64,000 nucleotides of DNA from a virus (lineage: Duplodnaviria; Heunggongvirae; Uroviricota; Caudoviricetes), in IMG/VR virus record IMGVR_UViG_3300009008_000004, positions 18,004 through 82,003 of that record; one strand, given 5' to 3'. The notes beneath the pieces were generated by a model. That model saw nothing but the letters and a program-made list of their open reading frames with translations. It had not been told where the DNA came from and searched no databases. Made by a program: the position numbers and the translations under genes. This document shows, piece by piece, positions 1 through 64,000 of the stretch. How positions within the stretch are numbered: the first letter of the stretch is position 1; each line of letters begins with the position of its first letter.

Positions 1-96
1 CAGAAGTGTACACGTTGCGTAGAGCCGGCAGAACAGTGCCCCTGGTTTATCTCCGAGCGGGACTCGGAAACACACGCAGGCTGTTGCCGGGGGACC

Positions 97-324
97 TTGG
101 GGTGGGAGGAGGAGGTAGGAGCCTTTATCTGCCTCCGACCGGACAACTCCCCCATAGTTAGGACCGTGCGGACTGTAAAAGGGACGACAAAGGATGTAGC
201 CCTAAACCTCCACGCAGACCCAAGGACATGGGAAGAGATGGAGGCCAAGGGCTACCGTGTAGTCCCCTGCACAATCCAGATACACCGGGGAAAAGACAAG
301 GAACGAGGTAAACCATGGCAGTAG
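97..324 (+). CDS. hypothetical protein
   Basis: 75-aa ORF in + strand gene array; no recognisable motif. Confidence 0.3.
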   Translation: MGWEEEVGAFICLRPDNSPIVRTVRTVKGTTKDVALNLHADPRTWEEMEAKGYRVVPCTIQIHRGKDKERGKPWQ

Positions 325-500
325 TCATCCTTGGAAGTGAAGATGAACACATTGAACCCGGGGAATTCCTGCTCATCTCTATGGATGAGTGGGACTCCTT
401 CCGGGAGGCCTTGAAGGAAGCCGGGCTCTACGAGTCCTTCAAAGAGAACGCCAACTTCAGCACCTACAAGATTAGGGTGAGCCCAGGACACGAGGAGTAA
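315..500 (+). CDS. hypothetical protein
   Basis: 61-aa ORF, acidic; abuts next gene. Confidence 0.3.
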   Translation: MAVVILGSEDEHIEPGEFLLISMDEWDSFREALKEAGLYESFKENANFSTYKIRVSPGHEE

Positions 501-506
501 GGAAAG

Positions 507-857
507 ATGCCCGAGCAATGCAAAAAATGCAAGCGAGATAAGACGGAGGCACATGATGCCGGCCTTTGGGTCGACGGATATTGTTCCACCTGCCAGCTTG
601 TCCTTGGGATGCTCAAACAAACAAAGCCCGAGGAGACCCTTGAGCTCCGTGTAACTCCCGAGAAGATCGCGGAGATCGCCTCCGCCAAGGGGAAGGGGGA
701 GTGCCCAGAATGTGGGCAAGTCGACGAACCCGCCGTCATCCGAGCCTTTAGCGGAGAACCGGATCCCGGGGTGCTCGCCGATTTCATCCGCGACTGGTGG
801 AAAATGCGCCACCACATAATCAAGCTGGAGAAAAGAGATGGACAAAAACAAGAGTAG
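507..857 (+). CDS. Zn-ribbon protein (CxxC...CxxC)
   Basis: CKKCKR...CSTC and CPECG cysteine pairs; RBS-like GGAAAG upstream. Confidence 0.45.
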   Translation: MPEQCKKCKRDKTEAHDAGLWVDGYCSTCQLVLGMLKQTKPEETLELRVTPEKIAEIASAKGKGECPECGQVDEPAVIRAFSGEPDPGVLADFIRDWWKMRHHIIKLEKRDGQKQE

Positions 858-1245
858 CTGCCCGCTGTGCGGGGCAGAAGTAGCAGTGGATGGTCCCGCA
901 TTTATCGCATTCCGATGTGGTAACCGCTACCGCAAAGATAGTGCGTTGAGCCCTCCCCGCCCGCAGGAATGTTGGCGTCGTGCGTATAAGGCTTTGGAGG
1001 CCCGTGCGCTCAAGGCTGAGGAGCTCAATGCCCACCTGTGCGAAGCATTGGAAGAAGCAGGCATCGACTCCTCTGCTATGAGGCAGGGAGAATGCCTCTA
1101 CAAGAAAGAGCTCGAGGAGCAGCGGCAGTTAGTCTCCGCTATTGAGCATGAAATGCAATCTGGCTGCGTGGCCGCGATTCCCGCGGATATTCGGGAACTC
1201 CACAGGAGGATAGCTACCCTGGAAGAAGCACTGCGCGAGAAATAG
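838..1245 (+). CDS. Zn-ribbon/coiled-coil protein
   Basis: CPLCG...RCGN cysteine pairs followed by helical heptad-like segment. Confidence 0.45.
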   Translation: MDKNKSSCPLCGAEVAVDGPAFIAFRCGNRYRKDSALSPPRPQECWRRAYKALEARALKAEELNAHLCEALEEAGIDSSAMRQGECLYKKELEEQRQLVSAIEHEMQSGCVAAIPADIRELHRRIATLEEALREK

Positions 1246-1274
1246 TACGCAGCGGGTATAAGGAGGATACGGTA

Positions 1275-1562
1275 ATGGGGACATCCCATATACAAGTAGA
1301 ACCCCAGCCAATACCTAAGAAGCTTGGCCTATGGCGGTGGTTGACGCGGTGGCTGCCGGGGCACTGTAAGTACTGCGGGAAACCGTATGTACCTGTGTAC
1401 AAAATGCCGGCCCCCTTCGTTCCCCTTGGAACGAGCGGGGCTGGCTGCCCTCTTGGCCATGTCGGTTACGTTAAGGGCTTCAACATCGGATACGGTCTTT
1501 TTAGGGATGAGTTTGATTACGTGAAGTACCCGCCAAGGGAAGAGGAGCTAAAGGATGGCTGA
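1275..1562 (+). CDS. hypothetical protein
   Basis: ATG 7 nt after AAGGAGGA; GGTATAAG box at 1255. Confidence 0.5.
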   Translation: MGTSHIQVEPQPIPKKLGLWRWLTRWLPGHCKYCGKPYVPVYKMPAPFVPLGTSGAGCPLGHVGYVKGFNIGYGLFRDEFDYVKYPPREEELKDG

Positions 1563-1977
1563 GTACCTAAATGACGTAGCGAAGGCGCGTCGGATTATCG
1601 ACGCCCACAAGAAAAGGACCATCCAACTAACAAAGCGAAGCATTATCGCTGACAAGACCATCGCGGTCTTCGAGCAAGCACTTGCCCATGCCGCGAAATT
1701 ATGCGGGAAGGGCTACCACGAACTCCTCAAAGAAGGAGAGCGCCTACTGCAGATGAAGAAAGATGGGCGTAAGCCTGGTGGTTTTACGATGTTCGACTAC
1801 CGCTTCGCGCAAATGGTGCCGACCGCGAAATACTACGGCGAGTGCCGTGTCTACGAGTGCGCACTCTGCGGGGTGCAGAGCAACTCAGTACAAAATGGGG
1901 CAGAACTCCGGCTCTGGTCTAACGCGCACTTATGTTTTGGAGATAAAAAAGATGAGCAAGGAAGGAAAGAGCCATGA
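1555..1977 (+). CDS. hypothetical protein
   Basis: 140-aa ORF overlapping upstream stop by 8 nt (coupled). Confidence 0.5.
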   Translation: MAEYLNDVAKARRIIDAHKKRTIQLTKRSIIADKTIAVFEQALAHAAKLCGKGYHELLKEGERLLQMKKDGRKPGGFTMFDYRFAQMVPTAKYYGECRVYECALCGVQSNSVQNGAELRLWSNAHLCFGDKKDEQGRKEP

Positions 1978-2708
1978 AACGTGCGGTGGGATACACACGA
2001 GAAAACCTTAGCCGGAACCCGAAGTATGAAACCTTCGATTTGATGTACGCCTTCGATTTCCAGGCAGAGAAACTGGTTGCAGAGACCTGCCCAGAAGTCG
2101 ACGGCAAAGAATTCTCCATAACTATGCTGGGCGACACCCGGAACCGACTCCGGGAACTACTCGGCCCCCCCGATTGGCAGCTCCAGGTGGGAACCCAGAG
2201 GAACGTCTACTGCGTAGCCGCAGCCGGTATGGATATCGCAATTGTCGCCTCCAAGCGTGGAACTAGTTTCGAGGGGATCCTTCCCGAGGGGATGGCTCGT
2301 CACAAGAACAGCGGGCAGCAGTATGTCCGTGCCAGCCGAGACAAGGCCGGTCGAGCACTTGGGGCTATCTACCATTTCTTAAAGACTGGGAATACCCAAG
2401 TGCGCTTCAAAGACATCAAGGAGCGGAACGCCAAGTTCCGGAAGATACTCGCCGACAGACCCATGCTGTGGAATGTTGGTTGTCAGGCGGATCGTCACTA
2501 CCTGGTGCGAATGGTCCTGGAGCTTGCAGCCTACGCCTCGAGCCTCCACGAGACGCCGAGTACGCTAAAGACCGCGGTTCCCCTGGAGGAGATTATCTCC
2601 TACATTGAGGGGCGGATCCCGGAGAAGCCCCACGTCGGCAGGCAGCAAACTATTGAGGGCGAGCCCCACTCTGAGCAGCTGAAGCGGTGGGTACGGAGGG
2701 AAGAATGA
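1974..2708 (+). CDS. hypothetical protein
   Basis: 244-aa ORF, ATGA overlap with upstream gene. Confidence 0.55.
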   Translation: MKRAVGYTRENLSRNPKYETFDLMYAFDFQAEKLVAETCPEVDGKEFSITMLGDTRNRLRELLGPPDWQLQVGTQRNVYCVAAAGMDIAIVASKRGTSFEGILPEGMARHKNSGQQYVRASRDKAGRALGAIYHFLKTGNTQVRFKDIKERNAKFRKILADRPMLWNVGCQADRHYLVRMVLELAAYASSLHETPSTLKTAVPLEEIISYIEGRIPEKPHVGRQQTIEGEPHSEQLKRWVRREE

Positions 2709-2929
2709 AAACGTGGAGAGTGGGTAAATTTGGGCACTTCTCTATCCAAGAGCTTGAAGTCGAAGAGCCTATGGAGGACTCCGAGTATGGGGCCTACTTT
2801 GAGTCACTTGAGCTCGCTATTGAGTACGCAAGATGGAGGATCGAGGGACACCTGGAAAGGGCAGAACATCAGGTGGCTTTTCTCAAGAGAGTCCTGCTTG
2901 ACTTCGAAAGAAAATACGGAAAGGGGTAG
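2705..2929 (+). CDS. hypothetical protein
   Basis: ATGA overlap start at 2705 (MKTWRV...). Confidence 0.45.
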   Translation: MKTWRVGKFGHFSIQELEVEEPMEDSEYGAYFESLELAIEYARWRIEGHLERAEHQVAFLKRVLLDFERKYGKG

Positions 2930-2932
2930 GGG

Positions 2933-3100
2933 ATGAAGGTTAAAAAGAAGGCCCCGAACCAACACACACCCAAGGTGTATGACTGGCCAGGGAGAGAAGA
3001 GCAGCTGGCACGCATCCGACTAAAGATCGGGCGTGTGTGCCGGGGAGAACTTGAAATCAGTCCCTTTGCCTGGCGTAGGCCCAGCAAGGAGGAAACATGA
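2933..3100 (+). CDS. small basic hypothetical protein (55 aa)
   Basis: hand-translated ORF MKVKKKAPNQ...; GGGG before ATG; below 60-aa ORF track cutoff. Confidence 0.3.
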   Translation: MKVKKKAPNQHTPKVYDWPGREEQLARIRLKIGRVCRGELEISPFAWRRPSKEET

Positions 3101-3276
3101 ACCCAAACATGATGCCCACAAGCGCTAATGCCATAGTAGAAGCGTGGCACAAATCATGGGAAGAGGATGTAAAGCACACCGAGAAATTGGCGAAAGTGCG
3201 GGACCCGCGGGAATTGAAACGCGGGCGGTTCGCACAGATCGAGGAGATGAAACAACGACGGCTGGAACAACAATGA
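3097..3276 (+). CDS. small hypothetical protein (59 aa)
   Basis: ATGA overlap with preceding small ORF; followed by terminator hairpin. Confidence 0.3.
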   Translation: MNPNMMPTSANAIVEAWHKSWEEDVKHTEKLAKVRDPRELKRGRFAQIEEMKQRRLEQQ

Positions 3277-3287
3277 AAAAGGGCTAA

Positions 3288-3306
3288 GGGAGGAAACTCC
3301 CTTTTT
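3288..3306 (+). terminator. rho-independent terminator (GGGAGG-aaa-CTCCC + T5)
   Basis: hairpin followed by TTTTT directly after 3276 stop. Confidence 0.55.
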
Positions 3307-3320
3307 ATCTCATTGAGATA
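3306..3320. promoter_or_regulatory. palindromic operator-like site TATCTCA-TTGAGATA
   Basis: perfect inverted repeat overlapping a TTGAGA -35-like hexamer 18-19 bp upstream of TATAAG. Confidence 0.45.
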
Positions 3321-3335
3321 TTTGGGGCTATGCCG

Positions 3336-3343
3336 GGTATAAG
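3336..3343 (+). promoter_or_regulatory. GGTATAAG box (putative -10-like promoter element)
   Basis: recurrent 8-mer in + strand intergenic regions; here 39 nt upstream of ATG 3375. Confidence 0.4.
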
Positions 3344-3374
3344 AAGGGTAGATAACCAAACGGAGGACAATACA

Positions 3375-4982
3375 ATGAAGACGTTCGAGACCCCACCGGA
3401 ACGGTGCCCCTTCTGCGATAGCATTGCGCTGATGCGCAGTAAAGGCGGGGATCGTGTGCTCTACTCCTGTCGGACAGAGGTCCTGCTCGTGGGAGGGAGG
3501 ATGTCCGAGGAGCGCATGAAGGATGGTGCGGACCGCGCCAAGGAGTGTGCCTTGCGAGAACTGCAGGAGACAAAAAAGCAGCTCGCTGCGCAGGCAACCA
3601 ACGGCGGCAACGCCCAATCCCAGGAACTCGAGGATATACTCGTTTGGATGGGCTGGAAGGACAGGGAAAGCCTCAGCGAATTTGAGGGTCGGTTCACGGA
3701 AGAATGGGGGGAGCTCCGACGTGCGTATGATCGCGAGCAGGAAATCCTTGAGAGATTCTCCATCCCCAAGAAGCTGTCGTTCGCAGAGTTTATTGAGCGT
3801 ACATGCGCTGATGAAAAGCTCAGCCGGGAGACCTTGGAAAAGATGCTCCGCGACGATCGGGCACTGCGCAAGAAATTTGGTGCCAGGGAGGGCGAGAGTA
3901 CGCATACTTTCGTCCAACGCCTCTACACGGAAGCGAACAGCCCCCTCGCCGAAGAAATGGTCTCCCTGGAGGAGGACAATTCGCGGTTAATCCAGGACGC
4001 CGCGAAAGCCCACACCGATGCCCAGAGGCTTGAGGACGAGCTCAAGATAGCTCAGGCAACTATCGATGCGCTGATACAGGGCAACAAGACAATTCGAAAG
4101 CAATTCGGTGCCCGCGAGAACGAAGAGATGTTCCACTTTGTCCAGCGCCTCCACGAGGGCTACACTGCCTACGAACGGGATGATACTAAGTTTCTTTTCG
4201 ACGTCGGGAAGGAGATGTCGGAGCTCCTGCAGGAATACGACAAGCTGGAAGGGGAAACCCTCCGGGAATGGATTGCCCGCCTGCACGCGGGATACCGCGG
4301 GGAGAAGGAAAAAGACTCCACGGACGACACTGTCCACCTGAAGCGCATTACGGTCCACACCACCGCGTACAAGGAAGAGGTACTCTACATCCCCGCCGAC
4401 CTACCGGACTGCCGTGCCTTTGTACACGAACGGTCCAAAGAGGGGCTCCCCGTCTGCTGTAGCACCGCTAAGGAAGGACAGAACTGCGTCTACTTCGGGG
4501 GTTTGATAGGAGATACGCAGGTCCTCTGCGACCAAACGCCTCGCAAGGAAAAAGAGAACACGCGAACCCTGCGTGTACACCGCTCAGACGATGCGGACGA
4601 AGATACACTCTTCGCACCAACCTGCCCGAGCAAGCCTGCTGGTGGGCGTTGCGCTGAACCACGAGGAGTTGAATGTACCTACTTTCGTGGGGCCGCTACC
4701 TCCCCCACGGAGAGTTCGTGGACTACTGCTGAGTGTGCATGCCCAACCGAGGAAGTAAAGCAGCCGCGAAGTATCACTATCCCAACAGCCTACTTGGATG
4801 GCGTCGGGGGAGCCAAAGAGCTGCGAGCCAGCCCACTAACGGCATGCCCCGATGGTACCCGCAGCTTCTGTATGCGGGGAGAGGACAAATGCCCGCACCT
4901 GGGGCCGTGGGAGAAGGATGCCGAAGGCCGCGCAACATGCCACTACCACGAGGACCTCGATGAGGTGCGTGGTCGAGGGTAG
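3375..4982 (+). CDS. large Zn-ribbon/coiled-coil protein with internal repeats and Cys-rich C-terminus
   Basis: N-terminal CPFCDS...CRTE; repeated (R/K)KFGARExE...FVQRL(Y/H) units; many Cys in last 150 aa; RBS GGAGGA. Confidence 0.6.
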   Translation: MKTFETPPERCPFCDSIALMRSKGGDRVLYSCRTEVLLVGGRMSEERMKDGADRAKECALRELQETKKQLAAQATNGGNAQSQELEDILVWMGWKDRESLSEFEGRFTEEWGELRRAYDREQEILERFSIPKKLSFAEFIERTCADEKLSRETLEKMLRDDRALRKKFGAREGESTHTFVQRLYTEANSPLAEEMVSLEEDNSRLIQDAAKAHTDAQRLEDELKIAQATIDALIQGNKTIRKQFGARENEEMFHFVQRLHEGYTAYERDDTKFLFDVGKEMSELLQEYDKLEGETLREWIARLHAGYRGEKEKDSTDDTVHLKRITVHTTAYKEEVLYIPADLPDCRAFVHERSKEGLPVCCSTAKEGQNCVYFGGLIGDTQVLCDQTPRKEKENTRTLRVHRSDDADEDTLFAPTCPSKPAGGRCAEPRGVECTYFRGAATSPTESSWTTAECACPTEEVKQPRSITIPTAYLDGVGGAKELRASPLTACPDGTRSFCMRGEDKCPHLGPWEKDAEGRATCHYHEDLDEVRGRG

Positions 4983-5031
4983 ATGAGCCAGGGGTCCCCC
5001 GGGGAAACTCGGGGGCCCCGCAGGAGATAGA

Positions 5032-5313
5032 ATGGCGAAGCAATTATCCTTTGATGAAAGAACTGCAAACCTTGTAGAGAGAATCAAGCAAGACTTCGGC
5101 CCCGATGGGGAAGCCTTCTGGTGCGCAAATTGTGGGGCGTCTAACCTCGCTAAATTCGAGGTCCGCCGACGAGCATTCGGGGCCGAAGTTATCACCGAAT
5201 GCGCAGACTGCGCATGCCGCGAGACAACGTGGATAGCCCTTGCGAAGGAAGAAACAAAGAAACCGAAAACCCGCCTGCAGAAGATACAGGAGACACATGG
5301 CAAAGAAACGTAA
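5032..5313 (+). CDS. Zn-ribbon protein
   Basis: CANCG...CADCAC. Confidence 0.45.
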   Translation: MAKQLSFDERTANLVERIKQDFGPDGEAFWCANCGASNLAKFEVRRRAFGAEVITECADCACRETTWIALAKEETKKPKTRLQKIQETHGKET

Positions 5314-5794
5314 AAAGAAGCGGATGAAGCGGGGGCCGACCCAAGTTCAAGCCTGTATCGCCGACCGGAAGCGTACGGGGGTACGGTGCGGATCCTGCCC
5401 TCTCTGCGCCAAAGAGAACTCCCGGGCCTTACTCGCCCTCGACCTACTGCTTGAAGCGACCAAGCGCTTCAAAGCTAATGAGATCAACACCCTGCTAAAA
5501 GAGGCGCAGTACCTAGCTGATACCTTCACCAGGATAGACTATGGGGTGCACACACCTACAGAGTACGAAATGGGGTTACTCCAAGAGGTCGAGAGAGCGG
5601 AAGCACTCTCGGCGGAGAGGGACCGAGTTTTGCGGGCTATGTCGGGACAAAGACGCATCCCCCCCGAAAGGTTCGACGAGTTCGAGGAGGAGCACATAAG
5701 TAAGATCCGCCAGATCCTGCCCGCACTAGTGGAGGGGCTTCCCGAAGAACTGCCTCCCATCCTCACCCTCCCAGGTGCGGAAGAAGAAGAATGA
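5297..5794 (+). CDS. hypothetical protein with highly basic N-terminus
   Basis: MAKKRKKKRMKRG...; in-frame ATG after upstream gene; acidic C-terminus. Confidence 0.45.
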   Translation: MAKKRKKKRMKRGPTQVQACIADRKRTGVRCGSCPLCAKENSRALLALDLLLEATKRFKANEINTLLKEAQYLADTFTRIDYGVHTPTEYEMGLLQEVERAEALSAERDRVLRAMSGQRRIPPERFDEFEEEHISKIRQILPALVEGLPEELPPILTLPGAEEEE

Positions 5795-5801
5795 GTAGTG
5801 C

Positions 5802-5825
5802 GTAGGGCTTCGGCCCTACTTTTAT
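5802..5825 (+). terminator. rho-independent terminator (GTAGGGC-ttcg-GCCCTAC + T-run)
   Basis: 7-bp GC stem, TTCG loop, then TTTTAT. Confidence 0.55.
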
Positions 5826-5889
5826 CTATAATGGATATTTTTGTGGGAAAGGCGATAGAAATCGATAGAATGGGAACAGAGAGGGACCA

Positions 5890-6069
5890 ATGAAGATCAA
5901 CGCAACCAGGATGTTCACCGTACTCGTGGACCTGGATGAGTCTGAGGATGAAGTGGAACTAACCGCGAGGTATCATCTCCCCGAGCATTTAGAGATGTAC
6001 GCTCCTGAGATCGCCGCCCAGCTCTACACTATCGCCAACGAAATCTTCAACAGAGAGGAGTTCCACTAA
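5890..6069 (+). CDS. small acidic hypothetical protein (59 aa)
   Basis: hand-translated ORF MKINATRMFTVLVDLDESEDE...; TAATG overlap with next gene. Confidence 0.3.
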   Translation: MKINATRMFTVLVDLDESEDEVELTARYHLPEHLEMYAPEIAAQLYTIANEIFNREEFH

Positions 6070-6611
6070 TGAAGAAACCGAAGAAAGATGAGGTTTGGAC
6101 GGAACACCCCTCCCACTTCGCGTTTACAGAGGGCTCTCCTACCACAGAACCTGCAGACAAAGTCGGCACATCCATCACCTATGAGCAGGTTGCGGCTACA
6201 CCCCTCGTCCCTGCACCCTCGTCCCCACCGTACACAATTACAACTACAGGAACCCCAAAAGCTTGGGAGCCCCCGCCAGCGTGGGAGCAAAACATCCTCA
6301 GCGCAATGGGCGTCCCTCCTTCAGTCCTCTATCCAGGCGCAGGAGCCCAACAAGCACTCTTGGGCATGCAAATAGAGCAGGCCAAGCAGATGGCGGAAAT
6401 AGCCGCGCAAGAACTCTACATGGAGGGTATAAGTCCTGTAGAAGACCTTCAAGGCAAAGTCGAAAAGGACATGCAGCAGATGATGGACGAGGAGGTTATA
6501 AAGCAGCTCATTAAGATATCAGCTGGGGCGAATACGCCTAAGAAACGCATTGGCCGGCTCAAGAAGATTGCCCAGAGGATGAAGGATGAGGAAACCGAGA
6601 AAGAAGACTAA
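6069..6611 (+). CDS. hypothetical protein (Pro/Thr-rich N-terminal half, helical C-terminal half)
   Basis: 180-aa ORF. Confidence 0.45.
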   Translation: MKKPKKDEVWTEHPSHFAFTEGSPTTEPADKVGTSITYEQVAATPLVPAPSSPPYTITTTGTPKAWEPPPAWEQNILSAMGVPPSVLYPGAGAQQALLGMQIEQAKQMAEIAAQELYMEGISPVEDLQGKVEKDMQQMMDEEVIKQLIKISAGANTPKKRIGRLKKIAQRMKDEETEKED

Positions 6612-7419
6612 AGACATACAGTGGTTCTCGTGGGATAACATTACCAATGTGGTTGGCGCGGGCTTCGCTAACCTCAAAGGTGTAGAGAAGCTCGAACTAC
6701 ACGGCGAGAAGGACATTAAAGGCACAACTTGCGACGGGGTAGTCGTGGATGAGGTAGCGTTCAACGACACATTTGTTCAGGCCTTAGAGGGGGAAGCAAA
6801 GGAAGAGAAAGCCAAGAACAACTCATTCGCTAAGGCAATGGCAGCCTCAGTGATGGAGGCGGTCAACGCGACCTCCCTCATGTCTAAGCTACTACCTGCG
6901 AAACCGATAAACTCTCAAAACGAGACTATAGAGTTGTGTAATCTGACCAACAAACTTGGTTACGGCTACGCAGATTTCACGGAAGAGGAGCGCGAGGCCC
7001 TCAAGATAGCACACGCCAATCGACCCATTGCAGACCTCAAGATGCTCGCAGACAATATTACGAAGTATAAGAAAATCTTCATCGGGAAGGTGGCAATATT
7101 GCATGAGCTCTTGAATAGCATCCCCGACTACGAAATACACCAGCACGAATTGGCAGCCTACTTCGACCATGGGTACTCAGTTGCATTGAAAGCATTAGCA
7201 AAAGACCCGGGGCTCCACTTCCCCGAAAGCCTGCACACGTATGGGCAGCTGGAGGTAGAGAGTGTTGATAAAGAGCAGGGGATAGCCACTATACTCTACG
7301 CCCCGCCGATCGCCGCCCAATATATTCAAGTGGGATTCACAATACCTGGTAAGAAGGAGACCAGACTACAAAAGATAAGGAGGAGAGTTGAAGAAGATCA
7401 GAAAAAAGCGAAAGGGTAG
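6586..7419 (+). CDS. hypothetical protein
   Basis: 277-aa ORF. Confidence 0.5.
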   Translation: MRKPRKKTKDIQWFSWDNITNVVGAGFANLKGVEKLELHGEKDIKGTTCDGVVVDEVAFNDTFVQALEGEAKEEKAKNNSFAKAMAASVMEAVNATSLMSKLLPAKPINSQNETIELCNLTNKLGYGYADFTEEEREALKIAHANRPIADLKMLADNITKYKKIFIGKVAILHELLNSIPDYEIHQHELAAYFDHGYSVALKALAKDPGLHFPESLHTYGQLEVESVDKEQGIATILYAPPIAAQYIQVGFTIPGKKETRLQKIRRRVEEDQKKAKG

Positions 7420-7735
7420 ACCAGTAACTGGGGAGCAGATCACAGCGGAGGTCGAGCGTTTGAAGGCGGCGCACAACCTCTCTAATGTCTACATGTACCC
7501 AAGCCCGGATGGGCAAGTCCACTTGGGTACACGGGAAGAACTGAACGCAGTAATTACCTGGCTACCCTGGGATTTGATTGAACTTGCGCAACAGGGAGAA
7601 CAACAAGAGGGGGACGATGAGCAAGACACCAAGGCCGGCTACATTACAATGGACGGGGGAGAACCTGCACGAAGTGATACTGATGGTGGGGAAGAGGAGA
7701 ATCCCGAACCTGTGGCTGAGCCAGTCGGGGGATAA
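7388..7735 (+). CDS. hypothetical protein with acidic tail
   Basis: MKKIRKKRKG... basic N-terminus, DTDGGEEENPEP tail. Confidence 0.4.
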   Translation: MKKIRKKRKGRPVTGEQITAEVERLKAAHNLSNVYMYPSPDGQVHLGTREELNAVITWLPWDLIELAQQGEQQEGDDEQDTKAGYITMDGGEPARSDTDGGEEENPEPVAEPVGG

Positions 7736-7889
7736 CTTGGTGTTCGGCAAACAGTCAGAAGTAAATGTAGCACAACCGGGAGACCACCTAGTGTGCAAGG
7801 GTGGAGAATTATTCAATCGAGATAAAATGCCAGCAGAAAGGGAACAAACCATTTGCAGGGTCTTTGATTACTTCCCGGGAGGGGACTAA
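7617..7889 (+). CDS. hypothetical protein
   Basis: protein-like ORF (MSKTPRPATLQWTGENLHEV...) overlapping previous ORF out of frame; start uncertain. Confidence 0.3.
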   Translation: MSKTPRPATLQWTGENLHEVILMVGKRRIPNLWLSQSGDNLVFGKQSEVNVAQPGDHLVCKGGELFNRDKMPAEREQTICRVFDYFPGGD

Positions 7890-8077
7890 TGAAGAAGGGG
7901 GAGCTATTGTACACGTTGAACACCCTCACCTCATCTGTTGACGTGTTAGCTATGTCTATGGTCCTCACCATTGATGAGGAGGAGCACCCGAAGCTTAAGA
8001 GGAAGATAAAGGAGTTGCGGAAGCAGACCCGCGAACTATCAGATGCTCTGCAAAAGGCAACGGAGATTTACAAATGA
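7889..8077 (+). CDS. small hypothetical protein
   Basis: 62-aa ORF, ATGA overlap. Confidence 0.4.
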   Translation: MKKGELLYTLNTLTSSVDVLAMSMVLTIDEEEHPKLKRKIKELRKQTRELSDALQKATEIYK

Positions 8078-8165
8078 AACGATACTGGGCCCACCTCAAG
8101 TATGTTACACGGCACAACCGGGTACAACGACTCGTTAGCAGGTACTACTCAGGAGAGGGAAAAGC

Positions 8166-8420
8166 ATGATAAAGAGCACGTACAAGGTCGAGCTCATACC
8201 AGAAGAGTGTTGTGACTACTGTCACGATATCATCCACACCCACTTCGAGGCCTGCCCCATCTGTCATGCTAAGTACGCGGGAACGTCATGCTATGGTGCC
8301 TCCTGGGAAGAAGAGGTTGGTGATGAGATCAGCTGTCTCGAGTGCAATGCTCTCTTCATCATCCGCAAGAAGATGGACGATAATTTTGAGTATACGCTTG
8401 AGCATGTGGAGGGCAAATGA
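8166..8420 (+). CDS. Zn-finger protein
   Basis: CCDYCHD...CPICH...CLECN. Confidence 0.5.
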   Translation: MIKSTYKVELIPEECCDYCHDIIHTHFEACPICHAKYAGTSCYGASWEEEVGDEISCLECNALFIIRKKMDDNFEYTLEHVEGK

Positions 8421-8584
8421 AGACGTGTCCTTACTGTGAGGAGAAACTCCGAAACCCTATGACCTTTAGATGCGGGTCCCACTACGCATTCTTCAGTGCT
8501 ACTAAAATCAACCGGAGTAAGAGATGTTTGCAGATTGAAAATGCAAGGCTGAAGAGAAGGGTACGGGAATTGGAGGAGAAATAG
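8417..8584 (+). CDS. small Zn-ribbon protein (55 aa)
   Basis: MKTCPYCEEKL...FRCGSHY; ATGA overlap with upstream gene. Confidence 0.35.
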   Translation: MKTCPYCEEKLRNPMTFRCGSHYAFFSATKINRSKRCLQIENARLKRRVRELEEK

Positions 8585-9259
8585 ATGAAAGTGATAATCG
8601 CCGGCTCCCGAGACCTCGACAACGTGTCCCACACCCTGGAGAGTAAGGTCACATTTGTGGAGCAAGTTGTAACTAACAGTGGGATGGGCGTTACAAAAGT
8701 ACTCTGCGGGGGCGCTAAAGGCGCAGACCAGTGGGGCAAAGCGTGGGCTATGTCCAGGCACCTCCCCGTAGAGGTCTACACCGCCAACTGGCAAGATTAC
8801 GGTAAAGCCGCAGGGATGATCCGCAACAATGCGATGGCAGACGACGCAGATGGGCTCATCCTTATCTGGGACGGAAAATCCCGGGGCTCCGCACATATGA
8901 AAAAGGCGGCGAAACTCCGTAACCTGTTCGTACACGAACAGTTGATGGATATTCCCCCAATTGAGGGGAAAATCAGAACCAAAACAATGTTCAAGAAAGT
9001 TGTGCATACCTTTGCTGCAGAAGAAGGGTTCCAACTACACTGCTTCTACATCGATACAAAAGGATGGGATGTTGTCCTTGCAGGCCTAGATACGGGCAAC
9101 AACTCCGCTAAACACGCAACGTATACCCTGCGGGAGTGTAAGACCCCCAAACAAAGGGACTGGTGGAAGGCGAGATTCACTGAATGGCTACCGGAGTTGG
9201 TGGCAGGCTACACCAGCAACTCGAAGGCCTATAAGAAGCTACATCTAAAGTGGGACTAG
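8585..9259 (+). CDS. SLOG-type (DprA/LOG-like, DUF2493-like) Rossmann-fold protein with C-terminal extension
   Basis: IIAGSRD...GGAKGADQWG...LILIWDGKSRGS pattern typical of YspA/DprA-like SLOG domains. Confidence 0.45.
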   Translation: MKVIIAGSRDLDNVSHTLESKVTFVEQVVTNSGMGVTKVLCGGAKGADQWGKAWAMSRHLPVEVYTANWQDYGKAAGMIRNNAMADDADGLILIWDGKSRGSAHMKKAAKLRNLFVHEQLMDIPPIEGKIRTKTMFKKVVHTFAAEEGFQLHCFYIDTKGWDVVLAGLDTGNNSAKHATYTLRECKTPKQRDWWKARFTEWLPELVAGYTSNSKAYKKLHLKWD

Positions 9260-9287
9260 GAGGAAGAATGGTAACCAAAAAGCAACT

Positions 9288-9551
9288 ATGTATGGAGGGA
9301 TGATGTCAGTTATAGAGCTGAAAAGACAGGCGCTGAAAGAGGAACTGCTCGAGGCTAAGTTGAGCGCAGAGTGGTTTATCGAAATGATGCGGAAGAACCT
9401 GGAGATCCAGCTCGAAGAGTTGAGAGGTGCTCCCCTTGAATTCCCCGAAATCTCAGTACTCGGCGGATTGGAATTCATGGGGAACACCTTGAATGCTCTC
9501 GGGCGCTACGAGAGTTTACGCAAACAATTTACCTTGGAGGGAAAAGAATGA
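9288..9551 (+). CDS. hypothetical coiled-coil protein
   Basis: 87-aa ORF, ATGA overlap with next gene. Confidence 0.4.
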   Translation: MYGGMMSVIELKRQALKEELLEAKLSAEWFIEMMRKNLEIQLEELRGAPLEFPEISVLGGLEFMGNTLNALGRYESLRKQFTLEGKE

Positions 9552-10579
9552 TCTGGAAATTTGGGATGAAAGGGTGTCACGAACTACAGGAGATACTTGG
9601 GCAGTGCGGGTTTGCAGTTGGTGCTATCGATGGGATCTTCGGTCGTATGACCGAAGCCGCGGTATTGGCATTCCAGGCTAAGCATGGATTGCAGCAAGAT
9701 GGGGTAGTGGGGCCCCGGACAATTGACATGATGGATATGATGTTGAAGCACTCCGAGAGCTACATGGAGACCCCGGAAATCGATACCTTCCATGAAGCAA
9801 TTGGGTTGCCGGCGTTGCTCCCGCAAAACAACTTGGACCGACGGATATCCGACGCCATCAAATTGATGCAAACCTGCGATGATGGACAGGGGTGTAGATA
9901 CGGTGGGTGGATTGATGCCTACCAATTTGGCAAGGACAAGTTCAAGAACGGCGACGAGTTCCCGATCCCTAAGGTCGGAAGGATTATCCCCAACGCAGGA
10001 GTTGTGAAGCCTGCGCATGGGGGAACATGCAGCCCTTGGGCAGGACTGTTCTTGGGGTGGTACTTGTGTGTGAACCAGGACTTCAACTTCCGCATTGGTA
10101 GGAATGCAAGGTGGATGGCTACATGGCCCCACGACAAAGTGTACAAGGGAACTACGATCCCCGGGTACGGCGACTATTGCGAGGTCAATGGAAAGTTGCG
10201 GTTGGAGCACCACCCATTGAACAAGCTGTATGGAGATTGGGAGTGGCTCAACAAGATCAACATCATTGAGATGGACCACCACATTGTCCTTGTATTGAAG
10301 GTTGGTGGTGAGGACGGTCTGCACCTCGAGGATCCCTACAATGAGGGAGTACCGATGAAAAGCGGGTTGTGGAGACTTGGGGCAGATGGCTACTACCCGA
10401 AAGTCAATGGGAAGAAGTATTACAGTGGGACAAAGCAGACGCTCAAGCGCATTAATGCGACAATGCGGTGTAGCCAGAAATGGGATTTTTACCGGGTTAC
10501 AGACATGAATGAAGAGACTTGTAACCCCGATGCAGGACCTTGGGCCGGTCGTACCCCGCGAAAATTGGTCTTGGAGTAG
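9548..10579 (+). CDS. cell-wall hydrolase: N-terminal peptidoglycan-binding domain + CHAP/NlpC-like Cys-His peptidase
   Basis: LGQCGFAVGAIDGIFGRMTEAAVLAFQAKHGLQQDGVVGPRT = PG_binding_1 signature; later GGTCSPWAGLFLGWY (Cys) and EMDHHIVLV (His). Confidence 0.65.
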   Translation: MIWKFGMKGCHELQEILGQCGFAVGAIDGIFGRMTEAAVLAFQAKHGLQQDGVVGPRTIDMMDMMLKHSESYMETPEIDTFHEAIGLPALLPQNNLDRRISDAIKLMQTCDDGQGCRYGGWIDAYQFGKDKFKNGDEFPIPKVGRIIPNAGVVKPAHGGTCSPWAGLFLGWYLCVNQDFNFRIGRNARWMATWPHDKVYKGTTIPGYGDYCEVNGKLRLEHHPLNKLYGDWEWLNKINIIEMDHHIVLVLKVGGEDGLHLEDPYNEGVPMKSGLWRLGADGYYPKVNGKKYYSGTKQTLKRINATMRCSQKWDFYRVTDMNEETCNPDAGPWAGRTPRKLVLE

Positions 10580-10585
10580 GATACT

Positions 10586-11218
10586 ATGGGCTACGTCAAA
10601 CGTAAGCAGTTCTTTGGTCCCGAGAACCGCGCTTCTCTCATTGTTTTCAGGGAGAAAGACGATTATCCCGCGCTCGTTTCCAATGGTCAATGGGCCGTAG
10701 TTGGTCCACGCTCGTTAAGTATTATCCCTTCTATCCTAAATCTGTGGTTGAAGAGTGTGCAGGTGCGAATAGAAAAAGGGGATATTCGATTAGGCGATAT
10801 GACTAAGCCACACTTCACCAAAGTGATCCGCGAATTGATGAGAGGTGAAGCGGAATGCATGCATAACTGGGACGGTGATGTTTATGAAGCATGCTTCCAA
10901 CCGGAACCGAGACAGAGGGAGTTGGTCTACGAAAGATTGTTGAAACTGGATGAAACCGCGACTTTGATTCGTCGACCACTACTAAGTACGAGTGGGGCCA
11001 AGCTCGGGAAAGATGGTACCCCCGTTGCCTATGCATGGGAGGTTACCTACCCCCGACCGACAACGTTTTGGTTGTACTCAGAGTATGTGGGCTTGCTTGC
11101 CCAACACGGAGGATTCATGCTCGAGTATGCGCCGGACACCAGGGCCGCGCTTGTAAAAGACAAGAAGAATAGCCTTATAGGTGCTATTGCCCCATACCAT
11201 CCCCGCGGAGAAGCATAG
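10586..11218 (+). CDS. hypothetical protein
   Basis: 210-aa ORF. Confidence 0.5.
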   Translation: MGYVKRKQFFGPENRASLIVFREKDDYPALVSNGQWAVVGPRSLSIIPSILNLWLKSVQVRIEKGDIRLGDMTKPHFTKVIRELMRGEAECMHNWDGDVYEACFQPEPRQRELVYERLLKLDETATLIRRPLLSTSGAKLGKDGTPVAYAWEVTYPRPTTFWLYSEYVGLLAQHGGFMLEYAPDTRAALVKDKKNSLIGAIAPYHPRGEA

Positions 11219-11233
11219 AGCCTACCTTTACGA

Positions 11234-11250
11234 ATATCTAATCGAGATAT
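11234..11250. promoter_or_regulatory. quasi-palindromic operator-like site ATATCTAATCGAGATAT
   Basis: same 17-mer as 34304-34320 in inverse orientation; overlaps TCGAGA -35-like hexamer. Confidence 0.45.
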
Positions 11251-11263
11251 TTCGACCAATCCG

Positions 11264-11271
11264 GGTATAAG
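11264..11271 (+). promoter_or_regulatory. GGTATAAG box
   Basis: 18 bp after TCGAGA hexamer. Confidence 0.4.
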
Positions 11272-11280
11272 GGTTTCGAA

Positions 11281-11313
11281 AGTAGCTAGAGTACCCGTAG
11301 GGTACTCGTAGCT
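11281..11313 (+). promoter_or_regulatory. 33-nt imperfect palindrome / 5' UTR hairpin (AGTACCC-gta-GGGTACT core)
   Basis: inserted between promoter box and conserved leader ataaccaaacggagga. Confidence 0.4.
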
Positions 11314-11336
11314 AAATAACCAAACGGAGGATCTCT

Positions 11337-11621
11337 ATGCCCACACCCAAGACACTGTTAGCAATACTATTTGGCATTGTGGTTATGGCCGGGTTTGTAT
11401 TCGGCCTGACCCTCATGAACATCGACAAAACACCCTCGGCAGCAATTGCAGAGGACACGCCCCCCGCGAATCAGATAGGCGTGGCCAACACCTTCTGCAT
11501 GGAAGACGTAGTCTGTGTGTACTACACACACGCCAGCGGAGTTGGGCTCGTCTGTGATTTTATGGGGGAGAGCTCACTATCCCGGAAATGCGCTCATGCA
11601 AAAAAAGTGGAAGTGGAGTGA
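11337..11621 (+). CDS. small membrane protein
   Basis: LLAILFGIVVMAGFVFGLTLM TM helix; leader ataaccaaacggagga identical to gene 3375 leader. Confidence 0.5.
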   Translation: MPTPKTLLAILFGIVVMAGFVFGLTLMNIDKTPSAAIAEDTPPANQIGVANTFCMEDVVCVYYTHASGVGLVCDFMGESSLSRKCAHAKKVEVE

Positions 11622-11851
11622 CTGGTGAAACCTGGGGGCACCGGATGAGGAGCAAGCCACTCTTCGGGGCACCGGTCTTGGTAGAACCACCGGACAGCCC
11701 TACCAAACCCACGGAGACATTGTAATGCGTAAAACACTAACCTCTATGTTTGATGAGTATCCAGGACCCGCGACGGAAATGGGTGCCTGCGAGGAAAGTT
11801 AGGATGTGATGGGAGGGGTCCTTCGGGGCCCCTCCCGGGAAGGTAACCTTT

Positions 11852-12475
11852 ATGAGCTCAAAGAGATTAGCAAAGCTCACCAAAAACAAAAAGCCGCAGG
11901 AAGAGCAGGCACCCCCACTCTATAGTGGCTCGGGACCCCCACCCTATAGTGACTCGGGAGCACGCTATTTCCTCTACCACTCTTATGGGGGATGGACAGG
12001 AAAAATTGGTGTCGATGGCGGAACCTATGGTTCGCTAGAGTTCGGCAAAGCCTGGGTACTTAGCTTCGACGGTCCAAGAGACAAATATATCCTCCGCGCT
12101 ATGGAACACATGGATAACAGTAAACACTACACACTAACCCTTTGGGCAATTTGGAACTACGACCCATATACCCGAAAATTCGTGTGTGATCATACAGACT
12201 ACAAAAAAGTCTTAGGTCTCCAGGAAGAAACCGTAGGGCTCGATGAGGGCGGTACTACGGATATCCATACTGCGAGTAAGGAGCAGCTCCGGGAAGAACT
12301 CAGCCGGCTACGGCAAGGTATTCTTCTTAGAGATTCCCACCGATACGTAACCGACGTCGGACTTTACGATAAAAGCGAGATGATCGCACACTGCGCATTC
12401 TGCGATCGTGAGCAAGGACAGGAGTGTAGAAAGCACTGCCCCACTAAAACCCACCCCGCCCACAACGAAAAGTGA
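11852..12475 (+). CDS. hypothetical protein, paralog A (SKRLAKLTK N-terminus, C-terminal Cys cluster)
   Basis: N-terminal SKRLAKLTKNKK and C-terminal HCAFC...C...HC; paralogous to next gene. Confidence 0.5.
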   Translation: MSSKRLAKLTKNKKPQEEQAPPLYSGSGPPPYSDSGARYFLYHSYGGWTGKIGVDGGTYGSLEFGKAWVLSFDGPRDKYILRAMEHMDNSKHYTLTLWAIWNYDPYTRKFVCDHTDYKKVLGLQEETVGLDEGGTTDIHTASKEQLREELSRLRQGILLRDSHRYVTDVGLYDKSEMIAHCAFCDREQGQECRKHCPTKTHPAHNEK

Positions 12476-12485
12476 GGTACTGCCT

Positions 12486-12992
12486 ATGGGCTCAAAAAGA
12501 CTCGCCAAACTTACAGAAAAAAAGAGGGAGGAGCTCCTCTCCCCGTCCCCGGATACCACATTCTCCCTCTTCTACAAAGGATCGGGGTGGGCATACAAAG
12601 TTGATAGTGTCGGCGGAACCTACAGCGAACCAACCTTCGCAAACCGGCTTATCTTCGAGCACACTCAGGCTGCGCCGATCCAGAGGGCTTTTAGGGAAAT
12701 ACAAACCCATGCGCCGGACCTAGCGAAAAACCTCTGCCTGTACGCCATTCAAAAGGGAAAGGAGACGTCGGCCACGCTTGTTTGTACAGCAGCAGATGAG
12801 ATGTTTGTCGTCGGCCAGCACCCCGAGATTAGACGCCTCCGACGAGCACTTGCAGCACGGGATAAAGACCGCTGGTTCTTTGACAGCTCTGGTATCATTC
12901 GCTGTAGTTACTGCCGGCTACCTGAGATGGACGGTTGTGATATTACCTGCCCTACAAGGGCGTACCCCATTATTTCGAAGGAGAACACCTAA
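12486..12992 (+). CDS. hypothetical protein, paralog B
   Basis: MGSKRLAKLTEKK...; C-terminal CSYC...C...C; tandem duplicate of 11852-12475. Confidence 0.5.
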   Translation: MGSKRLAKLTEKKREELLSPSPDTTFSLFYKGSGWAYKVDSVGGTYSEPTFANRLIFEHTQAAPIQRAFREIQTHAPDLAKNLCLYAIQKGKETSATLVCTAADEMFVVGQHPEIRRLRRALAARDKDRWFFDSSGIIRCSYCRLPEMDGCDITCPTRAYPIISKENT

Positions 12993-13357
12993 TGGATTAC
13001 CGACACTCTTTCTGCCTGTGTACTGGGTGGGATGTGGAAACCAATGAAGACGGGCGATGCCTCAAATGTGGGGCAACAGCGGTTGGAGAGGAGATAGAAG
13101 AGCTGGCCCACCAACGCCGCAAGCGGAAGTTGGAGGTTGGGCAGCTGAGACAACAACTGCTGACGAAGGATGATGAGATACTCCGCCGGGATCGGTGGAT
13201 CGACTTGGCAATAGCCTCTGTCGTCGTAAAGGCTGCGTCGGGCGAACACGCAAACCGCCTGCTCAAGACGTTCGCTAAGGAGAGTGGTCATGCCCCGCGA
13301 GCAGCAGACGAGGCAGCAGTAAAGGAGGGGAAGTATGCCAAACGTAAAATGTCCTGA
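12992..13357 (+). CDS. Zn-ribbon/coiled-coil protein
   Basis: CLC...CLKCG then helical region; ATGA-type junction. Confidence 0.45.
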   Translation: MDYRHSFCLCTGWDVETNEDGRCLKCGATAVGEEIEELAHQRRKRKLEVGQLRQQLLTKDDEILRRDRWIDLAIASVVVKAASGEHANRLLKTFAKESGHAPRAADEAAVKEGKYAKRKMS

Positions 13358-13700
13358 GTGCGGGAGCCCCGGAAAGGTAATCCCTATCGGGGCGGACGAT
13401 ACTGTCCAGGGCAATGGTACCTGGGAAATAACCCGATTTAGCTGCGGGCGGCAGGAAGCACGAGATGCCGAAGGGAAGCTATCCCACGACTCGCCTATGA
13501 TGAGGATCCAGCGAGGGTATGGTTGGCTGCAGGAATGTCGGGAGCGGAAGGCCATGATAACCGCCCGCGCCCTCCAAATCGTCTGCGGGGAACACAGTAT
13601 TTGCACCGGGGAAGATAGCGGGCTACTCTTAAAGGGATTGCTCAAGCAAGCTCAACAGGAGTTAGCCAATGCGAATGGGTGGACTATTGAAGACGACTAA
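13335..13700 (+). CDS. Zn-ribbon protein
   Basis: KCPECGSPG...FSCGRQ. Confidence 0.45.
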   Translation: MPNVKCPECGSPGKVIPIGADDTVQGNGTWEITRFSCGRQEARDAEGKLSHDSPMMRIQRGYGWLQECRERKAMITARALQIVCGEHSICTGEDSGLLLKGLLKQAQQELANANGWTIEDD

Positions 13701-13878
13701 CTGGCCTGGCTACGAGCCACACACAGAAACGAACACGCAGTGGGCATGGCGAGTTAGCAAGGATACAGCCGCCAAGCTCACCATCGGTACTATCTGCTTC
13801 ACAGTACTCGCTGCACTCTACACCTGCGATGCTGCGAAAGTTGTGCACCGACAAATCAAGAACCGCCTCCGCGGGTAA
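13669..13878 (+). CDS. small membrane protein
   Basis: LTIGTICFTVLAALYT hydrophobic helix; start uncertain. Confidence 0.35.
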   Translation: MRMGGLLKTTNWPGYEPHTETNTQWAWRVSKDTAAKLTIGTICFTVLAALYTCDAAKVVHRQIKNRLRG

Positions 13879-13899
13879 GAAGGGAACAGCCCTTCTTTA
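13879..13899 (+). terminator. rho-independent terminator (GAAGGG-aaca-GCCCTTC + TTT)
   Basis: hairpin directly after stop at 13878. Confidence 0.5.
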
Positions 13900-13921
13900 C
13901 ACCCAACCACCCCGGTTTTCA

Positions 13922-13929
13922 GGTATAAG
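13922..13929 (+). promoter_or_regulatory. GGTATAAG box
   Basis: 30 nt upstream of ATG 13960. Confidence 0.35.
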
Positions 13930-13959
13930 GCCAACAGAAGCAGCCTATGGAGGACGAAG

Positions 13960-14376
13960 ATGAAATGGGGGGACCGAGAAGAACTGAGGAACAGGAAGTA
14001 TAACCGACAAGATGGACAGCTGATTGAGGAGAAGTGGTTGGCTGAGAACCGAAGGACCCGCGTCGCCGGCTATATGTGGACTGCGATGACTCTCCTGCTC
14101 CTCTGTGGCGTCTTCATGCTGTTGCAGGCGGAAAATAAGTTACTGGCCGAAGTAGAGGGCATCGAGACCGTGGAAGTCTATAAGGACCGCGTTGTGCAAG
14201 CAACATGCCCCGCGTGCCCCAAACAAACAACCATTGTAGGCGGAGACCTTGATCTTCCAGCCGGTACTATGTTGTTCCTCAAGGACGGGGAATGCCGGAC
14301 TGTCAATGACAACAAACAGACGGTCACGCTGCCCACTACTGTATGCCAAGCAGCGTTGAGAGGACTAGCTGAATGA
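13960..14376 (+). CDS. membrane-anchored protein
   Basis: MTLLLLCGVFMLLQA TM helix after basic N-terminus. Confidence 0.5.
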   Translation: MKWGDREELRNRKYNRQDGQLIEEKWLAENRRTRVAGYMWTAMTLLLLCGVFMLLQAENKLLAEVEGIETVEVYKDRVVQATCPACPKQTTIVGGDLDLPAGTMLFLKDGECRTVNDNKQTVTLPTTVCQAALRGLAE

Positions 14377-14684
14377 GGGAATTCAAAGATTGGACCCACG
14401 AGGAACTGAGTGTCTTTATCATGGGGGCAGCATACGCCGACAGTACGTTAGAGCAAGTACTCGACATCCTAGTAGGCAAGGGGATGCTGGATCTCAAAAC
14501 GCACCAACTTGTCATGGACGCAACCGGGTTCACAAAACAGGGGCTGCGCATGCTATGTCAGGAGAGGGGCTATGACATCGAGGAGAACCTCGAAGCTATC
14601 CTGCGCATAGGCAGTGACGCGAAGCGAAGAATTTCAGCGCTCGGACAAGCGACCGAGGAAGCAAAGGAGGCGGAAAAACATTGA
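14373..14684 (+). CDS. hypothetical protein
   Basis: ATGA overlap. Confidence 0.45.
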   Translation: MREFKDWTHEELSVFIMGAAYADSTLEQVLDILVGKGMLDLKTHQLVMDATGFTKQGLRMLCQERGYDIEENLEAILRIGSDAKRRISALGQATEEAKEAEKH

Positions 14685-15025
14685 GCGATACGGAAAATAA
14701 GACCGCCCCCGACGATGAGGTGGAGGTCACAGAGCACGATATGGAGATGATCCTTGTCGGGAGCTCCCTTGCCATCTCTCTCGTTGAGATGCAATTGGAC
14801 ACCATGGCCAAGCATGGTATGCCCGACGTCATCCACGACTTGTTTTCCCAACTTACCCTGATACCCAAGGAAAGTATGTACACCCTCGCCAAGCACTGTG
14901 GTTACGGCTCCCACCTGGTTAACGATGCGCAGGCGATGTCCACCCAACTCAAGGACCTGATTATTGAGCTCAACAAAGCAATGAAGGAATGGATGGAGCT
15001 CCAGGACAAAGAGAACCTAACGTAA
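14681..15025 (+). CDS. hypothetical acidic protein
   Basis: 114-aa ORF. Confidence 0.45.
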   Translation: MSDTENKTAPDDEVEVTEHDMEMILVGSSLAISLVEMQLDTMAKHGMPDVIHDLFSQLTLIPKESMYTLAKHCGYGSHLVNDAQAMSTQLKDLIIELNKAMKEWMELQDKENLT

Positions 15026-15053
15026 TTATCCCATTGCGATATTTGGAGGAAAT

Positions 15054-15413
15054 ATGAGGATCGAAGAAGTATGTACGCTGGTAACTGCTGCCTACGAGGA
15101 CGCCGCAAACCGTATACGGGAAAGTAACCAATCCCTGCGGGAAGACCTACTCGGAGACGGTGTTTATCAACAGTCATATGCCCACCGGAACGCAGAAGAG
15201 ATTGGCCTCGTCACCGTCGTCATGGAGGCTGTCGCCGAGTATAAGGCGTACGTCTACTACAACGGAAAACTGCTGTATATCGTCCAGTCCCCCCGAGACA
15301 GCTTCTGGTCTGCAGTGCGCAGCCGCAGCCTCCCAATCAAAGAGGGGAAATTTACCCACGCGGAATGGGAGGAGATGGAACCCTTTGGCGATCACCTCGA
15401 AGAGGCCGAGTAA
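15054..15413 (+). CDS. hypothetical protein
   Basis: RBS GGAGGA upstream. Confidence 0.45.
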   Translation: MRIEEVCTLVTAAYEDAANRIRESNQSLREDLLGDGVYQQSYAHRNAEEIGLVTVVMEAVAEYKAYVYYNGKLLYIVQSPRDSFWSAVRSRSLPIKEGKFTHAEWEEMEPFGDHLEEAE

Positions 15414-15892
15414 TGTGGTTACAGCCGGAAGAACTACAAGAACACGCAGCTATAGCGACCAAGGACGCTATAACGGCTTTCAGCAAAGAGTACGCTCCCG
15501 GTGATGTGACCATGTTAGCGGGAGCACTCCACATCGCGTCGTTCGCCATCCACTGGCCAAGTACAACGTGCGGATATGGTGGGCTTGGGGGCGCAGCTTT
15601 CTGCTGGGCACCCTGCACCGTTGTCTATGACAAGTACCTTGGTAAGATGCGGGTCTACCACAAGCGAGGATTCGCCTATGAGTTGGCAGACCCCAACTCA
15701 GCATTCTTTGCCTTGCTCGGAATTGGGGTAGGACACCCACCAGGACTACAGGACCTTGAAAGGGCTCGCTCCCTATGCCGAGAAATTACAGATTACGATA
15801 GAACCAACTACATTCCGCGACGCCAGCGTGAAGCGCAGGAAGCGGCAGAACACGCTCGTGTAGACGAAATCATAGGAGAGAACAATGAATGA
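15413..15892 (+). CDS. hypothetical protein
   Basis: TAATG junction start MWLQPEEL. Confidence 0.45.
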   Translation: MWLQPEELQEHAAIATKDAITAFSKEYAPGDVTMLAGALHIASFAIHWPSTTCGYGGLGGAAFCWAPCTVVYDKYLGKMRVYHKRGFAYELADPNSAFFALLGIGVGHPPGLQDLERARSLCREITDYDRTNYIPRRQREAQEAAEHARVDEIIGENNE

Positions 15893-16289
15893 CATGTCAG
15901 TAACCTGCGACACCGCAAAAGTCTTGGACATCCTCAAGGAGAACCGGGAGACCCACCGCAAAATGGTACATGAAGCCCGCAAGGGATTCGTAGAAGAAGC
16001 CCACAAGATGCTGAAAGACTCCCTCAAAAAGCTAAAGGCAGGTAAGCTCAGGAGACTCAGCCTCTCCCTGCAGCCACCTGAGGACCATACCACCGAGTAC
16101 GACACAGCCATCACCATGCTGGAGCTGCATACCAAAGAGAACATCGTGCTGACTGCGGGTGACGTCAGGCGCTACATCGAAGACGAGTGGTCCTGGACCC
16201 GCGGCTTCCTCCTCTCCAATCGCCGGTTCTCAGGAACTGCAGCGGCAATGGCGGTTACCAAGTACGGGCACGAAGACGAAGGCTGGTAG
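15885..16289 (+). CDS. hypothetical protein
   Basis: 134-aa ORF. Confidence 0.45.
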   Translation: MNDMSVTCDTAKVLDILKENRETHRKMVHEARKGFVEEAHKMLKDSLKKLKAGKLRRLSLSLQPPEDHTTEYDTAITMLELHTKENIVLTAGDVRRYIEDEWSWTRGFLLSNRRFSGTAAAMAVTKYGHEDEGW

Positions 16290-16290
16290 G

Positions 16291-16710
16291 ATGTCCGCAG
16301 AGCCGAATATCAGCCAAAGAAAGGCCGATGACCTGTGGGAGATTGCAAAGGGGCTCTACAAGGGAGAATTGTACCACTCGCAGGGTATGGATGGGGATAC
16401 CATGGCAATGGTCTTCCTTCCCATCGGCCTTGGGGCCCTCAAGGACTTCACCGAAGAGGAGGTAAAAGATATTGGCCTGGTCTACGCCCCAATGAAGAGT
16501 CGCTGCAGTACCATGGGCATCGACGGCCACCCCATCTTTAGTACAGCGATCTTGGTACACCGCAAGGACATTCCGCTGCTCAACAAAATGGTCCAGAAGT
16601 TAGAGAAGATGGAGCACATGCGCTTCGAGGATATTCTCAAGGAGGAGAAATACCGGAGGAAGCTTAATGAAATACCGGAGGTGGAAGAAGATACGGAACC
16701 TCCGGGATAA
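16291..16710 (+). CDS. hypothetical protein
   Basis: ATG at 16291 just after upstream stop (MSAEPNISQ...). Confidence 0.45.
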   Translation: MSAEPNISQRKADDLWEIAKGLYKGELYHSQGMDGDTMAMVFLPIGLGALKDFTEEEVKDIGLVYAPMKSRCSTMGIDGHPIFSTAILVHRKDIPLLNKMVQKLEKMEHMRFEDILKEEKYRRKLNEIPEVEEDTEPPG

Positions 16711-16741
16711 GGAGGAGCCTCTACCAAAAGCAACCATACCC

Positions 16742-17044
16742 ATGGCCCAGAAAAAGGGATCGATGTCTGCCGCAGCGATCACTCTGCTGCTCCACAAGAT
16801 AACTGCTAAAAGAAGGGTTGACGTAGTTGGCGCTACAGGGAATGTCTATACCCTACTTAATGTTCGCGACCGCACAGAGGCAGCAGTGATCGCATCTAAC
16901 CATGAGTGCGAGCATGAGAAATGTTGTGTATGGCCCGCGTTTAGTGAGTACGGGACAGTTAAGTCCCACGCCATCGCCTCTTGCCAAATAGCTGACATAC
17001 TCCCAGACATGCCGCCAGAACCACCTATACCCGGAGGAGGCTAA
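16742..17044 (+). CDS. hypothetical protein
   Basis: in-frame ATG after upstream stop; Cys/His-containing. Confidence 0.35.
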   Translation: MAQKKGSMSAAAITLLLHKITAKRRVDVVGATGNVYTLLNVRDRTEAAVIASNHECEHEKCCVWPAFSEYGTVKSHAIASCQIADILPDMPPEPPIPGGG

Positions 17045-17045
17045 T

Positions 17046-17570
17046 ATGCCAAAAGAATACACGGCGCTCCTCCAGATACCGGAGCCTTTACACACATGCC
17101 CCAATTGTGGGGCCCACCCCTTCGAGAGCTTCATGCGCGGATCAGTCCAACGCGCAAAGAGGAGTTGGTTTACCCCCTGGAAGGAGAGACCTTACTGCTC
17201 GATTATCTGCGATATGTGCAAGGAAATAGTGGGGCATGAGTACCCCTTTCTGGGGGAGATAGAGCTAGAAAAGCCCTACCGATATAACAGGGATGTCATC
17301 GCTCCTAAGTACACCTGCGAGGGAGCGCAGCAGAACGTGCTGGCCAGCCTGCAGCAAATAGAGGAGCAGGTAGATGCGCTCGCGGAGTTTATTATGCCCA
17401 AAGAACCCAAAGTAACCGAGTTCCCGGAAAGTGAGGAGCTCGAACAATTTCTGCGAGGAGAAGAAGAGCCTCCCCCGCCGAAACCACCCAAGAAGAAGTC
17501 GAACGTGAAGAGAAGGACCCGTAAGTCCCGCCGGTGGGAACAGATCCTCAAGAAACCACAAGAGGACTAA
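17046..17570 (+). CDS. Zn-ribbon protein with Lys/Arg-rich C-terminus
   Basis: CPNCGAHP...CDMCKE; C-terminal PPPKPPKKKSNVKRRTRKSRR. Confidence 0.5.
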   Translation: MPKEYTALLQIPEPLHTCPNCGAHPFESFMRGSVQRAKRSWFTPWKERPYCSIICDMCKEIVGHEYPFLGEIELEKPYRYNRDVIAPKYTCEGAQQNVLASLQQIEEQVDALAEFIMPKEPKVTEFPESEELEQFLRGEEEPPPPKPPKKKSNVKRRTRKSRRWEQILKKPQED

Positions 17571-17585
17571 TCGCATCCGATACCG

Positions 17586-17593
17586 GGTATAAG
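17586..17593 (+). promoter_or_regulatory. GGTATAAG box
   Basis: 32 nt upstream of ATG 17618. Confidence 0.4.
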
Positions 17594-17617
17594 ACCTCCG
17601 TACGAAGGGAGTTACAT

Positions 17618-19381
17618 ATGGCACTGAAAGACGAGCAATTCATCCAACAGCTGGTCGTCCAGCTGGTAGGACAACAAGCCGAGGAGGGCAAGACAGGAAT
17701 GCACGATGCTGAAAGATGGGAGCAGCTGAACCATGCTCTGCAGGAAGCCAAGGACATCATTACCCAACAAGACGAGATGCTCCGCGAGATGAACGAGCCG
17801 CCTAACTCGTTTGGGACCATCCTCTCAATCGAAGAGCCCGAGCCACCCACGGTGGAAAACCTTCTTCGGAAGAAGGGCCGAGTCAAAGAAGGACGGCCGC
17901 ACGAAGGCCGGGGCATCTTGGTCAAGGATGCCTGGGAAGTCACAGACGAAGAGGGAAAGGCCACAGGAGTTTTCCGCATCTACGCCCAGTTCACCGAGAC
18001 CCCAACGCAGCACCAGAACTACGACCTCGACGATGTCCTCCTCATTGGGGGCGCTGGTGGGACAGTTATCCTCCATACCGGCGAGAAGATCCTGCGTGTA
18101 CCCTTCCCCTATTGGTTGGAGGAAGGTGTCGGGGTGGGCGACGAAGTCCTGCTGAACGTTATGACCCTGGCAATCATCGGAAAGGCAGGAGATCCCATCG
18201 GTGCCGGCGAGATCGGCAGCGTTCGGAATATCATCTCCGACCAACTCTGCGAAGTCGACTACGGTGGCACTACCAGAGTTGTGTTCCAGGGCAAGCATAC
18301 AGAAGAGATCAAGCTCGGGGACCGCGTCGTACTCAACCCCGGCGGAGTCGCTGTCTCCACCAACCTCGGGCGAGGGGAAGACCGGTGGAACCTCGAGACT
18401 GCCCAGGATATCACCTGGGGAGATATCGGTGGGCTCGAGAATGCAAAACGGATGATGCGGGAAGCTGTTGAGTACCCAATCCTCCACCAGGAAATCTATA
18501 CCCGCTACAACAAGAAACCCATCAAGGGTGTCCTTCTCTATGGCCCTCCAGGATGTGGGAAGACTATGCTTGGGAAAGCTGCTGCAACCGCAGTTGCTAA
18601 CCTGCACGGCGGGACGAAGGGTGGTTTCCTCTACATCAAGGGGCCTGAGCTGCTCAACAAGTGGGTTGGTGAGACGGAGGCACAGATTCGCTCCATCTTC
18701 GCAGTTGCCCGTCGGTATCACGAGGAGAATGGCATTCCGGCCCTCATCTTCATAGACGAGGCAGATGCGATCCTCTCCAAACGCGGGTCTGGGAGATCCT
18801 CCGACATGGAGAAGACCATGGTCCCGATGTTCTTGGCTGAGATGGATGGTCTCGACAAGTCGTCTGCACTTGTCGTACTCGCCACCAACAGGTCAGATAA
18901 GTTGGACTCTGCTGTGGTGCGGGATGGTCGTGTGGATCGTAAGATCAAGATTACCCGGCCCACCCCCGAGAGCACCGCGGAGATATTTGCGCTCAACCTT
19001 GTCGACCTTCCGTTTGCGAACGGTGAGGCTGTCGAAGACCTCGCGGAATTCGCGGCACAACAGCTGTTTGACCCCAAGCGAGTGCTGTACCAGATGCAGG
19101 CCAAATCGGGCAACATCCACGAAATTCGGATGGAGCATGCGATCAACGGCGGTATGATTGTGAGTGCTGTCGATCAGGCTACCTCACGGGCAATCGCTCG
19201 GGAGATGGAGGCCAAGAAGGAATCTGGGCTCGCCAAAGTAGACCTGGCTGCAGCAATCAATGATCTGTATCTCCAGAACGCCGATCTGGATCACCACGAA
19301 CTTCTCGTTGAGGTGGCAGACAACCTCGAAGAGGAGATCGCGTCCGTGCGTCCTATGATGCGCGGTAGGAGAGCTGCATGA
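17618..19381 (+). CDS. AAA+ ATPase, PAN/ARC (proteasome-associated ATPase)-like architecture
   Basis: N-terminal coiled coil, beta-rich middle, then classical AAA: GPPGCGKTM Walker A, ALIFIDEADAIL Walker B, second region of homology; RBS GAAGGGAG. Confidence 0.8.
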   Translation: MALKDEQFIQQLVVQLVGQQAEEGKTGMHDAERWEQLNHALQEAKDIITQQDEMLREMNEPPNSFGTILSIEEPEPPTVENLLRKKGRVKEGRPHEGRGILVKDAWEVTDEEGKATGVFRIYAQFTETPTQHQNYDLDDVLLIGGAGGTVILHTGEKILRVPFPYWLEEGVGVGDEVLLNVMTLAIIGKAGDPIGAGEIGSVRNIISDQLCEVDYGGTTRVVFQGKHTEEIKLGDRVVLNPGGVAVSTNLGRGEDRWNLETAQDITWGDIGGLENAKRMMREAVEYPILHQEIYTRYNKKPIKGVLLYGPPGCGKTMLGKAAATAVANLHGGTKGGFLYIKGPELLNKWVGETEAQIRSIFAVARRYHEENGIPALIFIDEADAILSKRGSGRSSDMEKTMVPMFLAEMDGLDKSSALVVLATNRSDKLDSAVVRDGRVDRKIKITRPTPESTAEIFALNLVDLPFANGEAVEDLAEFAAQQLFDPKRVLYQMQAKSGNIHEIRMEHAINGGMIVSAVDQATSRAIAREMEAKKESGLAKVDLAAAINDLYLQNADLDHHELLVEVADNLEEEIASVRPMMRGRRAA

Positions 19382-19584
19382 ACAACAACAACGAGGGAGG
19401 CCAGGGCCGCATGAGACCCCAGACCGGTGGCGGGGGTGGCAGTCTTGACCTCGAACTTCAGGAGCTGCTGGAGACCGGCAACATTCTTGATACGCTTGAT
19501 GCGGCTATCGAGGAGTCCAGCAGAGCAGCGCAACAGGCGCGGGAGTACGAAGAAGAGAGAGATTGGTGCACGCCCTGCGAGTAG
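19378..19584 (+). CDS. small hypothetical protein
   Basis: ATGA overlap; Gly-rich then acidic. Confidence 0.35.
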   Translation: MNNNNEGGQGRMRPQTGGGGGSLDLELQELLETGNILDTLDAAIEESSRAAQQAREYEEERDWCTPCE

Positions 19585-19982
19585 AGCACATCCTCCAACT
19601 ACTCCTGCTCTCCTGCAGCACAGCTGCGATTGCCACAACGATCACCAAGGCAAGCATCTTCAAACCATTGCGGGTACGCCTCCATGGCGCGGGCGAGACT
19701 TCCACATCCATGCACTGGGTATGGAAGCTCTTCGCCTGCCCGTATTGTATGGTCCACTGGGTCGCCTTGGGGATGACACTTCTCTTCTTCCCACGCCCAA
19801 TTGAATTTTGGTGGCCAGCTGATATGGTAGTTAGTTGGTTCGCCCAGGTATATATCGCATCGCGCTTGATTGGTCGGTTACTTGAAGTCTATAAGTTCCC
19901 ACCGGATGACGCGGAGCCGCGGTACACAATGGAGGAGGCAGTGGCGTTCATCAAAGAACTCCATAAGAAGAAGACCGAATAG
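19563..19982 (+). CDS. integral membrane protein (CPYC motif)
   Basis: several hydrophobic segments, WKLFACPYCMVHW. Confidence 0.5.
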   Translation: MVHALRVEHILQLLLLSCSTAAIATTITKASIFKPLRVRLHGAGETSTSMHWVWKLFACPYCMVHWVALGMTLLFFPRPIEFWWPADMVVSWFAQVYIASRLIGRLLEVYKFPPDDAEPRYTMEEAVAFIKELHKKKTE

Positions 19983-19986
19983 GAAT

Positions 19987-20016
19987 GGGGGTCGGTGCCG
20001 GCCGACCCCATTTCCT
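19987..20016 (+). terminator. rho-independent terminator (GGGGGTCGG-tgcc-GGCCGACCCCC + ATTTCCTT)
   Basis: 9-10 bp GC stem immediately after stop 19982. Confidence 0.5.
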
Positions 20017-20032
20017 TAGCTTAGGAGTAGGA

Positions 20033-20530
20033 ATGGCTCTCTATAATGCGCAGATATGCAGCATCTGCAAAGGATCGGGAATTATCCACGGGAAACTCTG
20101 TAACATTTGCACCGGTAAGGGGATTGTCGGTGGAGACCCCGCAGGACACCCAGCTCCCCCACTAACTATGGGAGGGGAAGCACTGGAGTACGTGGAACCA
20201 AAGAACATGGGGTACGGCCGCTTCCGGATGAAGAAGCAGCGTCCGGTAAAGCCGCGCCGCCGCTTTGATGTCTTTCCCCCGGCCACAATAAAGACCCACC
20301 AGCTACGCACTCGGAAGGGGAGATTTCAGGCAATTAGGGATTTAGCACGGGGGCAAGAAGAGCGGCGGCTGAACAAGATTATTGGAAGACGTTACGCGAA
20401 TACACGGGTGTGCGTCTCTTGTGAAGAGGTGATGCGATATAACGAAAACCTCGATATCTTCTTCTGTGCGGCCTGCAAGAGCATGATCCCTTGCCGAAGC
20501 CAAGCAACGGTAGCCTGGTTCACAGAGTAA
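20033..20530 (+). CDS. DnaJ-type CxxCxGxG zinc-finger protein
   Basis: CSICKGSGIIHGKLCNICTGKGIV repeats; C-terminal CVSCEE...CAAC. Confidence 0.5.
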   Translation: MALYNAQICSICKGSGIIHGKLCNICTGKGIVGGDPAGHPAPPLTMGGEALEYVEPKNMGYGRFRMKKQRPVKPRRRFDVFPPATIKTHQLRTRKGRFQAIRDLARGQEERRLNKIIGRRYANTRVCVSCEEVMRYNENLDIFFCAACKSMIPCRSQATVAWFTE

Positions 20531-20559
20531 TATCTCAACTGAATAATTTGGAGGGGGAG

Positions 20560-20916
20560 ATGACCAGACCGATTCACCACGACAAACAGTACATGCACAA
20601 ACTGACCCTCAATGTCCCGAAGGACCAGAAGTCCCACGACTTGTACTGGGAGATACTCAGAGAACGGTCCTCCGGGGAGACTCCGCCACTCATAGTCTCT
20701 GCCCAGAAGTTCATTGCTAATGCGCTCACAGGGCGCGGGCACAACATATCCTGCGGGATGCCGGATTGTGATGGCACTATTTTATTGGACCGCGACCAAG
20801 AAACTCTTGCCCTCAAAGACACCTGTAAGTGCCTCCTCTGCGGGCAGAGATACAACCTCGTAGATATGGGCACATTCAACGAGGGGTACCGCACCCCAAA
20901 AAGAGGCGACAAATGA
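20560..20916 (+). CDS. hypothetical Cys-containing protein
   Basis: RBS GGAGGGGGAG; CGMPDCDG...CKCLLCG. Confidence 0.45.
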   Translation: MTRPIHHDKQYMHKLTLNVPKDQKSHDLYWEILRERSSGETPPLIVSAQKFIANALTGRGHNISCGMPDCDGTILLDRDQETLALKDTCKCLLCGQRYNLVDMGTFNEGYRTPKRGDK

Positions 20917-21092
20917 CAAAGAAATGGGACGTTACCCTCGGGATTCCGCGCACCTTCCGGGTAATAGCGGAAACAGGAGACGATGCTGTGCGGCTGGCAT
21001 GGTCTCTCGACCCCCTAACAGACAGCCGGATGCCAGAGAATATGCCTCAAAAGGTATATGTCCACGAGGTAACAGAGGTTACAGAGGAATGA
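20913..21092 (+). CDS. small hypothetical protein
   Basis: ATGA overlap (MTKKWDVTLG...). Confidence 0.4.
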   Translation: MTKKWDVTLGIPRTFRVIAETGDDAVRLAWSLDPLTDSRMPENMPQKVYVHEVTEVTEE

Positions 21093-21508
21093 AGAAACCT
21101 AAAGTAGTCGGGGTAACCACCGACAAAGCAATGCAAACCAAGGACGGGGAGATGACCGAGGAGGATAAGTCGGTGATGGGGCTAGACCCCGATGCCGAGT
21201 TCATCGAGGTTACCTCTGCAGAGCAGCTGATGGACATCGTCAAAGCCGTCGGCGCTAAGGCAGACGAATTCAAAGAACAGGTGGGCGGTAAAGGGCTCAC
21301 TCAAGAGCAAGCGGACTTCATACGAAATCTGCGGGTAGAAGTAGGCTGCACCTGGCGGGCAGTTGCAGCGCATTGCCACGCACAGAAAGGTTTCGTGGAA
21401 GCGCTGGGGGATTGGGCTCCTCCCAGTAACCAGTTGATGGGCATTGAGTTATGCAAGACTGCGGCGGCAATGTTCGGGGAGGACCCAAACGCAGATCCCT
21501 GGAACTAA
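21089..21508 (+). CDS. hypothetical protein
   Basis: ATGA overlap (MKKPKVVGVTTD...). Confidence 0.45.
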   Translation: MKKPKVVGVTTDKAMQTKDGEMTEEDKSVMGLDPDAEFIEVTSAEQLMDIVKAVGAKADEFKEQVGGKGLTQEQADFIRNLRVEVGCTWRAVAAHCHAQKGFVEALGDWAPPSNQLMGIELCKTAAAMFGEDPNADPWN

Positions 21509-21972
21509 GGATCGAAAGTTAGCACCTCAACAGGCATACCTAATTGCCCCACATCCCGCTCCAGCTCCACAAGATTCTTCTCCAGATCCCGTAGACGGAG
21601 AAGGATATCCTTTCGCTCCCTTTGACATTGCGACATCTTCGTCAAAGAAAGTTCCTTCAAAGCAACTATGGCATCCTTCAACCGGCCCAGCTTATCTGAA
21701 ATCCCTTCCTTAAGATGAGAAACTTCTTTCTCAAGCTTGCCATCCACTTCCTTGAGGGCTGCCGTTAGTTCCTCGTCAAGCATTGTCGCTACCGCGGCAT
21801 CAACATGGGTCTGCTCAACCTCGGGGCCAACCCCGGGGATTTGATCGAGGCCCTTTCCACCTACCATCGCTAAAAGCAGGGTGGCGAGGTAGGGCAATGC
21901 TTGGCGCGCTATACCCACTTCCACTGCTGAGCTGCCCGCACCATTACTCGAGTTCTTGTTCGTCAGTGGCAT
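21505..21972 (-). CDS. hypothetical coiled-coil protein
   Basis: 155-aa minus-strand ORF in a local strand-switch island; heptad-like LxxL repeats. Confidence 0.4.
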   Translation of the reverse strand: MPLTNKNSSNGAGSSAVEVGIARQALPYLATLLLAMVGGKGLDQIPGVGPEVEQTHVDAAVATMLDEELTAALKEVDGKLEKEVSHLKEGISDKLGRLKDAIVALKELSLTKMSQCQRERKDILLRLRDLEKNLVELERDVGQLGMPVEVLTFDP

Positions 21973-22141
21973 TGGATTCTTCCTCCTTTATTGGCTCAGC
22001 AATATCCCAATCCTCTAAACCATTCAGCGCCTGCTCTACTTCCTCGTATTGCACCAACATCTCCGGATCGATTTCCTCTTCCGGTGGGTCTGGTGGTGGA
22101 AATAACAACGCCAATAATGTGAAAACATGTAGGAATCTCAT
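21944..22141 (-). CDS. small secreted/acidic protein
   Basis: N-terminal hydrophobic signal-like MRFLHVFTLLALLF then acidic tail. Confidence 0.3.
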   Translation of the reverse strand: MRFLHVFTLLALLFPPPDPPEEEIDPEMLVQYEEVEQALNGLEDWDIAEPIKEEESNATDEQELE

Positions 22142-22262
22142 AGAAATACCCTCCTATGACGCAAATTCTACCACGCAGGCCCTTGCTACGGAAGGACTCT
22201 CTCCCTTACAATATAGGCAGTTTGGTGCTGACAACGCGACCCGTTACCGCTCTTGTACGAGG

Positions 22263-22664
22263 ATGAGCTACCCGATGGAACAGACAACGAAAGAGACAAC
22301 AGACCTTATTGGCTACGCCGAGTGGCGAGGTTCTGTGCGAGAAGCACTAACCTCGTTAAAGGGGACCGTAGCTCAGCTTAGAGAAGAAAGCGCAACCAAG
22401 GAAGATATCAAAGCTACCTGCCGCAAAATGGATGCCGTCCAAGAACAAATGGAAAAGGCATTGAGCTCTCTCGAGAAATCCGTGGAAAAAGCACTCACAG
22501 GACTTCCATGCCACACAATTGCCAGCCGTGTGTCAGAAAGTGAGAAAGAGATTGCTAAACTCGGGGTAGCCTTCAAGATCAAATCCTCTGTTTGGGGATT
22601 ACTTGGGGGTATTATCCCAAGTGCAATAGTGATTGCCTACATGGTAATCAAAGCAGTCGCTTAG
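22263..22664 (+). CDS. hypothetical protein with C-terminal TM helix
   Basis: in-frame ATG within long + ORF after the minus-strand island; C-terminal WGLLGGIIPSAIVIAYMVI. Confidence 0.4.
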   Translation: MSYPMEQTTKETTDLIGYAEWRGSVREALTSLKGTVAQLREESATKEDIKATCRKMDAVQEQMEKALSSLEKSVEKALTGLPCHTIASRVSESEKEIAKLGVAFKIKSSVWGLLGGIIPSAIVIAYMVIKAVA

Positions 22665-22695
22665 CTAATCCACCACAACCAGCTATGGAGTAGCC

Positions 22696-23028
22696 ATGGG
22701 AATCGATTTCTTGGCCCGGGCTATTACGCGGGTCAAAGCCCTCGATCGGGTACTCCGGCAAGCGAGCAAACAAGACTGGACTTACTATCTACAAAAAGGA
22801 GTGAACACTGAATACCGGGCGGTTGGTAGAGACCAACTTATCCTGGTCAAAGCTCTCCGACTCCTTGCCGAAGTAATCGTCGATATCAGTTACCTAAAAA
22901 TAGACCCCAAACTTCGCGAAAAGATGATTCGGGAACGGATCGATTACGCGATCGACTCTGCTCAGGTACTACTCGCTGAAGAGGAGGCGGAAAAGACCGC
23001 CCACACTCGGTATAAGAGCGATAAGTAG
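22696..23028 (+). CDS. hypothetical protein
   Basis: 110-aa ORF. Confidence 0.45.
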   Translation: MGIDFLARAITRVKALDRVLRQASKQDWTYYLQKGVNTEYRAVGRDQLILVKALRLLAEVIVDISYLKIDPKLREKMIRERIDYAIDSAQVLLAEEEAEKTAHTRYKSDK

Positions 23029-23077
23029 ACAAGTAGAAAAAAGATTACAGGTGCTCGTTGAGGCCTGTTTTCTTTAC

Positions 23078-23884
23078 CTAGAAGTCCAGGGCAGTGCCGC
23101 AATTCCCGCAGAATTTCTGGGAACTCCTCCACCTCCTACCGCAAGTCTTGCAGGCAAGACGGGTCTTTGTCGTAACTGCCTTCCTCACCCGTTGCTTGCC
23201 TACTGCACCTACAAGCTCAAGGACGATTACATTCGGAGGTTCAAGAAGACCCACAGAAGTAGAGTGGAACTTCTGGTCTACAGCGGACCCCGCAACAGTA
23301 ATGCCCTCATCGGAAGCAGGAACTGTACAATTAAAGCAACTGATAGACCCACCGGTAGATGCGCTCTTTACCTGGTGGGGGCCCGTAGTCGTACTACAAG
23401 TAAAGGTACCGCCAGGGGTAGAGGTATACGTCCACGTACCCGGGGCATACGTATAGCTCCACGTAATCGCAGGCTTCTCAAGAGCATACTGTACACGGAT
23501 AAACCCGTCTGAGACGTCGTCCCCCCGATGCTCCTGTATCTCCTCTGTCTTCTGAATGAACTTGAAAGCCTTCCGGGCACGGTCCCCCTTCATGAAACCT
23601 TTGAGCTCCAGTTCTGTGTTGGGAGCTATAACCAGTTGCGTTCCGTCCAAGACATCTGAGCCGTCGATCTCTACGTCTACTACCGCACGTTGGGTAGACA
23701 TGTTCTTCAGCAAGATCGTGTACTCCTCCCCAAAAGGCAGCCGTACACGGCCAGTACGTCGAGTTTCCCCCGGAAGACCCCCGCCTTCCCCACTTACTTG
23801 TTCTTCTCTGAGAAACCGATTGCCAACTTTTACTACAGCCACAAATTGTTCGTGATACATCATGAGAGCCTCCTCTCGGGTCAC
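23078..23884 (-). CDS. hypothetical protein with C-terminal Zn ribbon
   Basis: 268-aa minus-strand ORF ending CKTCGRRW...CGNCG; divergent from HTH gene. Confidence 0.5.
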   Translation of the reverse strand: MTREEALMMYHEQFVAVVKVGNRFLREEQVSGEGGGLPGETRRTGRVRLPFGEEYTILLKNMSTQRAVVDVEIDGSDVLDGTQLVIAPNTELELKGFMKGDRARKAFKFIQKTEEIQEHRGDDVSDGFIRVQYALEKPAITWSYTYAPGTWTYTSTPGGTFTCSTTTGPHQVKSASTGGSISCFNCTVPASDEGITVAGSAVDQKFHSTSVGLLEPPNVIVLELVGAVGKQRVRKAVTTKTRLACKTCGRRWRSSQKFCGNCGTALDF

Positions 23885-23990
23885 CGGCTAAGACCCGTGT
23901 AGTTTACAGCCGGTTAGAGCAACGTCACCGCGACGTCAATATTAGAATACCGCCCCAAAAAATATCTGCAAGGAATAAAGTGGTCCTTCT

Positions 23991-23998
23991 GGTATAAG
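23991..23998 (+). promoter_or_regulatory. GGTATAAG box
   Basis: 32 nt upstream of ATG 24030 in divergent intergenic region. Confidence 0.4.
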
Positions 23999-24029
23999 GG
24001 AGTCAGAGACTACACCTACGGAGCTTATA

Positions 24030-24299
24030 ATGACGGAAATAGATTGGAGACGAAGTTTTGGATTGCGCTTACGTTTAGAGATGACGCGCCAAAACCTTTC
24101 TGCACGAGCACTGAGCCGCGCTACAGGATTGCACCACGACTACATTGGCAGCCTTATCAGGCAACAAACCCCAAGAAATCCCTCGATAGGAACACTACTG
24201 CGGCTAGCAGATGCACTTGGTATTCCCCTGGAACGCCTCTGCGTGCGGGACGGCAAGGGGAAATACCTCTTTACCGATTTACAGGAAACCTATGAGTAG
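24030..24299 (+). CDS. XRE/Cro-CI family helix-turn-helix transcriptional regulator
   Basis: LRLRLEMTRQNLSARALSRATGLHHDYIGSLIRQ...IGTLLRLADALGIPLERL: canonical HTH_3 pattern. Confidence 0.65.
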   Translation: MTEIDWRRSFGLRLRLEMTRQNLSARALSRATGLHHDYIGSLIRQQTPRNPSIGTLLRLADALGIPLERLCVRDGKGKYLFTDLQETYE

Positions 24300-24846
24300 C
24301 GCACACATAATTGAGGACTACCTCGCAGCCACAGTCCACGGGATGGAACTCTTCGGCTTCAAGAAGCCAGAGGGCTGGAACTACCTCAGCATTCAAGACT
24401 ATCTCTTAGATACGGGGAAGGAGTTCGGCACGACCGAGTATCCGGCTGAGGACATTATCCGGGAAATCCAAGAATCGCCTTTCGTAAGGATGGCGGTACA
24501 AGAATGTTTCGCCAACTGCCAGGGGGCAGCGCTTTTGCTTAACGACCCGCGGGTATTGTACGCAGAAGGATTTGCGCTCTCCAGTGGAAGCCTTCCCCTG
24601 CCCGTGCTGCATGCGTGGCTGGTAATAGAGGGTAAAGTCTACGATCCCACCTGGGAAATGGTGGGGCACTATGATAGAAAAACCAGTGCGTACTTCGGGC
24701 GCACCTTTGAAACCGGGTACGTGAGGAGATCTGTACTCGATTCGCGGATGTACGAATCCCTTATCGATGCATGGAGGCACGGCTACCCGCTGCTGCAAGA
24801 GGAAAGGAGGTATCCAGGAAATGAGCGACAGGTTGGAGGAGTTTAA
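24292..24846 (+). CDS. putative papain-like Cys-His peptidase/hydrolase
   Basis: CFANCQGAALLL (Cys) and LHAWLVIEGKVYDPTW (His+aromatic); assignment tentative. Confidence 0.4.
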   Translation: MSSAHIIEDYLAATVHGMELFGFKKPEGWNYLSIQDYLLDTGKEFGTTEYPAEDIIREIQESPFVRMAVQECFANCQGAALLLNDPRVLYAEGFALSSGSLPLPVLHAWLVIEGKVYDPTWEMVGHYDRKTSAYFGRTFETGYVRRSVLDSRMYESLIDAWRHGYPLLQEERRYPGNERQVGGV

Positions 24847-25222
24847 ACGGTTGTGTGCCAAGGAAGATGCCCTGGGCGCAAAGTACCCCGAGATACTGCA
24901 GTACGAAAAAGCCGATGGTACAAAGTACACAATCGGAATGGGACTCGCAGAGGGATGGTATCCACTTATTGATAAGCTCTGCGCAGGGATTATGGCACTC
25001 TCCAAGGAACAGGGGTTCCCGCCCCCACAGGCACTACAAATCAAAGAGAAGTTCGGAACCCTCCGCTTCTATATAGGGCCGGCAACCCAAGAAGTCCACG
25101 ACCTCGTCAACAAGATATGCGCCGAGAGTGCTACTACTTGCGAACGATGTGGGGCTCCGGGAGAATTGCGTGGTGAAGGTTGGGCAAAAACGCTCTGCGA
25201 CAAATGCGACAAAGGAGAGTAA
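24821..25222 (+). CDS. hypothetical protein with C-terminal Zn ribbon
   Basis: CERCGAPG...CDKCDKGE. Confidence 0.45.
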   Translation: MSDRLEEFKRLCAKEDALGAKYPEILQYEKADGTKYTIGMGLAEGWYPLIDKLCAGIMALSKEQGFPPPQALQIKEKFGTLRFYIGPATQEVHDLVNKICAESATTCERCGAPGELRGEGWAKTLCDKCDKGE

Positions 25223-26146
25223 ATGTCGAAGAATGAAGCTAAAATCCCAGAGAATTTGAAACCCCTTTTTGAGGGGTTAGAGTCCGGGGAGATCAAGTAT
25301 GTCGAACCCACAGATACGTTCAAATTCGACTGCTCTGCCTGCGGGCAGTGCTGTATGAACAAGGATGTGTTGGTAAATCCGCATGATATTTGGATGCTCT
25401 TTGAGTCAGGAGTAGCGCAGTCCCTTGGCTTCAACCAGACCGTTGACCTTTACGAGGGCGTACATGCGCCCCTCAGCCTCCACCTGGGTCCGCACTCAGG
25501 GGCTCCTGTATCATCTATCAACTTCCGCCCGGTGGCAGAACCAGAAGAGGGGAAAGAACCCATTACCATCTGCCCCTTCGCAGCACCGGTAGTTACGGAG
25601 TTTGTCTCCGAAGAAAAACTCGAGGCGTTCAAGCTTGGGAAGATCGAGGATCCTGCGGAGGCAAAGGAGATCCTCCAGAAGATAACAAACATCGAGGTTC
25701 TCGAGAATGGGGTTCCGCGGTTCCTTTGCGCACTTCACTCTGCGAAGCCCACAATCTGCCGTGCCTACCCCATCGGGAGAGCGGGGTCCCTCGCAGTGGA
25801 AGATGCCAAAGACGGAAAGGTAGCACCAATGCGGTATGTGCAAGTTCCCCTGACCTGCGGCAAACCAACAGTCGAGTGGACAGTACAAAAGTGGGTTGAC
25901 CACTGGGGCCTCGAAGAGCGGTACAAGGGCTCTGACCTGTACCACGAGCTCGCAAGCTTCATCTCCGCCAACAAAGATGTTCTGCCTCAAGAATTACGGT
26001 GGAATATTGCCAACATCATCTACAACTTCGACTGCTGGGGTGCGCGGGAGTTCCCGGCATCCTACGAAACAGTCATAGCCGCTGGCCACCAGATGGCGCT
26101 TGGGTACCTGGAGGGTAAAACCAATGGTGAGCAAAAAGAAGGGTGA
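25223..26146 (+). CDS. YkgJ-family Zn/Fe-chelating domain protein (CxxCxxCC)
   Basis: FDCSACGQCCMNKDV plus later LCALHSAKPTICRAYP, typical of PF03692-like proteins. Confidence 0.55.
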   Translation: MSKNEAKIPENLKPLFEGLESGEIKYVEPTDTFKFDCSACGQCCMNKDVLVNPHDIWMLFESGVAQSLGFNQTVDLYEGVHAPLSLHLGPHSGAPVSSINFRPVAEPEEGKEPITICPFAAPVVTEFVSEEKLEAFKLGKIEDPAEAKEILQKITNIEVLENGVPRFLCALHSAKPTICRAYPIGRAGSLAVEDAKDGKVAPMRYVQVPLTCGKPTVEWTVQKWVDHWGLEERYKGSDLYHELASFISANKDVLPQELRWNIANIIYNFDCWGAREFPASYETVIAAGHQMALGYLEGKTNGEQKEG

Positions 26147-26459
26147 GCTCTGCCGCCTCTGTATGACCGAAGTACCACTCAACCTGCTCGAGCCTGCGCT
26201 TGTAGTCGGGCCCCGGAAAGCAGATCCCCAGATGGTCTGTGCCTCCGTGGGTATGCTCTGCCGTAAATGCATTACGAAGGCCAAGTCCGCCTCCCTGAAA
26301 GAGCAGGGTGTGCTGGCTGAGCAAATCGAGGCTAACCTCAATACGCTGCAAAGGAATAGGCAGCAACATTGGGGTATAACAGAAAAAGGAGAAGCCTACC
26401 CGATAGAGACGCCCAACCAAGAGGAGGTACACTGCTGGGGTTTGCTCAGGTTCCTGTAA
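26124..26459 (+). CDS. hypothetical Cys-containing protein
   Basis: MVSKKKGELCRLC...; overlaps upstream gene end. Confidence 0.4.
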   Translation: MVSKKKGELCRLCMTEVPLNLLEPALVVGPRKADPQMVCASVGMLCRKCITKAKSASLKEQGVLAEQIEANLNTLQRNRQQHWGITEKGEAYPIETPNQEEVHCWGLLRFL

Positions 26460-26476
26460 ACGAGCTTCACAAGGAG

Positions 26477-26755
26477 TTGAAGAGGGAGCTCATCGCTACT
26501 GGTAAAAGTCTTCAGGCCAGCAGCTTTCGTTACACCGTAGACCTGCGGCACTTAGATGGGTCCTACGTGCATCTGACCAACGCAGAAGTCCAGGCACTGC
26601 AGGCCGGGGACGGCGGCTGGGTCGGCATCTACACTGAACACATGGGCTACTTTTATGCCCATCGCACAGATCTTGAGGAACTTCGGTACCACAAGAACGA
26701 CGACGCCTGGAACGAGGCAGTCGGAGATTGTTGGAACGACCCAGTTGAAGAGTAG
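26477..26755 (+). CDS. hypothetical protein, paralog A (TTG start proposed)
   Basis: no ATG; TTG in frame after upstream stop; C-terminal half homologous to 26769-27131 (IYTEHMGYFYAHRTDLEEL vs IFTEHHGYLLYPRDELTTL). Confidence 0.35.
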   Translation: MKRELIATGKSLQASSFRYTVDLRHLDGSYVHLTNAEVQALQAGDGGWVGIYTEHMGYFYAHRTDLEELRYHKNDDAWNEAVGDCWNDPVEE

Positions 26756-26768
26756 GAGGACTGCACTT

Positions 26769-27131
26769 ATGGTGACTCAGAACGAATTGTCCCACAAAGA
26801 GGCGAAGAAGATCGCCGATGCTCTGGCTGCCAAATTCAGGATTGGCCGGAGTACTGAACAGCGGTTGATGGACCGCGAAGGTGCCGAGGTAGATAAAGCC
26901 TTGGCAGGCAAGGCACCCTTCCGATCTATCGTCGCCTTTGCCCACGAAGATGGCTCCATGTGCACATTCACGCACGCGGAGTTAGTCGAACTCAACCAGA
27001 AGTGGGTTGCCATCTTTACGGAACACCACGGATACTTGCTCTATCCCCGGGATGAGCTGACTACCCTAACCGAGTCGGTACACGACGGGGAGGAGGACGT
27101 ATGGAAGTCGAGAAAAGTGTACAGGCGGTAG
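26769..27131 (+). CDS. hypothetical protein, paralog B
   Basis: MVTQNELSHKEAKK...; tandem paralog of preceding gene. Confidence 0.45.
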   Translation: MVTQNELSHKEAKKIADALAAKFRIGRSTEQRLMDREGAEVDKALAGKAPFRSIVAFAHEDGSMCTFTHAELVELNQKWVAIFTEHHGYLLYPRDELTTLTESVHDGEEDVWKSRKVYRR

Positions 27132-27685
27132 AAGTCCTGGCCAAGATTGTCGAAGAGCTTGGGGGACCGGAGAAGCAAGTACTCTGGTCCTCCATCCACG
27201 AGCGTGTACTGAGCTTGGCGGTCTTTGAACTTGTCTGGTGCCTGATTATCGTGCTGATCGGCGGAGGATACTTAGTTTGGCTTTTCGCGCATATGGAGTT
27301 CCTCACCATCATCATGCGGATCTGCGAGAAAGGCCTACTCCTCAACGAGATGGATACCGGGCCCTTCAAGAGTATGGCGTACCTCATAGTACACAGCGCA
27401 ATCGCATTCGTGTGCGCAATAGTTGTCCTAACCAACCTCGGTAAAGCCGTCGATACCGGTTGGAGTATCGCACACCCCGAAGCAGCCGCAATCGAATGGG
27501 TAATCGGGCAGACCGACAAGCTGGTCCCCGACAAGGTGAACTTCAACACCAACGGCATCAAGAACCGTATCAAGGAATACCGAGAGGAAATTCGTGGAGA
27601 AGGGAAGAGTTTGCGCGCGGAAATGCGAGATCTTCGCAAGGAGATGCGTGATCTCTCGAAGAGCGTTCAAAAGACCTGTCGGTAA
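27101..27685 (+). CDS. integral membrane protein
   Basis: multiple hydrophobic helices (VFELVWCLIIVLIGGGYLVWLF; AYLIVHSAIAFVCAIVVL). Confidence 0.5.
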   Translation: MEVEKSVQAVEVLAKIVEELGGPEKQVLWSSIHERVLSLAVFELVWCLIIVLIGGGYLVWLFAHMEFLTIIMRICEKGLLLNEMDTGPFKSMAYLIVHSAIAFVCAIVVLTNLGKAVDTGWSIAHPEAAAIEWVIGQTDKLVPDKVNFNTNGIKNRIKEYREEIRGEGKSLRAEMRDLRKEMRDLSKSVQKTCR

Positions 27686-27765
27686 AACTTGACGGATGGG
27701 GTCCCGGAGATGGAAAATATCAAGTTGAGATATTCCGCTCCGGGGCCTACATCCATGGGGGAACA

Positions 27766-28266
27766 ATGGACTTCATACTTTCATTCATAAAGGGGATAAC
27801 ACTCAAACAATGGGGATGGGGGCTACTTATTGCATTAGCCTTCGTCGGATTCGCGTCCATCGTACTGAGCTTCCGGAGCTGCGGTAATGAAGCGCGCGTT
27901 ATCGTGGGGACTCTCGTTGACTCCCAGGTAAAGGGAGATAAGCTACTCGCCGACTCCGTACATAAGTTACTGGAGAGCCATAAGGCGGTCCTCGCAGAGC
28001 AGGCCAAGCTCGAGAAAGAGTTAGTCGGGCTCCGCCAGGCGTATGACGAAGAGCTCCGCTCGCTCGAGGCCAAGATAGCCAAGAAAGACCAGGCCATCAA
28101 AGAGGAGTTTGCGCAACGGCTCGCCGAGAGGAGCAAACAATTGAGGGACAACTATGAGAAAACACTTTCTGATCCAGCTGCTGCTAGGGATTCTTTTATC
28201 AATTCTCTGCATCTGTGGGACGACCTCTGGAGCCCTGGGGCAGGAGAAACCCCTGCTGGACCCTGA
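27766..28266 (+). CDS. membrane-anchored coiled-coil protein
   Basis: N-terminal TM (WGWGLLIALAFVGFASIVLSF) then helical region. Confidence 0.45.
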   Translation: MDFILSFIKGITLKQWGWGLLIALAFVGFASIVLSFRSCGNEARVIVGTLVDSQVKGDKLLADSVHKLLESHKAVLAEQAKLEKELVGLRQAYDEELRSLEAKIAKKDQAIKEEFAQRLAERSKQLRDNYEKTLSDPAAARDSFINSLHLWDDLWSPGAGETPAGP

Positions 28267-28690
28267 CGGGTTACGTTGGGTACCGAGAGAAAACTGCTTC
28301 TGCATCAACCACCAGCACCTGGCCAAGGCAAGCCATGCGCTGCAGTATGCCAAAGAGAAGCTGACACTGAAGGACGATGAGTTCAAGAAGAGGATTGATG
28401 CCCTCAATATGGGCTCCGAGCTAAAGCTGAAGCTCACCAAAGACCACTGTGACACACAGCTCAACCTTGTTAGGTCCAGTTACCAGAACCAAATGGACCT
28501 GCTCCTTAAGCAGAGCGACACCCTTGTTTCCGATATCACAAGCACCTACAGCGAGCGGTTAAGGGAGGTTTCTTCTCTCGCCGCACCCCAAAAACCATCA
28601 TGGTATCAACACCCCATGTTTTGGGGTATCATAGGGGCCGTAGGCGGTACAGCGCTGGGTATTAGTATTGGCGCTATTATCTGGAAATAA
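28154..28690 (+). CDS. secreted/lipoprotein-like protein with C-terminal TM
   Basis: signal-like MRKHFLIQLLLGILLSILCICG; C-terminal FWGIIGAVGGTALGISIGAIIW; overlaps previous ORF by 113 nt. Confidence 0.4.
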   Translation: MRKHFLIQLLLGILLSILCICGTTSGALGQEKPLLDPDGLRWVPRENCFCINHQHLAKASHALQYAKEKLTLKDDEFKKRIDALNMGSELKLKLTKDHCDTQLNLVRSSYQNQMDLLLKQSDTLVSDITSTYSERLREVSSLAAPQKPSWYQHPMFWGIIGAVGGTALGISIGAIIWK

Positions 28691-28708
28691 CGAATAGGTG
28701 TCGAAATC

Positions 28709-29095
28709 ATGTGGAAGATACTTGCTCAAGCTGCCCCGAACGCGCCGGCTGTGCAGCACATTGCCCCCGTTGCGAATGATGTGAACTGGTGGATTATCGC
28801 CTTAAGTATCGCAGGTGCCACCGCAATGTTCACCTTCGGTTTCAGCAAAGTGATACGGTTTGCCATACAAGGATCCGAGCGAGAAGGAGTATACGAAGTA
28901 ATCGCGCGCGCAATCTTGGTTGCTATCTGCACTGCCGCAGGCGGTATTGCTGGATGGCGTAGCTGGGATCCCTGGCTTGGCGGACTTGCAGGAATGGTAG
29001 GCTCTGGTGCCTCCACAACGATCATGTATTATCTCAATAAAATATTTAGCAGATTCGCAGCCGGTAACGGGAGCAACCGTCCGCCAGCCGCGTAA
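28709..29095 (+). CDS. small integral membrane protein
   Basis: three hydrophobic segments. Confidence 0.5.
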   Translation: MWKILAQAAPNAPAVQHIAPVANDVNWWIIALSIAGATAMFTFGFSKVIRFAIQGSEREGVYEVIARAILVAICTAAGGIAGWRSWDPWLGGLAGMVGSGASTTIMYYLNKIFSRFAAGNGSNRPPAA

Positions 29096-29153
29096 CCCAC
29101 TGACCTAGAAGGAGGTGTTCCATGCTAATGTAGAACAACTACGGAGGCATGAA

Positions 29154-29408
29154 ATGTACCTGCATCGTTATCTATGTGACGTCCTCGAGGAAATGCGCGC
29201 CTGCGCTAAGACCCTCAACTTCGCAGCACTTCCCGGTCTCATCGAAGAAGCCCAAAGTATGGGCAACCGTATGGAAAACGCCCTTTCGCATAAAAACGAT
29301 ATTGAGCGTTACATGAAAGAGACTAAGGAAGCGAAAGCGGAACGCGACGCTTTGCAGGAAGAAGTGAAACAACTCAAGAAGGAGAAGGAGGCACTCCAAG
29401 GGGAATAA
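29154..29408 (+). CDS. hypothetical coiled-coil protein
   Basis: ATG after ACGGAGG RBS; the 29115 GTG alternative seems less likely. Confidence 0.4.
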   Translation: MYLHRYLCDVLEEMRACAKTLNFAALPGLIEEAQSMGNRMENALSHKNDIERYMKETKEAKAERDALQEEVKQLKKEKEALQGE

Positions 29409-29887
29409 TGAAAATCGTATTTTTGGACATAGACGGGGTCCTGGTAAATAAGCAATACAGCGCCCTCCAGGCGAAGGACATGCGGAAATTTGACCCCGAC
29501 TGTGTAAAACAACTCAACAGGCTACTAGAGGCGGGAGACGCAAATGTGGTCGTGTCCAGCACCTGGCGTCTCGGATACACCAGCCTGCAAGACCTACAGC
29601 ACATGCTTTGGGACCAAGGTGTTGCCTGCGACGTCGTAGGGACTACGCCCCAGCTGGATGGTGTTCGCGGGGAAGAAATACAGGAGTGGCTCGATGTATC
29701 CGATTTGGATATTGAGTCCTTCGTTATCCTGGACGACGACAGCGATATGGCCCATCTGCTCCCCTTCCTCGTAAAAACTACCTTCGACCGCGGGCTGATT
29801 GCAGAGCACGTCGACCGCGCCCTCGAGGTACTACGGGGGGACCATGAGGAAACCAAGATCAAACAAACCCTGGAAGACGGAACCTGA
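29408..29887 (+). CDS. HAD-superfamily phosphatase-like protein
   Basis: MKIVFLDIDGVLVN (motif I DxDGxx) and FVILDDDSD (motif IV). Confidence 0.55.
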   Translation: MKIVFLDIDGVLVNKQYSALQAKDMRKFDPDCVKQLNRLLEAGDANVVVSSTWRLGYTSLQDLQHMLWDQGVACDVVGTTPQLDGVRGEEIQEWLDVSDLDIESFVILDDDSDMAHLLPFLVKTTFDRGLIAEHVDRALEVLRGDHEETKIKQTLEDGT

Positions 29888-30269
29888 TAATTGGGCAGGG
29901 GAATACCATGGATTTCCGGTAGCCATCACACGCAACAACCTGTTAGCGTTGTGTGGGTACGTCGGGGTTCCGCCCACCCACAAGCATTTTGGTAAGCACT
30001 ACAACGACCTCTACGAAGAGGACCCGAGTATTGAAGCGCATGGGGGAATTACCTGGTCGGGAGATCTTCCGAAAGAGATTCCCGGGGCCCCTACAGAGGG
30101 GTACTGGTGGTTCGGCTTCGACTGCGCACATACCTGGGATTTTGTCCCTGGGGTGCTGGAGTATGCTTCAAAAGGATTCTCCTCTGCCTACACAAGCTAT
30201 GCTGAATATCGTACGATAGACTTCGTGAAAACCGAACTCGAGTCTCTAGCAAAGCAGCTAAAGGAGTGA
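29844..30269 (+). CDS. hypothetical protein
   Basis: in-frame ATG (MRKPRSNKPW...); overlaps HAD gene end. Confidence 0.4.
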   Translation: MRKPRSNKPWKTEPDNWAGEYHGFPVAITRNNLLALCGYVGVPPTHKHFGKHYNDLYEEDPSIEAHGGITWSGDLPKEIPGAPTEGYWWFGFDCAHTWDFVPGVLEYASKGFSSAYTSYAEYRTIDFVKTELESLAKQLKE

Positions 30270-30272
30270 GTT

Positions 30273-31004
30273 ATGCAGTTCCTGGCAATGTCAGATATCC
30301 ATGTTGAGTTCCACCGAGATAAAGGGAAATCTTTCCTCCGCTCTCTGGATACTCCAGAGGAAGTTGACGCCATCTTGATCGCCGGCGACCTGGGTAACTA
30401 CCCGGTCCTGGCTAATGCTGTGGGATGGCTCTGTGAGAAGGGGCCGCGGATTATCCTGGTTGCCGGGAACCATGACTTCTATTTCTCCTCCTTCAAGAAG
30501 ACCCGCGAACTTTACAAGAGCCTCGAGGAGAAGCACGAGAACTTCACCTTCCTCGATAATTCCTCAACGGAAGTAGAGGGCGTCGCCATCCACGGAACAA
30601 CCCTTTGGTTCCCCGGCGGCCCACAAAACGAGCGATACTCCCGAGGGCTCAATGATTTCGATGTAATCCAGAACTTCCGCCAGCATGTGTACAAGGAGCA
30701 CAAGAAAGCAAAGAAGTTCTTGTGGGATGTGGTCAAGAAAGGGGATGTTGTCCTCACTCACCACGCCCCCAGTGCAAAATCCATCCGTCCGAGGTACGGA
30801 GCCAGTAACATGAACTGCTTCTACTTCGCGGCGATGGACCAACTCATCCACGAAGTACAACCCCTCTTCTGGATTCACGGCCACATGCATACGCACAATG
30901 GCTACTACATCCAGAAGACCGGGGTATACTGTAACGCCTTCGGCTACTTCGGCCGAGAAGACTGCAATCGCACTTTCCGGGAGCGAGAGATCTTCGCTGT
31001 CTAA
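30273..31004 (+). CDS. calcineurin-like metallophosphoesterase
   Basis: MSDIHVEF (motif I), IAGDLGN (II), VAGNHD (III), LTHHAP, IHGHMH (V). Confidence 0.7.
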   Translation: MQFLAMSDIHVEFHRDKGKSFLRSLDTPEEVDAILIAGDLGNYPVLANAVGWLCEKGPRIILVAGNHDFYFSSFKKTRELYKSLEEKHENFTFLDNSSTEVEGVAIHGTTLWFPGGPQNERYSRGLNDFDVIQNFRQHVYKEHKKAKKFLWDVVKKGDVVLTHHAPSAKSIRPRYGASNMNCFYFAAMDQLIHEVQPLFWIHGHMHTHNGYYIQKTGVYCNAFGYFGREDCNRTFREREIFAV

Positions 31005-31018
31005 CCGGACACCCGCCC

Positions 31019-31026
31019 GGGTATAA
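31019..31026 (+). promoter_or_regulatory. GGTATAAG box
   Basis: CCCGGGTATAAGAG 54 nt upstream of ATG 31080. Confidence 0.4.
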
Positions 31027-31079
31027 GAGACTCGTAACCGAACCTGCCGTATTTCTATTGAGCACACAGGAGGGAAAGT

Positions 31080-32942
31080 ATGCTCGCAATTCTTGTTTTG
31101 ATCACCATCGTAGTACTGTGCAGCATTGTCGTACTGTGGAAGTTCCGCTTCACCAAGAAGGAGTACACCGGGGAGACCACCATGGGTGGTTACGAGAAGT
31201 ACAAGACGGTGAAGCACCATCTGCCGCGCAAACTGCAGATCCTCGGAACTGCGCTTGCTATCATCCTATGGGCAGCAACATTTCTCGGAACGACTCTGTA
31301 CGTCGCACCGAAGACGGGGTACCTCGAGTACTCAAAGACATGGGGTGGTGGCTCCATGGGACCGGGGCAGATCGTTGCCTACGACGGAGAGAACGGCCCG
31401 CAAGCAGAAATTCTGCCGCCCGGACCCCACATCCTACCCCCGTGGCAATTCGAGGTCATCGAACGCTCCGACTTCGTAGTCCCTCCGGGCCAGATCGCAG
31501 AGCTGTCGACCAAGGACGGCGAACCACTATCCCCGGGTATGCGCTATGCACCTGAGTGGCAAGAGCTATCTGCCTTCCTCGATGCAGTAAACTTCCTCTC
31601 CTCTGGGAAAGGCTACAAAGGCGACCAAGTCACAATCCTCAAACCTGGTAACTGGAAGTTCAACCAGAACCTGTATGTCGCCGAACTCGCGAATGTTACC
31701 AACGTCCAGGTTGGGCACGTAGCAGTCGTCAAGGCAAACTACGGAGATGTCCCCACGCCGAAGACGATCAAGACCGCGAATATCATGGAAGTCGAGGTCC
31801 CGCTAACCAAGGAAGAGTTGGACATGGCCTACAAGGAGGCCATCGAGCTGGAGACCCAGCGGCAATTGGCTACAGGCATCCCCGCGGACCAGGTCAATGT
31901 AAAGCGGGAAGACGTAAAGGTCAAGAAGTCCAAAGTCATGCTCAAGGAAGTGGAGCAAGAAGTGGACGATCCCCTGGTAGACGTCGGCGAGCGTGGGATC
32001 TGGAGGAAGCCGCTGATCCCCGGAGAGTACTTCATGCACACGAAGGCGCATGAATTCAAGGATATTTTGACCATGAAGGTTCGCGTTGCCTACAGTCCTG
32101 AGGACAAGAAAGAACAGGACAACGTAGCGTTGGACCCAATCATCGTAAGGTCGAAAGATGGCTTTGAGTTCCCCGTCGACGTGCGCGTGGTCTACCATAT
32201 CGAACCCTCCGATGCACCTTGGGTGGTGGCAACCATCGGCGATGACGACTACGTGCTGGACAAAGTCATGACTCCTGCGGTTCGGTCAATCTTCCGAAAC
32301 CTCATGGGACGCTCGAAAGCACTCGACTTCGTAGCCGACCGCGAACTCAAGCAGCGGGAAGCAAAGTCACTGATTGCGAAAAAGTGCGCAGTGCACGGCG
32401 TCACTGTCGATGAAGTGCTGATCGGCCGGGTTGGTGATGATGCTACGCTGGGGGCGCTGATGAAAACGCAGAAGGACCGCGAGATTGCAGTCCAGCAGCA
32501 AGTGACCCTTGGGGTGCAGCAGAAGGCCGCTGAGCAGCAGAAAGAGCTCAGTAAGACCCAACAGGAGGCCGAGGAGGAAAAGTCCCTGGCAAAAGCCGCC
32601 TACGAGGTCCAGAGGGCACAACAGCGCAAGCTCCAGGCCCAAGAAGACGCGGATGCGGAGGCAATCAAGGTGAAGGTCGCAGCAGAGGCTGAAGCTGAGA
32701 AGATCCGAACGATCGCTCGCGCAGAAGCGGATGGCTACACAATGAAGGTCACCGCACTTGGGCGAGACACAGTCCGGACTATCGAGGCCCTGCGCATCGT
32801 TGGGGACGCCAATCTACGGATCACGCCAAACGTCATGGTATCTGGTGGAACCGAGGGAGTCGTCAGCGCACTCGCAGGAACACTCCTCAACAACTTCAAT
32901 GTCGCTGGGAAGGGCACAGGAATGCCCATACCCACCGAGTAG
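31080..32942 (+). CDS. SPFH/band-7 (flotillin-like) membrane protein
   Basis: N-terminal TM helices, SPFH-like core (FEFPVDVRVVYHIEP), long Ala/Glu/Gln-rich flotillin-type coiled coil. Confidence 0.65.
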   Translation: MLAILVLITIVVLCSIVVLWKFRFTKKEYTGETTMGGYEKYKTVKHHLPRKLQILGTALAIILWAATFLGTTLYVAPKTGYLEYSKTWGGGSMGPGQIVAYDGENGPQAEILPPGPHILPPWQFEVIERSDFVVPPGQIAELSTKDGEPLSPGMRYAPEWQELSAFLDAVNFLSSGKGYKGDQVTILKPGNWKFNQNLYVAELANVTNVQVGHVAVVKANYGDVPTPKTIKTANIMEVEVPLTKEELDMAYKEAIELETQRQLATGIPADQVNVKREDVKVKKSKVMLKEVEQEVDDPLVDVGERGIWRKPLIPGEYFMHTKAHEFKDILTMKVRVAYSPEDKKEQDNVALDPIIVRSKDGFEFPVDVRVVYHIEPSDAPWVVATIGDDDYVLDKVMTPAVRSIFRNLMGRSKALDFVADRELKQREAKSLIAKKCAVHGVTVDEVLIGRVGDDATLGALMKTQKDREIAVQQQVTLGVQQKAAEQQKELSKTQQEAEEEKSLAKAAYEVQRAQQRKLQAQEDADAEAIKVKVAAEAEAEKIRTIARAEADGYTMKVTALGRDTVRTIEALRIVGDANLRITPNVMVSGGTEGVVSALAGTLLNNFNVAGKGTGMPIPTE

Positions 32943-33164
32943 CACCAACATCTGCGAAGGGGGCCTGGTTGGCAGGGCCGGGCCCCCTACAGCAGTTTAT
33001 CCCAATTAGATATTCGAGCAGAAGAGGGTAAAGGAGTAGGTGTTGCTGTAAGGATGACAGCAGGAATCTCCTTCAGTATACTACTGCTACTTCAACCAAT
33101 CCGCGTATGGCCGGGAAACTACTCCCGGCTGTGCCGCCTGGGTTGAACGGCGATGGAGGTAACG

Positions 33165-33299
33165 ATGGGAAAGGAAATGTCCACCTATAAGAAACTTATA
33201 CTCGCCGTGAAACTTGCGGCGACGTACTGGTTCTCGATGGGCAAGTTCCCGACCAAGGAGAAGGTGGCAAAGATGGTCCGGGAGAACAAGCGCGGGTAA
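33165..33299 (+). CDS. small hypothetical protein (44 aa)
   Basis: hand-translated ORF MGKEMSTYKKLILAVKLAATYWF...; below ORF-track cutoff. Confidence 0.25.
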   Translation: MGKEMSTYKKLILAVKLAATYWFSMGKFPTKEKVAKMVRENKRG

Positions 33300-33315
33300 A
33301 GCTACGGAGGTGTGT

Positions 33316-33969
33316 ATGCTACACGTTATATTACAACTACTGCTTGCTGTTGGACCAGCCGAAAAAAGCCAGGTGGAGGACCATGTCGTCCGCCAGGTGA
33401 TCGAGACCAACTTCGACTTTGACGAGACTATAGTCGAAGACATCTTCTATGTCGCAGAGAGGGCTGAGGCGGATCCGATGATCTTAGCCTCAGTAGTAAA
33501 CCGGGAAAGCAACGGCCACCGGCAAGCTACACGTTACTGCGCTAAATGGAAGAGGAAGGAGGACGGGAAGCGAACGTGTGTAAAAGAGAAGTCGTGCTAC
33601 ACAAAGTGCGCAACCCGTACGTTCAAAGATGCCAACGGCATCATCCAAAGTGTGTGGAAGAATCGCTTAGATGTAGGGCTCTGGCAACTACGAGACGCAC
33701 CATCCTGGTCGTGGGTAAGGTGGTACCGCAAAAACCATGACCCGAGCATCCCCAAGAAATGCGCGGTCCAGCGAGAGTGCAGCCGAGAGGCCATGGTGCA
33801 TATCGTGAAGTACCTGAAGAAGCGGGCAAGCTATAAGAATTCCCGCAGCTGCCGCAAACCCCTGCACATACCAGAGTACCAATGGATCGCCTACTGGAAC
33901 TGGTGCGGCTCCTACAACAACCACGTCAAAACAGCTATCCGGCTGTGGAAAGAAGCGCTCGCGATGTAA
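33316..33969 (+). CDS. SLT-like lytic transglycosylase (tentative)
   Basis: signal-like N-terminus, VVNRESNGHRQA (catalytic E-S) and DVGLWQL resembling SLT GLMQ motif; RBS GGAGG. Confidence 0.45.
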   Translation: MLHVILQLLLAVGPAEKSQVEDHVVRQVIETNFDFDETIVEDIFYVAERAEADPMILASVVNRESNGHRQATRYCAKWKRKEDGKRTCVKEKSCYTKCATRTFKDANGIIQSVWKNRLDVGLWQLRDAPSWSWVRWYRKNHDPSIPKKCAVQRECSREAMVHIVKYLKKRASYKNSRSCRKPLHIPEYQWIAYWNWCGSYNNHVKTAIRLWKEALAM

Positions 33970-34054
33970 ATCCCCTGCAGTATCGGGAATAAGAGAAGTC
34001 CAATAGGCCCACTAACGGGCAAAGTTCTGTAAACACAGAGAGGTGAAGTACGTC

Positions 34055-34279
34055 ATGACAGACAAGAAGACTATCAAGGTTACCGTGGCGAAGCTGGGTG
34101 CTGACGATGTGATCGTCGAGGTCCCGGATGGATCGGAAGTTTGCAAGGTAGCGGGGCAGTCCGGCCTCGATACCCGTGGTTGCGTGTTCCAGCTCGACGG
34201 CGAGACTGTCGAAGGGACCGAATTGGTTGGTGAGGGCCAGATCCTCCAACTCGTCCCCCGCGTCGAGGGAGGGGAATAA
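34055..34279 (+). CDS. ubiquitin-like beta-grasp protein (ThiS/MoaD-like) with C-terminal GG-E
   Basis: 74 aa, KVTVAKLG...VEVPDGSEV...GQILQLVPRVEGGE: size, alternation and penultimate Gly-Gly typical of Ubl precursors. Confidence 0.6.
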   Translation: MTDKKTIKVTVAKLGADDVIVEVPDGSEVCKVAGQSGLDTRGCVFQLDGETVEGTELVGEGQILQLVPRVEGGE

Positions 34280-34303
34280 GAACGTGCGGGTGGGCTGCTC
34301 AAA

Positions 34304-34320
34304 ATATCTCGATTAGATAA
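34304..34320. promoter_or_regulatory. quasi-palindromic operator-like site ATATCTCGATTAGATAA
   Basis: reverse complement of the 11234-11250 site; just upstream of E2-like gene RBS. Confidence 0.45.
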
Positions 34321-34351
34321 TTGGGCAGCCTGCCCAACAAGGAGGAACCAG

Positions 34352-35818
34352 GTGGCATACCAGTACAAAACCAACTACAAAGAGCTGGATGAAGCTCTCA
34401 CGACAGAGGCGGAAGTACTTGGGGCGTATATCATCCCCAGATTCGTTGACGTAAACGGGGCAGCCGACGTACACCACAAGCAAGCAGGGATCCCAAAAGC
34501 ACCTGCGGTATTCCTTGCTATCCAGCAGTATGACGTAGGAAATCCCATCTCAGAGGCGCGATTGCGTGTGCGGGGCGAAGACCTCACACTCACGAAGCCC
34601 ATACGCCCAACAAAGACGCCGGGGGTACCGATCGTTGTTAACAACGGCAAAAAACATGGTACCATAACCATCGGCTCGGTCTACGAGAACACGGTCTACC
34701 TCAACTTCAACCTGCCGAACTTTATCAACGCCAAGCGCTACACCAGAACTGCGCGGGGGAAAACGGGCAACACCGATGGCAGCTTCTTACCCAAACTATT
34801 CGCCCAGCACCTCCGTCCAGCATTCCAACTCGCGGCCAAGTTCGACGAAGGCTACAGCTACGCCGACGAAAAGAGAGTCCACGTCCAGAATGTGCTAAAG
34901 ACTCAAAAGACGGTCAAGAAAGAGCTTGAGCGCAAAATCTCCGTCCAAAGGAGGTCTATCGCCAACCACATCCAGGCAATCGAACAAGCAACCTCTAGGC
35001 TGGGAGAGATGCAACAGACGCTTGCCGGCCTCGAGGCCGACCAGGTGAAGCTTGCGAAAAAGGGGGAGACTCGCTTCCGCATCTTCAACAGCTTGTGGGG
35101 TAATGGCATTCACGATCTACGGATCGAGCCCACGCACATCATATTCCTCACAGCCCCGATCTTCTCCGAAGGGCTACCTTTCGGGCGCTTCTGGGTAACT
35201 ATCCCGCGGGGCGCAGACCGTCAGTACTCCAATATCACGATCAAGGCAGAAAACAACACCTACAACATAGGCGGATACGTACACCCACACATCCACGAGA
35301 ATGGGAGTATTTGCTGGGGCACAGCCGGCACGGTTATTGCGCAATTCCGCGGGCGGGGACAAGAGATCGAATGTATCCCCATTATCCTGGAGTACCTCCG
35401 GACCTACCATCATGACCACCAGTACCGCGCCATTGAGTACTGGGACGAGAAATTCGGTAAAAAGGGGGATAAAAAGCGAACTGACCGTGGTTCTCGCTGG
35501 CGTGAGTGTTACAGTAAGGTTACAGATCCGTACGAGTGTGCAGGATGCTTTGCCCCGGAATGCCCTTACCGGGACGGTGCCGAAGATCGTTGCTACAGGC
35601 AGCGGAACAAGAAGCAGGAGTACATTCGGTGTATGCAGTGTAAGGCCTGCAATAACTGGAAACACGCCAAAGCTGCCTGCCGGAAAAACCATCAGCAGGA
35701 CAGGAAGGATTGCGTGGGCTGCCCAGTAACATCATGTACCTACGCCGAGCCTGAGAAAGTGGCAAAAGCCCGCAAACCCAGACGGAAAACGGCTAAAGGG
35801 AGGACTAAGGCCGCATGA
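34352..35818 (+). CDS. E2 (UBC)-like ubiquitin-conjugating domain protein with N-terminal extension and Cys-rich C-terminus
   Basis: GTG start 7 nt after AAGGAGG; GGYVHPHIHENGSICWGTAG matches E2 HPN-x-x-x-x-G-x-I-C active-site signature; C-terminal 100 aa has 14 Cys (Zn-binding-like). Confidence 0.6.
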   Translation: MAYQYKTNYKELDEALTTEAEVLGAYIIPRFVDVNGAADVHHKQAGIPKAPAVFLAIQQYDVGNPISEARLRVRGEDLTLTKPIRPTKTPGVPIVVNNGKKHGTITIGSVYENTVYLNFNLPNFINAKRYTRTARGKTGNTDGSFLPKLFAQHLRPAFQLAAKFDEGYSYADEKRVHVQNVLKTQKTVKKELERKISVQRRSIANHIQAIEQATSRLGEMQQTLAGLEADQVKLAKKGETRFRIFNSLWGNGIHDLRIEPTHIIFLTAPIFSEGLPFGRFWVTIPRGADRQYSNITIKAENNTYNIGGYVHPHIHENGSICWGTAGTVIAQFRGRGQEIECIPIILEYLRTYHHDHQYRAIEYWDEKFGKKGDKKRTDRGSRWRECYSKVTDPYECAGCFAPECPYRDGAEDRCYRQRNKKQEYIRCMQCKACNNWKHAKAACRKNHQQDRKDCVGCPVTSCTYAEPEKVAKARKPRRKTAKGRTKAA

Positions 35819-36753
35819 AAATCAAAGTAGAACCAACAATTTTCCTTCTGCCAGAAGTCATCACGAAGATCGACATCTGGTGTAAGAAGGCCAAAGGGGA
35901 GGTCTCTGGCCTCGGCCTCATCGACATCGATGAAGATGGGGACATCTTTGTAACTGATGTCTACCTACTTGAGCAAAAGTCATCCAGTGGTAATACGGAC
36001 CTCGACCAGGAGGCTGTTGGTAACCTGATGACCGAACTCAGAAAGGAAGGCATCTCAATGTCCAAGCTCCGCTTCTGGTGGCATTCACATGGGAATGGTG
36101 GAGTATTTTGGTCGGGAACCGATGACAAGACCATCGATATTCTCGGCAAAGGCGGCTTTATGGTCTCCATGGTCACCAACAAGAAGCGGGAGAAGAAGTT
36201 CCGGATCGGGATGCAGAAACCGCTGAAACTGGACCTGGATGACGTTGGGTGGAGCCTCGCCTACTTCCCAGACGAAGAGTTTGAGAAGGAGTGCGAAAAG
36301 GAATTCGATGAGAAGGTCAAGGAGGTCACGACGATCACTACCTTCAAGGGTTCCGGAAACTACGGGCACAACCGCTCCGGCCGGGGCCGCTTCTACCATA
36401 ATGGGCGGTGGCACGACTCCTGGCCCGGTGGCAATGGGGGTTCCCGGACCGATTCTCCAGGAGGTGGGCTTCATCAGCCCGTCCCTTTTCAGGGAGAGGA
36501 CACAAGCCCCGGGACAAACAACCCACTCGAAATGCTCCCGTCGTGGGGAGAAATCCCCGGGACCGACGCAAGAAGTAGAGTCAGCGATCTCGTTGGTCAA
36601 GAGATTGAAGAGGTCGATACTCTCTGGCTTATTCTCAACGAAGCGGACTACACGGTAGCCGGGCTTGACCAACTCCGTAAGGCTAACAAGATCGAAACTG
36701 CGGAGCACAACCAAGCACGCGCCCAACTGAAGGAGCTCGGACTCGATGACTGA
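35815..36753 (+). CDS. JAB/MPN (JAMM) metallopeptidase
   Basis: E...WWHSHGNGGVFWSGTD = HxHx7Sx2D JAMM motif; ATGA coupling to E2-like gene. Confidence 0.8.
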   Translation: MKIKVEPTIFLLPEVITKIDIWCKKAKGEVSGLGLIDIDEDGDIFVTDVYLLEQKSSSGNTDLDQEAVGNLMTELRKEGISMSKLRFWWHSHGNGGVFWSGTDDKTIDILGKGGFMVSMVTNKKREKKFRIGMQKPLKLDLDDVGWSLAYFPDEEFEKECEKEFDEKVKEVTTITTFKGSGNYGHNRSGRGRFYHNGRWHDSWPGGNGGSRTDSPGGGLHQPVPFQGEDTSPGTNNPLEMLPSWGEIPGTDARSRVSDLVGQEIEEVDTLWLILNEADYTVAGLDQLRKANKIETAEHNQARAQLKELGLDD

Positions 36754-37411
36754 TATCGACAGGAATGCTATGTATCATCGGCAGCTCGATATCCTCGATC
36801 CGGAGAAGGCTGCCAAACTCAACGTCACTATTATCGGGGCCGGCGCTATCGGCTCCTTCACCGCACTCTCCCTGGCAAAGATCGGCGTAACCAACATCAC
36901 GGTCTACGACGATGACACGGTAGAGCTGCACAACATCCCGAACCAGTGGTACAGACTATCGGATGTCGGGAAGAAGAAGGTCATTGCCCTCCGCGAGATT
37001 ATCGAGCAGTTTACCGGGGTCAAGATTACCGCGATCCCGGAAAAGTTCGATAAGCAGAAGGCAAAAGGATTCGTCATCAGCGGAGTCGACTCCATGGATG
37101 CTCGCATTGGCATCTGGCAGAACCTCAAGATGCAGTTTCCACAGAGGTATCTGGATGCCCGCATGGGAGCGGAGGTGGGGGAGATACACATGGTGAACCC
37201 GGCCGACTTCGACAACGCCGAACAGTACGAGGAGAAGCACCTATTTCCCTCAACTGAGGCTGCTCCAGGAGCATGTACTGCCCGCAGCACAATGTACTGC
37301 GCCAGCGGGCTCGCTGCGATCATTGCGGCAAAGGTCAGCAACTTCATCAACCAGAGGCCCGACTCGGACCTGATCGTGGACTTCCGAAATATGAAGGTGT
37401 TGCCTGTTTGA
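36746..37411 (+). CDS. E1-like ThiF/MoeB-family adenylyltransferase
   Basis: VTIIGAGAIGS nucleotide-binding loop, YDDDTVELHNIPNQ E1 signature, 8-nt overlap with JAB gene. Confidence 0.8.
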   Translation: MTDIDRNAMYHRQLDILDPEKAAKLNVTIIGAGAIGSFTALSLAKIGVTNITVYDDDTVELHNIPNQWYRLSDVGKKKVIALREIIEQFTGVKITAIPEKFDKQKAKGFVISGVDSMDARIGIWQNLKMQFPQRYLDARMGAEVGEIHMVNPADFDNAEQYEEKHLFPSTEAAPGACTARSTMYCASGLAAIIAAKVSNFINQRPDSDLIVDFRNMKVLPV

Positions 37412-37465
37412 TGTGGGAAGCGCGGGGGCCCTCCGGGGCCCTCGCAGCAACCTTGGGAGAAGACC

Positions 37466-38950
37466 ATGGGAGAAAAACGAACCATCGCTGAAGAGGTGAA
37501 GGATCAATTCACGATCGACACCCTTCAAAAACGCACGGCCGAGCTACTCAATGAGTTGCATACGGCCAATGGACCAACGCATAAGAAAGCCCGGATGAAG
37601 CTCCGCTTCCTGACGTTGACGTCTGCCAAGACGTGCGAGCAGGTCAAAGTGGGGCCCACGGAGACCGTGAGAGTCGTACTCGACGCCGCGGATAAGTACC
37701 TCCAGAAGGACGGATTGTCCAAGGAGGAGCGCAACATGGTCCACAGCTTCAAATACGGACTGCGCCTATTCTCTGCTTTGCAGACTACAGGACGCTTAGA
37801 CTCCGACGGGCCTCGACTCGTCAAAGTGCGCAAAACCAAGACAACAACGAAGGCCGTAAGGCGTACGGCACCACAACCCACGGCAGCGGTTGTAACCCCC
37901 AAACCGAAACCGAAAGAAGCCCCCGGCCGCTATCCGGGCATCACTCGGGACGGTACCGTGCTTTCAGGAACCTCCTGGGTAGCCTTCGAATGGGCACGCG
38001 GAGTATTCGTTGCCCTCGATCCACGAGACCGCAGTCGTGTCGACATCTTTGCACAGCACAAGATGGCAGGGCTAAACTCCACAGGCGCACCGGTAATCTA
38101 CCTGCCCTGGTTGACAGGAGACACGAACCCCACGAGTACGATCACCACCCCGGTCTTACTTTCCGCGTTCCTCTGCGGGACAGGTGAGGAAATATCCCAT
38201 CTGAATAAAGACCCATACGACTTCCGCCGTACCAACCTGCGTATCAGCGGAACCCCTATCGACTTCTCCGACAACAACCTGTGCACGCAGTTCGCCCAGG
38301 GGCTGGTAACGGCGACACACTCCGTTGCTGCGCTGGATAAGATGATCACCGAGATCCGGGACACCACAAAACCCGTGACACTCGAGAAGGAGAAGAAAGA
38401 ATGGCTTGCTCTGGTAGAGCTGGCCGAAACTGAGCGAGACGCTACCAAGACACAGGTAGCAGACCTGGAACTCAAGCTCAAAGCTGCGGAGACTGCGGTC
38501 ACCAAAGCAAAGACCGCACTGAAAAGTGCCCGAGCCCGCCAGGATGCCCAGGGTGAGCTGCAGAATACTCTGCGGGAACTGCGATCATCCCTCAACGCCA
38601 AACGACAGGAGTGTGTAGCCCTCAAAGAGGAGCTTACCGAGATACGGGAAACAAGCAACAAGTTCGAGAAAGTCTCCAGTATGGAAGACGAACTCAGCGA
38701 AGCGCACACCTCAGTAGCAAACCTCGAGGTCCAGGTGGAACGCCTGACTAAGGCCAACAAGGAACTCGGGTCGCGGCTACGCAAGCGGGTGGGCGGGGAG
38801 AACGGTTCTATCCAAAAGGTAGCCGTGGTCCCGCCAGCGGTCGTTGACGCTGTCGACGTCATCCGTGATCTCCTCAACGGATCCTTGAAAGACGAGTACA
38901 AACTCCGCTTCATCGGGGATACCATCGCCAACCTGCAACTGCCGGAGTAA
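37466..38950 (+). CDS. hypothetical protein with long C-terminal coiled coil
   Basis: 494-aa ORF; RBS GGGAGAAG; heptad-rich 300-450 region. Confidence 0.55.
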   Translation: MGEKRTIAEEVKDQFTIDTLQKRTAELLNELHTANGPTHKKARMKLRFLTLTSAKTCEQVKVGPTETVRVVLDAADKYLQKDGLSKEERNMVHSFKYGLRLFSALQTTGRLDSDGPRLVKVRKTKTTTKAVRRTAPQPTAAVVTPKPKPKEAPGRYPGITRDGTVLSGTSWVAFEWARGVFVALDPRDRSRVDIFAQHKMAGLNSTGAPVIYLPWLTGDTNPTSTITTPVLLSAFLCGTGEEISHLNKDPYDFRRTNLRISGTPIDFSDNNLCTQFAQGLVTATHSVAALDKMITEIRDTTKPVTLEKEKKEWLALVELAETERDATKTQVADLELKLKAAETAVTKAKTALKSARARQDAQGELQNTLRELRSSLNAKRQECVALKEELTEIRETSNKFEKVSSMEDELSEAHTSVANLEVQVERLTKANKELGSRLRKRVGGENGSIQKVAVVPPAVVDAVDVIRDLLNGSLKDEYKLRFIGDTIANLQLPE

Positions 38951-38954
38951 CATC

Positions 38955-40295
38955 ATGAAACCGACCCGTCTTTGGTCGACATGGAGTGTCTCGAAATTGG
39001 TGCGGGTCCTGGACTGCCCACGATCCTTTGACCTTGTCTACATCAGACAGACGAAGGGTCCCGAAAGCCCGTACAAGGTTTTCGGCTCGGCGGTCCACAC
39101 CATGCTCGAGAGATTCTTCAAAGTGAACTACCAAACAGCTGAGTCCTTCGCCAAGGCGGGCGTCGGTTTCTGGATGGGGGTCGTAGACGGAAGTCACGGC
39201 CCCTCTTCTTTTAGTGCCGAGGTAAGCAAACCAGTCATTATTGACTTCAGTAACGTGAAGGCACCAATGATGTTCCTGGGCATGATGAAGAAGATACTGC
39301 GGATCTTCTACAACGATAATTTGGAGTATAGAGATGGTCCAAAACCTACGCCAGAGGTGGAAAAAAATTTCACGCTTGATCTGGAAGGCAAAAAGATTCG
39401 AGGTATCCTGGATCGACTCCAGCCCGACCATCCGGATCTTGCCTGGAACCGGCGAGACGGGGAGCTCGGCACACGGGTGGGCCACCATATCATCGACTAC
39501 AAGCCATACGTACTCGACCAGTTCGGGCTCCACCTTGACCTGCAACTCACCATGTACAATCTGTGGTACATCCAGCAGTACGGCAGAGACCCCCTCTCAC
39601 TTGGAATCTACAATTACAAAGAGCCCATCGACAGAGTTGTATGCACACCTCCCCGCACCCAGAAGGATTTCGCCGACCTCGCCCTCAAGTTTCAGGAGGC
39701 CTCAGAGTATGTCATTGGCGTGCTCACCGGCGACATGTCGAGGCCCTCCGCAATAACCGGGTTCCGGCATTTCATCCAAGATGACCTGATGACCGGGGTA
39801 ATGACGCCCAAGAAGGTAATGGGTGGTCCCGGGTGTAAGTTCTGTGAGTTCAAGGAGAATTGCCTGAAGATTCACAAAGGGGAGCTACCGACCACGCGGG
39901 AATACGTCAAGAAGAAGTACGAACTTCCAAGCTCCCCACTCCTCCCCTTCGCGGTAAAACATAAGGGAGCGGACCGACCGCGTACCCGCGCGAATCTGCG
40001 GAGAGTGCTTGCCCGCAGAAGGGTAGAGCCTCTGCCCACCAAACCGGAGGAGGTCTATCTCCGCCTACAACTGAAGGTGGATAGGACATCCGACAAAACC
40101 GACCCAACCAAGTATGGGCGCTGCCCCCACTGCGGGTTCGCCCTCCAGAAGAACGGGAAGTGTAACAACTGCCTCTCCTGGTATAGCAAGGATGGCAACT
40201 TCCTCCCCGAGAAATCATGGAAGTCCGTCTCCGACAGGATCAAAAGGAGGAAAGAAAAGGATGAGCAGGATGTGGGACCAGGTAATAGCGGATGA
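38955..40295 (+). CDS. PD-(D/E)xK nuclease, Cas4/RecB-like with Fe-S cysteines and C-terminal Zn ribbon
   Basis: N-terminal Cys (LDCPRSF), ...DRLQPD...IIDYKPY (D-x-K), GGPGCKFCEFKENC three-Cys cluster: Cas4-family arrangement; C-terminal CPHCG...CNNC. Confidence 0.6.
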   Translation: MKPTRLWSTWSVSKLVRVLDCPRSFDLVYIRQTKGPESPYKVFGSAVHTMLERFFKVNYQTAESFAKAGVGFWMGVVDGSHGPSSFSAEVSKPVIIDFSNVKAPMMFLGMMKKILRIFYNDNLEYRDGPKPTPEVEKNFTLDLEGKKIRGILDRLQPDHPDLAWNRRDGELGTRVGHHIIDYKPYVLDQFGLHLDLQLTMYNLWYIQQYGRDPLSLGIYNYKEPIDRVVCTPPRTQKDFADLALKFQEASEYVIGVLTGDMSRPSAITGFRHFIQDDLMTGVMTPKKVMGGPGCKFCEFKENCLKIHKGELPTTREYVKKKYELPSSPLLPFAVKHKGADRPRTRANLRRVLARRRVEPLPTKPEEVYLRLQLKVDRTSDKTDPTKYGRCPHCGFALQKNGKCNNCLSWYSKDGNFLPEKSWKSVSDRIKRRKEKDEQDVGPGNSG

Positions 40296-40926
40296 GTATA
40301 ACCTCCGCCAACAAGTAGCAGACCACACGAACAACACCCTTAACTCCGTCTGTAAGGAATGCGATTCCCCCGTCTGCTGTATGCAGATGTTTGAGGTTAC
40401 CCCGTGGGATGCGCTCCTTATCATCAGGACACATCCGCAAGCGGTAACTCGGCTTATACCCAAGCTGGAAGAGCAGGCTGAACTGGAGAAGAAGTACGCC
40501 GGCGAGATGGAGGAGTACATCCATAACGAACGGCATCCCTGCGCCTTTCTCACTGCCGACGGCAAATGCGAAATATACGCCATGCGCCCCATCATTTGCG
40601 CTATGATGCATATTCGCGAAGGAGAGAAGCGCTGCGGAGACATGGACGCCAAAGAGAAGCATGCAGTTGGGCTCCTCCCGGAGCTCACTGTACGATACCT
40701 CTCCACAACACACAAAGTGTGGGAAGGTGTAGACGGACAACAGGGAATGCGGCACTTCCTACTGGAGAACGGGATGGAGGATATACCTTTTGGATTTATC
40801 CCGGGCCTTGCCACAGCCATACTCGCTGTCGGCGAAGGCAAGAAACCTCCTATGTTCTCCGAGCGGGACATGCTCATGACCGAACTTCGTATGCGGCAAA
40901 AGGGGTACATGAAAGACGCCCCATGA
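40261..40926 (+). CDS. YkgJ-family Zn/Fe-chelating domain protein (second copy)
   Basis: CKECDSPVCC...CAFLTADGKCEIYAMRPIIC. Confidence 0.55.
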   Translation: MSRMWDQVIADEYNLRQQVADHTNNTLNSVCKECDSPVCCMQMFEVTPWDALLIIRTHPQAVTRLIPKLEEQAELEKKYAGEMEEYIHNERHPCAFLTADGKCEIYAMRPIICAMMHIREGEKRCGDMDAKEKHAVGLLPELTVRYLSTTHKVWEGVDGQQGMRHFLLENGMEDIPFGFIPGLATAILAVGEGKKPPMFSERDMLMTELRMRQKGYMKDAP

Positions 40927-40928
40927 AT

Positions 40929-40936
40929 GGTATAAG
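40929..40936 (+). promoter_or_regulatory. GGTATAAG box
   Basis: in 82-bp intergenic region before 41009. Confidence 0.35.
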
Positions 40937-41008
40937 GACGGCAGTAGCTGAAAGGCCGCTGCCGTCCAAGTCCTATAACCCTAACCAGCGCAAGCCGGGA
41001 GCGCATCG

Positions 41009-41653
41009 ATGACAACTATCTCTACACAAGTGATCAACTGGAACCTGATGGCGGGAAGCGTCGATATGGAGGAGAACAGATTGTTGTTCGCCAAAATCCG
41101 GAAAGACGTCTTCATTGCCATCCCTGAGAGTAAGGAAGCTCGTTGCTGGGCACCAATGCTAATCCTAAACCCGAAGAGTCCCATTGTCCGTGGGGGATTA
41201 GCAAAAAAGTACACCGCGGACATCCTTGGAATAGCGAGGGAGCATGTTCAAGGAGAGATTTTACGGCAGCTGATCAGAGCGACTGCTGATGAGAAAAGGA
41301 ATGGGCCGATGGACCGCCTGTCGGTTGTCGAAGCCATGCTCCCTTTTGAGGCCCGGCTGGAATATACAGCGGGAGACACCCCTGACATCCTCAGGCAATT
41401 CCTGGTACCTGCGTGGACAATTGAGCTCCTCGACTACCAGCGCCTGCGTATCGGATGGGTGGACGTAAAGGATGTTCTCCATTGCGTAATGCCCAAGAGC
41501 CTGCGTATCCTGCCAGATAAGCCCTACGACGAAGAGTCTTGGAGGCTGCTTACTGCCCACAATGTCCCGGACCAGCTCGTTGAACTGCTTGAGCACAATG
41601 GAATTGCAATCAGACAAAAGAGACCACGAAAACGTAACAAGAGGAGCCGGTAA
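41009..41653 (+). CDS. hypothetical protein
   Basis: 214-aa ORF. Confidence 0.5.
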   Translation: MTTISTQVINWNLMAGSVDMEENRLLFAKIRKDVFIAIPESKEARCWAPMLILNPKSPIVRGGLAKKYTADILGIAREHVQGEILRQLIRATADEKRNGPMDRLSVVEAMLPFEARLEYTAGDTPDILRQFLVPAWTIELLDYQRLRIGWVDVKDVLHCVMPKSLRILPDKPYDEESWRLLTAHNVPDQLVELLEHNGIAIRQKRPRKRNKRSR

Positions 41654-42543
41654 TGCCAATAGTCATATGCGAAGGAGTAAAGATTCGTATTGTCGGCCAC
41701 CCCTCAAAAAGTAAGTGGGCAGCCGCAACTAACACATACTTTGATGCAGAGACCGGGGAGGAGTTTGACCCGGAGAGCCTGCCCCCGGAGGGACGTGGGC
41801 ACAAGTACGTAATACGTAAGCATATAGCCGACGTACGAGGCTATTACACAATCACCAACGATTTACGGTACTGGGATGGGGAGACCGCCAAAGTGCTGCA
41901 GGTATGCGGGGCAGCCCCACCCAATATCGCTGCGCCCCTAATAGCGGCTGGGCGCAACCTCGTGGAAGCTGCGTGCGGGCCCGGAGAGTTCGATTGTAAC
42001 AAAGTCTACTTAGAGCCCGAGTACCTTGACCTCTTCGAGCAAAAGGCACAAGAGCGGGGATGGTCCGTGGACCACATTGCATGGTGCCCAAAAAGGCACG
42101 CGACACTCGAGCAAACAGCAAAGCTACTCTATGCGGGCCAAGTTGACCCTGAGAAAAGCGGGGACCGCGAAGTGCTCCAGACTGCCGTAGAATCTGCAGA
42201 GCAGCTGCTGGAGAATCCCACCGACCCTGCCTTTATCGCTAACCCCGAAAGGTATACAGTAATCGAAACGCACCTGCACAACCTCAAGGATGCGTTGGGT
42301 TTAGAGATTACCCCCAAGGCACGGCTGGAACTGACGTATGATTTACTGCGGTCCGCAACCTCCTACAAGGATTCCATCCAACTCCAAAATAATCACGTTG
42401 TGATAAATCTTCCGATGGGCCGTGTGAAGATTGGTTTAGAGGAGTGCGTTTACACCTCAGATGCTGGCACACAGACCCTTCATGGGACCGCGAAGAAGAA
42501 ATCGCGGTTGAGCAAAATCAAGAAAAATGGAGGGGACCCTTAG
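41653..42543 (+). CDS. hypothetical protein
   Basis: 296-aa ORF, TAATG junction. Confidence 0.5.
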   Translation: MPIVICEGVKIRIVGHPSKSKWAAATNTYFDAETGEEFDPESLPPEGRGHKYVIRKHIADVRGYYTITNDLRYWDGETAKVLQVCGAAPPNIAAPLIAAGRNLVEAACGPGEFDCNKVYLEPEYLDLFEQKAQERGWSVDHIAWCPKRHATLEQTAKLLYAGQVDPEKSGDREVLQTAVESAEQLLENPTDPAFIANPERYTVIETHLHNLKDALGLEITPKARLELTYDLLRSATSYKDSIQLQNNHVVINLPMGRVKIGLEECVYTSDAGTQTLHGTAKKKSRLSKIKKNGGDP

Positions 42544-42796
42544 TGTTTCACATACTGTCGATTTTTTTCTGCAGTAGTGATGGCGCCTCTCAGACGCCAT
42601 AACGAGCATTTTATTTTTCATTTCTCTGGTGTTTATAAGGTAGTGGTAATTAAAAACTGGTTTTTCCAGTTGAACTGCCTTAACCCGAACGAGAAAAATC
42701 CCATTAAGATATTGATCGGATCCAGCGGGTATGGCACAGTATTAGGCGTCCCATACTTGTGCGGGTCAACAACCACAATTGGAGGTACTCCAGGCT
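42544..42796. promoter_or_regulatory. AT-rich intergenic region with palindrome ATGGCG-N9-CGCCAT and T-runs (candidate partition site/origin/promoter)
   Basis: only sizeable AT-rich non-coding stretch; lies immediately upstream of ParB-like operon. Confidence 0.35.
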
Positions 42797-43090
42797 ATGC
42801 AACAGTTGCTTCCTCAAATCCGGCAGTTTGCCGCAGACAGGACAAGGGAGGCTGCGAGCGCTCTAAATGCTCTTGGCCGTGTCGTCAAAGTTCTCCAGGT
42901 GCTCGACTCCGAATACCAGGAGACGTACCAAACCCTTACGGTACGAGTCGATTCCGGGAAGTACGAGGGGCAAGTCCTGCCCGTCGTACAGATCCAGCTG
43001 GATGGTAAAGGGGTTACCATTTGGGCTACCCACAACGAAAACCCCAAGAAATTTCGCGTCACAGGCGAATTGGAGGTCACACAAGCATGA
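42797..43090 (+). CDS. hypothetical protein
   Basis: ATG 8 nt after GGAGG; 97 aa. Confidence 0.5.
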   Translation: MQQLLPQIRQFAADRTREAASALNALGRVVKVLQVLDSEYQETYQTLTVRVDSGKYEGQVLPVVQIQLDGKGVTIWATHNENPKKFRVTGELEVTQA

Positions 43091-44016
43091 GCAAGAAAAC
43101 CGTACACCTGGTCCTGGAGGATATCCGGTTGGATTCCGATGGTATGTCCAATTGCCGATCGGCTATGGAGGGTATCGAGGAGCTGGCACAGGACATCGTA
43201 GATGAGGGATGCCTGCTCAACCCCATTGGGGTATGGCAGCCCCCGGGAAAGGACTACTACGTCTTGAACTATGGCTACCGTAGGCTCCATGCGCTGAAGT
43301 GGCTCAAAGAACACCGACCCAAAGATTTCATCTCCCTTGACTTTGAGGAGGCTGGGAAGATCCCATGTGCCGCATACGGTGGGGATTTGAACGCCGCATT
43401 GATCAGGAACCTCTCTGAGAACCTGAAGCGGAAGCGGGTAAACCCGGCAGATCTGGTTACCCGGGTCGGGTACCTGCACGAAGTCCGGGGGATGACGGAG
43501 ACACTAATCGCGAAGACCATTGGGATTGCCCAGTCCCAAGTCTCAGGTATGCTGGGAGTCCACCTTGGGTGCTCCAAGGCAGTTATTGGTGCCCTCCGGC
43601 AGAAGCTCATCAACCTGTCCAACGCCAAGAAGTTCAGCAAGCTCCCACACGAGCAGCAGGATGAATTGCTGGAGAAGCTGCTTGAGCAGGACCCTGAGCA
43701 GGCAAAGAAGATCAAGAAGCTTTTGGCCAAGAAGACCGAGGCCTCCGTGCGTCCGGGTGTAAAGACTCTGAAGTCTACTCTTGGGCAGGTAGCTGCACGT
43801 AAGGAAGAGCGGGACAAGGAGTACCGCGATGGAGTCATTGCCGGCCTCAAGTTTGCATTGGGTATCATTGATAAGGTCGAATGGCTGTTTGCTCCGGCAC
43901 ACGCAGTTCCGGAAGATGCAGCTCCTCAGGCCCCGACGAGACTCGTTCGTGCGATGAAACCGAAGAAGAAGTTCGCTGGGAAAGCGCAAGAAAAGGAGAC
44001 CACCAAACCAAAGTGA
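43087..44016 (+). CDS. ParB/Sulfiredoxin-fold (ParB N-terminal domain) protein
   Basis: NPIGVWQ...YYVLNYGYRRLHALKWL = ParB GxxRxxA box; HTH-like middle; Lys-rich C-terminus; ATGA overlap. Confidence 0.6.
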   Translation: MSKKTVHLVLEDIRLDSDGMSNCRSAMEGIEELAQDIVDEGCLLNPIGVWQPPGKDYYVLNYGYRRLHALKWLKEHRPKDFISLDFEEAGKIPCAAYGGDLNAALIRNLSENLKRKRVNPADLVTRVGYLHEVRGMTETLIAKTIGIAQSQVSGMLGVHLGCSKAVIGALRQKLINLSNAKKFSKLPHEQQDELLEKLLEQDPEQAKKIKKLLAKKTEASVRPGVKTLKSTLGQVAARKEERDKEYRDGVIAGLKFALGIIDKVEWLFAPAHAVPEDAAPQAPTRLVRAMKPKKKFAGKAQEKETTKPK

Positions 44017-44031
44017 GGTGTTGATTAGACA

Positions 44032-45639
44032 ATGTCCAAGCTAGAAACCCTGATCCGGGCTGCGTACCCGGTGATCTACGTTGAGACCCCCGAAGAGGAG
44101 CGGTTGTTCCATGAACTTTCACGGATCACCACCGAAACGGGGCTGGATTTATTCACTTGGGATATTTCCGCTGGCTTCCGCCAGTATAAGGACGACGAGT
44201 TCAAGGACATCGATCCTGAAGCGGTAGAGCCACGCGAGGCTATCCCGCAGTATTTCATCAACAAAGATGACGTGAATGGGATTCTGGTACTCCCCGACAT
44301 CCACCGCCTGTTCCATGATGCCGCCTGCCTACGCTTGCTGCGCAACGCGCTCCAGCTGCGGCACCAGGGTGGCATCAAGATCATCTTGATGTGCTCCCCT
44401 ATCATTGACCTTCCCCTGGAGCTCCGCCGGCAGGTAGCTACTGTCGACTTCCCCCTCCCCTCCCGGGAGGAAATCAAGGAATTCCTCGAGGAGCAGCGCA
44501 ACGACGTCCCCAAGACCCTCTTCCCTGTGAAGAAGGAGATGGCGGAGGTGGTTGATAGCTGCCGTGGGCTGACGATGATGGAGATTGAGAATGTTCTGGC
44601 CAACTGCCTGGTCGAGGATTCTCCTCTGAAACCCAGCCGGGTTATCGGGGAGAAGAAAGAGATTCTCCGTGGGGCCAAGTCCCTGGAGTACATCGAATCT
44701 CCCTTGGAACTGAACAAGGATGTCGGGGGTCTCGAGAACGTGATTGCCTGGCTCGAGCTTCGCAAGCGTGCCTTCTCTGAGGATGCTGTGAAGTTCGGGA
44801 TTCCTGCGCCCAAAGGCTTGCTCCTGGTGGGTTTGCCTGGAACAGGGAAAAGCTTGGTCGCCAAAGCAGTTGGTGGTTCTTGGAAGTTCCCTCTGATCCG
44901 CTTCAATATGGGCGCTGCCTTCTCGAAGTGGCAGGGGGAATCCGAGGCGGAGATCCGGAATGCCTGGAACACCGCAGAGGCCTGCGCACCATGCCTCTTG
45001 GTAGTGGATGAAATTGATAAAGCGACCGGCGGTCTGGGCGGCGACTCAGACAATGGGACCGGGAACCGAATTCTTGGAGACCTGCTGACGAAGATGCAGG
45101 AGAACACCAAGGGCGTGGTCGTTATTGCTACCTGTAATGACGTACAGGCGATGCACCCAGCATTGCTTCGTAAAGGCCGCTTTGACGAGATTATCTTCGT
45201 GGACTTGCCCGGCCCCAAGGCCATCGAGCAGATCCTCGATATCCACTTGACGGCAAAGAAGCAGCCAACGTTGGATTCGTTCACCAAGAAAGAACGGAAA
45301 AGCATCGTCGAGCACATGCAGGGCATGACCGGCGCGGAGATTGAGCAGGCAGTTGTAGATGCCATGTACCTGGCATTTGCTGCTGAGCGGGCCCTCCTTC
45401 CTGAGGACCTCGTAGCTGCCGCTACTAACACCCGACCGTATTGCGTCCTGAAAGAGGAGGAAGTCAAATGGATGCGGAAGTGGGCAGAAAACAGGGCGGT
45501 GCCAGCATCCGCCGAAGTCTTGGACTTGACGAAAGCCCTGGACTTTCGCAAGCGCTTGGGCCAAGAACTCCCAGCGGATTCACCAATGTCTACGGTAAAG
45601 AAGCTGCGGCTAAAACGTCCCTCGCGCTCTGGCTCGTAG
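44032..45639 (+). CDS. AAA+ ATPase (classical AAA clade) with N-terminal domain
   Basis: LLLVGLPGTGKSLVAKAV Walker A, CLLVVDEIDKA Walker B, ATCNDVQAMHPALLRKGRFDEII sensor/Arg-finger region. Confidence 0.8.
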   Translation: MSKLETLIRAAYPVIYVETPEEERLFHELSRITTETGLDLFTWDISAGFRQYKDDEFKDIDPEAVEPREAIPQYFINKDDVNGILVLPDIHRLFHDAACLRLLRNALQLRHQGGIKIILMCSPIIDLPLELRRQVATVDFPLPSREEIKEFLEEQRNDVPKTLFPVKKEMAEVVDSCRGLTMMEIENVLANCLVEDSPLKPSRVIGEKKEILRGAKSLEYIESPLELNKDVGGLENVIAWLELRKRAFSEDAVKFGIPAPKGLLLVGLPGTGKSLVAKAVGGSWKFPLIRFNMGAAFSKWQGESEAEIRNAWNTAEACAPCLLVVDEIDKATGGLGGDSDNGTGNRILGDLLTKMQENTKGVVVIATCNDVQAMHPALLRKGRFDEIIFVDLPGPKAIEQILDIHLTAKKQPTLDSFTKKERKSIVEHMQGMTGAEIEQAVVDAMYLAFAAERALLPEDLVAAATNTRPYCVLKEEEVKWMRKWAENRAVPASAEVLDLTKALDFRKRLGQELPADSPMSTVKKLRLKRPSRSGS

Positions 45640-46355
45640 GTATCGCTCAGAATACGCGGCCCACTTACTGGCTGCCTTTTGAGCCCTTACCCGAAAGAGA
45701 CTACATCTCCTCTCTGCAGGTGGACCTGTCAAAGCTCCTCCTCGCAGAAGACGTACGTACCATGGATGACGTGGGGTACCTCCTTGCTGGACTTCCCAGG
45801 GAGGCGCTCCTCGTGATCGATTCCATGGATACTATGCCGATCGGGGCTGGACGACGACTAACTACTGAAAAGCAAGGGGTGAGTTCCGCACTACAGGAAC
45901 TCGCCGCCTTTGCTCCCTTGCTACAATCAAGGCAGATCAGCGTTATCCTGATCTCCCAAATACGGTATAGGCCGGCAACTGGACTACAATCCAGCGCAGG
46001 TGCAATGGAGGGTGCACTTACTGCTGCACTAAACCTCCGAGTACTCAGCCGAGAAACCAAATACGGGGAGCGTACGTGGACCCAGATAGCGGTAGAGAAC
46101 ACACGGCATACGTTGAACCCCCCGGGAAGGGAATGCATACTCTACATGCACCCGTCTCTCGGAATATCGCCCGAACGAGAACTGGTAGAGGAGTTGAAGA
46201 AACGGTACGGTACTAAGTGGAGGTCGGAGCTCACCGGGCGTACAGGTGTTCGACTTCCCAATGGTCTTGTTGCTGCGGCTCAAGCGATCCGCGACAACCC
46301 GGAAACCGCAGAGAAGCTATGGAGGTTACTGTGGCAAAGAAGAAAATCGAAGTAA
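45468..46355 (+). CDS. RecA-like recombinase homolog with degenerate P-loop
   Basis: SLGLDESPG...ALG, YGKEAAAKTS (cf. RecA YGPESSGKTT), LLVIDSMDTM (cf. VVDSVAAL), ILISQIR (cf. IFINQIR), AIRDNPETAEKLWRLL (cf. [20 protein letters not shown]); N-terminus overlaps AAA gene. Confidence 0.5.
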   Translation: MDAEVGRKQGGASIRRSLGLDESPGLSQALGPRTPSGFTNVYGKEAAAKTSLALWLVGIAQNTRPTYWLPFEPLPERDYISSLQVDLSKLLLAEDVRTMDDVGYLLAGLPREALLVIDSMDTMPIGAGRRLTTEKQGVSSALQELAAFAPLLQSRQISVILISQIRYRPATGLQSSAGAMEGALTAALNLRVLSRETKYGERTWTQIAVENTRHTLNPPGRECILYMHPSLGISPERELVEELKKRYGTKWRSELTGRTGVRLPNGLVAAAQAIRDNPETAEKLWRLLWQRRKSK

Positions 46356-46543
46356 CAATCAACCCTGACGGGACTGTCGAGGGGGAGGCCATGGGCCATG
46401 AAGGGGATGGCTGCATGGATGCCCTGCGGGGGATTACCTCCGGAATGAAACGATTGCGGACAAAGCGAAAGCCCGAGTTCTTCAGAACCTGCAAGGTCAG
46501 CGCCCCCGCACTGCGGTATGGTGGTAAGGAGACCAAGCATTAA
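46319..46543 (+). CDS. small hypothetical protein
   Basis: ATG with GGAGG-containing context; basic. Confidence 0.3.
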   Translation: MEVTVAKKKIEVTINPDGTVEGEAMGHEGDGCMDALRGITSGMKRLRTKRKPEFFRTCKVSAPALRYGGKETKH

Positions 46544-46554
46544 GGAGGTCCCAT

Positions 46555-47163
46555 ATGCGCCACAACGCACCGATGCTCCATATAGAGGGCATTGTGTACC
46601 CAACGCAGGCGAACGGCCCAGGAAAGCGCATCCTTGTTGCTGTCCGTGGGTGTTCTCTGCAATGCCCCGGGTGTGTAAACAAACATCTATGGGATCGTAC
46701 CCTCGGCGGAAGATACGTAGACCCAGCGAAGTTCGTGGATGAGTTGCTGAAGACAACGGGACTCTCTCGGGAGGATGCCACTAATGTCGGGCTTACAATC
46801 TCCGGGGCAGAGCCACTAGACCAAGCAGCCGCTCTCTTCATCCTACTTGTCCAAGCAGCCCTGACCTTCAGGGATATCATCGTCTTCTCCGGTTACACCA
46901 TCGAGGAGATCGAGGAAGACGCTCTGAAGAGCTCTTGCCTGGCATGGCTGGACGCAATTATCACAAATAGATATTTGCGGGAGCAGCACGCTACACAGGG
47001 CCTCAAAGGGTCTGCCAATCAGGAAATCATCGTCAACCCCTACCGGAACAAGCTCACTCTGCAAGAGTTGGAGGATTTCGAGCATGTAGTTGAGATCCAC
47101 CCAATCGGGGTGATAACCGGCTTCCCATCAAAGGAAGAGGAGGAAGCATGTCAGCATTCATAG
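46555..47163 (+). CDS. radical-SAM activating-enzyme-like protein (NrdG/QueE-like CxxxCxxC)
   Basis: YPTQANGPGKRILVAVRGCSLQCPGCVN: CxxxCxxC cluster in NrdG/QueE-type context; RBS AGGAGG. Confidence 0.55.
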   Translation: MRHNAPMLHIEGIVYPTQANGPGKRILVAVRGCSLQCPGCVNKHLWDRTLGGRYVDPAKFVDELLKTTGLSREDATNVGLTISGAEPLDQAAALFILLVQAALTFRDIIVFSGYTIEEIEEDALKSSCLAWLDAIITNRYLREQHATQGLKGSANQEIIVNPYRNKLTLQELEDFEHVVEIHPIGVITGFPSKEEEEACQHS

Positions 47164-47573
47164 TTTGCGATCCTGTGGAGCTCACCGAGGATCAGATACT
47201 CCAAACCCTCAAGCTCCTGGGCTATGAGACCATCGAACAGGGAAAAGATCTCCACCTGTATGGCTACCAGGGAGACAAGCGGAAAGAGACCGCGGATATT
47301 GTTGTGCGTCGAAAGTACATCGGCCACTCCAGCAATGACCTTGGCTTCAAGAAGGGTGCGGACGGGAAATACAAGATGATCGTTTCCGAGTACGATCAGC
47401 GTGCCCTCGTAACCAAGCACAACGGTAAGCGAGGAATGCGTTTCCAGCAACTCTTCACGCAAGCAGCCTCTACCTCGAAGGTAATCGAGAATGCTCGCCA
47501 GAAGAAACTCCGGGTCGAAATGCCACAGGAAGGTCTACGGTGGGGAGAACCGATTAAGCTCTCAATTGGCTAA
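47148..47573 (+). CDS. hypothetical protein
   Basis: 141-aa ORF; last + strand gene before strand switch. Confidence 0.45.
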   Translation: MSAFIVCDPVELTEDQILQTLKLLGYETIEQGKDLHLYGYQGDKRKETADIVVRRKYIGHSSNDLGFKKGADGKYKMIVSEYDQRALVTKHNGKRGMRFQQLFTQAASTSKVIENARQKKLRVEMPQEGLRWGEPIKLSIG

Positions 47574-48364
47574 CCGTCGTCGACAATGCTGGCATTGATA
47601 GATGCGCCAAACTCAGGCTGCTGATTCGGAGCTGCCGTCACCAGGTTCACAGCCGGGGTGTTGATCGGAACCACGTTCCCCGGAATGATGGTGATAGTCT
47701 CCTGGATAATCAGGCCCTGGGAGTCCACAGCCATAGTATGTGTCGGAATCATGCACTGCTCGAGGTAGTACGCCCCGACAGTGTTGTCTTCCGTGTCCCG
47801 CATGAGCAACATAATGCCCGTCGGGACGCGGAAGATATCCGACGCCAAGTTCAACCACAGGTTATCATACCCGGGCTGAGTATGGATTGTGGGCAACTCT
47901 CCCGTGAGGGCTGCGCCGTAATCAGAAGCCGTACCCGTGGACGAGAAGGGCTGCAGATAGTCGGGGACAGAGCCCTCGAACATATCGTTGATTGCGGACA
48001 CATCCTGAGGTGAGTCGCTTCCAGTGTAGTACCAGGCGTACATAACACGCAGCAGCGAGGGCCCGTGGTACACAATACGACCCAGGGTTACCTGGCGTAC
48101 TGTACGGCCGCGGAAGAAGTAAGACTTCTCACTCCCAATCTCGAAGAGCTGTTGGACCGCCGAGTTCTGTGCGATAGCAAAGTTCTGAGCCAGACCTATA
48201 GGGTAAACATTGCTCGTCGCCGCAGTACCAAGTGCCTGCAAGAAAGGCGGGCCCACGCACAACAACGTATTTTTACCTGTCAGGTAGTTATTGTCCCGGA
48301 GGCCCCCTTGAACATGTTGGCCCCAGGGGTTCCAGCCGTCAGTTCCGAAAATCTTTTCAGTCAT
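47570..48364 (-). CDS. virion structural protein (hypothetical)
   Basis: 264-aa ORF in minus-strand structural block; stop overlaps + gene stop. Confidence 0.5.
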   Translation of the reverse strand: MTEKIFGTDGWNPWGQHVQGGLRDNNYLTGKNTLLCVGPPFLQALGTAATSNVYPIGLAQNFAIAQNSAVQQLFEIGSEKSYFFRGRTVRQVTLGRIVYHGPSLLRVMYAWYYTGSDSPQDVSAINDMFEGSVPDYLQPFSSTGTASDYGAALTGELPTIHTQPGYDNLWLNLASDIFRVPTGIMLLMRDTEDNTVGAYYLEQCMIPTHTMAVDSQGLIIQETITIIPGNVVPINTPAVNLVTAAPNQQPEFGASINASIVDDG

Positions 48365-48394
48365 TAGTTGGACCTCCGTTGAGGGTCACTACCT

Positions 48395-49012
48395 TTACGA
48401 TAGATCGACCGTGTTCTCAGTAAACTGGACCACAGCAGAGGTGAGAATCACTGCGGAAGTTCCGCCACCTGTGTCGTCCACGAAAAAACGGAAAAGGAGC
48501 GTTTCGCCCGCACCCATGTATGCCGGGGTGCCCGCATCGACCAGTGTTGCTTTGTGCAGCTCGGGAGCTGCGGTGTCATCACCGCGCTTCGCCGGGGTGT
48601 TATGGTCTGCATCGTAGTCAGCATTGTCGTTCCCAAAGAGAACTGCTGCTGTCCGTGCCGCACCATCAGCACCCTGGGTCACCTTCCAGAGCTCGCAACG
48701 AAGATCGACAACCACATCCGCAGTACCTACGGTGTAGTTGACCGTCATACCTGTAGGCATAATCCCCTTTCCAGCAGTTGTTCTGTTGGGTACAGGAACA
48801 GAAACCCACCAGGATTCGCCGCTGGCAGCTGCTGCCCGCGTAACGGACTGAAGACCGCCGGACGTAACAGAAGGCGTAAAGCCTCCACCGTCCTTGAATC
48901 CCATCAAAATATCGACAGCGATTTCGCCGTCAGTCTCCGCTGTGCCGGCGGCGGCAAGCTGTGTATCAAGCGGAGTAGTTGTATTGGCATCAAGTGTAAA
49001 TGCTTTTACCAT
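48395..49012 (-). CDS. virion structural protein (hypothetical, Thr/Ala/Gly-rich)
   Basis: 205-aa ORF. Confidence 0.5.
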   Translation of the reverse strand: MVKAFTLDANTTTPLDTQLAAAGTAETDGEIAVDILMGFKDGGGFTPSVTSGGLQSVTRAAAASGESWWVSVPVPNRTTAGKGIMPTGMTVNYTVGTADVVVDLRCELWKVTQGADGAARTAAVLFGNDNADYDADHNTPAKRGDDTAAPELHKATLVDAGTPAYMGAGETLLFRFFVDDTGGGTSAVILTSAVVQFTENTVDLS

Positions 49013-49038
49013 TGTAATCCTCCCTGCCTACTCCGAGG

Positions 49039-49506
49039 CTATTCAGAAATCACGTAGTCGATGAAAGCTACGATACGGCCAGTAACTCCCAGATCGGCTG
49101 CGGCGACAGTCAGATCCAAGGTCTGCGCTGCCGTGGTTTTAATCATCACTGCTTCCAAGCTAATGCCGCCCGAGAAGGGAGCCGCATTGAAGGCAGTCGC
49201 CAGCTTGACGTCATTCGCGGCTTCGATCCCGAGGGCTACCGTAGCAGCACCACCTGAGGACAGCAGCGTAGTAACATCAAGACGAACATTGGTGACAATC
49301 GCGTTGTCGGGAATGGTAAGGCTGGTACCGGCCGCAGTCCTAAAGGGATGCGGACTACCAGCGATATCCAGCGTATCCTCAGAAGCATCGATGTATGCCT
49401 TGAGGGTCCCGGTCATCTGATCCCCATAGGTGGTCCCATCAGTGGCCACAACACCGTCGCCCTGAGTGAGGTCCAACCCCGTCGAATCAATAGTGAATCC
49501 TTTCAT
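49039..49506 (-). CDS. small structural protein, paralog A
   Basis: near-identical block DTLDIAGSPHPFRTAAGTSLTIPDNAIVTNVRLDV shared with next gene. Confidence 0.55.
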   Translation of the reverse strand: MKGFTIDSTGLDLTQGDGVVATDGTTYGDQMTGTLKAYIDASEDTLDIAGSPHPFRTAAGTSLTIPDNAIVTNVRLDVTTLLSSGGAATVALGIEAANDVKLATAFNAAPFSGGISLEAVMIKTTAAQTLDLTVAAADLGVTGRIVAFIDYVISE

Positions 49507-49531
49507 GGTATTCCTCCCGCCCTACTCAGGC

Positions 49532-50254
49532 TTATTCGGTTACAAAGTAGTCAACCAGCGCCACAATCTTACCCGCGGTCAGGTCCTCTGCGGCAACCGT
49601 AAGGTCCAGTGTCTGAGCACCAGTGGTCTTCACAATAAGAGTCTCCAGGCTCTGCCCGACAGCACCACCAGCATTGAAGGGGGCCCCGGTAATAATGGTA
49701 ACGCCCTTGACGTCAGTAGTAGTCTCAACACCCAGAGAAACTGTAGCCGCGTTAGTAGCAGACGCCAGCACAGTTACCACATCCAGACGCACGTTAGTGA
49801 TAATGGCGTTGTCTGGGATAGTGAGGCTCACACCAGCCGCAGTTCTGAAGGGGTGAGGGCTACCGGCAATATCGAGCGTATCCTCGGTAGCATCAATGTA
49901 GGCATGCGCAGTGTAGCAAGCCTGCGTTGCTCCGTAGGTAGCTCCCTGCGCGAAACTGGTAACACCGGCGTTGGTGATGGCCAGCGGGCCAGTCACTGCG
50001 ACAGAAGTTGCGGTGGTACCGTTACCGACCACGATCTGTGCATTTCCACTGATGTCCAACGCAGTGGGGATATTGGTAGCATTACCGATAAGCATGTTTC
50101 CTTCGGTCAGACCACCAACAATTCCGCCCAGTGCAGTTTCCAGCAGTACAAACGCTGCATCGACATCGCCACGTAGGTCGCGCGCGACCTCATCCCCTCT
50201 TTCCAAGTGGGGGATCGAAGCGACCTGGCTTCCGAAATAAGTACTAGATCCCAT
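49532..50254 (-). CDS. structural protein, paralog B (N-terminal extension + paralogous C-terminal domain)
   Basis: C-terminal 150 aa about 65% identical to 49039-49506 product. Confidence 0.55.
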   Translation of the reverse strand: MGSSTYFGSQVASIPHLERGDEVARDLRGDVDAAFVLLETALGGIVGGLTEGNMLIGNATNIPTALDISGNAQIVVGNGTTATSVAVTGPLAITNAGVTSFAQGATYGATQACYTAHAYIDATEDTLDIAGSPHPFRTAAGVSLTIPDNAIITNVRLDVVTVLASATNAATVSLGVETTTDVKGVTIITGAPFNAGGAVGQSLETLIVKTTGAQTLDLTVAAEDLTAGKIVALVDYFVTE

Positions 50255-50298
50255 GGTTCATTCCTCCCTATAAGGTCCGTCTTTCAAACGAATTCATT

Positions 50299-50315
50299 TT
50301 ATCTCAACGAGATAA
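50299..50315. promoter_or_regulatory. perfect palindrome TTATCTC-AAC-GAGATAA
   Basis: in 66-bp gap upstream (minus-strand sense) of gene 49532-50254; same family as sites at 3306, 11234, 34304. Confidence 0.5.
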
Positions 50316-50320
50316 TTCTC

Positions 50321-53300
50321 CTACACTACCAGCGTCACGTTGATCTGGTTGGCCGGGTAGTACGGCGTCACCGAGATATCCACATACAGCGTATCCGGCT
50401 GCTGTGAGTCGATGTAGATGTTGGTGATCGTGATCTTCGATACGATTGTCCCAGTCATCCCACCGATTACAGAGCTAACCAAAATGCTCACGTAGTCAAG
50501 GAAATTCCTTGTCAGATTGAACTTCCCAGCCAACCCCTGCATAGAGACCCGGAGCCGCTTCGTGATGTAGTCCAGCACATGGGTGATGGACGCTTCCCTG
50601 GTTTGCAGGGAGGTGACATCGGTAGTCAGCTGATGCCGAGTTTCAACTGCGGAGTAGCTGTCCTGCTGGATCAACCACCAAACACCGCCGCCGGCCGCGG
50701 TATCCATGTCGGAAGCTGACAGGAGATCCCAGGAGCCAGAGACACTCTCAATACCCGCAAGAGTAAGTCCGGTAAAGGACTGCTGCGGGGCAGTCGAAGC
50801 GCACAACCCAGCAAGGGCTGCACAAGTGTACATCCCATGGATAGAGGTCGAGGACCCACTTTCCAGGTAGGTAGCAGACGAGGGCTGCACGTACCGAACA
50901 CGGCGGTATCCGTACGCCGTCGCCTTTGAAGCAAGAGCAGCTGCGAGCTGCGCACGCCCCGTCGAGGTTGTGGTATCGATGGAGGCCTGCCTGACATAGA
51001 GAGTAACTGTCTCGCCATCAGCATCCCAAGCCGGGCTGTCTCCACCGGCCTCAACCATAGTAGTTGCGTAGAAGTTATCATCGTTACCGGTGGTCCCCGG
51101 GCCGGAGCCTGCGGAGAAACCGGTGATGCGGCACTTCAACACGTTGCCGGCCTTAATCTCAGACACGGAGTACTTGAACGGATCGTCCGTACGAGTGATG
51201 TAAAGGCCGTTTTCAATGGTAACTGCTCCCGAAATAGGGACAGTCGCACCATTTGCGTCGGTCTTGCCAGCCAGCACAGCAGCAATATTGAAACCGGTGG
51301 CCGCATCGATTGTGACCTCAAAAGAGGTACCAGCAATCTTGTTGAACGGAGCCGTGGTATTCGGTGCCGAGCCACAAGTAGTCGGGGTGCGCTCTGTAGG
51401 TGAATCTTCACAAACGAAGCACACACGCTCGCTCTTTCCGGTAGTCGGGTCTGCCATCGCAGTTACGTGGGCATCAAGCAGCTCATGGACTGCAGGGCTA
51501 TCCGACATCGGAGCAATGGCGTAAACATCGGCAGACTGCAGGAAGTCGAAGGCCTTGGCGTAGGCGCTCGTGGTTCCATAAGCCATCAAAGTCGAGGTTT
51601 CTTCGACACCAAATGCCTTCACCTGGATATTCGGTGCGTTCAGCATCGCAAGGTACACACCGAGGGCCAGCGGGTTCGAAGAATTGACGGGACCAATTGC
51701 AGTCTCCATCTCAGCGTAGGTCGAGTAAATCTGCACAGCCGGGCTTGCACCCGCGGCAGTTATGTCGGTACGCAGGGCAGTGTATCCAGCAGCCAGCTGC
51801 GCAGTGCTGCTCTGGTACTCAACACCACCACCATCTCGGTTAAGCCCGCCCTTCAGGTAGATCAGTTGGTTGGTAGTATCAAACCAGACCTCAGACCGCG
51901 GCTTATCAGAAGTAGTGTTACCCTGGTACTGCCCATCGGTAGCCGCACCAGTAATACCTTGAGAGGAGATGTACCAGGTGCCAAGAGCAGTACCTACTGT
52001 GGCGTTTTGCTCTGTCAGGTCGAGGTATGCGTTGGTCAGTGTCTGAGCGCCAACTATGCCGTCGTTCCAGGTATAGTTAGCGAAGGCAGAGATTGTTCCA
52101 ACGTAACTTCCGGCGTTATACAACTTATCACCGACCTGCACGCGCAGGGGGTCCCCGCGGAAGATCTTACCGGTGAAGTCTGTTGTAGACGTGGTGTACG
52201 GCCCACGGAACAGCATGTTCGCGGCATCTCCACCGAACTCAATTCCCGCATCGTAACCGGCGTAGTTACCGCACATGGTTGCGTCCAAGGTACACTTCAA
52301 AACTTTTTGGCCCGTAGTGAGCAAACGGTAGTCTACCGTATAGGGCCCAGCACCAAGAGAAGCAGCCAAGGTAATCGTCCCAGTCGCTGGGTTGATCCCA
52401 GATACCGTTGAGATAGTTCCCCCCAACGTACCGGATCCTCGGGGAACTGTGTCCCCGGTAATCTGCGCAAGAATAGTCGCCCCACCAACCCGAGCAGCCT
52501 CAACATACGTTAGAGCCGCGACATCGGCCGAAGCGTCTACGAGGGAAGTTGTAGTTAGCGTAGCTGATGTACTGCCATACATCTCTGTAGCATATGGAAT
52601 ATCGGCAGCAGCTTCGGCTGTGAACGGGGAACCGCCGGTCACCAACGCATTAAGGGCTGCAAGCAATCCCGCCTCATTCGTCATGTCAGCCGCATCAAGC
52701 GTATCCGACGTAACCGGTCCCCCATTCACCCTAACAGTAATTGTCTTATTGATCAGGGGTGAGGACGCGCCGTAGAATGACGCCGCGGTGAGCGGGCATT
52801 CCCCAAGTACCGTGGGGTAGGTTTGAGTTGCGCTTGTCGCGGCGTAGTTATATGGATCCGCCCCAAAGTTTAGGCCGTAGATCTTGCCGCTCAAGTCATC
52901 AGAAAGTAAAGCAGATGTAGAACCGTCCAAGTAGCTAATGTTAGTGCTCCCGACAGTCGTGTTAGGTCCAAGAAACGGCTCAATGGTCGCATTCGCCTTC
53001 ATGGCAGTATCAAGGGCGGCCGCCTTGCAGATGTCGGGAACAGCTACTGTCCAAGCCGCGCCACCTGCCCCGCAAACCGCTGGGCAGTATTCAATTTCAA
53101 TTTCTACCGGGAAGGCCGCCCCAGCTACGGGATTCTTTACATTCGGGAGAATATAAGACCCGGGCGATACCGTAAATCCTACGTCAGCCGCGACGCTCGA
53201 GATAATCGTAACGGCCCCACCGGTAAGGGTAGTCAGAGTAAAGACGGGACCAGCGCCTGTAAGGATATACCAACCATTATAGGCTTCGCCCGGGCCCGAC

Positions 53301-54523
53301 CCAGCTTCGAGGTACACGTATGCACCGGTAGCAACCGTACCGGCTGCAACGCCAAGAACACTGGTGAACTGGTCAGGCGCTGTTACATTGCCGTCGGCCA
53401 AAATTCCGTGGCCTGCCCCATCAACATCAGTTTCAGTAAATTTGACCGCAATTTGATTACCGAAAGCTCCTACACCAACACCGGGAGTTACACTCTGGTC
53501 AGTGATGAACTTTTGGAATCCATGGGCCTCAAAATGGTACGCAGCAGTAGTAGTTACACCATCCGCCGACAATTGAATGTCTGTGTACGCGTGCCGGCCT
53601 GTTTGCAGGAGACGACTTGAGGTAGAACCTGTCCCAACTGGCCACAACAATTGGTTGTTTGGGAGTGCATCCAAATCCCACTCGTTACCTGTCAATTGAG
53701 TATCAAGCCAAAGCTCTTTTCCGCCGGGAACAGCGGTACCACCGCCAATGGGCTGCACATGTCCTTCGCGACCAAAGAACCGTTTACCACCCTGGTAGTT
53801 GATGGATTCCTGGTTTGCTGCGTAAGTGCCGGCACCCGCACCGTTATCATATGTAACGCCGACACGGTTATATCGGTTACGGTTGATGGCACTTTCATCA
53901 CTCAAGGTAACAATCGATCCACCCCAGATCCGCGCGACATTGATATTGGTCTCGTCGAAGGTGAGGTAGTCGATAATCCCCCGAGAATCGGGAAGAGACT
54001 TGTACGGGAAAACCATCGGGTTATTCTCGTAGTCACCACTTCCGTAGTACCGAATATCCTCAAAGCCGTTAAACCCGAGAATGGTATGCGCAGAGGTTGC
54101 CCCACCCGAGCGGAACATCAAGCTCGAGCTGTCTCCAGTAGAGACGGTCCGTACACGGATGGTGGTTCCAAAGTAGTCCCAATAGAGATACCCAGAAAAG
54201 GCCTCATTGAGCTTAGAACAGACCGTAGCAATCGGAAGAGTACCCACCGTAGTGAAGGTATACTCACGGTTCGTCCCGTCAACCTCGACATAAATGCTTT
54301 TTGCCGAAGCGCTGATCGCGTAAGTCGCGGTACCACCACCAGAGATGATGGGCGGGAGCGACAGCAGCGCACTGCTGTTCACCGAGCCGTCAGAACTCTG
54401 CATTTCGATGATCTGGTAACAAGGCCCGACAATACATGCCGGGAAGGTAGGACTGTAGATAGTCGGGGTGACAGTCTGCAGTACCTGCTGAATCGTCAAT
54501 CCGGGCTGAGGAATAGAAGCCAT
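50321..54523 (-). CDS. large (1400 aa) Thr/Gly/Ala/Ser-rich structural protein, putative tail fibre/host-recognition protein
   Basis: single 4.2-kb ORF, beta-rich low-charge composition, not helical like a tape measure. Confidence 0.65.
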   Translation of the reverse strand: MASIPQPGLTIQQVLQTVTPTIYSPTFPACIVGPCYQIIEMQSSDGSVNSSALLSLPPIISGGGTATYAISASAKSIYVEVDGTNREYTFTTVGTLPIATVCSKLNEAFSGYLYWDYFGTTIRVRTVSTGDSSSLMFRSGGATSAHTILGFNGFEDIRYYGSGDYENNPMVFPYKSLPDSRGIIDYLTFDETNINVARIWGGSIVTLSDESAINRNRYNRVGVTYDNGAGAGTYAANQESINYQGGKRFFGREGHVQPIGGGTAVPGGKELWLDTQLTGNEWDLDALPNNQLLWPVGTGSTSSRLLQTGRHAYTDIQLSADGVTTTAAYHFEAHGFQKFITDQSVTPGVGVGAFGNQIAVKFTETDVDGAGHGILADGNVTAPDQFTSVLGVAAGTVATGAYVYLEAGSGPGEAYNGWYILTGAGPVFTLTTLTGGAVTIISSVAADVGFTVSPGSYILPNVKNPVAGAAFPVEIEIEYCPAVCGAGGAAWTVAVPDICKAAALDTAMKANATIEPFLGPNTTVGSTNISYLDGSTSALLSDDLSGKIYGLNFGADPYNYAATSATQTYPTVLGECPLTAASFYGASSPLINKTITVRVNGGPVTSDTLDAADMTNEAGLLAALNALVTGGSPFTAEAAADIPYATEMYGSTSATLTTTSLVDASADVAALTYVEAARVGGATILAQITGDTVPRGSGTLGGTISTVSGINPATGTITLAASLGAGPYTVDYRLLTTGQKVLKCTLDATMCGNYAGYDAGIEFGGDAANMLFRGPYTTSTTDFTGKIFRGDPLRVQVGDKLYNAGSYVGTISAFANYTWNDGIVGAQTLTNAYLDLTEQNATVGTALGTWYISSQGITGAATDGQYQGNTTSDKPRSEVWFDTTNQLIYLKGGLNRDGGGVEYQSSTAQLAAGYTALRTDITAAGASPAVQIYSTYAEMETAIGPVNSSNPLALGVYLAMLNAPNIQVKAFGVEETSTLMAYGTTSAYAKAFDFLQSADVYAIAPMSDSPAVHELLDAHVTAMADPTTGKSERVCFVCEDSPTERTPTTCGSAPNTTAPFNKIAGTSFEVTIDAATGFNIAAVLAGKTDANGATVPISGAVTIENGLYITRTDDPFKYSVSEIKAGNVLKCRITGFSAGSGPGTTGNDDNFYATTMVEAGGDSPAWDADGETVTLYVRQASIDTTTSTGRAQLAAALASKATAYGYRRVRYVQPSSATYLESGSSTSIHGMYTCAALAGLCASTAPQQSFTGLTLAGIESVSGSWDLLSASDMDTAAGGGVWWLIQQDSYSAVETRHQLTTDVTSLQTREASITHVLDYITKRLRVSMQGLAGKFNLTRNFLDYVSILVSSVIGGMTGTIVSKITITNIYIDSQQPDTLYVDISVTPYYPANQINVTLVV

Positions 54524-54526
54524 GGT

Positions 54527-55180
54527 CTAGTTCCCTCCATTCAACAAAGTTTCCATGCGCATTGTAATATACTGAATCATAGGTTGGAAAGCCTCGTCAC
54601 CCGTTGCATCCAAATGCAACCGATCTTTTATGAGGAAAGGAGCCTGTACAGCGACGAGCTTCCATTCCGGCATTGAAGATCCCTGCACGAGAGCTCCAGC
54701 CGAGGTTTCCTGCCCAACTACGAGATTGTTGACAACCCCGTGAATACCCATTTTCTGCAGGACCTTTTCAAAAACCGGCACCAACCTAAATACGTAATAT
54801 GCCAATTTTCTCGCCTCCGCCCCCTCACGCGCAATACAATTGATGGTGAAGGCAGCGTTGATGAGTCCCTGGTAGTACGTGGAATTGTCGTTGATAAAGC
54901 TATCCATCGACAACATCTGAGACATCCCCTGCCCGGTCCATGTACTTGCTCCGAGCTGGGTAACTATTGCGGGTCGGGAGGACGAAGATTCCATCTGCAC
55001 CGGACCCTGATCAACAATGATAAGGTCAGTTTCAGTTTGGTTGCCTACCCAACGGTAGTCCCCGGGGGGCCGGGAGCTAAAAATCGCCTTCAACCAGGAG
55101 ACCCAGGCCCGCACCCCTTCCTGGAGAACATCCGGGATGGGATCCTTGAAAGGATGGTATGCGGTAACCGTACTACTCAC
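54527..55180 (-). CDS. structural protein (hypothetical)
   Basis: 217-aa ORF. Confidence 0.5.
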   Translation of the reverse strand: MSSTVTAYHPFKDPIPDVLQEGVRAWVSWLKAIFSSRPPGDYRWVGNQTETDLIIVDQGPVQMESSSSRPAIVTQLGASTWTGQGMSQMLSMDSFINDNSTYYQGLINAAFTINCIAREGAEARKLAYYVFRLVPVFEKVLQKMGIHGVVNNLVVGQETSAGALVQGSSMPEWKLVAVQAPFLIKDRLHLDATGDEAFQPMIQYITMRMETLLNGGN

Positions 55181-55706
55181 TCTTCTTCTCCTGTTTAGGC
55201 TGGTATTTCTTTACCAGGTAAGCCCCAAGGGCCCCGAGTCCAGCGCCTCCTACACCAAGCCCCAACGTCGCGAGAAGCCTACGGGAACGTGGCATACGTC
55301 GGATCTTACGTGAAACCAGGGGAAGGAGTGCTCGAGCAGAAAGTGTGCCCGCAGTACCCCCAAAGGTAGCGGCCATCGCTATCTGCTTTTTACTGTACTT
55401 CTTCCTTCTTCCACGAACCGAAGCATACACCAATTTGCCCGTCGGGGCTGGCGCTGGAGCGCGCCTCTGGACTCGGTTATAGGAACCGAGACTCCTCGCC
55501 AAGTACTTGTTGTCCGCTTGTGGTACAGACAGGTCTGTGCCGGCACCAACCCCCGCAGGCTGCATTGGGTTCTGCGTTTGCTTCTCGGGGGAACCAATGG
55601 CTACTCTGGATTCCGGAGTACCAGAACCCTCAGACCCACCCTGGAAACGACGGGAGCTCAGCTTTACCAACGTTTCCTCAAAGGTATGTTCGGGCGTCCA
55701 ACTCAT
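55173..55706 (-). CDS. hypothetical protein with C-terminal TM helix
   Basis: LATLGLGVGGAGLGALGAYLV near C-terminus. Confidence 0.45.
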   Translation of the reverse strand: MSWTPEHTFEETLVKLSSRRFQGGSEGSGTPESRVAIGSPEKQTQNPMQPAGVGAGTDLSVPQADNKYLARSLGSYNRVQRRAPAPAPTGKLVYASVRGRRKKYSKKQIAMAATFGGTAGTLSARALLPLVSRKIRRMPRSRRLLATLGLGVGGAGLGALGAYLVKKYQPKQEKKSE

Positions 55707-56602
55707 AGTCTGTACACTCCTCGCAGAGCATCATACTCTGGGTCCTTATCGTGACCGACATCCTGGGGGTTTGTAAATAGCCGCTGCGGAGCGGGGAACA
55801 TCGCAATCTTCTCCGCATCCGTCATATTCAAGGGGAGCTTGTACTCTATATCTCCCCGGGGGATCGCATGAAGAGGGAAGTCTTGGCGGACAAGAGCCCT
55901 TCCCTTCTCAACACGACGAATTCCTTCTCCTATCCGCCACCTACGATTTTCCGAGTCTATAACAATCCATCGCGGGTGAATTTCCGGATAATTTGACAAA
56001 CGACCTGTGGCGTTGATGTTCTGGATTTCTCCGAGGTCAGCAGTCGTAGTAGCTTCCGGGGGCATGATTATCTGCATGTTGAGTTCCATGGGACGATGGA
56101 AGCCCCCCACCCATCGAGTATCATAGCAGGCGAGGCACATGGATGTGCTTTTCCGCATCGTAACCGGATCAACACAGGTGCAGATTTGGCCGAAGGTCCT
56201 AATGGGGAATACCCACACTGTACGGCCTGTATACTCTTCCAACCGAATTTGGGCGTTCCGGGCCATCTCCATAGCGTACAAATCCAACTCTGCCCGAAGA
56301 GTTACTCCCCCCTGGGGAGGGTAGTACGCAGATGGGTTTCCCGCCCGTCGCTTATCAATTATCCTAATGCGATAAAACCATTGGCGGTACTGAGATTTTT
56401 GCCCGCGGAGGGTTGTATCCCGGAAACGGAAAGTATCGGAAAAGGGCCCTACGAGGGTAACGTACCCGCTGTGTTCATGGTCGCTGCGCTCAATATAGAA
56501 GTCGTAGTCGAAAAGATCCTCGGTTGTAGGCGCAATTTCCCAGTATAGATCCAGGTAATCCAGATCAAAGCTACGTACCCGAAAATTTTTGACCTCCAAC
56601 AT
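55703..56602 (-). CDS. structural protein (hypothetical)
   Basis: 299-aa ORF. Confidence 0.5.
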   Translation of the reverse strand: MLEVKNFRVRSFDLDYLDLYWEIAPTTEDLFDYDFYIERSDHEHSGYVTLVGPFSDTFRFRDTTLRGQKSQYRQWFYRIRIIDKRRAGNPSAYYPPQGGVTLRAELDLYAMEMARNAQIRLEEYTGRTVWVFPIRTFGQICTCVDPVTMRKSTSMCLACYDTRWVGGFHRPMELNMQIIMPPEATTTADLGEIQNINATGRLSNYPEIHPRWIVIDSENRRWRIGEGIRRVEKGRALVRQDFPLHAIPRGDIEYKLPLNMTDAEKIAMFPAPQRLFTNPQDVGHDKDPEYDALRGVYRL

Positions 56603-56623
56603 ATGGATTACGTTCCTTCTCCA

Positions 56624-57184
56624 TTACGAATTATAGACATTGATTTCCCGTTTCGGTTTAAGAGCAGCTGCAGCACCACCAGTGAGAACCAAGCCCCCAG
56701 TAGTAACCCCAAGCGCAGGACTCTTCTTGTACACATTGACTATCCCATCCAGCGGCTTGAGCCACTTGTTGGACTCTTTTGCAGCACCCCGGCGATACGC
56801 TTTCCGAATCTTCCGGCCCTGCTGACCAAGCTGCGTCAATCGGTCAACCTTCTTACCCTGCTTTCCAACAGTACCAGTAGCCAAGCTTTTCAGCGCACGA
56901 AACCCACGAGAAAGGTACGGCTTGAGAGCCTTATCCCAAATGCCAGCTTCCTTGACCATCTCGGGGGTGATCCGAGCGTTAGCGCCAATACTCGCCACAA
57001 AAGCGAGCTTGGCCAGGAGAGCCTCGTCCCCCCCTTCCTCGGGAGCAGCAACAGTTGCTCTATCAGTAACAAGGAGTTCTTCGCGAGTCATCGCACCGAC
57101 TACGGAGGCCAACTTCACTTGCCGGGCCACATCGTCGGCGGTGTCCTTCTGGCAGTCGGCCAGGAATTGGGTCAAGGCATCCAT
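56624..57184 (-). CDS. hypothetical protein
   Basis: 186-aa ORF. Confidence 0.45.
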   Translation of the reverse strand: MDALTQFLADCQKDTADDVARQVKLASVVGAMTREELLVTDRATVAAPEEGGDEALLAKLAFVASIGANARITPEMVKEAGIWDKALKPYLSRGFRALKSLATGTVGKQGKKVDRLTQLGQQGRKIRKAYRRGAAKESNKWLKPLDGIVNVYKKSPALGVTTGGLVLTGGAAAALKPKREINVYNS

Positions 57185-57843
57185 TATACACTCCGCGGGT
57201 TCTTCAGCTTATCCAGCAGAGGTTTTGGGGCCTCTACCTTCTTATTCATGGAGACTACCGAAGGCTGCTTTATAGGCTTTACTGCAGAAGGAAGCTTAGG
57301 CCTCGGTACCTTTGGGGGCTTGTACCCCTGCACCAGCTGCCGTGCAGACCGGAATTTCCCGGGCGGAGCCTTCGACAAAGTAGGCTTGGGTACTACCTTA
57401 GGCATTTTCGAGCGCTGCAAAAACTTACCTGCCTTTTGAGCCTTCTGGGCTTTTCGCAGAAGTTTATAGGCGCGAGCAAAAGTCCCGGCGGACGCCATCT
57501 TAGGCATACCCTGCTGCGGCTGCCCCTGCGTCGGATCCACTCCCTGCTGCTCTGAAGCTTCTTCCGGAGCCGGGTTTTTGGAGAACAGAGAGATAACTGG
57601 AGACTTCTGCATGTTCTCCAGCACCTTCCGCAGCATCTGTTCCTTATCCGGCTGTGCAGCACCTGCGTGACCTTGGCCAGTGGGTGGCGCGGCCGGCATT
57701 GCTCCACCTGCGGGCTGCGGGGCAGAGGGGACAGCGGCAACTTGTTGGGCTTCTTTCTTCAAATGTACAAAATCGAAGGGGGCTGAAAGCTTTTCTGTCA
57801 GCTCCTCTTCGCGTAGAAAGGCTTCTCTGAGATAACGTTCCAT
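57184..57843 (-). CDS. Pro/Lys-rich basic protein (possible internal/DNA-associated protein)
   Basis: 219 aa, KPxxPK repeats. Confidence 0.45.
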   Translation of the reverse strand: MERYLREAFLREEELTEKLSAPFDFVHLKKEAQQVAAVPSAPQPAGGAMPAAPPTGQGHAGAAQPDKEQMLRKVLENMQKSPVISLFSKNPAPEEASEQQGVDPTQGQPQQGMPKMASAGTFARAYKLLRKAQKAQKAGKFLQRSKMPKVVPKPTLSKAPPGKFRSARQLVQGYKPPKVPRPKLPSAVKPIKQPSVVSMNKKVEAPKPLLDKLKNPRSV

Positions 57844-58226
57844 TAGAGTGACCTCGTCTGCGTACCCTGATAGACATCGTCATACAGGCGAATGATTATT
57901 CCTGCGGGACCCGCGGCATTGATGGAATACGTCAGCACAAGCGGGAGCGGAATACCTTTTGTATAAAAGAGTTGTCCGGGTCCTGTAAGCTGAGGGGAAC
58001 CCCCAACTGCCCCAGCTATATCCTCTCCGACCAGGAAGTGGGTGGTGGCATCGGCAGGAGTCAGGGATGCATCCAGGTCAATAACATCAAGACCAACGTT
58101 CCCGGAGACTACTTGTACAATAGCCTGAGAAAAGAGGTCCGCGTAAGGAATGGTGTATGTCCCCGAAGCGCCCGCTGCAAGGGTCAAGCGGATTACCCGC
58201 TGGGGAGCTGCGGTTATAGACGCCAT
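57843..58226 (-). CDS. small structural protein, paralog A
   Basis: shares VLFYTKG(L/I)..PLVL(S/T)Y...LYDDVYQGT(K/Q)TRSL with next gene. Confidence 0.5.
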   Translation of the reverse strand: MASITAAPQRVIRLTLAAGASGTYTIPYADLFSQAIVQVVSGNVGLDVIDLDASLTPADATTHFLVGEDIAGAVGGSPQLTGPGQLFYTKGIPLPLVLTYSINAAGPAGIIIRLYDDVYQGTQTRSL

Positions 58227-58606
58227 TACAACGACCTCGTCTTAGTGCCCTGGTATACATCATTATACAGGCGGATCTGCAACACAGCATCGGAAACAGC
58301 CCCAATGGCATACGAGAGAACCAACGGTATTGCCAGGCCCTTGGTATAGAACAGGACTCCTTGCCCTGTTAGCTGCCAGTGGGCAGGGACAGTGCCCGCG
58401 ATGTTCTCCCCAACACGGAAGAGTGTACCGGCTACTGCGGGGGTAAATGATGCCAGGAGATCGTAAGTATCCCCGGCATTACCGGACAATACTTGGACAA
58501 CCGCTGCCGAGAAATTCTCGGAGTACGGAATGTCATAAGTGTCCGTGGTATTCTTCGTCAACGTAAGCGATATGTTGCGCCGGCATGTTGCGGTGGTAGA
58601 TACCAT
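58226..58606 (-). CDS. small structural protein, paralog B
   Basis: tandem paralog of 57843-58226. Confidence 0.5.
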   Translation of the reverse strand: MVSTTATCRRNISLTLTKNTTDTYDIPYSENFSAAVVQVLSGNAGDTYDLLASFTPAVAGTLFRVGENIAGTVPAHWQLTGQGVLFYTKGLAIPLVLSYAIGAVSDAVLQIRLYNDVYQGTKTRSL

Positions 58607-59073
58607 TAGTTGAGCTCCTCGCTACGGTCGAAGTTAGGCTCGTAGAAGTCGCTGGTAACTCCCCCACCCATGGCCTGCCGGACATTAAGGCGAGCAATCA
58701 GCTTCATCTTTCTACGCTCCCACTCCGCGGTCAACCGATTTATCAAATTGAGATAAATTGGTGCCTTGTCCGATTCATTGACCTGCACACCCTGCCCATC
58801 GGAGTACGTAAGATGGTTTCGGGCCTGCAAAAACGTGACCGATTCGAGCAAGTATTTCGCGGCACCAATCTTCAATAGAGAAATCGCGGGGAAGGTATCA
58901 GGAGTAAACGCCCCCAAAGGGGAATCCAAATTAAAGTCCTCAATGGCATCAAGAATCGCCATAGCGATGGAACGCTTGCTCGACTCCTCATCTTTAATAA
59001 GACGGTTGAGTTCGGGGAAGTCCCGCAAGTACGCACGAACTACCTCAACAAGCTGTTCCAGACGTGACGCCAT
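58606..59073 (-). CDS. hypothetical protein
   Basis: 155-aa ORF. Confidence 0.5.
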   Translation of the reverse strand: MASRLEQLVEVVRAYLRDFPELNRLIKDEESSKRSIAMAILDAIEDFNLDSPLGAFTPDTFPAISLLKIGAAKYLLESVTFLQARNHLTYSDGQGVQVNESDKAPIYLNLINRLTAEWERRKMKLIARLNVRQAMGGGVTSDFYEPNFDRSEELN

Positions 59074-59379
59074 TTAGTCTTCCTTCTTTTTCTTAGTCGA
59101 CTTCCGCTTCTTCCGTTTCTTCGGCTTGATCTCTACTACATCGTCGGGTGTTCCGAGTTCTCCATCAGGCCCAGGAGAAATTTCAACGCTGACAATCCCA
59201 ACGTCTACTTCGATCTTTTTCTCCGGTTCAGGAGGAGGTGTAGCTGACAGAAAGCCCACGTCGAGAAGATGCTTTAGCTGCGAAGACATGTGCGGGATAT
59301 CCGCAAAGCTTCCTGCCCGAACCTTCCCTACCTGCGGGACGACAACATCAAAGTTCGATGTATTCCATACGCGTAGCAT
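59074..59379 (-). CDS. hypothetical protein with poly-Lys C-terminus
   Basis: ends KPKKRKKRKSTKKKKED. Confidence 0.45.
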   Translation of the reverse strand: MLRVWNTSNFDVVVPQVGKVRAGSFADIPHMSSQLKHLLDVGFLSATPPPEPEKKIEVDVGIVSVEISPGPDGELGTPDDVVEIKPKKRKKRKSTKKKKED

Positions 59380-59814
59380 TTACTTCTTCCCCTTAGAACT
59401 CTTCTTCTTAGTAGCCTTCTTCTTGGGCTTCGGTGCTTCCTTCTCCGGTTCTGGTTCCGGTTCCGGCTCGGGTTCCGGCTCGGGTTCCGGCTCGGGAATA
59501 GGCTCTGGTTCGGGAGTAGGCTCTGGTTCAGGCTCAGGAGTAGGTTCGGGCTGCCCAACAACCTCGGGACCGTCCATATCCTCTGCCATTACCAACTCAA
59601 AGAGGCCGGCGTCAATGGCCTTATCAAGAAGCGCGGCGTACCGGACAAAGATATCGCCGGTAATAGTCACCTGCCCTCCAGGAGCAAGGCGGTAAGGACC
59701 AAACTTGATAATCCCAGACTCAAACAGCTTCCGGAGTTCCGGGTGCTTCGCTTTTGCCATGGCCCAGGCCTTTGCCAAGGTGCGTGGCGCGCGGATGGTA
59801 TATTGGGTTGCCAT
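59380..59814 (-). CDS. hypothetical protein with (PE)n linker and Lys-rich C-terminus
   Basis: [37 protein letters not shown] then [14 protein letters not shown]. Confidence 0.5.
59444..59550. repeat. tandem hexanucleotide-type repeat (GGTTCCGGCTCG-like) encoding PE repeats
   Basis: ggttccggctcgggttccggctcgggttccggctcggg... visible in sequence. Confidence 0.6.
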
Positions 59815-59918
59815 GATTAACTCCTAACGTCGGTTATCAAAATGAACCACAAATACTGGTGAGCCCCCGTTCCGAAAGGAGCCGGGGGCCCATTCACCAA
59901 AAGGCAAGGCACCCAGGC

Positions 59919-61064
59919 TTAGTACGTCCACAGACCCGGGTAGGTGTAACCGTCGGCAACCTGGTTGTTGACTGCGCCAAGCGCGGTCTCAGCAGCCGGG
60001 GCAACCGTCGCACGAATGTTTGCCACACCCGGTGCGATGGTATTACCAGACATCAGCTCCAGGCGGTTGACAGCGGCAATATTGGCGAGGCCCATGCCGA
60101 TGTTTTCCCATGCCCAGAAAGAGATGCTGCGAGCTTCCTTCTTCACATAGAACTTGACGTTGTCCAGGATGTAGGACTTTCCGAAGAAAGCCGGATCCGT
60201 GAAACCATAGACAAATCCGTCGTGAAGCAGGTTACCCTTCAGGGTGGTGAGGATCTGGTAGCCAAGTACGGTGTTGTACTTGTAACCCTTCACCATGACG
60301 TCCTTGGTCAGAACGTGACCGAGGTCGGCAGCAGTCAGCTGTCCGAAGTCTGCGAAGGTATACTCAGTCATCAGAACCTTGGACATCCGCAATGCGCGGC
60401 CCGACAGAGTGAACAGCTTTGCCAAGTAGGCAATGTCCACTTTCTGGATCGGGTTCACAGTTGCGTTATCAGCAACTGCGACGGCAGCAAGCTCACCCTT
60501 GACGGTGGCGTCACGGACATTACCAGCACCGGCTACGGTAGCGTTGGTAACCCAAGTGGTGTTGTCGTTGGGATCTCCACCATTCGCGAGAGCTTCGCGG
60601 GCTTCGATGCACGACATGATATGGACCAGGAAGTACCTGTCCTCAATTTCCTGGATATCCTTCACAATGTTGTTCTTGATAACATCGGAAATCGGGTAGG
60701 TATAGGTCCGGAGTTCTTCGGTGTAACCTTCCCACTTCAGGGAGCTAACAGTGAAGAACGCGACAGCCATCCGGCGTCCCTTGATGAGGCGGGGGTCCGG
60801 CTCACCTCTGAACGAGATCGACATTGCACGGGAGCCGGGCTCCACGTCGACGATCTTGTAGACAGTGTCGTGGTAAAGGGACCGCTGGCATTCAGCAACA
60901 GTCACGGGTTTGGGCGGAAGAATCTTCCGGCAAAAGGACATCTCACGCAGCTTATCACGAACATAGGCGGAGCCGGCGGCAGCCAGCTTCTCTTTCTCAC
61001 CGCTCATGTCATCAGCCTTGGAGATGAACAATTCATTGAGTACGCTTGCAGGCATATTTTCCAT
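59919..61064 (-). CDS. putative major capsid protein (HK97-fold candidate)
   Basis: 381 aa from ATG with AGGAGGAGAA RBS; position downstream of scaffold-like acidic proteins. Confidence 0.5.
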   Translation of the reverse strand: MENMPASVLNELFISKADDMSGEKEKLAAAGSAYVRDKLREMSFCRKILPPKPVTVAECQRSLYHDTVYKIVDVEPGSRAMSISFRGEPDPRLIKGRRMAVAFFTVSSLKWEGYTEELRTYTYPISDVIKNNIVKDIQEIEDRYFLVHIMSCIEAREALANGGDPNDNTTWVTNATVAGAGNVRDATVKGELAAVAVADNATVNPIQKVDIAYLAKLFTLSGRALRMSKVLMTEYTFADFGQLTAADLGHVLTKDVMVKGYKYNTVLGYQILTTLKGNLLHDGFVYGFTDPAFFGKSYILDNVKFYVKKEARSISFWAWENIGMGLANIAAVNRLELMSGNTIAPGVANIRATVAPAAETALGAVNNQVADGYTYPGLWTY

Positions 61065-61077
61065 TGTTCTCCTCCTA

Positions 61078-61725
61078 TTAAGCCACGGTGAGCTGCTGCT
61101 GGAACGGCATGCTATAAATCTGCGCCAGCAACGGTGCACCCGCAACGGCTGCTTCCATCGCTACACCAACAATCCAAATATTCTGGCCTATACCAGCGAT
61201 TGTATGGATGTTACCAGTAGTCGCTACCGTGGTCGGGGTTGTAAGAATGCCCTTGATGCCAGTAAAGCCCATCGAGGTCACGAACTTCGCATTGTCGCCA
61301 TCGGCGTATACAACACAGAGCTCCTCACCCGCGGCGATACCAGTCTCGGCTGCCCACATGTAAGTGTCGATTTCGATGGTTCCCTGAACGATGATGGGAA
61401 CCTTCTGGACGGCCTGCACATCAGTGCCGCCACGCTCGTACCACACCAGGGCCGGGCGGGTCACACAATTGACGGTCCCACTAATGGTACTATGGGTAGC
61501 GTCAATATCATTTGCGCTTGGATCCTGGGAAGGCCGGTCGATGCCGTCAGATGCGGTCATCTGGACCCACTCCCCGACGTCGCAGTACGCTGCATTGTTC
61601 GGGTTATACGAAATACGGTCAGTGCTTGCTACAGCATAGTCCCGCACGCGGATATCCTTCACAATGGAGGTCCGGAGCGTCATGGAGCGGCCTTTGTCTT
61701 TGTATACTCCATTGATAAGGGCCAT
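61078..61725 (-). CDS. Gly/Thr-rich beta protein (head-associated, hypothetical)
   Basis: 215-aa ORF between scaffold-like genes and capsid gene. Confidence 0.45.
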   Translation of the reverse strand: MALINGVYKDKGRSMTLRTSIVKDIRVRDYAVASTDRISYNPNNAAYCDVGEWVQMTASDGIDRPSQDPSANDIDATHSTISGTVNCVTRPALVWYERGGTDVQAVQKVPIIVQGTIEIDTYMWAAETGIAAGEELCVVYADGDNAKFVTSMGFTGIKGILTTPTTVATTGNIHTIAGIGQNIWIVGVAMEAAVAGAPLLAQIYSMPFQQQLTVA

Positions 61726-61736
61726 AGCTCTCCTCC

Positions 61737-62084
61737 TTAGCTAGTCAAAAAAGTTTCAAGTGCATCCGAATTCCCGGCGTCGGCAGAGTCATCTACCTGT
61801 GCGGGAGAAAGGTCACCCACCTGCATCTGCACGGCCTGCGCCAGAACTTCCAGATCTTGGCCAGAGTCAAGAAGAGCGGCGACCTTCTCCTGACGCGGAG
61901 CATCGGGGTCTACAAGTCCTCTCTCTTCCATCTCAGCTACCAGAGCTTCAGCTTTAGCCTGCTTTTCCAGGTCAGCAGTCTTCTCTCTTGCCGCGGAAAC
62001 CTCCTCAGCAAGAGCACGGAGCATTGTCGGTATCTGCTGAAGAACTTCAGCAATTTTTTCCATTTCATTACTCATCGGTACCAC
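61737..62084 (-). CDS. acidic coiled-coil protein (scaffold-like)
   Basis: 115 aa, EKQAKAEALVAEMEERG helical. Confidence 0.45.
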   Translation of the reverse strand: MVPMSNEMEKIAEVLQQIPTMLRALAEEVSAAREKTADLEKQAKAEALVAEMEERGLVDPDAPRQEKVAALLDSGQDLEVLAQAVQMQVGDLSPAQVDDSADAGNSDALETFLTS

Positions 62085-62553
62085 CTCCTACAAGGTCGAG
62101 TACCGTCTTCACTGAAGCCGGCGACGACTTGGGAGCTACGGGGGCCGAAGCCTCCTTGATCTTGCTAACCCACCCTTCGAGGGTCCCCTTGATCTGCTCA
62201 TTAGCGTCGTCTGTTGAATCGGAGGTATCGCTCTGTACCTCGGCCTCGGGAGTGAGGTGGGCCAGTTTCTGGAGGACATGCTCTCGAATTTCTGCGGTAT
62301 CCCCAGCAGGAGCTGCCTCCGCCTGCTTGACGGAAGCAACTTTCTGCTTGAGATATTCTCCGAGATCAAGCTGATCCCCATCAGACTCTACCTGCTTCTC
62401 AGCAGCCAGGGCCTCGATGATACCCTCCACGGACTGTGCCACCTTCTCCACGAACCCAAGGTCCAACGGAACGACCTCCTGAGTGGACTGATTCCCAGAA
62501 TCGATGTTGCGCGCTTCCAGGTCATTCACCAGTAGGTCTTGAAGTGACGACAT
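62068..62553 (-). CDS. acidic hypothetical protein
   Basis: 161 aa, highly acidic. Confidence 0.45.
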   Translation of the reverse strand: MSSLQDLLVNDLEARNIDSGNQSTQEVVPLDLGFVEKVAQSVEGIIEALAAEKQVESDGDQLDLGEYLKQKVASVKQAEAAPAGDTAEIREHVLQKLAHLTPEAEVQSDTSDSTDDANEQIKGTLEGWVSKIKEASAPVAPKSSPASVKTVLDLVGGGTDE

Positions 62554-62565
62554 ATCCGCTCCTCC

Positions 62566-63483
62566 TTATTCGGTTTCCTGCAGAGCTGCGATCATCTCGT
62601 CGACCGGGTAACCGGCTTCGGCGAGCTTCTCGAAAGCGTGGATGGTTACTGCTTCATCCAAATCTTCGTCTGCAGCGACTTTTTCCTGGCCAAGCTCAAA
62701 CATGCCAAGAATTTCATTGGCCCGCTCATCAGCAAGAGCGTCAAGTGCAGAGCCAGTCTTCCTCTTACCCAAAGAATAACTACCACCTGCGAGAGCAGCA
62801 GTGGGGATACCATAAGCGGTACCAGTCTGGAGGCCACCAAGCAGCATCTTGTTGCGGCCTGCTTTGCCCTTCTTGGCTCCCAGGCCAAAACGCTTAGCAG
62901 CGATTTCGCCGGCCCGCTTTTTGCCCTTGCTGCTCATGGTGCCCTTCTGGCCCATGTGCTTGGCACGTTCGCCCAAATACTTCAGCTTCTTGCTTTCGCC
63001 GCGAAGAGCATGCCCGGCACGCAGATTTTTGGCGGTGTACGCGCCCTTTACTCCACGCAGAAGCTTCTCCAGCCATGCGGGAACCGCTTCCTTTTCCATC
63101 TCAGTGAGCTCTGATTCGGTGTACTCGTTTCCGTCTTCATCGACATAGATGGATTCGGTCTCTTCCTGCTCAGAAGCAATTTTGGTCAACTCATCCATGA
63201 GCCCGTGAGCCATCACGCGGCCATAGGCGTCATAAGCAGCGGCAACCTTCTGCAGCTCTCCGTCGCCCATGCCTTCCTGCTCTCCAGCTTCTTTCTGCAG
63301 GTGACCCTGCTCTTCCAGGTCCTGCACAACGGCGGTTTCCAGTTCATCCAGTTGTTCGGGGGTCAGATCGCTAAGATCTACTTCGTACTCGGCAGCAAGC
63401 TTCTCAATGAACTTAGCCTGCGCTGCCTTTTCCAGAGCATCCTGCCCGTCTGTACCATAGATGGTTTCGAGAATGTCACTCAT
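62566..63483 (-). CDS. putative scaffolding protein
   Basis: 305 aa with acidic N- and C-terminal helical regions and basic Gly/Lys-rich centre. Confidence 0.45.
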   Translation of the reverse strand: MSDILETIYGTDGQDALEKAAQAKFIEKLAAEYEVDLSDLTPEQLDELETAVVQDLEEQGHLQKEAGEQEGMGDGELQKVAAAYDAYGRVMAHGLMDELTKIASEQEETESIYVDEDGNEYTESELTEMEKEAVPAWLEKLLRGVKGAYTAKNLRAGHALRGESKKLKYLGERAKHMGQKGTMSSKGKKRAGEIAAKRFGLGAKKGKAGRNKMLLGGLQTGTAYGIPTAALAGGSYSLGKRKTGSALDALADERANEILGMFELGQEKVAADEDLDEAVTIHAFEKLAEAGYPVDEMIAALQETE

Positions 63484-63545
63484 AGTTTTCTCCTCCTAAG
63501 GACATACAAATACAACGATCGAAAAAAAGTTATCGGCGAGAGTAA

Positions 63546-63566
63546 TGGACTTTTAGGAAAGTCCGT
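63546..63566. promoter_or_regulatory. palindrome GGACTTT-tagg-AAAGTCC
   Basis: 7-bp inverted repeat in intergenic region upstream of scaffold-like gene. Confidence 0.3.
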
Positions 63567-63621
63567 GTGAGCCTGCTTTCCAGCTTTTCCGGCCCGTTCG
63601 AACCACAGTGTATACTGGTTT

Positions 63622-63996
63622 CTACGTAAAAGGCAAGCGATTGAGCACACTTTTTATCTCATTTTGCCGTAATCCTGCAGCTACAAGGCCAGAAGAGAAC
63701 AAAACTGGATGCTTCGCTATGAAGCGCTGAAGCATGTTTTGGGGTACGCCTTTCTTCTCTTCTTTACGCAGGTGTGCGCTATACGCGTACACTAAAGGAA
63801 GTAGGAGTGCCCACGCGGGAACCCGCTTAAGGGCACTACCAACTACGGATGCTGACTTCTCCAAACCCCCATTTACGACAATATCATCCAAATGCTCAAG
63901 CGCTTGTCGCCGGTAGTCATTATAGAGACCCCCAAGCATTCTATCGAGCTCCCCGCCCAAAGGAGTCTCTACGTCGGCAGGTTGCGCTTCCGCCAA
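63622..63996 (-). CDS. hypothetical protein
   Basis: 124-aa ORF at window edge. Confidence 0.4.
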   Translation of the reverse strand: MAEAQPADVETPLGGELDRMLGGLYNDYRRQALEHLDDIVVNGGLEKSASVVGSALKRVPAWALLLPLVYAYSAHLRKEEKKGVPQNMLQRFIAKHPVLFSSGLVAAGLRQNEIKSVLNRLPFT

Positions 63997-64000
63997 CTTT

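Follow-up and report, generated by a model that had tools for sequence, protein, structure and literature searches.

Four co-oriented plus-strand genes at positions 34055-37411 of the 64,000-nucleotide stretch of DNA analysed here (the window), encoding in this order a ubiquitin-like modifier (Ubl), an E2-like protein, a JAMM/JAB metallopeptidase (JAB) and an E1, are interpreted as a self-contained, virus-encoded Ubl conjugation module that modifies host or phage proteins for the benefit of the phage. A probability of roughly 70% is assigned to this reading, for which there are no biochemical data. The four folds, the intact catalytic residues, the GG terminus with its variable tail, the gene coupling and the strict co-occurrence of the genes are documented at the level of sequence comparison, and the biochemistry they imply (processing, adenylation, thioester formation and conjugation of the modifier) is well supported by inference. 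Confidence in the favoured role, in which the infecting phage itself profits from modified host or phage proteins, is only moderate and derives from the fixed syntenic position of the cassette in a phage lineage and its occurrence almost only in viruses.

The ORF list and direct translation agree on the gene layout. The E2 and JAB genes overlap in an ATGA at 35815-35818 and the JAB and E1 genes in the 8-nt ATGACTGA at 36746-36753, exactly as described in an earlier note on this DNA, whose account of four consecutive plus-strand genes, the last three of them coupled, is likewise borne out. No plus-strand terminator-like site was found within the cassette in a terminator scan, and the cassette probably forms a single transcription unit, located in the early/middle region of an uncultured tailed phage. 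Its location inside a phage genome, also claimed previously, is confirmed by matches of the window to major head, sheath, endolysin and exonuclease proteins and by relatives in IMG/VR. A downstream recombination-type neighbour proved to be a PD-(D/E)XK nuclease (Pfam/PHROG); the upstream 217-aa protein that had been called an SLT-like lysin is without Pfam or PHROG support. The host appears to be bacterial, since Shine-Dalgarno sites are present and the endolysin carries a peptidoglycan-binding domain.

The first gene (34055-34279, plus strand) encodes a 74-aa pro-Ubl, a ThiS/SAMP2-type beta-grasp modifier ending in LVPRVEGGE. An alternative in-frame GTG at 34043 would yield a 78-aa product; the ATG at 34055 is favoured because of the homologues and a GAGG Shine-Dalgarno site. 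Gly72-Gly73 (34268-34273) is invariant, with a single variable residue (E74) between it and the stop codon; in five close homologues (64-72% identical) LVPRVEGG is invariant and the last residue varies (E/C/R/K/D). Across the 30-odd loci nearly every Ubl keeps the GG, with 0-3 variable residues or a second Ubl repeat after it, and this arrangement is the signature of a processed, conjugatable Ubl, as described for Caldiarchaeum pro-ubiquitin and BilA in the papers on each. The window Ubl alone has no Pfam match, and its AF2 model is poor (pLDDT 53); a fold search with that model carried no meaning. The family profile, on the other hand, matches SAMP2 (5lda_B, 4.8e-10), PF1061 (2.5e-9) and lambda protein I (5e-4), and positional orthologues at the related loci L010, L012 and L011 score above the Pfam ThiS gathering score, the window Ubl matching that of L012 at 2e-10 (BLASTP). 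The SAMP2 profile match and the orthologues passing Pfam ThiS sustain the earlier description of a 74-aa beta-grasp Ubl with Gly-Gly one residue before its end.

The second gene (34352-35818, plus strand; GTG start, preceded by AAGGAGGA) encodes a 488-aa E2-like protein of four parts, all on the same strand: an N-terminal beta-rich domain (aa 1-165; 34352-34846), a long alpha-helix or coiled coil (aa about 170-248; 34859-35095) whose end merges into helix alpha-1 of the core, a UBC-fold catalytic core (aa about 235-372; 35054-35467) and a Cys-rich C-terminal tail (aa 386-462; 35507-35737). The core contains HPH at residues 311-313, the predicted catalytic Cys321 and an FLxSYNxxxPY helix, the motif HPHIHENGSICWG occupying aa 311-323 (35282-35320). 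When a 48-sequence core alignment was compared with six canonical E2s, hhalign gave a probability of 95.1% (E 3e-8, 100 columns), with HPH opposite HPN and the phage Cys opposite E2 Cys85. E2s make up all of the top 50 Foldseek PDB matches of the model (best E 0.037, probability 0.97), 21 of 21 PDB matches of an 8-sequence profile and 17 of 22 of a 48-sequence profile. Single HMMER matches of the E2 profile to solved E2s are each non-significant (E 0.05-2), and the assignment rests instead on hhalign, the uniformity of the matches and the motif. The HPN-type catalytic signature noticed earlier holds in the form of an HPH-x7-Cys UBC core. The AF2 model has a mean pLDDT of 59, the N-terminal domain and helix being best modelled (about 70-88) and the core being of low confidence (40-67).

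For the E2-like protein, a word-seeded search of 5.8 billion proteins gave just 4 clusters, with 39-42% identity; the family as a whole comprises at least 1,172 clusters and has no coverage in Pfam, NCBIfam, PHROGs or PADLOC. H311, P312, H313, C321 and G323 do not vary in the 8-sequence alignment, and with 104 sequences P312, H313, C321 and G323 remain invariant, H311 being at least 90% conserved; 143 of 146 top family representatives carry both the Cys and the HPH motif. The N-terminal domain, which has no Pfam or PHROG match, is proposed, by inference only, to be a target-recognition module; among relatives, 73 to 573 aa precede the core. The tail consists of three C-x9-12-C-x2-C-x2-4-C units, the 12 Cys of which are invariant in the clade, and is found in part of the relatives (8-17 Cys) and missing in others. 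The family yields nothing beyond faint matches, one to zf-RING_4 (0.0013) and two to CLIP1 zinc knuckles. The tail is probably a metal-binding region (Zn or Fe-S) and may constitute a built-in E3-like or interaction module, both functions being inferred.

The 312-aa product of the third gene (35815-36753, plus strand) is a JAMM/MPN+ metallopeptidase with a catalytic domain at aa about 1-170, followed by a Gly-rich linker and a conserved C-terminal helix. Its motif HSHGNGGVFWSGTD (aa 90-103; 36082-36123) belongs to an intact E...HxH-x7-S-x2-D set, the upstream catalytic Glu being E29 in GEVSG, and E29, H90, H92, S100 and D103 are invariant among 38 homologues. The closest solved relatives are Rpn11 proteins, the family profile scoring about 2e-9 both against 6fjv, an Rpn11-like protein of Caldiarchaeum, and against Rpn11/PSMD14, with a weaker match to CSN5; the Rpn11 match and the invariant catalytic residues uphold the earlier identification of a JAMM/JAB peptidase.

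The fourth gene (36746-37411, plus strand) encodes a minimal, 221-aa E1 with a single ThiF/MoeB-type adenylation domain containing GAGAIG and DDDTVELHNIPN. The glycine motif G31xG33xxG36 lies at 36836-36853; D55, D57, R70, K78 and D115 are invariant in the family, as is Cys177-Thr178 (37274-37279). Cys177 is a candidate thioester Cys and is presumably equivalent to ThiF C184, MoeB C187 and UBA5 C250, although no alignment supports the equivalence. The assignment as an E1/ThiF adenylyltransferase, made from the letters alone in the earlier note, is secured by Pfam ThiF (4.5e-21, above cut-off), and a match to phrog_15670 was also obtained (4e-24). The family profile detects the active adenylation domain of UBA6/UBA1 (1e-14), UBA5 (6e-13) and ThiF (4e-12). 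PADLOC E1-E2 models match the phage E1 in their E1 part only (Cap2 'E1-E2', up to 3e-14), and the NCBIfam matches all fall far under curated cut-offs (UbaA, 34 bits against a cut-off of 450). In the Pfam check suggested earlier, ThiF is found, Prok-JAB stays under its cut-off for the window JAB (0.0077), and ThiS is passed by the orthologues of the Ubl and not by the window Ubl itself.

In the mechanism proposed for this module, all chemical steps, the independence from an E3 and the targets are inferred. The JAMM peptidase would trim the pro-Ubl directly after Gly73 and, in relatives, would split tandem di-Ubl precursors. Using ATP, the E1, probably a homodimer because it has a single ThiF-type domain, would then adenylate Gly73 and probably form a thioester on Cys177, from which the Ubl could be handed to Cys321 of the E2. 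Transfer to target lysines (or N-termini) by the E2 is envisaged without a separate E3, target recognition being provided by the variable N-terminal domain, the coiled coil and, in this clade, the putatively metal-binding, Cys-rich tail; the JAMM enzyme might also reverse the modification. The mechanism claim is limited by the absence of any available E3, target or expression data for the cassette.

At least two dozen unrelated viral contigs carry the cassette, and its four genes co-occur at every related locus examined. Together with the profile matches of the E1, JAB and Ubl and the hhalign result for the E2, this co-occurrence lies far beyond chance. In 22 IMG/VR contigs recovered via the JAMM motif, the E1 gene is adjacent in all 22, an E2-core ORF is detected in 21 to 22 depending on the profile, and the Ubl is found in 21. 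Most of these loci have nothing but the cassette genes in common with the window, and the cassette is a self-contained module that moves between unrelated viral backbones. It is syntenic in sister lineages, and within the lineage of the window its position has stayed the same despite divergence of the E2 to about 40% identity. Among 185,579 species genomes it was found a single time, the carrier being a 34-kb MAG contig, and in 50,697 GenBank phages it was not found; the genome scan relied on a narrow exact motif, so that the cellular count gives only a minimum. To judge by this distribution, the cassette is apparently the viruses' own form of a system hitherto described from cells. The cultured phage FpV4 and uncultured bajarodcaudo virus 1 have a JAB-ThiF pair in the replication module, with no E2 or Ubl detectable. 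At locus L012 the cassette adjoins a BrxL gene.

The same biochemistry could serve anti-phage defence carried by the phage, a Bil-like superinfection exclusion in which structural proteins of competitors are tagged. Gene content and order identical to BilABCD, the modular travel among unrelated backbones, the BrxL gene beside the L012 relative and a variable E2 N-terminal region, which fits diversifying target recognition, are compatible with such a role, and the Bil Ubl is reported to be conjugated to a phage tail protein, the central tail fiber. This role is nonetheless considered unlikely: PADLOC has no defence model that matches the Ubl, E2 or JAB, cellular genomes, the usual home of defence systems, have almost no copies of the cassette, in the window lineage it is fixed in a conserved replication/recombination block rather than a variable hotspot, and the contigs resemble large lytic-type tailed phages (an integrase search was not included). 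Counter-defence, which the earlier note had proposed, would have the phage inactivate host immune or proteolytic factors by Ubl conjugation, or strip host tags with the JAMM enzyme, the Ubl, E1 and E2 serving as competitors or decoys. Host Ubl-based defences do exist (Bil and CBASS Cap2/Cap3), JAMM enzymes are multiplied in Borg elements, where the authors of that work propose them to be deSAMPylases directed against host tagging, and the cassette lies in an early/middle region. Tag stripping, however, needs a deconjugase alone, yet E1, E2 and Ubl are strictly kept with intact active sites; as the Ubl, JAB and E2 are moreover unrelated at family level to Bil/Cap components and no host is known, this alternative is regarded as improbable.

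Highly improbable is a ThiS/MoaD-type sulfur carrier, in which adenylation of the Ubl by the E1 would lead to a thiocarboxylate that delivers sulfur to a modified nucleotide or cofactor, the JAB merely exposing the GG. The Ubl is indeed of ThiS/SAMP2 rather than ubiquitin type, the E1 is minimal and resembles ThiF, sulfur operons of ThiS-JAB-E1 composition have been described (Iyer et al., 2006, Table 1, rows 4a-4e), and the JAB-ThiF pairs of FpV4 and uncultured bajarodcaudo virus 1 could be read in the same way. Essentially every cassette, however, encodes a UBC-fold protein with invariant HPH...Cys, tandem di-Ubl precursors are typical of conjugation systems, and no rhodanese, cysteine desulfurase or sulfur-acceptor enzyme was identified among the Pfam-scanned neighbours in the window lineage or in the Pfam tables of related contigs.

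Protein modification by a dedicated conjugation module, the preferred reading, invites comparison with known systems, and the cassette fails the membership tests for Bil, Bub/6E, Cap2/3 and PRTRC. The earlier note had equated its gene content with BilABCD/6E-type operons. Content and order (Ubl-E2-DUB-E1; Chambers et al.) do match BilABCD (Bacterial ISG15-like) type I (Iyer 6d) and type II (CEHH/6c), which also share a Ubl with a conserved C-terminal Gly and a possible short extension cut off by the JAB peptidase, and conjugation without an E3 (inferred for the phage cassette). Bil membership was rejected, however: in Bil the E1 is a pseudo-dimer of several domains (IAD+AAD+CYS domain), in contrast to one 221-aa ThiF domain, and the CEHH-type Bil E2s lack the classical HPN-position histidine (Iyer et al., 2006, Table 1), which the phage HPH-x7-C keeps as in canonical E2s. 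Bil Ubls are ubiquitin-like and often of two domains, whereas the phage Ubl is ThiS/SAMP2-like, and Bil is located in bacterial defence islands rather than viral genomes. PADLOC, Pfam and NCBIfam models of Bil/Bub/Cap-type systems do not match the cassette Ubl, E2 or JAB, a generic ThiF domain being the sole model in common with Bil. The '6E' label denotes the wrong type, namely the polyUbl/inactive-E2/JAB-E1-fusion type now called Bub (Iyer et al., 2006), and this assignment was rejected as well.

Bub (Iyer 6e) and type II CBASS Cap2/Cap3 (Iyer 6a/6b) likewise have E1-like, E2-like and peptidase components, and some cassette relatives resemble poly-Ubl Bub in having tandem di-Ubls. E1/E2-like enzymes of Bub pathways are able to use non-thioester chemistry, a caveat for the thioester steps inferred here; Bub has a peptidase-E1 fusion without catalytic Cys and oxyester intermediates, and Cap2 is an E2-E1 fusion conjugating a CD-NTase, whereas the phage cassette has separate proteins, an E2 with an invariant Cys and no CD-NTase. 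The Caldiarchaeum subterraneum/Asgard operon (Ub, E1-like, E2-like, srfp RING E3, Rpn11) shares an HPN-type E2, a compact arrangement, a pro-modifier with a post-GG extension cleaved by a JAMM enzyme (inferred for the phage) and, in 6fjv, the best solved relative of the phage JAB. Its modifier is of ubiquitin type and it has a separate small RING E3; the phage cassette has no RING gene (only the Cys-rich E2 tail), a shorter E1 and an apparently bacterial host.

The archaeal SAMP system (SAMP1/2/3, UbaA E1, JAMM1 desampylase) resembles the cassette in that its E1 is of minimal ThiF/MoeB type and its modifier is removed or processed by a JAMM protease, and Pyrococcus SAMP2 is the best match of the Ubl family profile. 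SAMPylation is not known to require an E2; the cassettes differ in encoding a UBC-fold E2 with a catalytic Cys. The sole Ubl-JAB pairing so far described in phages, lambda/T1 tail assembly proteins I (Ubl) and K (JAB+NlpC/P60), is part of a tail module, has no E1 or E2 and has its Ubl fused to another domain, whereas the cassette lies in an early/replication region and encodes a full activation and transfer cascade. UBE2W-type E2s, which are among the best PDB profile matches of the phage E2, have the HPH variant of HPN in common with it (HPHVYSNGHIC against HPHIHENGSICWG); the cores are only about 15-20% identical, large N- and C-terminal additions set the phage protein apart, and the shared His may be convergent.

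The four genes of the cassette follow one another on the + strand and encode a ubiquitin-like protein (Ubl) of 74 aa (34055-34279) ending in LVPRVEGGE, an E2-like protein of 488 aa (34352-35818) that starts with GTG just after AAGGAGGA and carries HPHIHENGSICWG at residues 311-323, a JAB/JAMM peptidase of 312 aa (35815-36753) with HSHGNGGVFWSGTD at residues 90-103, and an E1 of 221 aa (36746-37411) containing GAGAIG and DDDTVELHNIPN. This arrangement, claimed in an earlier note from the nucleotide sequence alone, was borne out by a six-frame ORF list and direct translation, and the overlaps reported there (ATGA at 35815-35818 and 8 nt at 36746-36753) are exact. No terminator-like sites were found on the + strand within the cassette, and its composition is uniform with that of the remainder of the window. 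Scans of single sequences with Pfam, PADLOC, PHROGs and NCBIfam returned nothing for the Ubl or the E2 and only a sub-threshold Prok-JAB match for the peptidase (16.5 versus 25 bits in Pfam), so that assignments had to be sought with family profiles. Of the HMMs suggested in the earlier note, ThiF matches the E1 and ThiS matches orthologues of the Ubl above the Pfam cut-offs, the window Ubl and E2 are unmatched, and the peptidase lies below threshold.

The E1 consists of one ThiF domain (residues 18-201; Pfam 4.5e-21, 75.5 bits versus a gathering score of 28.1) and, with its Rossmann GxGxxG motif and Arg/Asp/Lys ATP-Mg site, qualifies as an adenylyltransferase of the E1/ThiF/MoeB type. All seven aligned orthologues are single-domain proteins of 213-228 aa, in which the nucleotide-binding residues and Cys177-Thr178 are invariant, and a profile built from them matches the active adenylation domains of UBA6/UBA1 (1e-14), UBA5 (6e-13) and ThiF (4e-12), and also Cap2 and MoeB. 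Cys177 lies at a position that we take to be that of ThiF C184, MoeB C187 and UBA5 C250. This equivalence has no alignment support, a phmmer search with the C-terminal half of the E1, aimed at placing Cys177 relative to these proteins, having given no meaningful match; it remains an inference, as does a catalytic role for the residue. In NCBIfam (2026) the E1 scores well short of the cut-offs of all named subfamilies, ThiF, MoeB, UbaA, PRTRC_ThiF and Cap2_3 among them.

Assignment of the Ubl rests largely on its relatives. An AF2 model of the window protein built from five sequences (pLDDT 53, all-beta) was discarded when Foldseek returned immunoglobulin/TCR noise. The positionally equivalent small proteins of more distant cassettes exceed the Pfam ThiS gathering score and can be aligned with the window Ubl from end to end (BLASTP 2e-10), and a joint profile has Pyrococcus SAMP2 (4.8e-10), PF1061, MoaD and lambda tail protein I among its matches. 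The test for a ThiS/MoaD/SAMP-type modifier is thus met, the beta-grasp of ∼70 aa being deduced from the SAMP2 profile match and the ThiS-passing orthologues and the Gly-Gly end being seen directly. LVPRVEGG is invariant in five close homologues and the single residue that follows it varies (E, C, R, K or D), and over ∼30 loci the proteins end either in GG plus 0-3 variable residues or as a head-to-tail di-Ubl with a GG junction. As judged from these termini, the pattern is that of a modifier needing processing to expose Gly-Gly, a step demonstrated in experiments on Caldiarchaeum pro-ubiquitin (by Rpn11) and on BilA (by BilC). Di-Ubl precursors of 136-138 aa, reminiscent of polyubiquitin genes (for example ...KVKGG|QKLVKV...KVKGGK), are encoded at five related loci (L011 4289-4702, L014 4263-4676, L015 7669-8079, L017 7672-8082 and L031 4579-4995); they would imply obligatory processing by the JAMM peptidase. 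Two cysteines of the Ubl, C30 and C43 (EVCK...RGCV), are invariant within the window's clade but missing in more distant members of the Ubl family.

In the peptidase, the full JAMM motif E...HxH-x7-S-x2-D (E29, H90, H92, S100 and D103) is invariant in 38 homologues, and the family profile matches the Rpn11-like protein of Caldiarchaeum (6fjv) and eukaryotic Rpn11/PSMD14 at about 2e-9, with CSN5 weaker. On one contig of a sister lineage (JGI 3300072015, which carries P0004) two genes (100 and 185 aa) are called here with ∼250 nt between them, in place of a single ∼300-aa gene, which could reflect a frameshift, an insertion or a split gene.

The E2 is the least certain of the four assignments and was for this reason tested in several ways. 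A word-seeded search with it returned only four clusters. Its AF2 model has a low-confidence core, yet each of the 50 best Foldseek matches in the PDB is an E2 (best E 0.037, probability 0.97); the corresponding model of the Ubl was uninformative. A full-length profile found only spurious coiled-coil or Cys-rich matches in the PDB, and trimming to the core was needed. When the core (residues about 235-372) of eight cassettes was used, all 21 PDB matches were E2s, each non-significant singly, with alignments running from helix alpha-1 via HPN to the catalytic Cys; with a core profile of 48 sequences, 17 of the 22 matches were E2s (UbcH7 at E 0.05), again none significant by itself. Comparison by hhalign with six canonical E2 sequences entered by hand gave 95.1% probability and E 3e-8 over 100 columns, pairing HPH with HPN, the Cys with Cys85, and a conserved FLxSYNxxxPY with the E2 'LLxxPNPxDP' helix. 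Together the hhalign, Foldseek (on a low-confidence model) and PDB-profile results meet the test for a UBC fold (alpha1, four-stranded meander, HPN loop, catalytic Cys and crossover helix), and that for an HPN followed by Cys at 7-8 residues is met by an HPH variant and Cys321. The invariant HPH, a variant shared with UBE2W-type E2s/UbcA1, precedes the Cys by 8 residues. At the level of homology, we regard both the UBC fold and the predicted catalytic Cys321 as established.

The family to which the E2 core belongs comprises at least 1,172 clusters (defined at 50% identity) at E<=1e-3 in an exhaustive HMMER search of 1.84 billion representatives, and HPx...C.G is present in 143 of its 146 top representatives. 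Its Pfam coverage is essentially nil, with a weak UQ_con match (0.0024) in 1 of 104 members, and zf-RING_4 likewise gave one faint match among the 104; NCBIfam, PHROGs and PADLOC do not include the family either. Around the core of the window E2 are an N-terminal beta-rich domain, which is the best modelled part, a helix of ∼80 residues, and a Cys-rich tail in which three C-x9-12-C-x2-C-x2-4-C units hold twelve cysteines that are invariant in the clade. Among relatives, the part preceding the core ranges from 73 to 573 aa and the tail contains 0 to 17 Cys; on account of this variability, both are proposed to be built-in targeting modules. Some related contigs encode two to four E2-core paralogues (L023 4649-11052, L024 4651-12546, L030 3920-5263, L031 5060-8901 and L029 4050-11590), several of them without HPH...Cys, and these may be UEV-like inactive E2s.

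The gene content and order Ubl-E2-JAB-E1 equal those of the four-gene BilABCD operons (order from Chambers et al.), as the earlier note had claimed. The E1 of BilABCD, however, has an inactive and an active adenylation domain with an inserted CYS domain, in contrast to the one ThiF domain of the cassette, and the Bil E2 (BilB/CEHH type), as defined in Iyer Table 1 and by Chambers, lacks the classical HPN histidine and has a conserved His after the Cys, whereas HPH is invariant here. No PADLOC or Pfam Prok-E2 match to the cassette E2 was obtained. Bil systems furthermore reside in bacterial genomes and defence islands, unlike the cassette, which occurs in a phage and 22 IMG/VR contigs, with one match in the genomes of 185,579 species. 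Membership in BilABCD was rejected on these three points, the last of which concerns location only, without phenotype data. The '6E' label did not hold: in Iyer et al. (2006), 6e combines a polyUbl, an inactive E2/RWD and a JAB-E1 fusion, and is now termed Bub, which works through oxyesters. In the cassette, separate genes encode JAB and E1, the E2 has an invariant Cys, and the polyUbl trait appears only in some relatives.

The remaining systems fit no better. Type II CBASS Cap2/Cap3 (Iyer 6a/6b) has an E2-E1 fusion and a CD-NTase substrate gene, whereas the cassette has no such fusion, no CD-NTase was found among its neighbours, and the PADLOC E1-E2 models cover only the E1 portion. The PRTRC cassette (ParB-related, ThiF-related) also has models for its proteins A-E; here PRTRC_ThiF reaches 54.6 bits versus a cut-off of 144.75, and the Ubl, E2 and JAB are not matched by any PRTRC model. 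A ParB-HTH protein is encoded ∼6 kb downstream, and ThiF with ParB recalls the PRTRC theme. The Caldiarchaeum/Asgard operon, with its ubiquitin-type modifier and separate small RING E3, differs from the cassette, in which the modifier is of ThiS/SAMP type and no RING gene is present. Membership in the lambda I/K tail module was also rejected. By its parts the cassette is a mosaic, sharing a SAMP2/ThiS-like modifier and a minimal E1 with archaeal SAMPylation, and a canonical-type E2 and an Rpn11-like JAMM protein with the Caldiarchaeum/Asgard operon.

In contigs of sister lineages the cassette is syntenic; identity is about 40% for the E2, 50-58% for the JAB and 70-77% for the Ubl and E1. More distant cassettes were revealed by the gene contexts of JAB homologues. 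A JAMM-motif scan of IMG/VR identified 22 viral contigs of 10-190 kb, in all of which an E1 is adjacent (22/22), with an E2-core ORF in 21 or 22 depending on the profile and a Ubl in 21. Gene order is somewhat variable, and some of these contigs have extra E2 paralogues, a portion of which lack the Cys; the L029 contig carries two cassettes (two JAB-E1-Ubl sets). Outside the window's lineage the flanking genes are unrelated to those of the window, so that the four genes travel as a self-contained module. Cellular genomes of 185,579 species (one genome each), scanned with a narrow degenerate DNA motif, yielded one cassette only, carried by a 34-kb Minisyncoccales MAG contig; three of the four motif hits were unrelated to the cassette. 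Among GenBank phages, blastn and tblastn detected no relative of the cassette region, E2 or JAB. An unannotated JAB-E1 pair lies within a replication module (primase, UDG) in Flavobacterium phage FpV4 (KT876724.1; L008 3686-5618) and uncultured bajarodcaudo virus 1 (PQ006092.1; L009 3613-5669), where a ∼400-aa 'hypothetical protein' just upstream of an annotated ThiF/'E1 enzyme family protein' matches the JAMM family HMM (8.6e-10 and 2e-8, respectively). These JAB-like ORFs are distant ones, their context differs from that of the cassette, and no E2 core or Ubl was detected near either pair. On a 41.5-kb contig, a distant cassette (L012 7068-9810, -) adjoins genes for an SH3-repeat protein and BrxL (BREX Lon-like), which hints that some copies may lie in or near defence loci.

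The chemistry proposed for the cassette is derived from what is established about such folds and from the active sites being intact; every step is inferred, without biochemical data. The pro-Ubl would be trimmed by the JAMM enzyme, adenylated by the E1, held as a thioester on Cys177 and moved to Cys321 of the E2, which would modify targets without a separate E3, and the JAMM enzyme could reverse the modification. A pure sulfur-carrier pathway is unlikely, because an E2 with its active site is kept throughout. A role within the phage's own infection programme is favoured by the fixed syntenic position in a conserved replication/recombination block and by the near-exclusively viral distribution. 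The modular spread among unrelated viruses and the variable E2 appendages are equally consistent with a role in conflict, as superinfection exclusion or counter-defence.

Descriptions of complete Ubl-E1-E2-DUB cascades in prokaryotes have until now concerned cellular systems (Bil, Bub, Cap2/3 and the operons of Caldiarchaeum/Asgard), of which the bacterial ones are framed as anti-phage immunity. In phages, earlier notices are confined to the Ubl-JAB pair of tail assembly and to isolated genes for E1 or JAMM proteins, and related items include the lambda I/K tail pair, the expanded JAMM genes of Borg elements and three E1 homologues in the Asgard virus Nidhogg. Such a cascade goes unmentioned in a comparative survey of 224 jumbo phages, and no description of a complete phage-encoded Ubl-E1-E2-JAMM cascade was found in the literature searched, although coverage was incomplete and an earlier report cannot be excluded. 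The biochemical logic is already known; the novelty lies in how the components are combined, in an HPN-type E2 family that lacks annotation, and in ownership by viruses. The cassette represents the reverse arrangement, in which the whole cascade belongs to viruses, is conserved over deep divergence and passes between unrelated viral genomes as a module. Its four proteins make a compact system that could be reconstituted in vitro, and its HPN-type E2s, a large family without annotation, could serve to study E2 evolution. A VEGG remnant on lysine provides a concrete proteomic signature, and the cassette would allow the use of ubiquitin-like tagging by phages against hosts or competitors to be tested directly. 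The most far-reaching reading, to which we give a probability of roughly one in four, is that this is an old, virus-specific ubiquitination system of tailed phages whose E2 family is the closest lineage in the prokaryotic world to canonical HPN-type eukaryotic E2s, and which, in the course of infection, rewrites host or virion proteins without a separate E3. Were it true, ubiquitin-like tagging would be an offensive viral tool in bacteria and not only a cellular defence, and viruses would be a possible reservoir in early E2 evolution.

No close relatives of the window were found among 50,697 GenBank phage records; identical protein sequences also occur on JGI contigs of up to ∼182 kb. The window encodes a major head protein (59922-61145, -; phrog_2522), an endolysin-type peptidoglycan-binding domain and a PD-(D/E)XK exonuclease, and no tRNA genes were found in it. 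Strong Shine-Dalgarno sites and the peptidoglycan-binding domain point to a putative bacterial host, and on the same features an archaeal virus was rejected, a possibility raised by the SAMP2, Rpn11 and SSO2105_N matches. Directly upstream of the cassette, a 217-aa protein (33316-33969, +) previously read as an SLT-like lysin has no Pfam or PHROG match; in the sister lineages L001 and L004, the gene immediately preceding that of the Ubl encodes a counterpart of 57-58% identity. A 620-aa SPFH/Band 7 protein with an N-terminal hydrophobic segment (31080-32942, +) is encoded ∼1 kb upstream of the cassette, a position conserved in the sister lineage carrying P0004. Downstream is a conserved + strand block (38955-40295, 40270-40926 and 43021-44016) of a PD-(D/E)XK nuclease with a C-terminal Cys cluster, a CxxCxxCC (putative Zn/Fe-chelating) protein and the ParB-HTH protein. 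A 1,400-aa ORF (50321-54523, -) is unusually large for a sheath-like protein, only its last ∼200 residues matching tail sheath/TssC (phrog_279 1e-12; Pfam TssC 2e-5) and ∼1,200 aa of N-terminal sequence remaining without assignment. Two paralogous phage-type AAA ATPases are encoded at 17534-19381 and 44032-45639 (both +; phrog_30773 and phrog_8638, the latter at 1e-109). Their orthologues on sister contigs (L001 1-554 and 20085-21413; L004 15747-18100) are 865-887 aa in length and contain intein matches (Intein_splicing, HNH_3), indicating that inteins come and go in the lineage of the window.

Follow-up and report, generated by a model that had tools for sequence, protein, structure and literature searches.

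The locus described here encodes a small ubiquitin-like protein (Ubl) together with predicted enzymes of a conjugation pathway, and lies within a 64,000-nucleotide stretch of viral DNA that was analysed as a whole and is referred to below as the window. The four genes occur in the order Ubl, E2, JAB and E1, and the stop and start codons of E2, JAB and E1 overlap, an arrangement that marks these three genes as a predicted translationally coupled block. A preliminary description of this DNA had recognized a JAMM peptidase gene at 35815-36753 and had placed it next to the Ubl gene. The peptidase gene is real, but it is separated from the Ubl gene by an E2-like gene at 34352-35818. The features of the locus, all on the plus strand, are as follows.

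33165-33299, plus strand: conserved 44-aa ORF that precedes the gene for the 217-aa protein
33316-33969, plus strand: syntenic 217-aa protein directly 5' of the Ubl gene, from gene calls and synteny in loci L001-L010
33984-33993, plus strand: promoter-like variant box CGGGAATAAG, about 60 nt 5' of the Ubl start codon and a one-base variant of CGGGTATAAG
34040-34046, plus strand: Shine-Dalgarno sequence GAGGTGA of the Ubl gene, invariant in a four-locus alignment, 6-9 nt 5' of the ATG, with a distance of 9 nt in the window
34055-34279, plus strand: Ubl precursor gene, 74 aa, ATG start, translation MTDKKTIKVTVAKLGADDVIVEVPDGSEVCKVAGQSGLDTRGCVFQLDGETVEGTELVGEGQILQLVPRVEGGE followed by the stop codon
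34268-34273, plus strand: codons for Gly72-Gly73, followed by the extra Glu74 (34274-34276) and the stop (34277-34279)
34288-34335, plus strand: stable RNA hairpin in the Ubl-E2 spacer, with an apical palindromic element ATATCTCGATTAGATA at 34304-34319
34352-35818, plus strand: E2-like protein, 488 aa, with an N-terminal region and coiled coil, a UBC-type core at about aa 226-370 and a Cys-rich C-terminal domain
35312-35314, plus strand: codon for Cys321 of the putative E2 active site, H311-P312-H313-x7-Cys321 (HPH-Cys motif)
35815-36753, plus strand: JAMM/MPN+ metalloprotease (JAB), 312 aa, with E29, H90, H92, S100 and D103; start codon overlapping the stop of the E2 gene (ATGA)
36746-37411, plus strand: minimal adenylating enzyme of E1-like type, 221 aa, with a ThiF fold, G31-x-G33-x-x-G36 and Cys177; shares its first 8 nt with the end of the JAB gene
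37466-38950, plus strand: syntenic 494-aa coiled-coil protein directly 3' of the E1 gene, with weak coiled-coil/SMC-like matches

The Ubl reading frame is a real gene, because in pairwise comparisons with two diverged loci the synonymous-only codon differences (28-31 of 67) outnumber those that change the amino acid (19-20). The identical 74-aa product is also present in public gene calls from four metagenome contigs. Its translation ends in PRVEGG-E, which bears out the earlier reading of a VEGG terminus with a single Glu after the diglycine (Gly72-Gly73-Glu74-stop). The sequence LVPRVEGG is kept in all five members of the immediate family (64-100% identity) and is followed in each by a different residue: Glu in the window, and Cys, Arg, Lys or Asp as the final residue of the four close homologues, all of which retain PRVEGG. 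In a broader alignment of 35 Ubl units, G72 never varies and G73 is kept in at least 90%. Among 52 GG-type Ubls of related viral cassettes, 42 carry a tail of 1-8 non-conserved residues after the diglycine, the commonest length being a single residue (19 cases); the remaining 10 end exactly at GG, yet the JAB is retained in their cassettes. Some related viral contigs encode head-to-tail di-Ubls in which each unit ends in ...KGG plus a linker of 1-2 residues, and these tandem proteins have a polyubiquitin-like organization. The fixed LVPRVEGG and differing last residue of the immediate family indicate that the GG-plus-one ending of the window Ubl is not a chance feature.

The window Ubl has its last three residues, GGE, in common with mature (deamidated) Pup, which suggests an alternative in which the Gly-Gly-Glu terminus is used as such and the Glu side-chain carboxylate is ligated to lysine. 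We rejected this reading because the last residue varies among close homologues, and it varies widely across the family as well. Furthermore, Pup is disordered, whereas the Ubl is modelled as a folded beta-grasp protein, and the cassette comprises an E1, an E2 and a JAB, with no Pfam match to a ligase or deamidase family among the flanking proteins scanned. Pup-like chemistry at this locus is thus considered highly improbable.

The beta-grasp assignment proposed for the Ubl in the preliminary description agrees with structure prediction. An AF2 model based on the 35-sequence alignment, which was built from an exhaustive representative search, reached a pLDDT of 91.5 and a pTM of 0.74 with a beta-beta-alpha-beta-beta-beta topology; an earlier model from 5 close sequences (pLDDT 53, no helix) was uninformative. 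Foldseek comparison of the better model with the PDB returned MoaD, ubiquitin, NEDD8 and SUMO at a probability of 1.0 and TM scores of 0.65-0.76, and also matched ThiS and the Caldiarchaeum ubiquitin. The Ubl family profile, searched against the PDB, matched SAMP2 (6.5e-13), PF1061 (1.5e-12) and MoaD (1.2e-7), as well as ubiquitin and, weakly, the lambda tail tip protein I. The Ubl had no match in Pfam, PHROGs, PADLOC or NCBIfam.

Evidence for an E2 comes from the central part of the 488-aa protein. The full-length protein had no match in Pfam, PHROGs, PADLOC or NCBIfam, and only chance-level matches in the PDB, both as a single sequence and as a profile of 4 sequences. In the four full-length homologues, HPH, C321, G323 and 12 C-terminal cysteines are invariant, and the motif HPH[VI]xxxGxxC[WLF]G occurs in the gene 5' of the JAB in approximately 30 viral loci, with HPN in two of these. 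A profile of the core region matched UBE2L3 over residues 5-138 (E 5.5e-5) and also Rad6 and UBE2D2, covering the whole UBC fold, and the 60 matches listed for this profile were all E2s. The alignment pairs the viral HPH with HPN and the viral Cys with the catalytic Cys, a correspondence that is partly circular because the core alignment was assembled with the motif as a regular expression. Pfam UQ_con matched 2 of 28 such cores (best E 0.0056), the window protein not being among them. Taken together, these results indicate that the 488-aa protein carries a predicted UBC-type E2 core. RING and zinc-finger families were not found in its Cys-rich C-terminal region or in the neighbouring proteins.

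The JAMM motif E...HxH-x7-S-xx-D (E29, H90-x-H92, S100, D103) is invariant in 33 JAB homologues, and the family profile searched against solved structures gave its best match with the Caldiarchaeum Rpn11-like enzyme (6fjv, 8.4e-9), and also matched Rpn11/PSMD14 (about 3e-8); this search returned no BilC or Cap3 entry at E<=1. As a single sequence the JAB reached 16.5 bits with Pfam Prok-JAB, which is below the cut-off of 25, and an E of 0.3 in the PDB; PHROGs, PADLOC and NCBIfam yielded nothing for it. The E1 has a single ThiF domain over residues 18-201 (Pfam, 4.5e-21, 75.5 bits, cut-off 28.1). Its homologues are 207-250 aa long, and all 53 have Cys177 and a conserved GxGxxGS. Its PDB relatives are Uba1, PaaA, Uba5, MoeB, ThiF and Cap2, and its best NCBIfam matches are ThiF. 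In PADLOC, where 34 families matched, the 25 best were without exception Cap2-type 'E1-E2' models. We read Cys177 as the putative equivalent of ThiF Cys184 and MoeB Cys187, and the E1 has HNIPNQ where ThiF and MoeB have SNLxRQ.

The window, part of a 182.7-kb contig, also encodes a tail sheath, phage-family AAA ATPases and an endolysin-type peptidoglycan-binding protein, the last of which points to a bacterial host. On this gene content the genome is classed as phage-like and not as a bacterial defence island. The cassette is surrounded by non-structural genes, including those for an SPFH protein, a phosphoesterase and a PD-(D/E)XK nuclease. The upstream 217-aa protein had no family match in Pfam, PHROGs or NCBIfam. 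The slot of the 494-aa coiled-coil protein downstream is filled in the related loci L005 (513 aa) and L009 (369 aa), and this protein could be an adaptor or target of the cassette. A degradation pathway combining the cassette with the two AAA+ (PF00004) ATPases of the window was considered and discarded as a general feature, since only 5 of 76 related loci have such an ATPase within approximately 6 kb.

These 76 loci, on viral or MAG contigs, were gathered through the JAB, so that co-occurrence with the JAB is partly by construction; 62 of them hold all four cassette genes and 68 hold the E2. The JAB family is represented by 51 loci in IMG/VR and by 24 among 185,579 species genomes, the latter all on MAG contigs from scattered phyla. 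Searches of 50,697 deposited phage genomes gave no match by blastn with a 5-kb region or by tblastn with the JAB. Distant versions of the cassette are present in culturable Flavobacterium psychrophilum phages of the FpV4 group, whose E1 bears the annotation 'thiamine biosynthesis protein'; FpV4 encodes a Ubl-domain protein of 289 aa, a protein of 420 aa, a JAMM and ThiF.

Small Ubls with a minimal E1 are also components of sulfur-carrier pathways, and the locus could be read accordingly: a ThiS-, MoaD- or QbsE-type Ubl, trimmed by the JAB and adenylated by the E1, would provide a thiocarboxylate for thio-modification of a cofactor, tRNA or phage DNA, and no protein would be tagged. The Ubl profile lies nearest to SAMP2, MoaD, TtuB and ThiS, the E1 is of the minimal ThiF/MoeB type with its best NCBIfam matches to ThiF, and JAMM enzymes trim GG-extended sulfur carriers in the pairs QbsE-QbsD and CysO-Mec+. 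What argues against this pathway is the E2, a component of the coupled block and of most related loci, with an invariant HPH...Cys that aligns to eukaryotic UBC enzymes. In addition, rhodanese, sulfurtransferase and cofactor- or thio-biosynthesis genes were not seen in the flanks of the cassette in the window and in the syntenic loci, and relatives encode the tandem, polyubiquitin-like Ubls. We therefore regard sulfur transfer as distinctly unlikely to be the function of the cassette.

The locus is probably the modifier gene of a phage Ubl-conjugation cassette, with a Ubl precursor that is trimmed by the JAB and then relayed through the E1 and E2. The analysis established the fold, motifs, operon structure and distribution of tails in the family, whereas cleavage, adenylation, the thioester relay, conjugation and the target are inferred, in the following order. 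The Rpn11-like JAMM enzyme would remove Glu74 and expose Gly73, which would then be adenylated by the small, homodimer-type E1, probably with formation of a thioester on Cys177. The Ubl would next be handed to Cys321 of the UBC-type E2, whose large N-terminal and Cys-rich C-terminal parts presumably select the lysine of a phage or host target. The trimming step is of a known kind, because JAB processing before adenylation has been proven for two systems. BilC cuts BilA between Gly97 and Ala98, removing a one-residue tail that blocks adenylation, as the structure shows (PMC10557695), and the Rpn11-like JAMM of Caldiarchaeum trims the tail of pro-ubiquitin, which is refractory to E1 when uncleaved (PMC5654768). 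The Bil-type processing logic invoked in the preliminary description is thus retained as regards the trimming precedent in two related systems and the presence of Ubl, E2, JAMM and E1 in one cassette, but the cassette itself is not BilABCD in the features tested.

Conjugation is probably undone by the JAB as well, since relatives with a Ubl that stops at GG retain this enzyme; these 10 tailless cases mean that processing cannot be its sole task and is not necessarily the principal one. Carried further, this observation leads to an alternative in which the JAB acts chiefly as a deconjugase or a counter-defence deubiquitinase (DUB), for example by stripping conjugates made by host Bil, Bub or CBASS systems or by recycling the phage's own Ubl, with the tail tolerated or removed by other means; a host carboxypeptidase could, for example, take off a single residue. 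Both BilC (PMC10557695) and the Caldiarchaeum Rpn11 (PMC5654768) cleave isopeptide conjugates in keeping with such a role, but both process precursors too, and the BilD structure shows that adenylation is physically prevented when a residue follows the reactive Gly (PMC10557695). The hypervariable tail of the phage Ubls likewise fits a discarded propeptide. A mainly deconjugating JAB is in our judgement unlikely, and it would be compatible with JAB trimming ahead of conjugation instead of excluding it.

The preliminary description had further proposed that the Ubl gene has its own upstream variant box, apart from a promoter region for E2-JAB-E1, and that the dosage of the modifier is controlled independently. 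The box is present at 33984-33993 and is conserved at the same place upstream of the Ubl gene in two diverged relatives, as CTGGAATAAG and CTGGCATAAG, both of which carry the canonical T form CTGGTATAAG at another gene. The canonical sequence CGGGTATAAG occurs in 5 exact copies (0.05 expected), all on the plus strand and upstream of plus-strand genes, and 4 loci share the conserved block C[GT]GG[AC]ATAAGAG ahead of the Ubl gene. Consensus scans for σ70 promoters and terminators over 33-38 kb gave background levels. No -10-type box was found in the Ubl-E2 spacer, and the candidate GGGGAATAAG at 34271 was rejected as an E2 promoter: it consists of the codons GGG-GAA-TAA (Gly-Glu-stop) and is absent in the homologues L005 and L009. 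A separate promoter for the enzyme genes is thus not supported.

The spacer instead contains a stable hairpin (MFE -32.1 kcal/mol, z = -4.4), and none of 200 shuffled sequences folded as well. GC-rich hairpins are found in the same spacer in L005 and L009, the palindrome family of the hairpin has 15 matches against 0.5 expected, and no T-run follows the stem on its 3' side. The most likely origin of transcription is the conserved variant box 5' of the Ubl gene, and the hairpin may lead to more Ubl than enzymes. Given the stable spacer hairpin, and with no support for a separate promoter, differing dosage of Ubl and enzymes is plausible through attenuation or RNA processing rather than through two promoters.

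Ubl conjugation in prokaryotes has so far been a cellular matter, comprising the Bil, Bub and CBASS defence systems, sampylation and the Caldiarchaeum operon, and at least 62 complete four-gene cassettes on viral or MAG contigs would place this chemistry in phages. A literature search that covered few subscription-journal papers, and is weak evidence for that reason, found no description of a phage-encoded Ubl-E2-JAB-E1 cassette; the closest finds concerned Asgard viruses that carry E1-like genes, and the TAPI/TAPK pair of lambda (PMC1779556). The trimming of a one-residue tail by a JAB is already precedented, and it is the viral setting that seems new. More tentatively, with somewhat less than even confidence, we propose that tailed phages of many lineages carry a eukaryote-like, virus-specific kit consisting of a precursor or tandem Ubl, an HPH/HPN-Cys E2 with variable targeting domains, an Rpn11-like JAMM enzyme and a minimal E1, and that they use it to tag host or phage proteins as offence or counter-defence. 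Such tagging by phages, if true, would mirror the bacterial Bil defence, which tags phage tails. Confirmation would make it testable what phages tag and why, and would place phages alongside archaea and bacterial defence islands as a third lineage with UBC-type E2s, Rpn11-like DUBs and polyubiquitin-like precursors, a finding of relevance to how the eukaryotic system arose. The FpV4-group phages of F. psychrophilum give experiments a starting point.

Type II BilABCD, a bacterial ISG15-like antiviral ubiquitination system known for example from Ensifer aridi, comprises the same four genes, for a Ubl, an E2, a JAB/JAMM and an E1. Its Ubl carries a conserved reactive Gly with 0-9 non-conserved residues behind it; in E. 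aridi there is exactly one, Ala98, removed by BilC prior to adenylation (Chambers et al., PMC10557695). The cassette in the window differs from Bil in several respects. It lies in a phage-like genome and not in a bacterial defence island; its E1 is a 221-aa protein with one adenylation domain, whereas BilD has approximately 500 aa with IAD, AAD and inserted CYS domains and a zinc-stabilised C-terminus (PMC10557695); its E2, at 488 aa, is enlarged by extensive N-terminal and Cys-rich C-terminal regions; its JAB profile leads to Rpn11-like enzymes, whereas the nearest structural homologues of BilC are reported to be an archaeal JAMM and AMSH enzymes (PMC10557695); and its Ubl ends in Gly-Gly and is SAMP2/MoaD-like. 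PADLOC, a library whose content of Bil models is unconfirmed, gave no family at E<=0.1 for the Ubl, E2 or JAB. On the sequence features tested, the cassette is not classed as a member of BilABCD. Among phages, the lambda-type TAPI/TAPK pair combines a beta-grasp Ubl with a JAB predicted to cut after a C-terminal Gly (Iyer et al. 2006, PMC1779556), but that pair lacks an E1 and E2 and lies within tail genes, in contrast to the non-structural surroundings of the present cassette.

The operon of Caldiarchaeum subterraneum (Aigarchaeota; PMC5654768; 6fjv, 6fno) shares with the window a tail after GG, an Rpn11-like JAMM enzyme and a UBC-type E2. The archaeal tail has 9 residues and the viral one a single residue; the archaeal operon includes a small RING E3 (srfp), whereas family scans detected none in the window, where the E2 has its 12 invariant cysteines; and the archaeal system is cellular, whereas that of the window is viral with extra domains on the E2. 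Sampylation (SAMP/UbaA/HvJAMM1; SAMP2-PfJAMM1, 5lda) provides the closest solved Ubl by profile, SAMP2. Both it and the window have a minimal MoeB/ThiF-type E1 without a CYS insertion, plus a JAMM partner. Sampylation is not known to involve an E2, whereas the viral operon has one with an invariant Cys, and SAMPs also function in sulfur transfer. In eukaryotic polyubiquitin precursors the reactive GG of the last unit is followed by one non-conserved residue, as in the window Ubl, and maturation is carried out by a DUB. Processing of eukaryotic ubiquitin precursors is mainly the work of Cys-protease DUBs. Only the fold and the GG are common to the two, the window gene encodes a single unit, and its processing enzyme would be a JAMM protease.

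The anatomy of the cassette encoding the ubiquitin-like protein (Ubl) is established and comprises the following window features:

34055-34279, + strand: Ubl precursor ORF, ATG start, 74 codons, MTDKK...LQLVPRVEGGE*
34288-34335: Ubl-E2 spacer hairpin, -32.1 kcal/mol, z = -4.4, with a palindrome copy (34304) at its tip
34352-35818, + strand: E2-like ORF, 488 aa, with invariant GY-HPH-x7-C-x-G and an E2-core profile
35815-36753, + strand: JAB ORF, 312 aa, its start overlapping the E2 stop (ATGA)
36746-37411, + strand: E1-like ORF, 221 aa, with an 8-nt overlap with the JAB end

A GAGGTGA ribosome-binding site lies 9 nt upstream of the Ubl ATG, and the 74-aa product is called identically on four metagenome contigs, the longest of 182,679 bp. 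Compared with two diverged loci, the ORF has synonymous-only differences at 28-31 of 67 codons and residue changes at 19-20; it is therefore a real gene, under purifying selection. A search among 5.8 billion proteins provided four homologues (64-72% identity), and these and the window Ubl all keep LVPRVEGG followed by one residue that differs in every case (E/C/R/K/D). The VEGG-E ending proposed in the preliminary description is confirmed, and this combination of a kept motif and a free last residue identifies GG plus one as a conserved architecture with the look of a discarded propeptide. Pup-like use of GGE was ruled out by the variable last residue and the folded beta-grasp. The narrow finding of GG with a one-residue tail is correct and, being well precedented, mechanistically ordinary. 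In the Type II Bil antiviral ubiquitination system of E. aridi, the conserved Gly97 of BilA is followed by a single residue, Ala98, which in the structure with the E1 stands in the way of ATP; BilC cuts the Gly97/Ala98 bond, as shown by Edman sequencing, and cleaves conjugates as well (PMC10557695). In the archaeal Caldiarchaeum operon, an Rpn11-like JAMM cuts off the 9-aa propeptide that follows GG, and pro-ubiquitin that keeps it is not accepted by E1 (PMC5654768). Both experimental precedents fit the window cassette closely.

The Ubl had no match in curated family libraries, and AF2 applied to five close sequences gave a poor model (pLDDT 53). When 1.84 billion representatives were searched exhaustively with a profile, 29 members of the family emerged, some of them two-unit and four-unit tandem forms. 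With the tandems split, 35 units were aligned, giving the consensus xVxVxKLG...G.TV..A....G....G.....NG..V.......DGD..TL.P.V.GG, in which G72 is invariant. AF2 on this alignment (pLDDT 91.5, pTM 0.74) placed strands at 6-13, 19-24, 43-47, 50-52 and 63-68, a helix at 29-36 and a flexible tail at 69-74. Foldseek comparison of the model with the PDB returned MoaD/ThiS-like proteins, ubiquitin, NEDD8, SUMO and Caldiarchaeum ubiquitin (probability 1.0, TM 0.65-0.76). Used without structure, the sequence profile matched SAMP2 (5lda_B, 6.5e-13), PF1061 (1.5e-12), MoaD (1.2e-7), TtuB, full-length ubiquitin and, weakly, lambda tail-tip protein I. Model, Foldseek and profile thus bear out the expected beta-grasp assignment against a non-beta-grasp fold.

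Searched alone, the full 488-aa E2-like protein matched nothing in Pfam or the PDB. Its full-length homologues number only four, and across these GY-HPH-x7-C-x-G and 12 C-terminal cysteines are all invariant. The motif HPH[VI]xxxGxxC[WLF]G recurs in the gene just upstream of JAB in ~30 viral loci, with HPN in two. A profile of 28 E2 cores aligned to UBE2L3 residues 5-138 (E 5.5e-5). Rad6, UBE2D2/3 and UBE2N were matched as well, and the 60 matches listed were all E2s. This alignment sets HPH on HPN and Cys on the catalytic Cys, a match that is circular because the cores were chosen by motif regex, while the alignment over the remaining fold is independent. The twelve cysteines (C386...C462) fall within residues ~385-470 (nt ~35504-35761), a region with no family match; Cys-rich C-terminal stretches are common to many E2-like proteins of other viral loci. 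This region might bind zinc and serve as an E3-like module for targeting, and no RING E3 is detectable in the cassette. JAB residues E29, H90-S-H92, S100 and D103 are invariant in 33 homologues, and the best solved matches of its profile are the Caldiarchaeum Rpn11-like protein (6fjv, 8.4e-9) and Rpn11/PSMD14 (~3e-8). The E1 is a single ThiF domain (4.5e-21) with GxGxxG, has C177 in 53/53 homologues, and counts Uba1, PaaA, Uba5, MoeB, ThiF and Cap2 among its solved relatives.

These Ubl and E1 affinities also agree with a sulfur-carrier role of the ThiS/MoaD/QbsE kind, which fits in part but leaves unexplained the coupled, conserved E2, the absence of sulfur-pathway neighbours and the tandem Ubls. 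The most likely pathway, for which we infer every chemical step, is one of conjugation: JAB would remove Glu74, E1 would adenylate Gly73 and form a thioester on Cys177, the Ubl would pass to E2 Cys321, and it would then be conjugated to a target chosen by E2 extra domains or syntenic neighbours.

Tail length varies across the viral family, as does the first residue after GG (R, A, C, I, S, Q, N, F, E and others).

Table. Residues after GG in the 52 Ubls whose GG lies close to the C-terminus, from pooled related loci.
0 residues: 10 Ubls
1 residue: 19 Ubls
2 residues: 14 Ubls
3-8 residues: 9 Ubls

Another 17 Ubl ORFs without GG in the last 11 residues mostly end AG, GN, GA or like variants. JAB is still present beside the ten tail-less Ubls, so processing cannot be its sole job, and deconjugation is the obvious second. 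JAB as purely a deconjugase is possible, but both jobs are done in both characterised homologous systems. Several viral loci encode di-Ubls arranged head-to-tail like polyubiquitin genes, with units ending ...VKGG, a 1-2 residue linker and one extra residue on the last unit; four-unit Ubls end KGN or GKNG, not GG.

Table. Tandem Ubls in related viral cassettes (L, related loci; P, Ubl family proteins).
Tandem genes: L011:4263-4676, L012:7669-8079, L014:7672-8082, L020:7694-8098, L035:4579-4995, L050:8007-8480
Two-unit proteins: P0008, P0009, P0011, P0013, P0017, P0021, P0031
Four-unit proteins: P0018, P0022, P0024

Upstream of the Ubl by ~60 nt lies CGGGAATAAG, a T-to-A variant of the promoter-like box CGGGTATAAG, which has five exact copies against 0.05 expected, all on the + strand (1253, 3334, 11262, 17584, 31018) and 13-60 nt upstream of + strand genes. 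A related form, CTGGTATAAG, occurs at 23989, and the box takes the form CTGGTATAAGG in relatives (L005:4166, L009:2054). Two diverged relatives have A or C at the variant position and the T form at another gene, so the proposed variant box is real and conserved. The separate E2-JAB-E1 promoter suggested alongside it is not supported: the Ubl-E2 spacer has no -10-type box, and GGGGAATAAG at 34271-34280, a near-copy of the variant box, is just the Gly73-Glu74-stop codons, is not conserved in homologues and probably resembles the box by coincidence. On our reading, Ubl-E2-JAB-E1 form a single transcription unit that begins at the variant box. GC-rich hairpins occupy the same spacer position in relatives, all of them, like that of the window, without a T-run after; the Ubl-to-enzyme ratio would then be set by the hairpin itself or by a protein that binds its palindrome. 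The palindrome ATATCT-N5-AGATA lies 17 nt before CGGGTATAAG in two copies, placed like an operator or -35 element, and its family, (A/T)TATCT-N5-AGATA(T/A), has 15 matches, both strands counted, against 0.5 expected (sites 3305, 5823, 11234, 27717, 29030, 32998, 34304, 46959, 50299, 62341). Several examined sites are intergenic, some directly after a terminator-like hairpin.

Three diverged virus lineages keep the order 44-aa ORF, ~215-aa ORF, Ubl, E2, JAB, E1, coiled-coil protein and PD-(D/E)XK nuclease. Other genes of the window encode an endolysin-type protein (PG_binding_1), a member of a phage exonuclease family and the following:

17534-19381 and 44032-45639, + strand: two AAA+ ATPases, PF00004 (Cdc48/FtsH-type), one matching phrog_8638 at 1e-109
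31080-32942, + strand: 620-aa SPFH/Band-7 protein, two genes upstream of Ubl (L002:4062-5935)
50321-54523, - strand: 1400-aa protein, tail-sheath domain at its C-terminus (phrog_279, 1.1e-12)

The tail sheath/TssC match is confined to the last ~200 residues of a protein unusually long for a sheath. The SPFH/Band-7 gene is intact in L001 and two ORFs (245 and 372 aa) on the 182-kb contig copy L002, a difference that strain variation or a frameshift in the assembly may explain. The orthologous AAA gene of related viruses holds an intein (PF14890; L005:1-897, L008:19410-20219); association of AAA+ ATPases with the cassette as a general feature was rejected, at only 5/76 loci.

IMG/VR contains 51 loci of the JAB family (contigs 8-190 kb), and 185,579 species genomes contain only 24. 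Those 24 all lie on MAG contigs, come from scattered phyla and include no isolate, a pattern that fits viral contigs binned into MAGs. Among 76 pooled loci, with obvious duplicates removed, some near-duplicates left and ORFs called mechanically, E1 is present in 73, an E2 core in 68, Ubl in 67 and all four genes in 62. Gene orders include Ubl-E2-JAB-E1, E2-JAB-E1-Ubl and E1-Ubl-E2-JAB. Single loci carry two JAB-E1 pairs with two Ubls (L032:5773-7562 and 9290-10649), two JABs side by side (L034:5926-7759) or two or three E2-like paralogues (L021:4649-5968, 9362-10567; L022). Deposited phage genomes gave no match to the DNA of the 5-kb region or to JAB; with E1, tblastn hit 88 of the deposited records, among them FpV4-like phages of Flavobacterium and phages of Bacteroides, Xanthomonas, Acinetobacter, Ralstonia and Erwinia. 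Flavobacterium phage FpV4 is a cultured phage with a distant version of the cassette (L062, KT876724.1 58935-69495):

1607-2476: 289-aa protein with a Ubl-like domain per BFVD (Fpv3 orthologue A0A1B0WKU8, TM 0.73), ending ...KMFG
2548-3810: 420-aa protein
3686-4957: 423-aa JAMM protein (HMM 1.9e-11), directly upstream of ThiF
4932-5618: ThiF, annotated 'thiamine biosynthesis protein'

No description of a phage-encoded Ubl-E2-JAB-E1 cassette was found in the literature searched, whose incomplete coverage makes this weak evidence. The kind of system is already known, and the apparent novelty lies in where it sits: the cassette is virus-borne and widespread, looks eukaryote-like, comes with polyubiquitin-like precursors and merits experimental follow-up. 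Judged by the architecture of its E1, by PADLOC models and by its genomic setting, the cassette is not a member of Bil; in its predicted working it resembles both Type II Bil and the Caldiarchaeum operon.

Follow-up and report, generated by a model that had tools for sequence, protein, structure and literature searches.

We conclude that the 488-residue protein encoded at positions 34352–35818 is probably the E2 of a four-gene conjugation operon for a ubiquitin-like protein (Ubl) on a large tailed phage, a judgement which includes the pathway proposed for it below. All positions refer to the window, the whole stretch of 64,000 nucleotides which was analysed. The operon occupies 34043–37411 and encodes, in this order, a Ubl, the E2, a JAB/JAMM peptidase and a ThiF-type E1. 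Taken together, we read it as a Bil-like Ubl conjugation system of a type that none of the family libraries searched names. Domain identities, active-site conservation and operon conservation are established computationally. The initial annotation of this DNA had recognised the E2 but missed the flanking Ubl, JAB peptidase and E1, which are the most informative fact about it.

The E2 gene and the layout of its product

The E2 gene lies on the plus strand (34352–35818, stop codon included). No other start codon stands between an upstream stop and its GTG start. By direct reading, 6 nt separate a Shine–Dalgarno sequence, AAGGAGG (34339–34345, plus strand), from the GTG, and the methionine starts of homologues align with the N-terminus at this codon. 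The start proposed at the outset, a GTG behind AAGGAGG, is thereby borne out. Judged from its sequence, the product is a real but very divergent E2 with extra domains. It comprises five parts: an N-terminal α/β domain, a coiled coil of about 100 residues, the UBC core, three Cys4 repeats and a basic tail. The AF2 model used here was built from 150 sequences (mean pLDDT 85.3) and supersedes an earlier run with four sequences (pLDDT 58.9, C-terminus below 50).

The N-terminal α/β domain spans residues 1–145 in the AF2 model (34352–34786, plus strand). Averaged over blocks of 10 residues, its pLDDT lies between 53 and 94; most blocks exceed about 70, and the low stretches are around residues 31–50 and 61–70. 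An invariant basic loop, TRTARGKTG.T.G, is located at about residues 130–143. In the wider E2 family, conservation within this domain is limited to the last ~40 residues. The domain was also considered as a second, inactive UBC/UEV copy; this was rejected at an hhalign probability of 0.3%, from an alignment of doubtful quality.

The following segment (residues 146–248; 34787–35095, plus strand) is helical in the AF2 model, with helices at 146–167, 171–229 and 231–248 and pLDDT values of about 87–97. In a PDB profile search, coiled-coil proteins match this region. A coiled coil had been postulated from the sequence, and these helices indeed form a long coiled-coil-like segment. The last of them leads into the position of UBC helix α1, and residues 238–250 align with the canonical E2 helix α1 in hhalign.

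At the other end of the protein, the Lys/Arg-rich tail described initially after the Cys-rich C-terminus is present (residues 463–488; 35738–35818 with the stop codon, plus strand). It is predicted to be disordered: block mean pLDDT falls from ~70 (461–470) to 54 and then 47, and values below 50 are flagged solely for residues 483–488. The basic character of the tail is restricted to four family members (P0001–P0004), the median net tail charge of the family being −4.

UBC core and active site

The UBC core comprises residues 249–372 (35096–35467, plus strand). A structure prediction had been set beforehand as a check for a UBC fold around the HPH...C motif, and the fold is seen. The order is an N-terminal helix, an antiparallel sheet of four to five strands, the loop with the active site and further helices. 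The motif, placed at the outset near residue 310 of a 488-residue E2-like protein, is H311-P312-H313-x7-C321-W-G323 (35282–35320, plus strand). Residues 311–323 read HPHIHENGSICWG, and the spacing is that of HPN-x7-Cys85 in UBE2D2.

Conservation of this site was followed in an alignment of 105 sequences. H311, P312 and C321 are invariant, and conservation reaches 90% or more at G278, H313, G323, L349 and Y352. The family-wide consensus is GY.HPH[VI]..G..C[WLF]GN, and in several short family members the motif cysteine is the sole cysteine of the protein. The third position of the triad is histidine in nearly all sequences, with asparagine in P0085 and tyrosine in P0134. The change from asparagine to histidine at this position is a departure from the canonical HPN. 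In sequence terms, the HPH...C motif is conserved far beyond chance. Profile comparison with human E2s by hhalign gave a probability of 94.9% (E 4.2e-8, 109 columns), against 0.14% for a reversed control. In this alignment HPH lies opposite HPN and C321 opposite Cys85. C321 is the predicted thioester cysteine. The sole support for thioester formation is that Ubl and E1 share an operon with the E2 in about 30 loci.

Curated E2 models (Pfam UQ_con, Prok-E2_A–E) do not reach this family: the 488-residue protein has no Pfam match at E ≤ 0.1, and UQ_con matches one of the 105 relatives, at 0.0024 only. A conserved histidine after C321 was not found in the family alignment.

With canonical E2s of the UBE2D2/UBE2L3 type, the protein shares the UBC fold and an active-site loop in which x7 again separates the triad from the catalytic cysteine (HPNINSNGSIC in UBE2D2, HPHIHENGSIC in the window E2). 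The helix after the cysteine also aligns, and the ‘NPxxP’-like loop aligns with YN..PY. In contrast, asparagine is replaced by histidine, sequence identity is only about 15%, and the protein lies below detection by Pfam UQ_con. Furthermore, the C-terminal E2 helices are replaced by the Cys4 module, helix α1 continues from the coiled coil, and the protein is partnered by a minimal E1 that lacks a UFD.

The cysteine-rich C-terminal module

Three tandem Cys4 repeats (35507–35737, plus strand) follow the core: C386/396/399/404, C414/427/430/433 and C443/454/457/462. The module had been credited with 14 cysteines. This is the total of the whole protein; the module holds 12, and the remaining two are the catalytic C321 and C341. 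The Cys/His pairs noted at the same time find little to build on, as H438 and H447 are the only histidines in the module and there are almost no histidine ligand candidates. The repeat pattern in the 488-residue protein is C-x9-12-C-x2-C-x2-4-C, and all 12 cysteines are invariant in close relatives. Among 74 proteins, a C-x8-9-C-x2-C-x4-C unit is present in two copies in 17, three in 26 and four in 28. Copy number thus changes in whole four-cysteine units, as would be anticipated if each repeat formed a metal site of its own. The operon is retained by family members which lack a Cys-rich module altogether.

Disorder of this region, raised at the outset as an argument against a module, is not what AF2 predicts. 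The module is modelled as helical and ordered, with block mean pLDDT values of 88–97 up to about residue 440, 82 for 441–450 and ~70 for 451–470. On this prediction it looks unlike a zinc ribbon or a RING. The earlier suggestion of a zinc-ribbon, RING or treble-clef fold gains no clear support, given tandem Cys4 repeats, predicted helical, whose only PDB match in the profile search is a weak one to a LIM domain (E 0.002). No Pfam family matches the module consistently in the 105 relatives (zf-RING_4 matches one, at 0.0013), and no significant structural or sequence relative of the module was found. A DNA-binding role, also proposed initially, fares poorly: module and tail are basic in a small subfamily only, and most of the family is acidic there, so that general DNA binding is unsupported family-wide.

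We predict that the Cys4 module binds metal, and favour zinc. Alternatively, the module could bind three [4Fe-4S] clusters, in which case the E2 would be redox- or oxygen-responsive. Each repeat contains exactly four cysteines, a C-x2-C-x2-4-C triad and one remote cysteine, and a proline often follows the fourth (76 of 240 units). The module is also helical like the cluster domains of EndoIII and MutY, whose cluster motif is C-x6-C-x2-C-x5-C. Nevertheless, we regard iron–sulfur clusters as rather unlikely: besides the weak LIM zinc-finger match, the few Pfam matches among family members are zinc-finger models, similarly spaced Cys4 zinc sites are common, and the surroundings showed no Fe-S assembly or radical-SAM context.

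Ubl, JAB peptidase, E1 and the intergenic hairpin

The Ubl precursor (34043–34279, plus strand) is a 78-residue ThiS/MoaD-type β-grasp protein ending in PRVEGG-E. The Gly-Gly codons are located at 34268–34273, and one extra residue precedes the stop. In orthologues PRVEGG is followed by one varying residue (E, R or C), and wider relatives end in [RKN][VI][EQK]GG plus 0–3 residues. Pfam ThiS/SAMP2 models match the orthologues of three loci (L009, L011, L012); the window protein itself has no Pfam match.

The 72-nt spacer between the Ubl and E2 genes contains an RNA hairpin (34288–34335, plus strand) with a 15-bp lower stem and a 5-bp apical stem. Its folding energy is −32.1 kcal/mol (z −4.26), and none of 200 shuffled sequences was as stable. 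The site at 34304–34320 taken initially for a palindromic operator is a 5-bp inverted repeat (TATCT/AGATA) which forms the apical stem, and is better read as the tip of this strong hairpin; TTGGGCAGNCTGCCCAA occurs once in the window. The loci L001, L003 and L011 have GC-rich hairpins at the corresponding place, significant in L011 (z −5.4) and marginally in L003 (z −2.1) only. Because no U-tract follows, the hairpin is not an intrinsic terminator. Downstream, the E2 stop and the JAB start overlap in ATGA (35815–35818), and the first 8 nt of the E1 gene lie within the JAB gene.

The JAB/JAMM metallopeptidase (35815–36753, plus strand; 312 residues) has the motif E29...H90-S-H92-x7-S100-x2-D103 in full. 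Behind it come a Gly-rich linker and, at the C-terminus, a conserved helix. The Pfam Prok-JAB match of the protein is weak (E 0.0077). The motif residues are invariant in orthologues, and H.H-x7-S-x2-D was found in all seven relatives checked. A JAB HMM matches 19 of the 21 MAG loci. From its sequence and context, the predicted function is that of a Ubl-processing and deconjugating enzyme.

The E1-like adenylating enzyme (36746–37411, plus strand; 221 residues) has a ThiF/MoeB fold with the nucleotide loop GAGAIG. It consists of a single ThiF domain (Pfam ThiF, 4.5e-21), and its only cysteines, C177 and C185, are both conserved and stand eight residues apart. In PADLOC it matches only the E1 part of CBASS E1–E2 models, up to 3.4e-14. 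NCBIfam scores fall below the cutoffs (ThiF 71.4 against 159 bits, MoeB 41 against 266–376), as does PRTRC_ThiF (54.6 against 144.75 bits). A ParB-HTH protein is encoded 5.6 kb downstream (43021–44016); no further PRTRC protein was found besides it.

These matches raise the question of sulfur chemistry, as ThiF-like enzymes also serve sulfur transfer, which counts against the conjugation reading. The operon could encode a sulfur-carrier pathway of the ThiS/ThiF, MoaD/MoeB or TtuB/TtuC type and tag no proteins. The E1-adenylated β-grasp protein would become a thiocarboxylate, and the Cys-rich ‘E2’ would be a persulfide or Fe-S relay serving a thiolation, for instance of a nucleotide or cofactor. 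The spacing of the Cys4 repeats resembles some [4Fe-4S] motifs. ThiF and MoeB are the best family matches of the E1, some Ubl relatives match ThiS/SAMP2, cultured-phage homologues are annotated as ‘thiamine biosynthesis protein’, and JAMM peptidases accompany sulfur-carrier Ubls too (Iyer 2006, PMC1779556). However, we consider this pathway highly improbable. The ThiF and MoeB scores are far under their cutoffs, and the partner has a UBC fold with E2 active-site geometry, a fold known for transthiolation and aminolysis and not for sulfur insertion. Moreover, rhodanese, cysteine desulfurase, PP-loop ATPase and thiazole or molybdopterin synthase are absent among the neighbouring genes scanned, and the operon is kept by members which have no Cys-rich module.

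Distribution of the operon

The operon recurs in about 30 independent loci on phage contigs and in bacterial MAGs. The same gene order is found in eight loci reached via protein look-ups and, where flanks are long enough, is repeated in 21 loci from an independent degenerate DNA pattern. The E2 matches 1336 cluster representatives at E ≤ 1e-3 and 166 at E ≤ 1e-10.

Models from Pfam, NCBIfam, PADLOC and PHROG do not cover the E2, and a single-sequence search against Pfam, PADLOC, PHROGs, NCBIfam and PDB sequences returned no match. A tblastn search of 50,697 phage records with the E2 was likewise empty. A word-indexed protein search recovered four to five E2 relatives even with a profile query, and none with a Cys-module profile. 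A description of the operon or the E2 architecture was not found in the literature searched, and an earlier one from the Aravind laboratory is possible. The architecture had seemed undescribed. This holds insofar as no family covers the E2 and no paper was found, but the number of representatives shows that it is not a one-off.

The phage origin of the window is read from few hallmarks, a point against our main conclusion. They are a sheath-like C-terminus, AAA ATPase and exonuclease families of phage type, and the density of genes. The phage cassette sits inside a block with PD-(D/E)XK exonuclease and ParB-like genes, and phage relatives are syntenic, with the same flanking genes though their E2s are only 39–42% identical.

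Relation to known conjugation systems

The closest arrangement is that of BilABCD, which we compared as Type I (group 6d of Iyer 2006) and Type II (CEHH/6C). Both systems have the same four components in the same order (Ubl, E2, JAB DUB, E1), a Ubl with a conserved glycine and a short removable extension, and no E3 gene (PMC10557695). Both also occur in mobile or defence contexts. In Bil, BilC trims the residues past the conserved glycine of BilA before E1 adenylation, and an E3 is unneeded (PMC10557695). However, BilB E2s lack the HPN histidine and have a cysteine with a downstream histidine, in Type II as a CEHH motif (PMC1779556, PMC10557695). Compared with these published descriptions, the window E2 is set apart in keeping HP[H/N]-x7-Cys. 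It is also about three times larger, with its N-terminal domain, coiled coil and Cys4 repeats. The E1 of Bil, BilD, has several domains, namely inactive and active adenylation domains and a catalytic CYS domain, besides a Cys4 zinc site (PMC10557695), whereas the window E1 is a 221-residue ThiF-like core with two cysteines. Lastly, the window copy is phage-encoded, and the defence-profile library PADLOC recognises neither its Ubl nor its E2 nor its JAB peptidase.

The likeness to Bil invites another reading of the same biochemistry: as a third Bil-like type, the operon would serve anti-phage defence, and the phage would carry it as cargo for superinfection exclusion and outside its own replication programme. 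Its gene order is that of a proven defence system. Copies are also found on bacterial MAG contigs of 130–380 kb. In L018, from Myxococcales, the cassette adjoins a SIR2-STALD gene and an IS21 helper (the SIR2-STALD neighbour being seen in one of six large MAG contigs examined), L037 has a copy next to a NOV_C protein, and the L038 copy lies among metabolic genes. The whole cassette is tandemly duplicated in L028 and the E2 in L013 and L026, duplications which are typical of conflict systems. We find this possible though doubtful: the synteny in the phage lineage, at the E2 divergence given above, looks inherited and not recently acquired, a related Ubl/JAB/ThiF block lies in the replication modules of cultured crAss-like and FpV4 phages, and the silence of the PADLOC models on Ubl, E2 and JAB also weighs against it.

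Type II CBASS Cap2/Cap3 shares an E1 adenylation domain, E2 chemistry and a JAB partner with the window operon. Cap2 is a single E1–E2 fusion with a CD-NTase as ‘Ubl’, whereas the window encodes separate E1 and E2 proteins and a dedicated Ubl. A CD-NTase or CBASS effector was not found near the operon.

In cultured phages, the block of Xanthomonas jumbo phage PhiXhv-12 comprises a 140-residue protein ending in SGG, an 892-residue protein and a short ThiF adjoining the latter. The 892-residue protein has a coiled coil, an IHPHM...GSLCLG motif and Cys-rich ends, and matches the UBC HMM at E 1.2e-5. In crAss001 (gp79–gp76) and Flavobacterium phage FpV4 (gp53–gp50), a Ubl-like protein, a 420–444-residue GYMHSH...C protein, a JAB and a ThiF follow in the same order. 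The middle proteins score E 0.095 and 0.52 against the UBC HMM, which is not significant; crAss001 gp78 and FpV4 gp52 are leads only for this reason. Erwinia phage Ep032 is matched only by its ThiF-like gene. The genes of these blocks are annotated as hypothetical or as ‘thiamine biosynthesis protein’.

Proposed mechanism

Each biochemical step of the conjugation pathway, together with the metal, the target and the use against the host, rival phages or the phage's own proteins, is what we infer from these comparisons. First, the JAB peptidase would expose the Gly-Gly of the Ubl precursor (78 residues) by trimming the one residue that follows it. The minimal ThiF-type E1 would then adenylate the exposed glycine and may carry the Ubl on the conserved C177 or C185. 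Cys321 of the E2, which sits in a UBC fold retaining the canonical HP[N/H]-x7-Cys site, would next receive the Ubl in thioester linkage. Against the pathway stands the size of the E1, which is far below that of BilD or of eukaryotic E1s. As the E1 has neither a separate Cys domain nor a UFD, transfer from E1 to E2 is without structural precedent here.

The E2 would move the Ubl onto lysines of target proteins without a separate E3. Its additional parts may replace the E3: the coiled coil would oligomerise, and the N-terminal domain and the three Cys4 repeats would dock partner enzymes or the target. These roles of the extra domains are conjecture throughout. Among eukaryotic proteins, UBE2O and BIRC6 are E2/E3 hybrids in which the UBC domain lies inside a much larger protein of more than 1000 residues. 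Their other domains, including coiled coils, recognise substrates, so that no separate E3 is needed. The window E2 can be likened to them in concept, an analogy with no homology beyond the UBC core. Finally, the JAB peptidase could also reverse the modification, and the hairpin between Ubl and E2 and the overlapping E2, JAB and E1 genes may serve to yield much Ubl and little enzyme.

Implications

That bacteria conjugate Ubls at all, and do so in antiviral defence, is a recent finding (CBASS Cap2, Bil, Bub). The operon adds a type which keeps the canonical E2 active-site signature missing from Bil enzymes, pairs it with the smallest possible E1, and is encoded by phages as well as bacteria. 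The ‘thiamine biosynthesis protein ThiF’ annotations of phage genomes are probably wrong. Related uncharacterised genes in cultured phages make the question experimentally tractable, the clearest case being the 892-residue protein next to ThiF in PhiXhv-12, with Ep032, crAss001 and FpV4 as weaker candidates.

If the pathway works as proposed, it would raise the question of what a bacterial virus gains from tagging proteins, would show how an E2 chooses its targets without an E3, and would bear on the origin of the eukaryotic E2 fold and the HPN motif. A bolder version, which we hold to be speculative and on balance improbable, is that of a self-contained Ubl pathway of large phages and some bacteria whose HPN–Cys E2 is its own E3 and which the phage uses offensively. 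Host or rival-phage proteins, for example replication or recombination factors, would be tagged, and the coiled coil and the variable Cys4 metal (possibly Fe-S) array would give the E2 its E3 function. Were this true, it would be the first virus-driven ‘ubiquitination’ in prokaryotes, by a family closer to eukaryotic E2s than the Bil, CBASS and Bub enzymes.

Catalytic core of the E2 protein

Profile comparisons and structural models indicate that the E2 protein adopts a ubiquitin-conjugating (UBC) fold around its active-site motif. As proposed in the initial annotation, its gene (34352-35818, + strand) encodes 488 residues from a GTG, which is the first start codon past an in-frame stop, and the N-terminus aligns with the methionine starts of homologues. 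The AAGGAGG upstream of this codon is present at 34339-34345, with a spacing of 6 nt. Single-sequence searches of Pfam, PADLOC, PHROGs, NCBIfam and PDB sequences gave no match for the protein, and a word-indexed protein database returned only four E2 proteins, sharing 39-42% identity. A profile built from these four was run exhaustively against 1.84 billion cluster representatives and retrieved 1336 proteins at E <= 1e-3, 166 of them at E <= 1e-10. Most matches extend over the coiled coil, the surroundings of the motif and the Cys-rich part.

The motif G-Y-x-H-P-H-[VI]-x3-5-G-x-x-C-[WLF]-G-N occurs in nearly all of the best 150 matches; residues 311-323 of the window E2 read HPHIHENGSICWG. In an alignment of 105 sequences, H311, P312 and C321 are invariant, and conservation is 90% or higher at G278, H313, G323, L349 and Y352. 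Several short members possess one cysteine each, that of the motif, which is the pattern expected of a catalytic residue.

The UBC fold that had been suggested around the HPH...C motif is borne out by profile alignments with human E2s and by structure prediction. The alignment of the 105-sequence profile with human UBE2D2 spans 115 columns and pairs HPN with HPH and Cys85 with C321 (probability 83%, E 8.9e-6). A domain profile (residues 236-372, 147 sequences) gave 94.9% (E 4.2e-8) when set against four aligned human E2s, compared with 0.14% for the reversed-sequence control. Once coiled coils were set aside, UBE2L3 was the top match in a PDB profile search. AlphaFold2 performed poorly with four sequences (pLDDT 58.9) but reached a mean pLDDT of 85.3 with 150, and in a viral structure library the best matches were uncharacterised phage proteins and giant-virus E2s. 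The active-site spacing is that of canonical E2s (HPNINSNGSIC in UBE2D2, HPHIHENGSIC in the window E2); the sole departure is the replacement of the triad asparagine by histidine. The family falls under the detection limit of the Pfam UQ_con and Prok-E2 models.

Accessory domains and the cysteine repeats

Additional regions surround the UBC core, which is placed at residues 249-372 by profile and structure comparisons. An α/β domain (1-145) with an invariant basic loop (~130-143) precedes long helices (146-248), the last of which becomes UBC helix α-1 in the AlphaFold2 model. The Cys-rich module (386-462), delimited by repeat analysis across the family, is followed by a basic tail (463-488) predicted to be disordered. 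The N-terminal domain was also considered as a second UBC copy; this was rejected on a profile-profile comparison (hhalign probability 0.3%), itself of doubtful alignment quality.

The 14 cysteines previously ascribed to the module are those of the whole protein: 12 lie in the module, and the remaining two are the motif residue C321 and C341. The 12 form three tandem repeats, C386-x9-C396-x2-C399-x4-C404, C414-x12-C427-x2-C430-x2-C433 and C443-x10-C454-x2-C457-x4-C462, separated by about nine residues. Among 74 proteins, 17 contain two such Cys4 units, 26 three and 28 four; shorter family members dispense with the module and still keep the operon. Copy number thus varies by whole sets of four cysteines, a pattern in favour of one putative metal site per unit. 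By default we read the putative metal as zinc, and we keep [4Fe-4S] binding as a rival, the cysteine spacing resembling some [4Fe-4S] motifs. The module is predicted helical (block mean pLDDT ~88-97 up to residue 440, 82 for 441-450 and ~70 for 451-470), its sole match among PDB sequences is a weak one to LIM (E 0.002), and no Pfam model matches consistently across relatives. For these reasons it is not assigned to RING, zinc ribbon or treble clef, the folds evoked earlier. A basic module and tail are confined to the small subfamily of the window (28 K+R versus 13 D+E), whereas most family members are acidic there (~9 K+R versus 29 D+E; median tail charge -4), which leaves the suggested DNA-binding function unsupported as a general role.

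A conserved four-gene operon

The E2 gene is accompanied by three partners. Upstream, at 34043-34279, lies a ThiS-like Ubl of 78 residues ending in PRVEGG-E; its orthologues end in PRVEGG plus one variable residue, and more distant Ubls match Pfam ThiS/SAMP2. Downstream, a 312-residue JAB peptidase (35815-36753), whose gene overlaps the E2 stop through ATGA, displays the full JAMM motif (E29, H90-S-H92, S100, D103). It overlaps by 8 nt the gene for a ThiF-type E1 of 221 residues (36746-37411), which carries GAGAIG and the conserved cysteines C177 and C185. Past its catalytic domain the JAB protein has an extension of ~140 residues, in which a low-complexity linker rich in Gly, Arg and Asn (~175-240) leads to a conserved C-terminal helix (W..ILNEA.Y...LD); this helix might dock on the E2 coiled coil.

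The order Ubl, E2, JAB, E1 is retained in all informative loci, among them three close relatives and more distant members, some of which lack the Cys module. Searching a one-genome-per-species collection with a degenerate DNA pattern built on the active-site motif yielded 21 further loci. Each of the 21 is a genuine member of the family (UBC HMM E <= 1e-25), the gene order is unchanged wherever flanks are long enough, and their Ubls end in PK[VI]EGG plus 0-2 residues. A gammaproteobacterial MAG contig (L028, 11-6456) harbors two complete E2-JAB-E1-Ubl cassettes in tandem, and two other loci (L026, 4222-6965; L013, 7001-9192) each have two adjoining E2 paralogues. Such duplication is typical of conflict systems.

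In the 72-nt spacer between the Ubl and E2 genes, the stretch from the Ubl stop codon to the Shine-Dalgarno sequence of E2 is filled by a strong RNA hairpin (34288-34335; dG -32 kcal/mol, z -4.3) with no U-tract on its 3′ side. The operator-like palindrome reported at 34304-34320 reduces to a 5-bp inverted repeat. GC-rich hairpins occupy the equivalent position in three related loci (L001, L003, L011). Together with the translationally coupled E2, JAB and E1 genes, the hairpin fits an arrangement giving more Ubl than enzymes, and it may set the Ubl-to-enzyme expression ratio.

Distribution in phages and bacteria

Several features suggest that the window belongs to a large tailed phage: a sheath-like protein, AAA ATPase and exonuclease families of phage type, a peptidoglycan-binding protein and ORFs that are densely packed and co-directional. 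A 182-kb contig carries an identical E2 protein. No cultured phage is close to the window (best protein identities ~30%), and most of the ORFs tested matched no family in PHROGs or Pfam (8 out of 10 in one scan); the element belongs to a very poorly charted lineage. The sheath match itself is confined to the last ~200 residues of a 1400-aa ORF at 50321-54523 (-) (tail sheath phrog_279, E 1e-12; Pfam TssC, 2e-5). The product is unusually large for a sheath-like protein, and its N-terminal ~1200 residues are without assignment.

In relatives on 22-156-kb contigs the cassette is syntenic and is followed by the same three genes as in the window (37466-40926), directly downstream of E1: a 494-aa protein with an SMC-like coiled coil in its C-terminal half, a 446-aa Cas4/exonuclease-like PD-(D/E)XK nuclease whose C-terminus holds a CxxC...CxxC cluster, and a 270-aa CxxCxxCC protein (PF03692). 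Beyond them lies a ParB-HTH protein (43021-44016). These downstream genes are possible partners or targets of the cassette. Upstream, relatives also conserve a 620-aa SPFH/Band 7 protein (31080-32942) and an ORF of ~211-251 aa (33214-33969) with a lytic-transglycosylase-like E-S...GLWQ motif and no family match.

The 21 genome loci are all MAGs, labelled in their records as Myxococcales or Anaeromyxobacteraceae (10), Gammaproteobacteria (4), Planctomycetota (2), Zixibacteria, Chloroflexota and Deltaproteobacteria (one each) and unclassified bacterial bins (two). Several lie on contigs of 130-380 kb. In two Myxococcales MAGs the cassette adjoins a SIR2-STALD gene and an IS21 IstB helper (L018, 729-3784, 382-kb contig) or a 1212-aa NOV_C protein (L037, 46-3684, 234-kb contig), which suggests that the bacterial copies have a defence-island-like setting; one further MAG copy sits among metabolic genes. 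Found on both the phage-like window and bacterial contigs, the operon lives in bacteria and phages.

Short ThiF genes of the same kind exist in cultured phages, annotated as 'thiamine biosynthesis protein'. In the 227-kb Xanthomonas jumbo phage PhiXhv-12 (L016, PV764601.1, region 2781-6657), such a gene lies directly downstream of one for an 892-aa 'hypothetical protein' that combines a coiled coil with the E2-like motif IHPHM...GSLCLG (UBC HMM E 1.2e-5) and is very rich in Cys at both termini; a nearby 140-aa protein ends in ...ASGG. This cultured phage might serve as a model for experiments. In Erwinia phage Ep032 the match was confined to its ThiF-like gene (H53). Within their replication modules, crAss-like phages (crAss001 gp79-gp76, L017) and Flavobacterium FpV4-like phages (FpV4 gp53-gp50, L015) have a four-gene block in the same order: a Ubl-like, beta-grasp-like protein that bears ...KSGG/KSGA internally and ends in a long tail, a protein of 420-444 aa with GYMHSH-x13-16-C, a JAB metalloprotease and a ThiF. 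The 420-444-aa proteins gave no significant match to the UBC HMM; the block may represent a highly diverged form of the operon.

Relation to known conjugation systems

Gene order and logic are those of BilABCD, a bacterial antiviral Ubl conjugation system. However, as published, the HPN histidine is missing from Bil E2s (PMC1779556), which rely on a Cys-His pair (PMC10557695), and the Bil E1 is a multidomain protein with a Cys4 zinc site, in contrast to the 221-residue E1 of the window. PADLOC gave no match for the window Ubl, E2 or JAB. By these tests of E2 motif, E1 architecture and PADLOC models, the operon is Bil-like, yet outside Bil. CBASS is ruled out because E1 and E2 are separate genes and no CD-NTase was found nearby, and a ThiF, MoeB or PRTRC equivalog is ruled out for the window E1 since every score is under its cutoff. 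A literature search, covering the relevant literature in part, found no description of the operon or of the E2 architecture. We consider it a Bil-like Ubl conjugation system of phages and bacteria, new as a variant, in which a minimal E1 is paired with a multidomain E2 that has the canonical motif.

Proposed mechanism and biological role

In Bil, the JAB enzyme BilC trims residues past the conserved Ubl glycine, only then does E1 adenylate the Ubl, and the latter reaches targets via E1 and E2 with no E3 (PMC10557695; 10.1101/2023.09.04.556158). Homology allows a similar scheme to be laid over the domain identities, conserved motif and conserved operon observed here. JAB would remove E78 of the Ubl, E1 would adenylate G77 and perhaps carry the Ubl on C177 or C185, C321 of E2 would receive it as a thioester, and E2 would then promote aminolysis onto target lysines. 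The coiled coil of E2 may serve oligomerisation, and its N-terminal domain and Cys4 repeats may dock E1 or the target. For its carriers, such a system could act in phage offence, in phage self-regulation, or in defence and superinfection exclusion.
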